Assembly (NCBI GenBank): GCA_037142615.1
Contig: JBAXAI010000010.1
Location: 61,939-85,938, forward strand
Direction of reading: 5' to 3'
Length of the DNA stretch: 24,000 nucleotides
Source of the DNA: Spirochaetales bacterium
GTDB taxonomy: Bacteria > Spirochaetota > Spirochaetia > JABEVK01
The number at the start of each line of letters is the position of its first letter. Positions within the stretch are counted from its first letter, which is position 1. Positions 1 through 24,000 of this stretch are shown here, piece by piece. The notes under the pieces were generated by a model. The model had not been told where the DNA came from. It worked only from the letters and a program-made list of their open reading frames with translations, and did no database searches. The position numbers were made by a program, and so were the translations under genes.

Positions 1-33
1 GCAGGTCAAATTGCATCGGGTCCCCCTTGGACG

Positions 34-1305
34 CTATCGCTTGGAAAGCACCTCGCTCTCGTATTTGTCGCTGACGTTGATCCAGCTGGCTCCCGTGGGC
101 ACGCTGGCGTCGAGGCACAATTTATCCCACACGGCGCTCAGAGGCAGGTTTTTCAGTTCTTCCATCAAGGCCAAGCGGGCACCAAAACGGCCGGCGGCTT
201 CTTCGTCCTTGAGGAGGGCCGAAGGTTCGAGCAGGGCGCTGAGCATGGCTTTGCGGGCGGCGCGGGCGCCGATGGTCCAGGCCATGATGCGGTTGATGCT
301 GGCGTCGAAAAAGTCGAGCCCGACGGCGACGCGGTTCCAGGCTCCGGCCCGCTGGATTTCGGTGAACACGGCCTGCACGTCGTCGTTGTACGTCACCACG
401 TGGTCACTGTCCCAACGCAGGCCGCGGCTGACGTGCAGCAGTAACCCGGGAACGAAGGGCAGCATGCCGGGGATTTTGTCGGCGATGGTTTCGGTGGGGT
501 GAAAGTGCCCCATGTCGAGCGTCAGGGCCATTTTGTTCTGCACCGCGTAGCCCATGTAGAACTCGTGGCTGCCCACGACGTAGGCCTCGCTGCCGATGCC
601 GAAGAGCTTGCATTCCACGGCGTCGAGCAGTTGGCTGGCGGGGAACTTTTCGGCGAACATCGCGTCGAGCGAGTCCTTGAGGCGCAGGCGTGGGCTCAGG
701 CGGTCGGCCGGCAGGTCTTTGGTGCCATCGGGGATCCAGACGTTGTTCGACGCGGGCGCTCCGGTGGCCTTGCCCATGGCGGCGGCGATGCGGCGGCTCT
801 GGATGCCGTGGCGGATCCAAAACTCGCGGGTAGCCTTGTCGGCGGCCGACAGCGTGCCGTGGTCGGCCTTGGGGTGGCTGAAAAAGCTGGGGTTGAAGTC
901 AAGGCCGAGCTTGGCCTTTTGCGCCCAGGCGATCCAGTTGGCAAAGTGCTCGGGGCCCAGCTCGTCGCGGGCGATCTTTTTGCCGTTGGTTTCGGCGTAC
1001 AGCGCGTGGACGCTGATCTTCTTGGCGCCGGGGATGAGGCTGGAAGCCAGCGCGAGGTCGGCGCGCAGCTGCTCGGCATTGCGGGCCTTGCCGGGGTAGT
1101 TGCCGGTGGCCAAAATGCCACCCGTGAGCGCCTGGTCGGCGTTTTCGAACCCGGTGACGTCGTCACCCTGCCAGCAATGCAGGCTCAGCGGTACAGCCGA
1201 GGCCTGCGCGACGGCACCGTCGGTATCGACTCCGAGCAGGGCAAAGGCCTGCTTGGCGGCGGCATAGTTGGCGTTGACTTGGTCTTTCGAAAGGGACTTG
1301 TACAT
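34..1305 (-). CDS. rhaA: L-rhamnose isomerase
   Basis: 423-aa ORF with ATG at 1305 preceded by AAGGAG. Collinear over nearly its full length with E. coli RhaA as recalled: LSLHCWQGDDVTGFE, TGNYPGKARN, KLFGIGSE..VVGSHEFYMGYA, LDMGHFHPTE, LLLHVSR..RWDSDHVV, GLDFFDASINRI.AW, ALLEP. Confidence 0.93.
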   Translation of the reverse strand: MYKSLSKDQVNANYAAAKQAFALLGVDTDGAVAQASAVPLSLHCWQGDDVTGFENADQALTGGILATGNYPGKARNAEQLRADLALASSLIPGAKKISVHALYAETNGKKIARDELGPEHFANWIAWAQKAKLGLDFNPSFFSHPKADHGTLSAADKATREFWIRHGIQSRRIAAAMGKATGAPASNNVWIPDGTKDLPADRLSPRLRLKDSLDAMFAEKFPASQLLDAVECKLFGIGSEAYVVGSHEFYMGYAVQNKMALTLDMGHFHPTETIADKIPGMLPFVPGLLLHVSRGLRWDSDHVVTYNDDVQAVFTEIQRAGAWNRVAVGLDFFDASINRIMAWTIGARAARKAMLSALLEPSALLKDEEAAGRFGARLALMEELKNLPLSAVWDKLCLDASVPTGASWINVSDKYESEVLSKR

Positions 1306-1326
1306 GGGGAACTCCTTGTTTGAAAA

Positions 1327-2460
1327 CTACTTGCTACTAACCGAACTTCTGAACGCTTCGACTTCCCAGCTGACGATAAAATCGATGGCGGGCTTGGTCA
1401 TAAAAAGGGGGCCGCCGAAAGAGGGGCTGGCCACGGCGATCTGAACGGCGTCGAGGAGCAGTTGTTGGGCCTGCCCAGCGGCCTTGGCGTTGGGGCCGAG
1501 GCAAAACCCGCCCAAGCCTTTGGCCAGCACGGCTCGCGGGGCTTTGCCGTACTTTTGTTTGTAGTCGGCAAAGGCGCGCGGAAGCTCGCCCACCGCATCG
1601 ACCCGCACGGGTGACACCCCCATATAAACGATGTGGTCGGGGGTAAAGGCCGACGACAGCGGCCCAAACGCCGCTTCGCTTTCGGCCAGCGCCAGCACCG
1701 ACTTGGCCGTTGACCGGGCGACAAACGCCACCTCGGTGCCGAGTTCTTGCCTCGCCAAGGGGGCCAGGGCCTGCAAAAAGGCGATTTCGGCCAAGGCGTC
1801 AACGCCGGCGGGGGTCAGGTCGGCCTTGAACTTGAGCTCGCGTTCCAGATCGGCCAGCAATGTGCGGTAGGTATCGCGGATCTCGGCAGGCGAATTGCCG
1901 GCCACCACAAGGCCGTGGTTCTGCAAAAAGATCACCGAAGGCGCCTTCCCGTGGGCCTTTTGGTAGGCCTCGAGGGCATCCTTGACGACCTTGGACAGCA
2001 CGTAGCCCGGGTCGACGAGCGGGATCCACACCGCCACGGCACCAAACAGACGGTCGAACGCCGCCTTGCCGTTTTGCCCGCAGGTGAGCGCGTTGACGAG
2101 GGTCGGGTGCGTGTGCACCACGTAGGTGAAAGGCAGCATGTCGTGCAGCAGGGTCTCGACGCTGGGGCGTTTAGCCTCTTCGCCGGGCAACCGCGCGGCC
2201 ATCAGGCACTCGAGCACCTGCTTTTCGCGCAAAGCCGTGTCGGCCGAAAAACTTTGGGTCCACAGCGCGGCCAGCGCGGCGCGGTCCATTTTCACAAAGC
2301 CTTGTTCGCCGATGGTGCCAAGCGCCTGGCCCGAGCCCTTGACCCATAGCGTGGTCTTGGTCTTGTACGAGGTGTTGCCGCCACCAGCGATCACGTACTC
2401 GGTCCGGGTGCCGTAGTGATTCGAGAGGGCGATCAGGCCCTCGAGTTCTTGACTCATCAT
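1327..2460 (-). CDS. Class II aldolase/adducin-family protein; probable L-rhamnulose-1-phosphate (and possibly L-fuculose-1-phosphate) aldolase of the RhaE type, stand-alone
   Basis: 377-aa ORF 21 bp upstream of rhaA on the same strand. Motifs match the N-terminal aldolase half of bifunctional RhaEW/YuxG-type proteins: GGGNTSYKT, WVKGSG, RPSVETLLH..LP...VVHTHP, DPGYVLSK, LQNHGLVVAG. No C-terminal short-chain dehydrogenase half is present. Confidence 0.7.
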   Translation of the reverse strand: MMSQELEGLIALSNHYGTRTEYVIAGGGNTSYKTKTTLWVKGSGQALGTIGEQGFVKMDRAALAALWTQSFSADTALREKQVLECLMAARLPGEEAKRPSVETLLHDMLPFTYVVHTHPTLVNALTCGQNGKAAFDRLFGAVAVWIPLVDPGYVLSKVVKDALEAYQKAHGKAPSVIFLQNHGLVVAGNSPAEIRDTYRTLLADLERELKFKADLTPAGVDALAEIAFLQALAPLARQELGTEVAFVARSTAKSVLALAESEAAFGPLSSAFTPDHIVYMGVSPVRVDAVGELPRAFADYKQKYGKAPRAVLAKGLGGFCLGPNAKAAGQAQQLLLDAVQIAVASPSFGGPLFMTKPAIDFIVSWEVEAFRSSVSSK

Positions 2461-2546
2461 GCGCTCATGCTAAGCCCACTCGCCCCGGACGGCCATGGAC
2501 ATTCCTCACGAAGCTCATGCACTTTTGTGCGAGCCATTGGTGGGGC

Positions 2547-2576
2547 AAAAAAAAGGGCCGCCCCGAAGGACGGCCC
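2547..2576 (-). terminator. Rho-independent terminator downstream of the ABC binding-protein gene
   Basis: The minus-strand RNA reads GGGCCGUCC-UUCG-GGGCGGCCC, a 9-bp stem with one G.U pair and a UUCG tetraloop. It is followed directly by U8 (plus-strand A8 at 2547-2554) and starts 23 nt after the stop at 2600. Confidence 0.65.
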
Positions 2577-2599
2577 CAAAGTGTCAGCTCAGCTTCGAA

Positions 2600-3538
2600 T
2601 CAATCGTACAGCAGGGGAGCCAGGTCGGGCGAGTCGATGTTGGTCTTGTCGTACCACTTGAAGCCGGTGTCGGTGACCTTGGGAAGGTAAACACCCTTGA
2701 CGGCCATGAAGGCGGACATCACGGTCTTGTAGCCCATGCCCACGGGGTCTTGGGTAATGGCGCCGTACTCAGCACCGGAGCGGATCGCATCTTTCTGCTG
2801 CTTGCCAGCGTCGTAACCGATGACGATGACCTTGGTGCGCTTCATTTCCTTGACGCCGTTGAGCACGCCGATGATGGAGCCTTCGTTGGCACCAAAGAAG
2901 CCCTTCAGGTTGGGGTAGGCCTGGAGAATCGACTTGGCGATGTCGGTCGACTTCAGCTGGTCACCACCACCGTACTGAACCGAAACAACCTTGATGTTGG
3001 GGTACTTCTTCATGCCCAGCAGGAACCCGTCGCGGCGGTCGATACCGGTGCGGCTGGTCTGGTCATGCACGATCACGGCGACTTCACCAGCGTTGCCGAT
3101 GGCCTTGGCCATCATGTCGGCGGCGAGGCCGGCGGCGGCGATGTTGTCGGTGGTACAGGTGGTCAACGGAATGTCGGAATCGACACCGGAGTCAAACGCG
3201 ATCACGGGAATACCGGCGGCCTGGGCCTTCTTCAGCAAGGGAATGGCGGCCTTGCTGTCGACTGCGGCGAAACCAATGGCGGTAGGCTTCTTGGCAATGG
3301 CGGCGGCGAGCTGGTCCATTTGCTTGTCAACCATGGCTTCCGTCTCGGGGCCTTCGAAGGTGATGGTGATGCCCAAGTCCTTGCCGGCTCTTTCGGCGCC
3401 GAGTTGGACAGCCTTCCAGAACTGGTGCTGGAATCCCTTCGAAACCAAGGGAACGTACATCGTCTCGGCGCTGACAACCGCGCTGGACAGAACCAAGGAC
3501 AGGATGGTCAGAATCGTGAACAATTTCTTGCTCTTCAT
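2600..3538 (-). CDS. Periplasmic monosaccharide-binding protein of a CUT2 ABC transporter (RbsB/RhaS-like); substrate probably L-rhamnose or L-fucose by context
   Basis: 312-aa ORF with a GGAGG SD. N-terminal signal peptide MKSKKLFTILTILSLVLSSAVVSA|E with no lipobox Cys. Type I periplasmic binding fold pattern: VSKGFQHQFW, IAFDSGV, GEVAVI.HDQTS.TG..R..GF, VIGYDAG. Confidence 0.85.
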   Translation of the reverse strand: MKSKKLFTILTILSLVLSSAVVSAETMYVPLVSKGFQHQFWKAVQLGAERAGKDLGITITFEGPETEAMVDKQMDQLAAAIAKKPTAIGFAAVDSKAAIPLLKKAQAAGIPVIAFDSGVDSDIPLTTCTTDNIAAAGLAADMMAKAIGNAGEVAVIVHDQTSRTGIDRRDGFLLGMKKYPNIKVVSVQYGGGDQLKSTDIAKSILQAYPNLKGFFGANEGSIIGVLNGVKEMKRTKVIVIGYDAGKQQKDAIRSGAEYGAITQDPVGMGYKTVMSAFMAVKGVYLPKVTDTGFKWYDKTNIDSPDLAPLLYD

Positions 3539-3608
3539 ACAAATACCTCCAAACTATTTCCCCCCTCCATACGGAAGGGTTTGAACACAACTTGAACGCG
3601 GTGGCGAA

Positions 3609-4613
3609 CTACTTTCGCCGCCGAAGGATATCGGCGTACACCGCGAAGATGACGATGAGCCCCGTCACCGTGATCTGCCATTCCTGCGGCACCGACAGGA
3701 TGCGCAGCCCGTTGATGAGCACGCTCATGATGAACGCGCCGATCACGGTGCCCAGAATGGTTCCCTCTCCACCGGCCAGCGACACGCCGCCGATGACGGC
3801 CGCCGCGATGGCGTCGAGCTCATAGCCCTGGCCCAGGGCCGGCTGGGCCGAGTTCAGCCGCGACGAGATGAGGATGCCCGCCACACCGACGATGGCACCG
3901 GCCAAGGTGTAGATGCCGATCTTCCAGCGGTCCACGTTGACACCCGAGAGCCGCACGGCTTCCTCGTTGCTGCCCAGGGCGAAGGTGTAGCGGCCCAGAG
4001 CCGTCTTGTTCAGGATGAAGCCAGCGACCAAGGCCACGCCGAAAAAGATCAGCACCGCGTTGGGAATAACCAGATTGGGCACGAAGGCACTGAGGTCGAT
4101 CACGGAGCCCATGGAAATCCAGTTGTACTCTTCCGTGTCGTTGAAATAGATGGGCTTGGTGCCCGAGATGACCAGTGAGAGCCCCTTGGCGACGAGCATC
4201 ATGCCCAGCGTGGCGATGAAGGGAGGGATTTTGAGCTTGGCGATGAGCACGCCGTTGAGGGCACCCACCAGCGAGCCGATAACTAGACCCGCGATCACGC
4301 CCAGCCAGACAGGCAGGCCCAGGTAGGTGATGATCACTCCGACCATGACGGCGCAGAAGGTCATCACGGTACCGATCGATAGGTCGATGCCGCTGGTGAT
4401 GATGACAAAAGTGACCCCGATTCCCAGCACGCCGGCGACGGCAGTGGACAGCATGATGGAGATCAGGTTCTCGGTCTGGAAGAAGTTGGGCGAGGCAAAC
4501 GAAAAGATGATCAACATCGCCACGAGGCTGGCAAAGGCCAGAATCTTCTGCGTGGCGTTGGCACCGTAGGTCACGGGTTTCTTGGTACTAAGCGGGGTCG
4601 GTGTCTGTGACAT
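3609..4613 (-). CDS. Sugar ABC transporter permease (RbsC/branched-chain family, CUT2)
   Basis: 334-aa highly hydrophobic ORF with multiple TM segments. RbsC-like stretches [36 protein letters not shown]. Sits between the ATPase and binding-protein genes. Confidence 0.85.
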
Positions 4614-4626
4614 GGAAAATCCTTTC

Positions 4627-6156
4627 TTAACTCGAAATCGTTTCTCGCGCCGTGGCGAGCTTCATGATGTTTTCTTGGGTAATCTCGGAACCCGAGAGCT
4701 CGCCAGTGATCCGGCCTTCGCACATGACCAACACGCGGTGGCACAAGCGCACCACTTCCGGCAGTTCCGACGAAATCAAAATCAGCGTCTTGCCGTCTTC
4801 GACCAGCTTGTTGAGCAGTTTGTAGATTTCAAACTTGGCCCCCACGTCGATGCCCCGGGTGGGTTCGTCAAAAATCAGCACTTCGCTGTCGCGGACAATC
4901 CATTTGGCGATAATGACCTTCTGCTGGTTGCCGCCGGAAAGGAACTTCACCGTCTGCGAAAGGCTGGGGGTCTTGATGGCCAGCGAGTCCACGTACTGGG
5001 CCCCGATTCGCGAAGTCTCTTTGTTCTTGATCAAACCGGCCCAGTTGCAGAACCGTCCCAGGCTGGCAAGCACGATGTTGGTCTCCACATCCATGCCGAC
5101 GGCCAAACCAAAGCGCTTGCGGTCTTCTGAAAGGTAACCGATGCCGTGGCCCACGGCGTCCTGCGGCTGCTTGATGGTGACCTTTTTGCCCTTGACGAAG
5201 ATCTCGCCGGTTTCGAAGGGGTCAGCGCCAAACACGGCCCGGGCGACTTCGGTGCGGCCGGCGCCCATGAGGCCGGCAAAGCCCAGAATCTCGCCCTTGC
5301 GGACCTGGAAGTTCACGTTCTTGATGGCGCGGCCGCGATTGAGGTTTTTTACCTCGAGCAGAATCTTGTCGCTGGCGATTTTGGACTCGGGCCTTACCAT
5401 TTCGTCGAGTTGGCGGCCCACCATCATGTTGATAATCTGCTCAAGCTCGACGTCGGCGGCCCGCACGGTGTCGATGTAGGTGCCGTCGCGCATGACGGTG
5501 ACGCGGTCGCTGATCTTCTTGATTTCGTCCATGCGGTGGCTGATGTACACAATGGCCACGCCGGTGGACTTGAGCTGGCGGATGATGCGGAACAGCTCCT
5601 CGATCTCTTTGTCGTTGAGGGCGGCGGTAGGCTCATCCATGATCAGCAGGTGCGAGTCGTGGCTCAAGGCCTTCACGATCTCGATCATCTGCTGCTTGGC
5701 GACCACCAGGTCCATCACCCTCACCCGGGGGTCAAGGTCGATCTTGATCTGGTCAAACAGCTTCTGGGTCTTGGCGTTGAGGGTCTTCTCATCGAGCACC
5801 ATGCCACCCCACATGCGGGGCTCGCGGCCGATGAAAATGTTCTGCGCGGCCGTCAGGTGCTGCATCAGGTTGAGTTCCTGATGGATGATGCCGATGCCGA
5901 GTTTTTGGGCGGCGCGGGGGCTGGAACTGTCGATGGACTTGCCCTCGAAGGTGATCGTTCCCGAGTCCTTGGTGTACACGCCAGCGAGGATCTTCATCAG
6001 CGTCGACTTGCCGGCCCCGTTTTCACCGAGCAGGGCATGAACCTCGCCCCGGCGCACATCAAACCTGACGTTGTTGAGGGCCAACACACCGGGGAAAGAT
6101 TTGTGGATGCCTTCCATGCGCAGCAAAACATCGTCGTTGGTCGCAGAATCACTCAT
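4627..6156 (-). CDS. Sugar ABC transporter ATP-binding protein with fused double ATPase (RbsA-type, CUT2)
   Basis: 509-aa ORF. First half has Walker [10 protein letters not shown], signature-region [10 protein letters not shown] and Walker [12 protein letters not shown]. Second half has the degenerate Walker [19 protein letters not shown] and [15 protein letters not shown], typical of RbsA/MglA/XylG-type proteins. Confidence 0.9.
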
Positions 6157-6194
6157 GGGCTCATCGTGGGGCCGTTCCCGGAATCCGCAAATCC

Positions 6195-6248
6195 AAAATC
6201 CGGCACAGAGTGTTTAAAATCCGGCGCGCGGGAACCCCATGCTATACT
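6195..6248. promoter_or_regulatory. Phased direct repeats (candidate AraC-type response-regulator binding site) plus a -10-like TATACT in the divergent transporter/sensor intergenic region
   Basis: Exact 10-mer AAAATCCGGC at 6195-6204 and 6216-6225, 21 bp centre to centre. Further AATCC cores start at 6182 and 6190. The proximal copy ends at 6225, 17 nt before TATACT (6243-6248), so it occupies the -35 position of a plus-strand promoter. The ATG of the response regulator is at 6259. Confidence 0.4.
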
Positions 6249-6258
6249 TCACGATGCC

Positions 6259-7770
6259 ATGAGCGATACCACCTACACTGTTCTGATGGTCGATGACGAG
6301 GAACTGATCCGCCGCGGCTTCCAGGCGAAAGTCCCTTGGACAGACTTGGGCTTCGAGTTTTGGGAGCCTTGCGTCGATGGTCGCCAAGCCCTCGCCACGT
6401 TCGCCAACCGCCGCCCCGATGTTCTGATCACCGACATCAACATGCCTCATGTAGACGGTCTGGAACTCTGCCGCCTGGTCAACACGCAGTACCCGGAGGT
6501 TCTGCTGGTCGTGTTGTCGGGCTTCGACGACTTCGAGTACGCCCGCACAGCCCTTCGCTACCGGGTGTGGGACTACATCCTCAAGCCCTTGAACGTGGAA
6601 GACCTGAAGCTTTTTCTGGGCAGGCTCCGGGGTGAACTTGAAGCCCGGCGCACCGCCGCCCGCGCGGGTACCGAAGCCTTGGGCCTGCATCTGCTCCGGG
6701 GTTCGGTTCCCGAGACCCTGTTGCCGGAAGCCTACCGGAGGCTGGGCGAAACGTTCGCCGACCGGGTGTGGGCCTGTTGCCACCTGGAAACCTCGTGGGG
6801 AGGCGATCTGGCCGCGCTGTCGGGCGTCCCTGGCGAGGAGGCGCCGGTGGTCGTGGGCCTCGAAGCCCCACCGCACGGCGTCTTTCGCCGCTGGAAGCTT
6901 TTGTATCACGCCACCGACGCCGCAGCGGCCAAGCGCGTGGCCTACTTCGGATCGCGCCGCCTGGTTCAGGAGTTGCGCCGCCAGACAGAATGGGCCGTGG
7001 CCGCGCTGGCTCCCGCAGTGAAGGGCATCGCCAACCTGCCTGCGGCCTCGCACGAAGCCGAGGAAGGGCTGGTGTTGCGCTTTGTGCTCGACGACGAAGT
7101 GTACCAGCCCTCGTCGGTCGACAAGTCGGTCCCCGTGGGCCTGGATGCGTTTCCGGACTCGTTCCGCACCGCGCTGACCTCGGTGTCGATGGACGATCTG
7201 GGGTTGCTCGTGTCGCGCTTCGAGTCGGCCCTGCGTCGCGCGCCGGCCTCGCCCCGACGCCTGTCGGACGAACTTCAGGCTGTGTTCACCACGGTGGCCG
7301 ATTTGCATCCTTCGCCCGAGGAAGTCGATGATCTTCGCTCATCCTCGCTGGCCCGCGACACCAGCGACCTGTGCCGCCGTCTGGAAACCCTGTGCCGCCG
7401 CGTCAAACAGCGCTTGGACCTGGAAAGCTCACCCTTGGCCGACCAAAAGGTGAGGGAGTTTCAGGCCCTTCTGGACCGCCGCTTTGCCGAACCGCAACTG
7501 GGCATCGACGAGGTCAGCCGTGAGCTGGCGTTGAGCCCGAGCTACCTCACCAAATTGCTGCGCAAAAAGCTGGGGCGAAGTTTTCTGGACTGCCTGACCG
7601 AGGCGCGGATGAACTCGGCCCGCCACCTGCTGGCTTCCACCAACATGATGACGTACGAAATTGCCGAAAAGTCGGGCTTTTCCGACTCGCGCTACTTCAG
7701 TTCGGCGTTCAAGAAGAACAACGGCAACACTCCCTCGGAGTTTCGCGCCAAGCGCAGGGAGAACCGATGA
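6259..7770 (+). CDS. Two-component response regulator, REC domain + C-terminal AraC-type HTH (YesN-like)
   Basis: In-frame ATG at 6259 inside the 874-aa track ORF; the upstream part of that ORF is antisense to the ATPase gene. N-terminus VLMVDDEELIRRG...DVLITDINMPHVDGLEL...VVLSGFDDFEYA...DYILKP is a receiver domain. C-terminus LSPSYLTKLLRKKLG.SF...R...A..LL.ST....YEIAEKSGFSDSRYFSSAFKK..G.TPSEFR is an AraC HTH. Confidence 0.87.
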   Translation: MSDTTYTVLMVDDEELIRRGFQAKVPWTDLGFEFWEPCVDGRQALATFANRRPDVLITDINMPHVDGLELCRLVNTQYPEVLLVVLSGFDDFEYARTALRYRVWDYILKPLNVEDLKLFLGRLRGELEARRTAARAGTEALGLHLLRGSVPETLLPEAYRRLGETFADRVWACCHLETSWGGDLAALSGVPGEEAPVVVGLEAPPHGVFRRWKLLYHATDAAAAKRVAYFGSRRLVQELRRQTEWAVAALAPAVKGIANLPAASHEAEEGLVLRFVLDDEVYQPSSVDKSVPVGLDAFPDSFRTALTSVSMDDLGLLVSRFESALRRAPASPRRLSDELQAVFTTVADLHPSPEEVDDLRSSSLARDTSDLCRRLETLCRRVKQRLDLESSPLADQKVREFQALLDRRFAEPQLGIDEVSRELALSPSYLTKLLRKKLGRSFLDCLTEARMNSARHLLASTNMMTYEIAEKSGFSDSRYFSSAFKKNNGNTPSEFRAKRRENR

Positions 7771-9485
7771 AGCCCCGCAGCATCCGGACGAGTTTGATCC
7801 TGTCGTTCACGCTGGTGGTGGTGCTCAGCATTCTCATTCTGGGACTGTCGTCGGGCCTGGTGTTTCAGAAGAATCTGCTCGACAACAACCAGTCGTCGAC
7901 CCTGCAGCTGGTCGGTCAGCTCAACCGCGTTCTCGACGGCTACATCGGCTACATGGAAGACCTGGTGCTGGTGGCGTCGGGAAACAGCGATGTGAGGGCT
8001 TACCTGGAAAGCCCGGCGGAAGACCCGGTGCTGCGCGCACGGGTTTCGGTGTTTCTGAAGAACCTGCGGACGGTGCGACGCGACATCGACTCGGTGTTCG
8101 TGGTCCGGTCCCCCAACGAAATCCTCACCTCGGAGGCCAACGTCGGCCTCAACCCCTTTTTGGACCAGCGGCAGCTGGAGTGGTACCTCCCCTACCTCAA
8201 GACGAACTCGAGCATCGCGGTCTCGTCAGCACGGGTCGAGAACCTGCTGGCTGACCGCTACACCTGGGTGGTGTCGCTGGCGCGCCCGTCGCCCGACCAG
8301 AAGATCGTTCAGGTCGACCTCAACTACGCTGTCATCCGCGACCTGTGCAAGGCCCTGCAACTCGGGCGCACGGGCTACGTCTATATCGTGAACTCCAACG
8401 GCGACCTCGTGTACCACCCGCGCCAGCAACTGGTATATTCCAAAATCCGCGAAGAAAAGACCTCCGAAGTGCTGGCCATGAAAAATGGCACGCTCACCAC
8501 CCAGGTGGGCGACCGCACGGTGGTGTACACGGCGGCCACCTCGACGCACACGGGCTGGACGGTAGTGGGCGTCTCGTTTCTAGATGAGGTGTTTTCATCG
8601 AGCCGCGACGTGTTTACCACCACCTCGCTGATTGCCCTGGGGAGTCTGCTCGTGGCGATCCTGCTGGCGTGGCTGGTGTCGCGGCGCATTTCGGCGCCCA
8701 TCGAGGAACTGCGGCGGTCGATGCAAAAAATCGAAACCGGCGACTTTGACATCGAAATCTCGGTGCAGGCCGACAACGAACTGACGCAGTTGGCGAATGA
8801 CTGCAACCTGGCGATCAAGACCATCCGCGAGCTCATGCTCGACAACGAGCGGGAGCAGGAAAACAAACGCCGCCAGGACCTGTTGTTGTTGCAGTCGCAG
8901 ATCAACCCCCACTTTCTGTACAACACCCTCGACTCCATCGTGTGGATGTGCGAAATGGAAGACGGCCCGGGGGCCATCAAGATGACCACGGCGCTGGCCA
9001 AGTTCTTCCGTTTGGGCATCAGCCGGGGTTCCGACATCCTGACACTCAAGGACGAGGCGGGGCACGTGGAGTCGTACCTGCAGATCCAAAAGATGCGCTA
9101 CGGCGACAAGTTCGAGTACAGCATCAAAATCGACGACGGCATCCGCGAGGCGCTGATGTTGCGCCTGTTGCTGCAGCCGTTGGTGGAAAACGCCCTGTAC
9201 CACGGCATCAAACCCAAGGAAGGGCCCGGTCGCATCGAAGTGTTGGGCCACCGTGAAGGGGCCAATCTGATGCTGACCATCCGCGACGACGGGGTGGGAA
9301 TGAGCTCGGTAGCCCTGGAACGCCTGCAGAATCCCGGCAGCCAAGTCCACATCGGCCTGGAAAACGTGCAGGAACGCATCCGCATCTTTTACGGCACCGA
9401 AGGGGGGCTCGAGGTGAACAGCACGCCGGGCAAGGGCACGGAAGTCCGCCTTACCCTGCCCTTTTTGACCACGGAGTTGTCATGA
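7767..9485 (+). CDS. Sensor histidine kinase, YesM/LytS-type (extracytoplasmic sensor domain, HAMP, His_kinase PF06580-type, HATPase)
   Basis: 572-aa ORF whose start overlaps the regulator stop (ATGA). TM1 LILSFTLVVVLSILILGL, an extracytoplasmic region of about 270 aa, then TM2 LIALGSLLVAILLAWLV followed by HAMP. LLLQSQINPHFLYNTLDSI is the hallmark of the LytS/YehU-type dimerisation/phospho-acceptor domain. ATPase boxes LQPLVENALYHG and DDGVGM. Confidence 0.87.
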   Translation: MKPRSIRTSLILSFTLVVVLSILILGLSSGLVFQKNLLDNNQSSTLQLVGQLNRVLDGYIGYMEDLVLVASGNSDVRAYLESPAEDPVLRARVSVFLKNLRTVRRDIDSVFVVRSPNEILTSEANVGLNPFLDQRQLEWYLPYLKTNSSIAVSSARVENLLADRYTWVVSLARPSPDQKIVQVDLNYAVIRDLCKALQLGRTGYVYIVNSNGDLVYHPRQQLVYSKIREEKTSEVLAMKNGTLTTQVGDRTVVYTAATSTHTGWTVVGVSFLDEVFSSSRDVFTTTSLIALGSLLVAILLAWLVSRRISAPIEELRRSMQKIETGDFDIEISVQADNELTQLANDCNLAIKTIRELMLDNEREQENKRRQDLLLLQSQINPHFLYNTLDSIVWMCEMEDGPGAIKMTTALAKFFRLGISRGSDILTLKDEAGHVESYLQIQKMRYGDKFEYSIKIDDGIREALMLRLLLQPLVENALYHGIKPKEGPGRIEVLGHREGANLMLTIRDDGVGMSSVALERLQNPGSQVHIGLENVQERIRIFYGTEGGLEVNSTPGKGTEVRLTLPFLTTELS

Positions 9486-10495
9486 AACAATCCACCCGCA
9501 TGATCGCGGGGCTGGCCGTTCTGGTAGCCTTGGCCTTGGCCACCTTCGCCCTGTTTATTGTGCCCGGCTTTCTGTCGGCCGCCGAAGGCCGTTACCAGGG
9601 CCGCCCCAAGGTCATCGTGCTGCTCAAAGAAAACAACAGCGCCATGACCTTCTGGAAGATTGTTCGTGAAGGGGCGGAATCGGCGGCCGAAGACGTCAAC
9701 TTGGACCTCGACATCCGGGGGCCCGACAACGAAAAGGCCGTGGACCAGCAGATTCAGCAGCTCGACCAGGCCGTACGCGAAAAGCCGGCTGCCATCGTGT
9801 TGGCCGCCACCGACTTTCTGCGACTGGTGCCGGGAGTGAAGGCAGCCCGCAGCGCGGGAATCCCCATCGTTACCATGGATTCTTTCATCGCTTCGGACGA
9901 CGCGCTTTCGCAGATTGGCACCGACAGCGTGGCGATGGGAGCCGAAGCGGCCCGAAGTCTGCTGAAGTTTGCAGCGCTGAAGCCAGAAGTGGCGATCTTG
10001 AGCCACATCCGCGGTTCCTCGACGGCCCTCGACCGCGAAAAAGGGGCTCAGGAAGTGCTCAAGGGCAAGGCGACGGTGCTGCCTGTGGTGTACAGCGGCG
10101 CCGACATCGCCACCGCGTACCGCCTGACCCAGGAGATTCTCGCCACGCACCCGAACCTGGGTGGCATCTTGGCGATGAACGAACCCACGACCCAGGGCGT
10201 CATCCGCGCGCTTCGCGAGTCGGGACGTGCCAACTCCATCCCGCTGGTCGGCATTGACCAGTCGTTTGAACTGCTCAAGGGCCTCGAAGAGGGGGTTCTG
10301 CGCAGCCTGATGGTTCAGCAACCCTTCAACATGGGCTATTTGAGCGTCGTGTCGGTGCGCAATCTGCTCGATCACAAATCGGTGCCCCGAAATCAGGACA
10401 CCGGTTCGATAGAAATCACCAAAGAGAATATGTTTTTGCCTGCCAACGAACAGCGGTTGTTCCCCTTTGACGAGGCCCAACCGCTGTTGAAGTAG
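9482..10495 (+). CDS. Membrane-anchored protein with a periplasmic sugar-binding fold, probable ligand-sensing partner of the kinase (XylFII-like role)
   Basis: 337-aa ORF whose start overlaps the kinase stop (ATGA). N-terminal hydrophobic anchor IAGLAVLVALALATFALFIV, then a type I PBP pattern: KVIVLLKENNSAMTFWKIV, AIVLAATD, IPIVTMDS, GIDQS. It lies in the sensor operon, not the transporter operon. Confidence 0.75.
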   Translation: MKQSTRMIAGLAVLVALALATFALFIVPGFLSAAEGRYQGRPKVIVLLKENNSAMTFWKIVREGAESAAEDVNLDLDIRGPDNEKAVDQQIQQLDQAVREKPAAIVLAATDFLRLVPGVKAARSAGIPIVTMDSFIASDDALSQIGTDSVAMGAEAARSLLKFAALKPEVAILSHIRGSSTALDREKGAQEVLKGKATVLPVVYSGADIATAYRLTQEILATHPNLGGILAMNEPTTQGVIRALRESGRANSIPLVGIDQSFELLKGLEEGVLRSLMVQQPFNMGYLSVVSVRNLLDHKSVPRNQDTGSIEITKENMFLPANEQRLFPFDEAQPLLK

Positions 10496-10504
10496 TTCTC
10501 GACC

Positions 10505-11503
10505 TCAAGGCGTGATGGTGCCGTCCAGGTCCCAAAGGTCTTCCCAGGTCTGACCCTCTTTCCACAGAAACACCTGACCCTTGATCAGGCGGCAGTTGCG
10601 GTCAATTCGCGATAGGGCCTGAACTTCCTGGGCGGTGAGGGGCAGCGCGATGCTGGCCTCGAGATTGGCCTGAAGGTTCTTGGCCTTCACCGAGAACGGG
10701 ATGACGACATGCCCCCGCTGAAGGCCCCATTGCAAGCAGACCGTCACGGGGTGGACGCCGTGCTGCTTGGCGATCTCGACAACCACGGGGTCGTCCATGT
10801 CGACGGTGTCTTCGGGGGTGCGGTCGCGTTCGGGCCGACCAGGCGAGCCGATGGGGCTGTAACCGATGGGCACCACCCCGTTCTTGACCACGAATTGGAG
10901 CAGTTCTGGCTGCTGAAAGTGCGGGTGCAGCTCCATTTCGTTGACAGCGGGTTTGATCCTGGCGTCGCGAAGCACAAGTTCCAGCTTGGGGATGGTCATG
11001 TTGCTGGTGCCGATCGAGCGCACCAGGCCTTGGTCGACCAAAGACTCGAGCTTGCGCCAGATCTTCATGTAGTCGGCGTGAAGGTAGGGCTTGGCGTCGT
11101 GGGCACGGCTGGTGACATCCACCCCGGGCGCGTGGTGGTTGGGAAAAGGCCAATGGATCAAGTACAGGTCGAGGTAGTCCAAGCCCAGATCGCGCAGAGA
11201 CTTTTCGAAGGCGGGGATGACGTCGGCCTCGGCGTGTTTGTTGTTCCACAGCTTCGAGGTGATGAACAGATCTTCGCGTTTGACGCCGCCGGCCATCACC
11301 TGCTTCAGGGAAGCCCCGACCAGACGCTCGTTGTTGTACACCGCCGCGCAGTCGAAGTGACGGTAGCCGAGGCGGGCCGCCTCGAGCACGGCGGCTGCCA
11401 CCTGCTCGCCCGAAACCGCGTCGGAACCGAAGGTGCCCATGCCGACCACCGGAATGCGATGGCCGTTGGAAAAGGTTTGAAAGGGAACGTCTTTGGGGTT
11501 CAT
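10505..11503 (-). CDS. Aldo/keto reductase family oxidoreductase (NADPH-dependent aldehyde/sugar reductase); candidate L-lactaldehyde or sugar reductase
   Basis: Internal ATG at 11503 preceded by AAGGAGG; it overlaps the upstream gene stop (ATGA). 332 aa. AKR catalytic tetrad context: HFDCAAVYNNE (D, Y), ITSKLW (K), LIHWP (H). The upstream Arg/Pro/Gly-rich part of the 506-aa track ORF was rejected. Confidence 0.85.
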   Translation of the reverse strand: MNPKDVPFQTFSNGHRIPVVGMGTFGSDAVSGEQVAAAVLEAARLGYRHFDCAAVYNNERLVGASLKQVMAGGVKREDLFITSKLWNNKHAEADVIPAFEKSLRDLGLDYLDLYLIHWPFPNHHAPGVDVTSRAHDAKPYLHADYMKIWRKLESLVDQGLVRSIGTSNMTIPKLELVLRDARIKPAVNEMELHPHFQQPELLQFVVKNGVVPIGYSPIGSPGRPERDRTPEDTVDMDDPVVVEIAKQHGVHPVTVCLQWGLQRGHVVIPFSVKAKNLQANLEASIALPLTAQEVQALSRIDRNCRLIKGQVFLWKEGQTWEDLWDLDGTITP

Positions 11504-12429
11504 AGAGCCTCCTTGAGGTAGGGTTTCAGCGCCTCGACCAGCGCCGGTTCTTCGGCCGGGGTTCGTCCGGCGGGCAGGTTCACCCCGTCGAACAGATACC
11601 AGGTTTCCTGGTGATCGACACCCTGACCGGGCTCCAAGCGGGCCAGGGGTCCCAGAGTCTCTACTTCCAGAAAGCCGGGCATGGTGAAGAACTCGCAGTT
11701 GCACCCCTGGTCGGGGTAGGTCTGTCCCTCGCGGTAGGCGAAGGTCTTGACGAACAGCTGACGGCCTAGCTCGTAGGCCGCCCAGCCCTGGCGGTTGCCC
11801 AGGCCGAACTTCTGCTTGGTGGGCAGCGACTCGTCCTGGCGGAACTGGAGCAGGCGGTCGCCCCAGGTGAAGCGGGGATCGTTCATCCGGGTGAAGCGCC
11901 ACAGCACCACCGGCCGCGCCGGGGTAAACGACACACCGTGGTCGACAAACGGTTCCTGCGGAACCAGCGCCCGCCCGCCGGCCGCCATCACGCTCAGCGC
12001 CCACGGCGCCACGTCGATGGCCCACAGGTTTTCGTTCACCAGGCGGTGGTTCAGGTGCACCCGACCGTCTTCCAGCCGCAGTGTGATTTCCTTGCGAATC
12101 CCCGTGGTCGGTTCGGTCTTGCTCAGCAAGGTGAGCGTTGCCCCGTCCCAGCGGTGCTCCACCGGGTCAAAGTCGGGCGCGTAGGTTCGCGGAGCCACTT
12201 CGGGGGCATGCCAGAGCCGGTGCCCACCAAAGCTCAGCCATTCGTTGCCACTGGTTTGGCCCAGGTGCTCAGCGAACTCCTTGAACAGGTTTTGCCCGCC
12301 CACGGTGCCAAACCGGATGACCCGGGGCCCCACGTCGAGGGTGACCACCAGTTCGACGCGGCCGTCGGTGAGCCTGACACAGTTCGGCCACCCCCCGTAA
12401 GCGAGCTTCTCCAGCCGGGATGCGCTCAT
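11500..12429 (-). CDS. Conserved hypothetical protein, probably galactose-mutarotase-like fold (DUF4380-like); function unknown
   Basis: Internal ATG at 12429 overlaps the ADH stop (ATGA); 309 aa. Compositionally normal, unlike the rejected N-terminal extension. The FGGHRLWHAPE motif and predicted all-beta character recall DUF4380 / aldose-epimerase-like proteins; this assignment is from memory only. Confidence 0.55.
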   Translation of the reverse strand: MSASRLEKLAYGGWPNCVRLTDGRVELVVTLDVGPRVIRFGTVGGQNLFKEFAEHLGQTSGNEWLSFGGHRLWHAPEVAPRTYAPDFDPVEHRWDGATLTLLSKTEPTTGIRKEITLRLEDGRVHLNHRLVNENLWAIDVAPWALSVMAAGGRALVPQEPFVDHGVSFTPARPVVLWRFTRMNDPRFTWGDRLLQFRQDESLPTKQKFGLGNRQGWAAYELGRQLFVKTFAYREGQTYPDQGCNCEFFTMPGFLEVETLGPLARLEPGQGVDHQETWYLFDGVNLPAGRTPAEEPALVEALKPYLKEAL

Positions 12430-13499
12430 TTGACTTCCTCGTCGAACACCACCGCCACCTTGCCACACTTGCCGCTGGCCATCAGCGAGTACGCGTCGGC
12501 GCAGTTGTCGAGAGTGAACCGGTGGGTGATGAGGGTTTCGGGGTGGATTCCCCAGCGCACGATGCGTTCCACCAGCTCTTCCATGCGCCAGATGTTGGTC
12601 ACCCAACTGCCATAGATGGTCTTCTGGTCGTGGATGATGTCGGCCGAAGGGGCAAACTGCACCGTGCCGCCTTCGCCGATGAAGCAGATTTTTCCCCACT
12701 TGCGCGTGGCCTGGATGCAGGTCAGTCGGGCCTTGTCGTTGGCCGAGCAGTCGATGGCCTTTTCGACGCCGAAGCCGCCGGTCAGCGCCTTCACCTGCGC
12801 CACGTTGTCGGGGCCGGAGGGGAACACGTGGTCGCACAGGCCTTGGTCTTTGGCCAGGGCCAGCCGTTCGGGCACGGTGTCGGTGCCGATCACCAGCTTG
12901 GCTCCCATGGCACGGGCCAGCATGGCGGTGGCCAGGCCGACCGGCCCCAACCCGGTCACCAGCACGGCGTCGTTACCGCTGATGCCGATCTTTTCGAGGC
13001 CTTCGTACACGGTGCCGAACCCGCAGGCCACCTGGGCACCGTCGCTGTAGGTCAGCTCGTCGGGGAGCAGAACCAGGTCCTTTTCTTCGGCCAGCAGGTA
13101 TTCGGCCATGCCACCGTTGCGCTGCCAGCCGTAGGCCCGGCGGTACTTTTCGCTGGTGCAGCTGATCATGTAGCCGCGCCGGCAATCGTTACACACGCCA
13201 CAGCCCGAAATGTGGTACACGATGACGCGGTCACCGGTCTTGAAACGGCGGCAACCAGGGCCTTCCTGCACAATTTGGCCGCAGGGTTCGTGGCCGGCGA
13301 TCATTCCGGTTTGGTAGCCTTCCGGGCCCTTGCCCGTGTGTTCGCGGTAGATGGCGCGGATGTCGGACCCGCAAATCGTCGAGCTCTTGACCCGAATCAG
13401 CACCTCGCCGTGCCCTGGGGTTGGAACCTCGAAGTAGCCCATTTGCACGGTGCTGTTTCCGGGGAGCATGGCCCCGGTCATTTTCTTGGGAATTGTCAT
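12426..13499 (-). CDS. Zinc-dependent medium-chain alcohol/polyol dehydrogenase (sorbitol/threonine dehydrogenase-like)
   Basis: Internal ATG at 13499 preceded by AGGAGG; 357 aa. Catalytic Zn motif CGSD...GHEPCGQIVQEG, structural Zn site GCGVCNDCRRGYMISC, Rossmann motif VLVTGLGPVGL. Confidence 0.87.
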   Translation of the reverse strand: MTIPKKMTGAMLPGNSTVQMGYFEVPTPGHGEVLIRVKSSTICGSDIRAIYREHTGKGPEGYQTGMIAGHEPCGQIVQEGPGCRRFKTGDRVIVYHISGCGVCNDCRRGYMISCTSEKYRRAYGWQRNGGMAEYLLAEEKDLVLLPDELTYSDGAQVACGFGTVYEGLEKIGISGNDAVLVTGLGPVGLATAMLARAMGAKLVIGTDTVPERLALAKDQGLCDHVFPSGPDNVAQVKALTGGFGVEKAIDCSANDKARLTCIQATRKWGKICFIGEGGTVQFAPSADIIHDQKTIYGSWVTNIWRMEELVERIVRWGIHPETLITHRFTLDNCADAYSLMASGKCGKVAVVFDEEVK

Positions 13500-13550
13500 T
13501 GTTTCCTCCTGCTCATAGCGCCATTCTCGACCCGATTCGCGGGGCTGAAC

Positions 13551-13578
13551 ATGGATACCTCTGGCCGAAGGATGGATA
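13551..13578. promoter_or_regulatory. Direct repeat ATGGATA x2 in 21-bp register upstream of the ADH operon (candidate AraC-family site)
   Basis: ATGGATA at 13551-13557 and 13572-13578 (TATCCAT on the coding strand). AT-rich heptamers in a GC-rich 106-bp spacer between the AraC-family gene stop (13606) and the ADH start (13499). Confidence 0.3.
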
Positions 13579-13605
13579 TTTGTGAACCAGGAGCCGGGAG
13601 ACAAC

Positions 13606-14451
13606 TTAGCTGCGCAGGCGTCGAAAGCCCTCGGGCGACTGGCCGTACACGGTTTTGAAGCAGCGGCTGAAATGGTAGGGGTCGTCATACCCGGTGAGCG
13701 CCGCGACCTCCTTGACGAGCAACTGGGGATCGAGCAACAGCGACGCTGCCAGGGCCATCCGGCACTGAACCAGAAACTGATGCGGCGTCTGTTGGTCAAA
13801 CCGGCGGAACAGCCGGGCCAGGTACGACGGCGAAACCCCGCATTCCCGGGCAGCCTGCTCCAGGCCGAAGCCCTGGGTGGCCAGCTCCCGGAGCTTTTCT
13901 TTCAGGGCCCGGAACCGCCCCGAGCCCGGGTCGTTGGGCTGGGCCACGCTGCGGTCGGTGAGCAGCACCAGGATTTGCCGAACGATGAGGGAGCACACTT
14001 CGGCCCGACTGGCCTGCAAACTATCGGCGCTGGCCTTGAGATCTTCGAACAGCCGCGCCAACGCGCCGGTGGCCGTGACCCGGCCAGGTCTGCTCTCGGG
14101 AAACGCCCGGGCAAGCAGTTCGGCCCCGAGTTCACCCGAAAAATCGACAAAGTACTTCACCATCGACGAGGCGGGCGAGGCCTCGATCCGGTGCGCCACC
14201 CCGGGTCCGTAGCAGAACACCGAGCCCGGACCGAGCTCATGGCGGCGGCCCTCGAGCACCAGAACCCCCTGCCCCGAGGCCACAAACTCCAGCGATTGGT
14301 AACGGAAGTTGGCCCGGTCGACCACGTAGGTCGAATCACACACTTCCCGCCCGCCGCAGACCACCGCCAACCCCGAGGTTGGCGCCGGTGAAAGGTCGAG
14401 AAAATAGTAGTCGCCGCGCTGAACCCGCTGGGACAGAAAGTTCGGTTCCAT
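13606..14451 (-). CDS. AraC-family transcriptional regulator (cupin-like N-terminal sensor + AraC HTH)
   Basis: 281-aa ORF. C-terminus GVSPSYLARLFRR....TPHQFL...RM..A..LL........EVAALTGYDDPYHFSRCFK...G.SPEGFR is a canonical AraC double HTH. N-terminal half is AraC-type ligand-binding-like (GDYYFLDL...GREVC). Confidence 0.87.
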   Translation of the reverse strand: MEPNFLSQRVQRGDYYFLDLSPAPTSGLAVVCGGREVCDSTYVVDRANFRYQSLEFVASGQGVLVLEGRRHELGPGSVFCYGPGVAHRIEASPASSMVKYFVDFSGELGAELLARAFPESRPGRVTATGALARLFEDLKASADSLQASRAEVCSLIVRQILVLLTDRSVAQPNDPGSGRFRALKEKLRELATQGFGLEQAARECGVSPSYLARLFRRFDQQTPHQFLVQCRMALAASLLLDPQLLVKEVAALTGYDDPYHFSRCFKTVYGQSPEGFRRLRS

Positions 14452-14471
14452 GCGTTCATCGTAACACCGAC

Positions 14472-14516
14472 TTGACGGGAACGCACGCCCGGGCTACCGT
14501 GTTTGGTAACGGTTAC
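14472..14516 (+). promoter_or_regulatory. Candidate promoter and palindromic operator of the LacI-family gene
   Basis: TTGACG (14472-14477), 17 nt, TACCGT (14495-14500). This is followed by the perfect inverted repeat GTAAC-G-GTTAC (14506-14516), 15 nt before the ATG at 14531. SD GGAGGG at 14522-14527. Confidence 0.3.
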
Positions 14517-14530
14517 ACCCTGGAGGGCCC

Positions 14531-15508
14531 ATGGCGACGATCAAGGATGTGGCCGCTCAGGCGGGAGTTTCGGTGGCCTCGGTGTCGCGGGCGATCAACG
14601 ACCCCTCGTCGGTGGCGCCGGGCACGCTGGAACGCATCAACGCCGTCATCCGCAAAACGGGCTTTGCCCCCAACAAGATCGCGCGCAGCCTCAAGGTGCA
14701 GACCAGCAAGAGCGTGGCGGTGGTGGTGCCCGACATTTCCAACCCCTTTCACCTCAAGGTGATCAAGGGGGCCGAATCGGTGCTGGCCGCGGCGGGCTAC
14801 ACGCTGTTCATCATGGACACCGAAGAAAGCGCCGAAAAGGAAACCCGCTCGCTGCGCGACCTGTTTGACCGGCAGATCGACGGACTGGTGTACATCCCGG
14901 TGCTCACCAACCAGCGCCTGCCCCGGGTTCTGGCGGAGTCGCGCATTCCCTTCGTCGTGGTCGACCGAGCGCTGGGCACCGACCATGACACGGTCCTGAG
15001 CAACAACTTCGCTGGCATCTCCTTGTTGTTGAATCACTTAGCTTCCCTCGGCAAACACCGCATTGCTCTCATCGGTGGCCCGGAAGGGACTCACCTCGGC
15101 CGGGAACGCAACCAGGCCTACCGCACGCTGGTTCGCCAGTACCGGCTCGAAGACAACCCCGCACTGGTGCGCTGCGGCGAGTTCACCATCGAAGCCGGTT
15201 TGGCCCTGGCGCGGCAACTGGTCGCCGAGCAGTTGGCTCCCGAGGCGGTGGTGGCCGCTGCCAACTTTCTGGGCATCGGCGCGCTCAAGGCCTTTCGCGA
15301 CCTCGGGGTCAAGGTGCCCGGCGACCTCGAACTGGTGGTTTTTGACGAAATGGGCGACCTGGTCGATCCCCCGATCACCCACGTGCGCCAGCAGGCCTTT
15401 GAGATGGGCGCCCAGGCCACGCGGTTTCTGCTCGAACGCCTTCAGGGGCTGACGGTCGCGCCCCGCACCGTGCTTTTTGAACCCGTCTTGTATCTCGCGC
15501 CTGCATGA
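14531..15508 (+). CDS. LacI-family transcriptional repressor
   Basis: 325-aa ORF. N-terminus MATIKDVAAQAGVSVASVSRAIN........T.ERI.AVI...GF.PN..ARSL is a LacI HTH. It is followed by a PBP-type effector domain (VAVVVPDISNPF, DGLVYIP, IPFVVVDR, IALIGG). Confidence 0.92.
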   Translation: MATIKDVAAQAGVSVASVSRAINDPSSVAPGTLERINAVIRKTGFAPNKIARSLKVQTSKSVAVVVPDISNPFHLKVIKGAESVLAAAGYTLFIMDTEESAEKETRSLRDLFDRQIDGLVYIPVLTNQRLPRVLAESRIPFVVVDRALGTDHDTVLSNNFAGISLLLNHLASLGKHRIALIGGPEGTHLGRERNQAYRTLVRQYRLEDNPALVRCGEFTIEAGLALARQLVAEQLAPEAVVAAANFLGIGALKAFRDLGVKVPGDLELVVFDEMGDLVDPPITHVRQQAFEMGAQATRFLLERLQGLTVAPRTVLFEPVLYLAPA

Positions 15509-15514
15509 AACTTC

Positions 15515-15543
15515 TTGACAGAATGAGGGGTTGGGTCTAGCCT
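15515..15543 (+). promoter_or_regulatory. Candidate sigma70-type promoter of the fucU operon
   Basis: TTGACA (15515-15520), 17 nt, TAGCCT (15538-15543), in the 77-bp gap between the LacI-family stop and the fucU start. Confidence 0.4.
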
Positions 15544-15548
15544 GTTCA

Positions 15549-15562
15549 TGTAATCGTTTACA
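15549..15562. promoter_or_regulatory. LacI-family operator-like palindrome
   Basis: TGTAATCGTTTACA: 12 of 14 positions are self-complementary, with a central CG. It fits the generic LacI/GalR operator pattern TGnAAnCGnTTnCA and lies 6 nt downstream of the candidate -10 and 24 nt upstream of the fucU ATG. Confidence 0.5.
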
Positions 15563-15585
15563 GTCGCAACAAGAGGAGCCAACAA

Positions 15586-16017
15586 ATGCTGATGGGTATT
15601 TCGCCGGTCATCGGACCGGAACTGCTGGATGTGCTGTTTCGCATGGGGCACGGCGACGAGATCGTGCTGGCCGACGCTTTCTTTACCGGCGACTCGCTGG
15701 GCAAACGGGTCATCCGCGCCGACGGTCTGCGCATTCCCGATCTGTTGGACGGCATACTGCGACTGATCAACCTCGACGACTTCGTCACCGACTCACTGGT
15801 GATCATGGACCCCGTGAAGGGTGACCATCTGGACCCGAACATGGAGAAGACCTACCGCGCGGCGATCGAAAAACACTGGCCCAAGGCCCCCGCCTTCACG
15901 CGGCTGGAGCGCTTCAAGTTCTACGACCGCTCGCGGGCCGCTTTTGCGGTGGTGATGACCGGCGAAACCGTCAAGTACGGCAACATCATTCTCAAGAAAG
16001 GCGTGATTCCCGTATGA
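15586..16017 (+). CDS. fucU: L-fucose mutarotase (RbsD/FucU family)
   Basis: 143-aa ORF with a GAGGAG SD. Collinear with E. coli FucU as recalled: ISP.I.PELL.VL..MGHGDEI...DA.F......G..VIRADGL...DLL..I..L..LD, GE..KYGNI.LKKGV.P. Confidence 0.88.
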   Translation: MLMGISPVIGPELLDVLFRMGHGDEIVLADAFFTGDSLGKRVIRADGLRIPDLLDGILRLINLDDFVTDSLVIMDPVKGDHLDPNMEKTYRAAIEKHWPKAPAFTRLERFKFYDRSRAAFAVVMTGETVKYGNIILKKGVIPV

Positions 16018-17012
16018 CGCCCGAAGTTGTGGCGCACGGAGAGGTCCTGATCGACCTTTCGCAGCACGGTCCGGGCCCCATGGGTTACCCCGCGTACGAG
16101 GCCCTTCCCGGCGGTGGGGTGGCGAACCTGGCGGTCGCGCTGGGGCGCTGGGGCCACCGGGTCGGGTTTTCCGGCCGGGTCGGCGCCGATGCCTTGGGAA
16201 CCTTGCTCCGCAAAGTGCTCGAGGACGGCAAGGTCGACACCAGCCGCCTGACCAGCGATTTTCCGCCCACCACCATGGCCATCGTTTCGCTCGATGCGCA
16301 TGGCGACCGAAGTTTTGACTTCCTGTGGCAGGGAACCAGTTGCGCGGGCCTCCCTGTTGCCCTGGCCAGGCCAACTGGCCAAGCCGACAAAGCGCAACTG
16401 CCCAAGGTCTTCCATTTCAGCACCGTGTCGATGTGCGAGCCCGTGGGTTTTGCCAACAATCTGACCTCGGCACGTTCGCACAAAGAAGCCGGCGTGGCGA
16501 TCAGCTTTGACCCGAACTTCCGCCCCCGCCTTTGGGAGAAGCCCGACGAAGCCCGGCGCGCCATCCACGAGGGCTTGGCCCTGGCCGATATCGTCAAAAT
16601 CAGCGAGGAAGAAGTCGCGTTCGCGCTCGGCGAACCCGCCGGAGACCCGCTCGAACAGGCCAAGAAGCTCAGAGCCCAGCTCGCGAAGGGGAAAACCCAG
16701 CCGGCGCTGCTTTTTGTCACCCTGGGCCCTCAAGGCTGCCTGTGGAACTGCGGTGGCGAATGGGGTCGGCAAACCCCGCCGCCGGTCAAGGTGGTTGATA
16801 CCACGGGCGCCGGCGACTGCTTCATGGCCGGCGTGCTGCATTCGCTGCTGGTGCTGGGCAAGGCGCCTTCGCAGGTTCTCCCCGCCGAAGCGGCCGCCTT
16901 GGCGGCTTTTGGCGTCAAGACCGGTTCCTTAGCCACCACCAAACGGGGTGGCATTCCCTCGATCCCGACTCTCGAAGAAGTGAAAGTAGACAAAGGAGTT
17001 TCTCATGGCTAA
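16014..17012 (+). CDS. PfkB-family carbohydrate kinase (fructokinase-like); substrate unknown
   Basis: 332-aa ORF; ATG overlaps the fucU stop (ATGA). Has the N-terminal GEVLIDL...[16 protein letters not shown] motif and the C-terminal PfkB signature [16 protein letters not shown]. Confidence 0.8.
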
Positions 17013-18807
17013 GAAATCAGCAGGAATCTGGAAGGCGTCGTTGCCCAAAGTTGGCATCCGCCCCACCATCGACGGTCGCCTCAATGGCGTTCGTGAATCG
17101 CTCGAAGAACAGACGATGAACTTGGCCAAGGCGGCCGCAAAGTTCATCAGCAAAAACCTGCGTCATCCCAGCGGTGAACCCGTGGAATGCGTGCTTGCCG
17201 AAACCACCATTGGCGGCGTCAACGAAGCTGCGCGTTGCCGCGAGTACTTCCGCGAACAGGGTGTGGGGCTCACGCTCACCGTCACCACCTGCTGGTGCTA
17301 CGGCAGCGAAACCATGGACATGGATCCCCTGACCCCCAAGGCAGTTTGGGGCTTCAACGGCACTGAGCGCCCCGGCGCGGTGTACTTGGCCGCCGTGTTG
17401 GCTGCTCACGCTCAGAAAGGCCTGCCCTGCTTTGGCATCTACGGCCACGATGTGCAAGAAGCCGGCGACACGAAGATCCCTGCCGACGTGCAAGAGAAGA
17501 TTCTCCGGTTCGTGAAGGCCGGGCTGGCCGTGGCCACGATGCAGGGCCGCAGCTACCTCTCGATGGGCTCGGTGTCGATGGGCATCGCGGGTTCGATCGT
17601 CAACGAGGACTTCTTCCAGAAATACCTGGGCATGCGCAACGAGTTTGTCGACATGAGCGAGTTCACCCGGCGCATCGACGAAGGCATTTACGACCCCGAG
17701 GAGTTCAAAAAGGCTTTGGCCTGGGTGAAGAAGAACTGTCCGCAAGGCCCCGACCTCAACCCGCCCAAGGCCAAGAAGAAGCAAAGCGTGCTCGACAAGG
17801 AATGGGAGTACGTGGTCAAAATGACCCTCATCGCCCGCGACCTGATGGTGGGCAACGCCCGGCTGGCCGAGCTCGGCTTTGGTGAAGAGGCTTTGGGCCG
17901 CAACGCCCTCGCCAGCGGCTTCCAGGGCCAGCGCGCCTGGACCGACCACTCGCCCAACGGCGACTTCCTCGAGGCCATTTTGTGCAGCAGTTTTGACTGG
18001 AACGGCATCCGCGAGGCCTTCGTGGTCGCCACCGAAAACGACAGCCTCAACGGTGTCACGATGCTCTTCAGCCACCTGCTCACCGGCACCGCTCAGGTCT
18101 TTGCCGACGTGCGCACGTACTGGAGTCCCGACTCCGTCAAGCGTGTCACGAACCACAAGCTCGAAGGCCACGCCAAGAACGGCATCATCCACCTGATCAA
18201 CTCGGGGGCCGCCGCGCTCGATGGGGCCGGCGGCATGAAAGACAAGAAGGGCAACAGCGTGATGAAACCCCTGTGGGACATCACCGACGCCGATGTCGAA
18301 GCCTCGCTGAAAGCCACGACCTGGGGACCTGCTATCACCGAATATTTCCGTGGCGGCGGTTTCAGTTCCACCTGGTCGACCGAAGGCGAAATGCCGGTGA
18401 CGCTGGTGCGGCTCAATCATGTGGCTGGCGTGGGCCCCGTGCTTCAGTTGGCCGAAGGCTACACGGTCAACCTGCCCAAGGACGTCGCCAAGACCCTCGA
18501 GGACCGAACCAACCCCACCTGGCCGAGCACTTGGTTTGCTCCGACCCTCACGGGACAGGGTGCCTTCCGCGATGTGTACAGCGTGATGAACAACTGGGGT
18601 GCCAACCATGGTGCCTTCAGCTACGGCCATATCGGCGGCGACTTGATCGCCCTGTGCGCGCTGCTGCGCATCCCCGTGTGCATGCACAACGTGAGCGCCG
18701 AAAAGGTGTTCCGCCCGGCCTCGTGGTCGGCCTTTGGCACCTCGGAACTCGAAGGCGCCGACTACCGCGCCTGCGCCGCGTACGGTCCCTTGTACGGGAG
18801 GGCCTAG
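17005..18807 (+). CDS. fucI: L-fucose isomerase
   Basis: 600-aa ORF with an AAGGAG SD; it overlaps the pfkB end by 8 nt. N-terminus [30 protein letters not shown]......LRH..G..VECV...T.I.G..EAA.C...F...[20 protein letters not shown] matches E. coli FucI nearly residue for residue in these blocks; length is also similar. Confidence 0.93.
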
Positions 18808-18863
18808 CCGTGCGTTGGCTTCAGAGCGTTGCGAGGACGGGTTCCGGCAAAGCCGTTGGCGAA

Positions 18864-18904
18864 GGTCGACCCGGAGCGTATCTGTGATACGTGAGGATTC
18901 GACC
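18864..18904 (+). repeat. Nested inverted repeat / two-stem hairpin in the fucI-rhaB spacer
   Basis: Outer arms GGTCGA (18864-18869) and TCGACC (18899-18904). Inner arms GCGTATC (18876-18882) and GATACGT (18886-18892) with loop TGT. A symmetric 6x6 internal loop lies between them. No U-tract follows. Confidence 0.4.
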
Positions 18905-18955
18905 AAGCCGGCGGCGCAGCCGGAACCCGCCGCAGTAGCTCCGAAGCCAACACAC

Positions 18956-20452
18956 ATGGACCACGTTTTGGCGATTGATCTAGGCGCTTCCGGAGGGCGC
19001 GTCATCCGCGGGACGTGGGACGCGTCGGCCGCAAAGCTGAAGCTCGAGGAAATCCACCGGTTCGCCAACGAGCCGGTGGAGGTTCTGGGCACCCTGCACT
19101 GGGACACCCTCCGGTTGTGGTTCGAGATTCAAAAAGGGGTCCGCGAAGCGGTGAGGACCCTCCCCAAGGGCGAACGTATCCGGTCGCTGGCCGTCGATAC
19201 CTGGGGCGTCGATTTTGGTCTGCTCGATGCGCACGGCCGCTTGCTGGGAAACCCCGTACACTACCGCGACAAGCGGACCGAAGGGCAGGTGGCCAAGCTG
19301 ACGGCTCAATTTGGCGAGGGGGAGCTGTTCCGCCGGGCCGGCACGCAGGACGAGTGGTTCAACACCATTGGTCAGCTTCGCGGCGCTTTGGAGCGCGACC
19401 CTCACTTCCTCGCAGGCGCCAAGGCTCTGCTGTTTTCGCCCGACCTGTTCAACTACTTCTTCTCGGGGCTTAAGGCCGCCGAAAGAACTATCGCGAGCAC
19501 CTCGCAGCTGCTGCAAGCCGGCAAAACCAGTTGGGACAACGAGATCCTGGCCAAGCTGGGGGTTCCGGCGGGTCTGATGCAAGCGGTGCGCGAACCGGGA
19601 ACGTTGCTGGGTCCGGTGTTGCCTGCCGTCGCCGCCGAACTCGGTCTGACCCCTGATACGCAGGTGGCCCTGGTTCCCAGCCACGATACCGAAAGCGCCG
19701 CCTTGGCGGTGCCCACGACTTCGGGCAAGCCCTTTGCCTTTATCAGCTGCGGCACGTGGGCCGTGCTCGGCGCCGAACTGTCTGCGCCCGTGACTTCCGA
19801 AGCCGCAAGGCTTGCCAAGTTTTCGAACGAGGCCGGGGCCTTCGGGACCAACCTGCTGCTGAGCAACATCATGGGCATGTGGCTGGTGCAGGAATGTAAA
19901 CGCTGGTGGGAGCGCGACGGAAAGAAGTTTGGCCATGCCGAGCTCGTCGATTGGGCCGCCCAAGCTCCTTGGGGAGGAAGCCTGATCGATGTGAATGACC
20001 CCCTGTTTTCGACCCCCGGCGACATGCCAGGACGCCTCGTGGACTACTGCATGAAGAAGGGCCTACCGGTACCCGAGGGTCGCGGCGCGGTGGTCCGCTG
20101 TGTGCTCGAAAGTCTGGCTTGCGAGTTCCGCCGCAGTCTGGAGACCATGGAAAAGGTGACCGGTCAGGCGTTTGCCGAACTGTGGCTCGTCGGTGGCGGC
20201 TCGCAAAACCAACTGCTGTGCCAACTCACGGCCGACCTCACAGGCCGAACCGTGCTCACGGGGCCCATCGAGACCACCGCGCTGGGCAACATTGCGGCGC
20301 AGTTTGTGGCCTTGGGAACCTTCGGGTCGGCGAGGGAGGCCCGTCAGGCGGTTTCCAGCTCGTTTGGTGTGTCGCACTACGAACCGGGCAACCGCCTGTT
20401 GGCCGCCGACACGTACCGGCGGTGGTTGGCCGTTACTTCTTCGAATGGTTGA
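18956..20452 (+). CDS. rhaB: Rhamnulokinase (FGGY family, RhaB-type)
   Basis: In-frame ATG at 18956, 498 aa. Blocks shared with E. coli RhaB as recalled: AIDLGASGGRV, EIHRF.N, DTWGVDFGLLD, YRD.RT, PSHDTESAA, CGTW..LG, SNEAG..G...L..NIMGMWL.QE, ES.A......L, L..VGGG.QN.LL.QL.AD..G..V..GP.E...LGN. The upstream 74 codons of the track ORF were rejected as spacer. Confidence 0.87.
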   Translation: MDHVLAIDLGASGGRVIRGTWDASAAKLKLEEIHRFANEPVEVLGTLHWDTLRLWFEIQKGVREAVRTLPKGERIRSLAVDTWGVDFGLLDAHGRLLGNPVHYRDKRTEGQVAKLTAQFGEGELFRRAGTQDEWFNTIGQLRGALERDPHFLAGAKALLFSPDLFNYFFSGLKAAERTIASTSQLLQAGKTSWDNEILAKLGVPAGLMQAVREPGTLLGPVLPAVAAELGLTPDTQVALVPSHDTESAALAVPTTSGKPFAFISCGTWAVLGAELSAPVTSEAARLAKFSNEAGAFGTNLLLSNIMGMWLVQECKRWWERDGKKFGHAELVDWAAQAPWGGSLIDVNDPLFSTPGDMPGRLVDYCMKKGLPVPEGRGAVVRCVLESLACEFRRSLETMEKVTGQAFAELWLVGGGSQNQLLCQLTADLTGRTVLTGPIETTALGNIAAQFVALGTFGSAREARQAVSSSFGVSHYEPGNRLLAADTYRRWLAVTSSNG

Positions 20453-20957
20453 CCGGAGGGACTCCGATCTTCTCGGACAAGGCAAAAAGGACGGCAGTGA
20501 CGACGAAGGTCATGTGAATGCCGACCATCCAGGCCAGGTGTTCCGTTGACCAGTCCTTCAGATTCAGGAAAGCCCCCAAGAGGTTGATCCCTGACAACGC
20601 TACGATGGAGCCGATGAGCTTGAGCTTCAGGCCGGCGAAGTCCACCTCGCCCATCCAGGAAGGTCGATCCGGAGACTCGTCAGCAGCACCGATCTTCGAA
20701 ACGAAGTTCTCGTAGCCACTGAAGATGACCAGGATCATGAGGTTGCCCAATAGTGTCATGTCGATGAGGCTGAGGATCCCCAGAAGCAAGTACGTCTGGT
20801 CCTTTTCGAGCACATTGAGGGCAAAGCGAAAGAACTCCTCGCCGAACTTGAACATCAGCAACAGAAGGGCGAGGACGAGCCCCAGGTAGAAGGGAGCCAG
20901 CAGCCACCGACTGGCAAAGATCAATTTTTCCGTCGATTCCTCAATGAACTTGCGCAT
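20433..20957 (-). CDS. yqhA: YqhA-family (UPF0114) inner-membrane protein
   Basis: 174-aa ORF with an AAGGAG SD. ASRWLLAPFYLGL, LIDMTL.GNL...V.FSGYENFVS and later TM segments parallel E. coli YqhA as recalled. Confidence 0.8.
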   Translation of the reverse strand: MRKFIEESTEKLIFASRWLLAPFYLGLVLALLLLMFKFGEEFFRFALNVLEKDQTYLLLGILSLIDMTLLGNLMILVIFSGYENFVSKIGAADESPDRPSWMGEVDFAGLKLKLIGSIVALSGINLLGAFLNLKDWSTEHLAWMVGIHMTFVVTAVLFALSEKIGVPPVNHSKK

Positions 20958-20964
20958 GGAAACT

Positions 20965-20996
20965 CCTTAATTCGCACGATCAGACAGGAATTAAGG
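20965..20996 (-). repeat. AT-rich perfect 9-bp inverted repeat overlapping the yqhA ribosome-binding site
   Basis: CCTTAATTC (20965-20973) and GAATTAAGG (20988-20996) separated by 14 nt. On the minus strand the 3' arm runs GAATTAAGGAG, so it contains most of the SD, 7 nt before the ATG at 20957. It lies in the 77-bp gap after the TIM-barrel gene stop. Confidence 0.45.
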
Positions 20997-21034
20997 CTAG
21001 TGTGAGGATTGATAGATTGCAATGACCACTAAGT

Positions 21035-21850
21035 TTACACCCAGCGCTCCCGCAGCAATTCCATCATGTGCACGTTGAGCTCCCACTGTTCGGCAACGGG
21101 TTGGGCCGTGTACGGGAGCGCCGGCATGTACGGCGCCGGGCCAAACTCGGGCGTCACGGTGAAGGTGGCAGCCCCGGCCTGCTGGTGACGTGTGAACACT
21201 TTGTCCCACCAAGTGAGGTGTGCCTCGACGGCCGGCTGCCACTCGGGAGCCCTGGGATCGCTCACCTGGGGGCCTTGGGCGTGACCCACCCGGGCGTGCA
21301 GGTGGTCGGTGCGTTCTATGGCCAGCGCCAGCGACTCGGCCTGGTCTTCAAGCAGCGATTCGGACACGTTGCACCAATGCGAAAAGTCGGCCGTGAGGCG
21401 CAGTTGCGGGTCGTCTCGCAAAAAACCGGCGGTGACGGCGGCCGCGTACGCGAACTTGGCCCTGTGGGTCTCGTGCACGATTTTGACACCGGTTTGAGCC
21501 GAAACCTCGGCCGCCACGTCGAGGATGCGGCGGTTGAGCTCGGCCGGGAACCAGTCCCTCCCCGTCTGCGAATTGATGAACAACGGCTTGGCGGCCGCAA
21601 CCCACTCGAGGTGCGCCCGGTACTCGCGCAGGTGAGCCAGGGGGTCGGCCGTGGTCGTCTCCCAATGTTGGCCGATCAACTGTAGCCCCTGCGCTGCCAG
21701 CGCCCCGAGAATCTCCTCGGTGCCCTTGCGGTCGTCGAGCGGTAGGCTGCACTCGACCCCGTGGAAGCCCGCTTGGCGAACCTTGCGCGCAAAGTCTGCC
21801 CACGAAAGGCTTTCCGAGCCCCAGCGTGGGCAGAAGAACTGAAGTTCCAT
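21035..21850 (-). CDS. Xylose-isomerase-like TIM-barrel protein (sugar phosphate isomerase/epimerase family, AP-endonuclease-2 fold)
   Basis: 271-aa ORF starting 4 nt after the methyltransferase stop. Family-typical pattern: short N-terminal strand then G..GVE, VHETH, LTADFSHW, H.HARVG, PEFGP. The family call is from memory of motif spacing. Confidence 0.7.
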   Translation of the reverse strand: MELQFFCPRWGSESLSWADFARKVRQAGFHGVECSLPLDDRKGTEEILGALAAQGLQLIGQHWETTTADPLAHLREYRAHLEWVAAAKPLFINSQTGRDWFPAELNRRILDVAAEVSAQTGVKIVHETHRAKFAYAAAVTAGFLRDDPQLRLTADFSHWCNVSESLLEDQAESLALAIERTDHLHARVGHAQGPQVSDPRAPEWQPAVEAHLTWWDKVFTRHQQAGAATFTVTPEFGPAPYMPALPYTAQPVAEQWELNVHMMELLRERWV

Positions 21851-21854
21851 GGTG

Positions 21855-22931
21855 CTACTTCGACCCGCAGCCGCAGGTGGTGAAGGCCATCACCTTGGCC
21901 ATGATGGTCTTTTCGTAGCCCGGCATCGAGAGCACGTCGCATTCGCTGCCAATGATGAACGGGTGGCCCGAGGCTTTGAGTTTGCTTTCAATCTCGCACA
22001 CCAGGTCGGGAATGCCGCTCAAGGGGACCTCTTCGTCGGAATAGAACTTCTTGGTAGGGAGGTTGCCGTACAGCACCGTCGTCTTGGGCACCAAGGGCTC
22101 GGCCTCCCACAGCTTGACCGGGCTGCCGAAGCTGATGATCACCGGGTCGAGCACCGCAAACGAGGCGATCATCTCGGGCGTGAGCGAGCCGCAGTCGTGG
22201 AAAATCAGGTCGGTGCCGTGCTGGTTGAACAACGCTTTGAGCCTCAGGTTGGGCTCGATGACGAAGGTTTGGTACACGGTGCCACCCTCGGCAATCTGCT
22301 TGGGTGAAAAATACACGAGGTTGGCCGCGGGTTCGCACAAAAAGATGGCTTTGGCACCGGCCTTGATCTGCGCCAGCACGCAGGCGTGCACGGTCTTTTC
22401 GCACAGGTCCATCAGCGACGCCAGCAGCCCGACTTCGTCGTCGTCCTCGGGCGCGACACCACTGCCCGCCATGTAGATGGGCGTGATGGGGTCTTTCATC
22501 AGCTTGGTCATCAGCGAGAACGGGCCGATGCTCATGCCGATGGGCACTTCCTTGCCCCCAGCCGCGAACGCCTTGGCAATCGCCGCCAGCGAGTCGCAGT
22601 TGGCCTTGATGCGCGGCGAGCCAAGCACATCCATGGCAGCCACCTTGGCCACCAACGCGGGGTCGGGCTTGTCGTGAAAATGGTAGGTGGGAATGGCGGC
22701 CGCCGCAACGCCCATGGTGCGCAGCATCACGTCTTTTTCGAGCGTGAGGTCCATGATGGGCAGCGCCAGCGGGCTATCGAAGCGGCGGGCGGTTTCGAGC
22801 ATCACTTCGGCCAGGCGTTTGCCGTCGAGCAGAATGGCTTCGGGGTCCGATTTTTCGTGCAGGACGAGATGCGTCGCCACGGGCAACCGTTTTCCGGAAG
22901 CTGCGAGCGAGAGATAAAACGATCGGTCCAT
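21855..22931 (-). CDS. URO-D-fold methyltransferase of the MtaA/CmuA family (corrinoid-dependent, Zn-binding)
   Basis: 358-aa ORF with an AAGGAG SD, 14 nt after the corrinoid-protein stop. URO-D/MtaA-like layout (PIMDLT...E, GPFSL, F.CEP.A). Contains the H-x-C ... C zinc motif pattern of MtaA-type enzymes (IFHDCG, then GSECD 84 residues later). Unusual C-terminal TTCGCGSK. Confidence 0.78.
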   Translation of the reverse strand: MDRSFYLSLAASGKRLPVATHLVLHEKSDPEAILLDGKRLAEVMLETARRFDSPLALPIMDLTLEKDVMLRTMGVAAAAIPTYHFHDKPDPALVAKVAAMDVLGSPRIKANCDSLAAIAKAFAAGGKEVPIGMSIGPFSLMTKLMKDPITPIYMAGSGVAPEDDDEVGLLASLMDLCEKTVHACVLAQIKAGAKAIFLCEPAANLVYFSPKQIAEGGTVYQTFVIEPNLRLKALFNQHGTDLIFHDCGSLTPEMIASFAVLDPVIISFGSPVKLWEAEPLVPKTTVLYGNLPTKKFYSDEEVPLSGIPDLVCEIESKLKASGHPFIIGSECDVLSMPGYEKTIMAKVMAFTTCGCGSK

Positions 22932-22945
22932 GGGACGCTCCTTGG

Positions 22946-23578
22946 TCAGCTGACGAGTTCGATGGCCTTGTCGCCAGCCGAAGCGGCGTCGGCCGTGTAC
23001 GCGTCGGCTCCGATGCTGGCGCAGAAGCTGTCGGTGATGGGGGCACCACCGATCATCACCTTGACCTGCTTGCGCACGCCGGCGGCTTCGAGGGCTTCAA
23101 TGACGGTCTTCATTTCGTTCATGGTGGTCGTCAACAGCGCCGAGAGCGCCACGATCTGGGGCTTGTGCTCGTGCACGGCAGCCACAAACTTTTCCGCCGA
23201 GACGTCGACGCCGAGGTCGATCACTTCGAGGCCTTTGCCTTCCATCATCATGCGCACCAGGTTCTTGCCGATGTCGTGCAGGTCGCCTTTGACGGTACCG
23301 AGAATCACCTTGCCGGTGGCTTTGACTCCGGCTGTCACCAAATAGGGCTTGAGCAGTGCGGTGCCCTGATTCATGGCGCGGGCGGCGATGAGCACTTCGG
23401 GCACGTAGACCTCGTTGCGCTTGAACTTGCCGCCGATGATGTTCATGCCGGCCATCAGGCCGTCTTCGAGAATGCTCTTGGCCGCAATGCCCTGGTCGAT
23501 GGCCTGCTGCACCAGCTCTTTCACTTCTTTGGCTTTACCCTTCTGCAAGAAGGTGGAAATGTCGTCGAGAATTGCCAT
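22946..23578 (-). CDS. Corrinoid (cobalamin-binding) protein, MtaC/MtbC/MtvC-like
   Basis: 210-aa ORF with a GGAGGA SD. N-terminal four-helix cap region (B12-binding_2-like). Canonical B12 motif set: DxHxxG (GDLHDIGKN), SxL (LSALLTTT), GG (MIGGAP). Confidence 0.9.
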   Translation of the reverse strand: MAILDDISTFLQKGKAKEVKELVQQAIDQGIAAKSILEDGLMAGMNIIGGKFKRNEVYVPEVLIAARAMNQGTALLKPYLVTAGVKATGKVILGTVKGDLHDIGKNLVRMMMEGKGLEVIDLGVDVSAEKFVAAVHEHKPQIVALSALLTTTMNEMKTVIEALEAAGVRKQVKVMIGGAPITDSFCASIGADAYTADAASAGDKAIELVS

Positions 23579-23650
23579 GCTATTCCTCCGTTTATCGTCC
23601 GTTTCTTCTGTTCAGCTTAAAGCAAGCGGTGACTGCCGTATTGCACTCCC

Positions 23651-24000
23651 TTACGCTTTTTGGGACAAATTGCGGTTCGTGAGCCAGGCTGCCAGGCCCG
23701 CCGTAGGCAAGACCACAGCCCGGCTGCGGAGTTTCTGGTACGCCGCCAAGCCGGGGCCGCCGGTAAAGTCGCGCAGGGCCATGGGTTGGTCTTCCAAAAG
23801 GACCAGTTCGCGGGCTTCGGCGGCCGCCTCGAGGTTGCGCAGGTTTTGGGCACCGACCACCAGGTTGCCGACGATCACCAGGTCGGCCTCGCGCACCAAA
23901 CGGCAGTTGTCGGCGTGGGCCGTGTCGGAAAGGGGTGAGAACGGCGGCGAGACCACGCTGACCAAGTCGTAGACGCCGGCCACGTACAGGTCGCTGTCGC
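23651..24000 (-). CDS. Hypothetical protein, 3' part only (ORF stays open to the window edge)
   Basis: The reading frame stays open from 24000 down to the stop at 23651; the track's GTG at 23983 is probably internal. About 116 C-terminal residues have normal composition, and I recognised no motif. It is 72 bp upstream of the corrinoid-protein gene on the same strand. Confidence 0.4.
   Translation of the reverse strand, partial: DSDLYVAGVYDLVSVVSPPFSPLSDTAHADNCRLVREADLVIVGNLVVGAQNLRNLEAAAEARELVLLEDQPMALRDFTGGPGLAAYQKLRSRAVVLPTAGLAAWLTNRNLSQKA

Follow-up and report, generated by a model that had tools for sequence, protein, structure and literature searches.

Sequence evidence places three tightly packed minus-strand genes of an uncultured spirochaete at the distal end of a B12-dependent methyl-transfer gene cluster. 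The cluster might carry out anaerobic, oxygen-free demethylation of methylated carbohydrates, a tentative reading to which we give slightly less than an even chance; if it is true, the methyl group is transferred intact via cobalt without O2, unlike in oxidative carbohydrate O-demethylation. The window analysed comprises 24,000 nucleotides, and roughly 43 kb of the same contig were visible around the triad. Its genes encode a corrinoid (B12-binding) methyl-carrier protein of 210 aa (22946..23578), a divergent zinc methyltransferase of the URO-D/MtaA superfamily of 358 aa, here called URO-D_q (21855..22931), and a xylose-isomerase-like TIM-barrel protein of 271 aa (21035..21850). They lie exactly where a preliminary description of this DNA had put them, with gaps of 14 nt and, between the URO-D_q and TIM genes, 4 nt.

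The domain identities proposed earlier for all three proteins were supported by Pfam profiles and motifs and, for the methyltransferase and the TIM barrel, by AlphaFold models. The corrinoid protein matches PF02607 (72.7 bits) and PF02310 (98.8 bits), its translation contains the expected GDLHDIG (DxHxxG), SALL and GGAP motifs, and its best NCBIfam match is an MtgC-type corrinoid protein at 233 bits, which does not reach the cut-off of 370. The ORF that runs off the window edge, previously described as unrecognised, is recognisable as the 3' end (last 116 codons; 23651..24000, minus strand) of a 424-aa BtuD-like ATPase (full gene L001:8007-9281; NCBIfam "corrinoid ABC transporter ATPase", 344 bits). 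This is the last gene of a btuFCD unit that extends past the window and is controlled by an AdoCbl riboswitch (L001:5885-6009) upstream of the BtuF-like gene.

Inspection of the contig just past base 24000 revealed both an activase and cobalamin uptake genes. The reductive activase reported as missing is indeed absent from the window, but a RACo-type activase is encoded about 6 kb beyond its end. The resulting order is FA_desaturase-type oxygenase, RACo, PocR/AraC regulator, DUF6951, DUF2284, AdoCbl riboswitch, BtuF, BtuC, BtuD, corrinoid protein, URO-D_q, TIM barrel and possibly UPF0114. RACo, the B12 riboswitch and the BtuFCD-type B12 importer on the same contig bear out the view that the genes form a methyl-transfer module of the corrinoid kind. 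The regulator is built in the same way as MtaR, which activates the methanol-methyltransferase operon of acetogens. No internal promoter was detected within the riboswitch-led unit, and an AdoCbl riboswitch placed in this way ahead of a B12-dependent system is unexpected. A UPF0114 membrane-protein gene (20433..20957, minus strand; PF03350, 120 bits; TIGR00645) follows the TIM gene on that strand after 77 nt, with no terminator detected between the two, and may be the final gene of the transcription unit; two related spirochaetes (L011 and L012) have no UPF0114 at the corresponding position.

URO-D_q matches PF01208 (URO-D) at 52.6 bits, and its model (pLDDT 91.6) matched HemE and MtaA (4AY7/4AY8) at TM 0.64-0.69. 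The HxC...C zinc pattern noted earlier was confirmed, as the predicted ligands H245, C247 and C331 are invariant across 20 family members and fall, in the alignment, on the HxC...C positions of paralogues resembling MtaA. The protein groups with neither MtaA, MtbA nor CmuA: against the respective NCBIfam models it scores only 29 bits (the value for MtbA and MT2) and 17 bits, the cut-offs being 600 and 235, and its profile gave an E-value of 0.11 against the PDB. URO-D paralogues of sugar-transporter operons carry HSC...H, HSD...H, HSD...C or HVD instead of His-Cys-Cys. Under a zinc-ligand rule based on few characterised enzymes, S-type enzymes have His-Cys-Cys and O-type enzymes replace Cys (PMC10418091). 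Because the site of URO-D_q is S-type and those of the sugar-operon paralogues are O-type variants, URO-D_q is more likely the methyl-unloading enzyme than a sugar O-demethylase, and its earlier assignment as the demethylase is probably wrong. The constancy of URO-D_q while its partner methyltransferases change also suggests the shared, unloading side. Since an MtaA-like paralogue and a homocysteine methyltransferase-domain protein accompany it in some loci, its designation as "the" unloading enzyme is not secure.

It is quite unlikely, in our judgement, that URO-D_q is itself the substrate-side O-demethylase, moving the methyl of an O-methyl deoxyhexose to Co(I) while the unloading enzyme is encoded elsewhere. 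Such a role would suit the sole methyltransferase of the cluster, set between the corrinoid protein and the TIM barrel under a ligand-sensing regulator. Classical donor-side enzymes adjoin their corrinoid protein, the homocysteine methyltransferase-domain partner seen in several loci is a possible unloading enzyme, and MtaB offers a precedent, activating methanol, an O-methyl donor, with a Cys-rich zinc site. The MtaA-type His-Cys-Cys site, missing from the paralogues inside sugar-transporter operons, speaks against it, as do the constancy of URO-D_q and its occurrence in other loci alongside MtaB and MttB, enzymes that serve the donor side with other substrates.

Among species genomes there are 345 relatives of URO-D_q, found in Spirochaetota, the PVC group, Armatimonadota and Betaproteobacteria and carried by many aerobes; hosts of the corrinoid/URO-D_q pair are mainly glycan degraders. 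Judged by its neighbourhoods, the pair is a conserved, uncharacterised module, whose usual company is RACo, DUF1638, PocR regulators and a changing set of additional methyltransferases (MtaB, URO-D paralogues). In 80 species-genome loci, URO-D_q had nearby a corrinoid protein in 45 (directly upstream in 45-46 of the 80 related loci), RACo in 36, DUF1638 in 35, a PocR regulator in 22-32, other URO-D paralogues in 23, a homocysteine S-methyltransferase-domain protein (PF02574) in 16 and a pterin-binding methyltransferase in only one. A true MtaB homologue (509-554 bits to PF12176) stands between or beside the corrinoid protein and URO-D_q in 20 of the 80. Two loci (L006/L026) combine a rhamnose-type ABC transporter, RhaM, URO-D, corrinoid protein, RACo, DUF1638 and URO-D_q, and minimal loci (e.g. 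L041, L071, L077) consist of regulator, activase genes, corrinoid protein and URO-D_q with nothing else.

By the same measure the TIM barrel is outside the module proper. Contrary to the picture of the three genes as one conserved system, a TIM gene lies within 10 kb of URO-D_q in only 2/80 loci, the TIM position in the closest relative (L013) is taken by an Exo_endo_phos gene, which is unrelated, and none of 80 TIM loci had URO-D_q nearby. The adjacency is seen again in one further lineage (L095; identities of 80% and 70%), and it could be a by-product of insertion beside the TIM gene.

These neighbourhoods bear on an alternative that we consider unlikely, if still a serious contender, namely a general methyl-transfer hub unrelated to sugars, in which methanol or other small donors would supply methyl groups to a thiol such as homocysteine and the TIM gene would be adjacent through insertion. 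Such a hub would be akin to a MetH-like methionine synthase in split form, or to a methanol system of the mta type. It agrees with the MtaR-like regulator, with the frequent PF02574 and MtaB genes, with the minimal loci, and with the rarity of the TIM linkage and its absence from L013; moreover, in the split methionine synthase of Phaeobacter and Ruegeria, reactivation and methyl carriage fall to RACo, DUF1638 and a corrinoid protein. However, the window has no MtaB, PF02574 or DUF1638 gene, the TIM and URO-D_q genes are only 4 nt apart in an arrangement repeated in L095, and the TIM family occurs repeatedly beside other corrinoid-methyltransferase parts and demethylating oxygenases, which is hard to attribute to chance.

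The TIM barrel scores 30.0 bits against PF01261, just under the gathering score of 31.1, and has no match in NCBIfam. Its model (pLDDT 93.3) matched ketose 3-epimerases and UlaE at TM 0.62-0.67, and its family has a predicted metal pattern of E127, D155, H183/H185 and E235. The orthologous family comprises 4831 matches, with 53-83% identity across phyla. Its own conserved partners are an oxygenase, PHYHD1/FJS-like or MocDEF-like, and sugar transporters: among 28 well-flanked loci, 15 have either a PhyH or an FA_desaturase(-Rieske-FNR) oxygenase within 3.5 kb of the TIM gene, never both kinds together, and annotated records of Spirosoma, Paraburkholderia and Bacillus contain a unit of TIM, oxygenase, AraC and sugar transporter. 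The PhyH neighbours are homologues of FJS/PHYHD1, 2OG dioxygenases that take the methyl group off 2'-O-methylribose in nucleosides. In the FA_desaturase-Rieske-reductase fusion, the Rieske part matches the MocE family, linked to catabolism of rhizopine (3-O-methyl-scyllo-inosamine), for which mocDEF and mocC are needed; in work of Bahar et al. in 1998, MocDE reportedly figured as the demethylating enzymes of this pathway.

In several TIM loci corrinoid-methyltransferase parts replace or accompany the oxygenase. The TIM gene is near a corrinoid protein, a pterin-binding methyltransferase (306 bits) and a sugar ABC transporter in L099, near an MtaB gene inside a sugar ABC operon in L145, and beside similar parts in L108, L101 and L124, while a single operon in L182 holds URO-D, a FucI-like isomerase, a sugar ABC transporter, FA_desaturase, TIM and an aldo-keto reductase. 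FA_desaturase adjoins TIM in related spirochaetes (L011, L012, L101, L182), and in the present genome the whole corrinoid block sits exactly between these two genes. The earlier proposal of a methyl-sugar demethylase is in part sustained at the level of the system, by TIM-family neighbours that include sugar transporters, oxygenases tied to sugar-like O-demethylation, MtaB, URO-D paralogues and a corrinoid protein with pterin-binding methyltransferase; it probably fails for URO-D_q as the demethylase, and the triad is not co-conserved.

From gene content and order, domains, folds, zinc-ligand conservation, the riboswitch and neighbourhood statistics, we infer a direction of methyl flow, an acceptor, a substrate class and a TIM-barrel reaction. 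Cobamide imported by BtuFCD would be loaded onto the corrinoid protein, and RACo would reduce inactive Co(II) to Co(I) using ATP and low-potential electrons. A donor-side methyltransferase encoded elsewhere would then move the methyl from an O-methylated carbohydrate (sugar or cyclitol) to Co(I), candidates being the O-type URO-D paralogues or MtaB-like enzymes from sugar-transporter operons of related genomes. The window had been described as devoid of a second, pterin-binding methyltransferase; no donor-side enzyme was found in the roughly 43 kb visible around the triad. A zinc-bound thiolate formed at the His-Cys-Cys site of URO-D_q would accept the methyl from methyl-Co(III), the thiol acceptor being perhaps homocysteine, sulfide or a small cofactor thiol. 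The TIM barrel would act on the carbohydrate skeleton in a metal-dependent step of the enediolate type, be it isomerisation, epimerisation or elimination, as its family may do beside oxygen-dependent demethylases in aerobes. The corrinoid block would be the oxygen-independent equivalent of the oxygenase in an oxygenase-TIM module for methylated carbohydrates, although an O-methyl cyclitol or methanol is no less likely a substrate than an O-methyl sugar.

The riboswitch and importer might instead mark a cobamide salvage or remodelling operon, in which uptake is turned on under B12 limitation and the corrinoid protein and URO-D_q demethylate methylcobamides. We regard this as very improbable, and the same holds for its details, with the methyl upper ligand stripped to yield Co(I) for adenosylation and the TIM barrel removing the lower ligand as a CbiR-like phosphodiesterase. 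Here as in L013 the genes are immediately preceded by an AdoCbl riboswitch and btuFCD, and the L013 unit includes BtuR/CobA, adjoins CbiB, CobD and CobQ-CobT, and has another phosphodiesterase-fold gene in place of TIM; a Propionivibrio TIM homologue follows CobD-, CobC- and CobT-like genes. CbiR, the cobamide-remodelling phosphodiesterase of Akkermansia muciniphila (PMC7733943), belongs like the TIM barrel to the AP-endonuclease-2/xylose-isomerase-like superfamily. Yet oxygenases and sugar transport are overwhelmingly the TIM context, cob genes occur in 1/80 loci, CbiR homologues are only about 30% identical where the TIM family is far more conserved across phyla, and the fold neighbours of TIM are ketose epimerases rather than endonuclease IV. 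Moreover, URO-D_q modules usually contain RACo, MtaB and further catalytic components of methyl transfer. The separation of the TIM family from CbiR is by context, cross-phylum conservation, NCBIfam and fold neighbours.

The proposed carbohydrate-demethylating system resembles the methanogen methanol:coenzyme M system (MtaB, MtaC, MtaA, RamA) in its corrinoid carrier, which has cap and Rossmann B12 domains, in a zinc methyltransferase of URO-D fold whose ligands are His-Cys-Cys, and in a reductive activase that depends on ATP. It differs in the absence of MtaB from the window and in the extreme divergence of URO-D_q from MtaA/MtbA (29 bits against cut-offs of 400-600). To our knowledge, bacteria as a rule make no coenzyme M, and the acceptor must therefore be a different one. 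The three-component logic with a RACE/RACo activase is that of MtvABC of acetogens, OdmABCD of Desulfitobacterium and the acetogen mta operon, with which our PocR/AraC regulator shares the MtaR architecture; URO-D-superfamily donor-side enzymes are present in loci related to the triad, and L099 likewise joins corrinoid protein and pterin-binding methyltransferase. The unloading enzyme of these bacterial systems is pterin-binding and forms methyl-tetrahydrofolate, whereas a zinc URO-D enzyme takes its place here, and the systems are known to act on aromatic methyl ethers and methanol rather than on carbohydrates.

Type 1 mlp clusters of non-methanogens, with proposed methyl-sulfur or methyl-selenium substrates (Kountz & Balskus, bioRxiv 2023; PMC10418091), likewise combine MtaA-like methyltransferases bearing His-Cys-Cys with a corrinoid protein and a RACE protein and lack a tetrahydrofolate methyltransferase. 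Mlp2 and Mlp3, whose identity to MtaA/MtbA is about 30%, are their minimum requirement, whereas one far more divergent URO-D is present here; their hosts are obligate anaerobes, mostly Firmicutes, unlike those of URO-D_q; and their description makes no mention of DUF1638, PocR, MtaB or sugar genes (PMC10418091). The split B12-dependent methionine synthase of Phaeobacter and Ruegeria consists of a PF02574 protein, a pterin-binding protein, an MtgC corrinoid protein, a RamA-like protein and DUF1638. Counterparts of its corrinoid protein, RamA/RACo and DUF1638 accompany URO-D_q in 35-45/80 loci and of PF02574 in 16/80, but our cluster has no pterin-binding module, URO-D_q is without counterpart there, and DUF6951 and DUF2284 stand where PF02574 and DUF1638 would. 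With the oxidative O-demethylases (6-O-methyl-galactose P450, PHYHD1/FJS, MocDEF) the proposed system shares the task of removing O-methyl groups to enable normal sugar catabolism, and the TIM family, as conserved neighbour of the PHYHD1/FJS-like and MocDEF-like enzymes, forms a link; these enzymes consume O2 and release formaldehyde, in contrast to what we propose for the corrinoid module.

The deoxyhexose genes earlier reported beside the triad form a fucose-type island (14531..20452, plus strand) of LacI regulator, FucU mutarotase, PfkB kinase, FucI isomerase and FGGY kinase, for which same-contig gene calls concur with the Pfam assignments. The fucose and rhamnose genes are real, but they lie on the opposite strand, convergent with the triad and with UPF0114 in between, and do not belong to its operon. 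FucI adjoins the FA_desaturase-TIM pair in L011 and L012 too.

The three minus-strand open reading frames with which the window ends were recovered exactly as first described in position, size and spacing, with intergenic gaps of 14 and 4 nt. They encode a corrinoid protein of 210 aa (22946-23578, minus strand), a divergent URO-D-fold methyltransferase of 358 aa, here called URO-D_q (21855-22931, minus strand), and a xylose-isomerase-like protein of 271 aa, here called TIM (21035-21850, minus strand). In the profile searches the corrinoid protein matched PF02607 (72.7 bits) and PF02310 (98.8 bits), that is, a B12-binding cap and a B12-binding domain; its translation carries GDLHDIG, SALL and GGAP, the DxHxxG...SxL...GG motif set, and its top NCBIfam match, at 233 bits and under the cut-off, is the MtgC-type corrinoid protein. 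URO-D_q matched PF01208 (52.6 bits), and its AlphaFold model, computed from an input alignment of 20 sequences (pLDDT 91.6), resembles HemE and the MtaA structures 4AY7/4AY8 (TM 0.64-0.69, Foldseek). TIM scored slightly under the gathering score of PF01261 (30.0 bits); its fold is backed by a model (pLDDT 93.3) of a xylose-isomerase-like TIM barrel, whose nearest structures are UlaE and ketose 3-epimerases (TM 0.62-0.67). Sequence searches of the PDB with the single proteins and with a profile returned nothing significant, and only fold comparison was informative; functional statements on the whole system are drawn from sequence, modelled structures and gene context.

The open reading frame that runs off the window, real but previously unrecognised, could be identified from a 122-kb metagenome contig containing the identical sequence (L001): it is the 3' end (window 23651-24000) of a gene for a 424-aa BtuD-like ATPase (L001:8007-9281; 344 bits to 'corrinoid ABC transporter ATPase'). 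Upstream on the same strand, L001 carries, in order, an unfused FA_desaturase gene at the head of the cluster (L001:557-1576), a RACo-type reductive activase (L001:1623-3212; Fer2, Raco_middle and RACo_C_ter, 294 bits to an AcsV-type model), a PocR + AraC regulator, DUF6951 and DUF2284 genes lying between activase/regulator and corrinoid protein (L001:4416-5275), an AdoCbl riboswitch outside the window (L001:5885-6009, approximately window 26923-27047; RF01482, 50.8 bits against a gathering score of 50), and the BtuF-like, FecCD permease and ATPase genes. The RACo gene is not in the window itself but some 6 kb past it, upstream and in the same orientation. With RACo and a dedicated, riboswitch-controlled B12 importer on L001, the activase reported missing from this system is therefore present, whereas the reported lack of a second methyltransferase held over about 43 kb (L001, the window and locus L093). 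The sequence beyond base 24000 accordingly supplied an activase and cobalamin uptake genes but no MeTr-like methyltransferase.

Several further features of this upstream region were recorded. The BtuD-like ATPase has a C-terminal extension of about 170 aa, which is PF27219 (MJ0874) in precomputed annotation and had no match in the Pfam search run here. DUF6951 and DUF2284, a predicted metal-binding protein, occupy the place held in most related clusters by DUF1638 (L098:1234-2101 and 35 other loci), which suggests that they substitute for it in the corrinoid cluster. Cobalamin riboswitches precede btuFCD units running into the corrinoid protein/URO-D_q pair at L001:5885-6009, L013:5185-5320 and L062:4543-4615, an unusual layout in that an enzyme pair needing B12 then follows a leader that B12 represses; at L013, the closest relative, the first gene after the riboswitch encodes a BtuR/CobA adenosyltransferase. 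Scans of the gaps between btuD, the corrinoid gene, URO-D_q, TIM and UPF0114 were uninformative, with no promoter-like sites and with terminator-like sites no commoner than in shuffled sequence.

A riboswitch and btuFCD upstream could also be read as a cobamide-salvage operon with a CbiR-like TIM, a reading to which the L013 context (BtuR, CbiB and CobQ-CobT) and a Propionivibrio TIM homologue following cobD-, cobC- and cobT-like genes lend some weight. It fits the family-wide data poorly, however. A Cob gene occurs in only 1 of 80 TIM loci; the TIM family is sharply defined and highly conserved (4831 matches, 53-83% identity from Bacteroidota to Spirochaetota); there is no match to NCBIfam even at E = 10; and ketose epimerases are the top structural matches. 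CbiR sits by cobamide biosynthesis genes in the same orientation; TIM here follows transport genes (btuFCD) and a B12-dependent pair. On the family-wide contexts, the conservation, the structural neighbours and the NCBIfam result, we put a CbiR-like identity low. In L013, which encodes an 804-aa CobQ-CobT fusion, the place of the AP-endonuclease-2-type TIM downstream of URO-D_q is taken by an Endonuclease/Exonuclease/phosphatase-family gene (L013:11266-12156), perhaps by coincidence or perhaps because one phosphodiesterase-type fold has replaced another.

URO-D_q has thousands of relatives, all named merely 'uroporphyrinogen decarboxylase family', of which a scan restricted to one genome per species returned 345. 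The best 80 of these 345 come from Spirochaetota, Propionivibrio and other Rhodocyclaceae, Verrucomicrobiota, Planctomycetota, Armatimonadota, Kiritimatiellota, Lentisphaerota, Ignavibacteria, Fibrobacterota and Acidobacteriota. Within 10 kb of these 80 genes we counted a corrinoid protein at 45-46 loci, mostly directly upstream, RACo at 36, DUF1638 at 35, a PocR regulator at 22-32, MtaB at 20 (509-554 bits to PF12176), a PF02574 homocysteine S-methyltransferase-domain protein at 16, a CobW-like GTPase at 6 and a pterin-binding methyltransferase at 1, together with 49 other URO-D paralogues spread over 23 loci; BtuFCD was found essentially only at L013. In Phaeobacter and Ruegeria, RACo/RamA-like and DUF1638 proteins with an MtgC-like corrinoid protein serve the split methionine synthase as its carrier/reactivation set (PMC5764234, PMC12478193), and MtaR, which activates the acetogen methanol-methyltransferase operon, is likewise built as PocR + AraC (PMC13602510). 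TIM lay within 10 kb of URO-D_q at only 2 of the 80 loci, so that the triad, whose co-conservation had been put forward as a check, is not kept as a single unit across related loci. Five Verrucomicrobiota loci (L030, L033, L034, L040 and L042) share the order corrinoid protein, MtaB, URO-D_q, PF02574 protein, DUF1638 and RACo, which resembles a MetH-like methionine synthase supplied from methanol and equipped with an additional zinc methyltransferase; we found no description of this MtaB/URO-D_q/PF02574 gene order.

The cluster shares a carrier protein and an ATP-dependent reductive activase (RamA/RACo/RACE) with three-component corrinoid systems. URO-D_q scored far under the cut-offs of the MtbA (29.3 bits, cut-off 600), PRK06252 (29.3 bits, cut-off 244) and TIGR01463 (17.1 bits, cut-off 235) models, which rules out membership in MtaA/MtbA/CmuA and sets it apart from MtaA/MtbA/MtsA; its profile reached only E = 0.11 against the MtaA sequence of 4AY7. 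Among described systems the type 1 mlp cluster comes closest; besides a corrinoid protein and a RACE protein it has two or three MtaA-like genes, at least Mlp2 and Mlp3 (PMC10418091). The cluster on L001 and the window has a single, far more divergent URO-D gene, and differs also in taxonomy and proposed substrates. Aromatic O-demethylase systems (MtvB/OdmB) combine a pterin-binding, methyl-tetrahydrofolate-forming enzyme with a donor in which a zinc Cys is replaced, whereas this cluster has no PF00809 gene and its URO-D_q retains both Cys. With the split MetH-type methionine synthase of Phaeobacter (PF02574, PF00809, a corrinoid protein, a RamA-like protein and DUF1638) the window cluster shares only the corrinoid protein and RACo; related loci add DUF1638 (35/80) and PF02574 (16/80), but not PF00809.

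Which half-reaction URO-D_q catalyses was approached through its predicted zinc site. H245, C247 and C331 are invariant in the URO-D_q alignment (52-89% identity) and align with the HxC...C of MtaA-like paralogues, which indicates a putative His-x-Cys...Cys zinc site in a URO-D TIM-barrel fold. S-methyltransferases of the URO-D superfamily have a His-Cys-Cys zinc site, and O-demethylases have one or both zinc Cys replaced (Kountz and Balskus, PMC10418091). In a joint alignment URO-D_q and the MtaA-like paralogues read H-x-C...C, and paralogues from sugar-transporter operons read HSC...H (L006:1067-2308 and L011:1462-2490), HSD...H (L011:4641-5723), HSD...C (L008:8930-9946) or, in the others, HVD. 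The HVD type is a family of about 360 aa with no Pfam or NCBIfam match, joined to URO-D by profile comparison (hhalign, 93.8% probability), in which FHVDGKG replaces the HxC zinc motif (L011:3565-4644, minus strand; L099:1059-2150, plus strand; L045:8894-9976; L066:8890-9972). It is a candidate new family of donor-side methyltransferases. HVD-type genes occur in sugar ABC-transporter operons and, in Chthonomonadaceae, directly upstream of URO-D_q.

The partners of URO-D_q change from locus to locus (MtaB, MttB at L007/L020, URO-D paralogues) but the enzyme itself stays, and it fills the place held in acetogens by the pterin-binding enzyme. On its His-Cys-Cys site, its constancy with varying partners and this position, we rate URO-D_q as more likely a methyl-unloading, thiol-methylating enzyme than a substrate demethylase. 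The O-demethylase role assigned to it in the preliminary description is probably wrong, given that site and the O-type sites of the sugar-operon paralogues. Against this, certain loci hold URO-D_q plus an MtaA-like or PF02574 gene, minimal loci have URO-D_q as their sole methyltransferase, and MtaB exemplifies Cys-rich zinc sites able to activate an oxygen-bound methyl group.

A system that both loads and unloads a methyl group calls for two methyltransferase activities, and URO-D_q is the sole methyltransferase gene in the 43 kb; none was found beyond the RhaA side. Three ORFs of the right size, 2495-3595 (plus), 6214-7308 (minus) and 12420-13658 (plus), were rejected as antisense artefacts of GC-rich sequence. 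They and the N-terminal half of 10505-12025 (minus), also among the antisense or over-extended artefacts, have no family matches and low-complexity translations, and the actual genes there encode a sugar-binding protein (2600-3538, minus), a response regulator ending at 7770 (plus), a minus-strand Zn alcohol dehydrogenase and an aldo-keto reductase of about 332 aa. The second methyltransferase may be encoded elsewhere, or URO-D_q may perform both half-reactions, as MtsA does.

TIM was followed in a metagenome scan that gave 528 relatives, of which 80 loci were examined. Its invariant residues include E127, D155, H183/H185 and E235, a pattern typical of the superfamily metal site. Its neighbours are PhyH-type 2OG dioxygenases (26-29/80), FA_desaturase-Rieske-FNR fusion oxygenases (10/80), sugar-porter MFS transporters (9/80), AraC regulators (8/80) and SusC/SusD (7/80), as well as GH2, GH29 fucosidase and RhaM. 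Flanks of 2.5 kb or more on either side of TIM were available at 28 loci; at 15 of them a PhyH or FA_desaturase-type oxygenase lies within 3.5 kb of TIM, and at none of the 28 do both kinds occur, as expected for alternative enzymes at the same step. Examples of this exclusivity among the TIM loci L099-L178 are L106, L109, L111 and L113 versus L103, L134, L147 and L159. Annotated Spirosoma, Paraburkholderia and Bacillus records likewise group TIM with AraC, a sugar transporter and an oxygenase of PhyH or 2OG type.

MocDE is said to have been described by Bahar et al. in 1998 as a demethylating oxygenase, and MocC as a TIM-barrel protein. Catabolism of the rhizopine 3-O-methyl-scyllo-inosamine requires mocDEF and mocC (PMC10107442). 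For the Rieske part of the fusion oxygenases the MocE family model gave 108 bits, with its cut-off at 136. Moc-type catabolism of an O-methyl cyclitol is taken to comprise MocC with an FA_desaturase-like oxygenase, a Rieske ferredoxin and a reductase (MocD/E/F); in the present cluster an unfused FA_desaturase gene is at the head. FJS and human PHYHD1 are homologues of the PhyH neighbours (profile E ~1e-31), one of which is 44% identical to PHYHD1; FJS and PHYHD1 demethylate 2'-O-methylribonucleosides with release of formaldehyde (PMC12709175, 2025).

TIM also lies beside corrinoid-methyltransferase parts at several loci besides the window. L095, from a second spirochaete lineage, has a corrinoid protein, URO-D_q (80% identical) and TIM (70% identical). 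L099 runs from a sugar ABC permease, an HVD-type gene, an FA_desaturase-Rieske-FNR fusion and a mutarotase-like gene to a corrinoid protein, a pterin-binding methyltransferase (306 bits), a GDSL esterase and TIM. L145 combines an MtaA-like URO-D, a Met_synt_B12-like protein, a regulator, a sugar ABC transporter, MtaB and TIM, and such parts also accompany TIM at L108, L101 and L124. A single operon at L182 holds URO-D (401 aa), a Fucose_iso_C protein, GntR, a sugar ABC transporter, FA_desaturase, TIM and an aldo-keto reductase. Propionivibrio has a rhamnose-type ABC transporter and RhaM joined into a URO-D/corrinoid/RACo/DUF1638/URO-D_q cluster, and L098 carries RACo, DUF1638, a corrinoid protein, URO-D_q, an FA_desaturase-Rieske-FNR fusion, AraC and RhaM. 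FA_desaturase adjoins TIM in the related spirochaetes L011, L012, L101, L182 and L183, and in the present genome the entire 9.5-kb corrinoid block sits exactly between FA_desaturase and TIM. The MtaB homologue of L145 (509 bits, methanol methyltransferase family) is the last-but-one gene of the sugar ABC-transporter operon, directly before TIM (L145:2674-8825), so MtaB-family enzymes in these bacteria may act on substrates other than free methanol.

Methyl ethers of sugars, such as 2-O-methylfucose, 2-O-methylxylose, 3-O-methylrhamnose, 4-O-methylglucuronate, 6-O-methylgalactose and O-methyl inositols, obstruct ordinary catabolism. To our knowledge, their O-methyl groups have been described as removed only by oxygen-dependent enzymes, a P450 and, very recently, PHYHD1-type dioxygenases. 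Since 2OG dioxygenases, diiron/Rieske oxygenases and corrinoid parts recur by TIM and sugar transporters, the chemistry they share is most plausibly methyl removal. The system-level idea of a cobalamin-dependent O-methyl-sugar demethylase is therefore plausible, though we hold it at slightly short of an even chance; its enzyme assignment, conserved triad and deoxyhexose specificity required correction. Candidate substrates extend beyond methylated deoxyhexoses to O-methyl cyclitols, other methylated sugars and even methanol released by TIM. Its chief rival, which we hold to be less likely, is a hub of general methyl-transfer or methionine type that simply landed beside TIM.

More broadly, and with somewhat more doubt than confidence, we propose a widespread B12-dependent, oxygen-free route of O-demethylation for methylated sugars and cyclitols, of which the window would hold the core in its spirochaete version. 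URO-D-superfamily or MtaB-like enzymes within sugar-transporter operons would form the donor side, the corrinoid protein with RACo would be the shared carrier, and URO-D_q, as a new zinc URO-D subfamily, would hand the methyl group to a thiol; the route would feed the TIM enzyme, whose partner in aerobes is a PHYHD1-like or MocDEF-like oxygenase. The parts are of known kinds and their combination is new; a full-text search of a limited collection found no report of cobalamin- or corrinoid-dependent demethylation of methylated sugars. If true, the proposal would account for the many genomes of spirochaetes, Armatimonadota and the PVC group that carry MtaB homologues and orphan genes labelled 'uroporphyrinogen decarboxylase family', give polysaccharide degradation an added need for B12, and direct sugar-derived methyl groups to thiol or methionine pools, not formaldehyde. 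Whatever the reading, two widespread, directly testable uncharacterised modules are defined: the corrinoid protein and URO-D_q with RACo, DUF1638 and the PocR regulator, and TIM with an oxygenase and a sugar transporter.

The fucose and rhamnose genes to which the triad had been linked are real, but adjacency alone ties them to it. The fucose genes (LacI, FucU, PfkB, FucI and FGGY) are on the opposite strand and convergent on the triad, with a UPF0114 gene in between; the rhamnose genes comprise RhaA, an aldolase-like gene and a CUT2 ABC transporter and, past the window, RhaM and a rhamnulokinase-like gene. The fucose operon (window 15586-20452, plus strand) encodes two kinases, one of the PfkB family between FucU and FucI and FGGY after FucI. 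Read from its first start codon, the FGGY ORF overlaps the end of fucI; the gene call on the contig starts later (522 aa).
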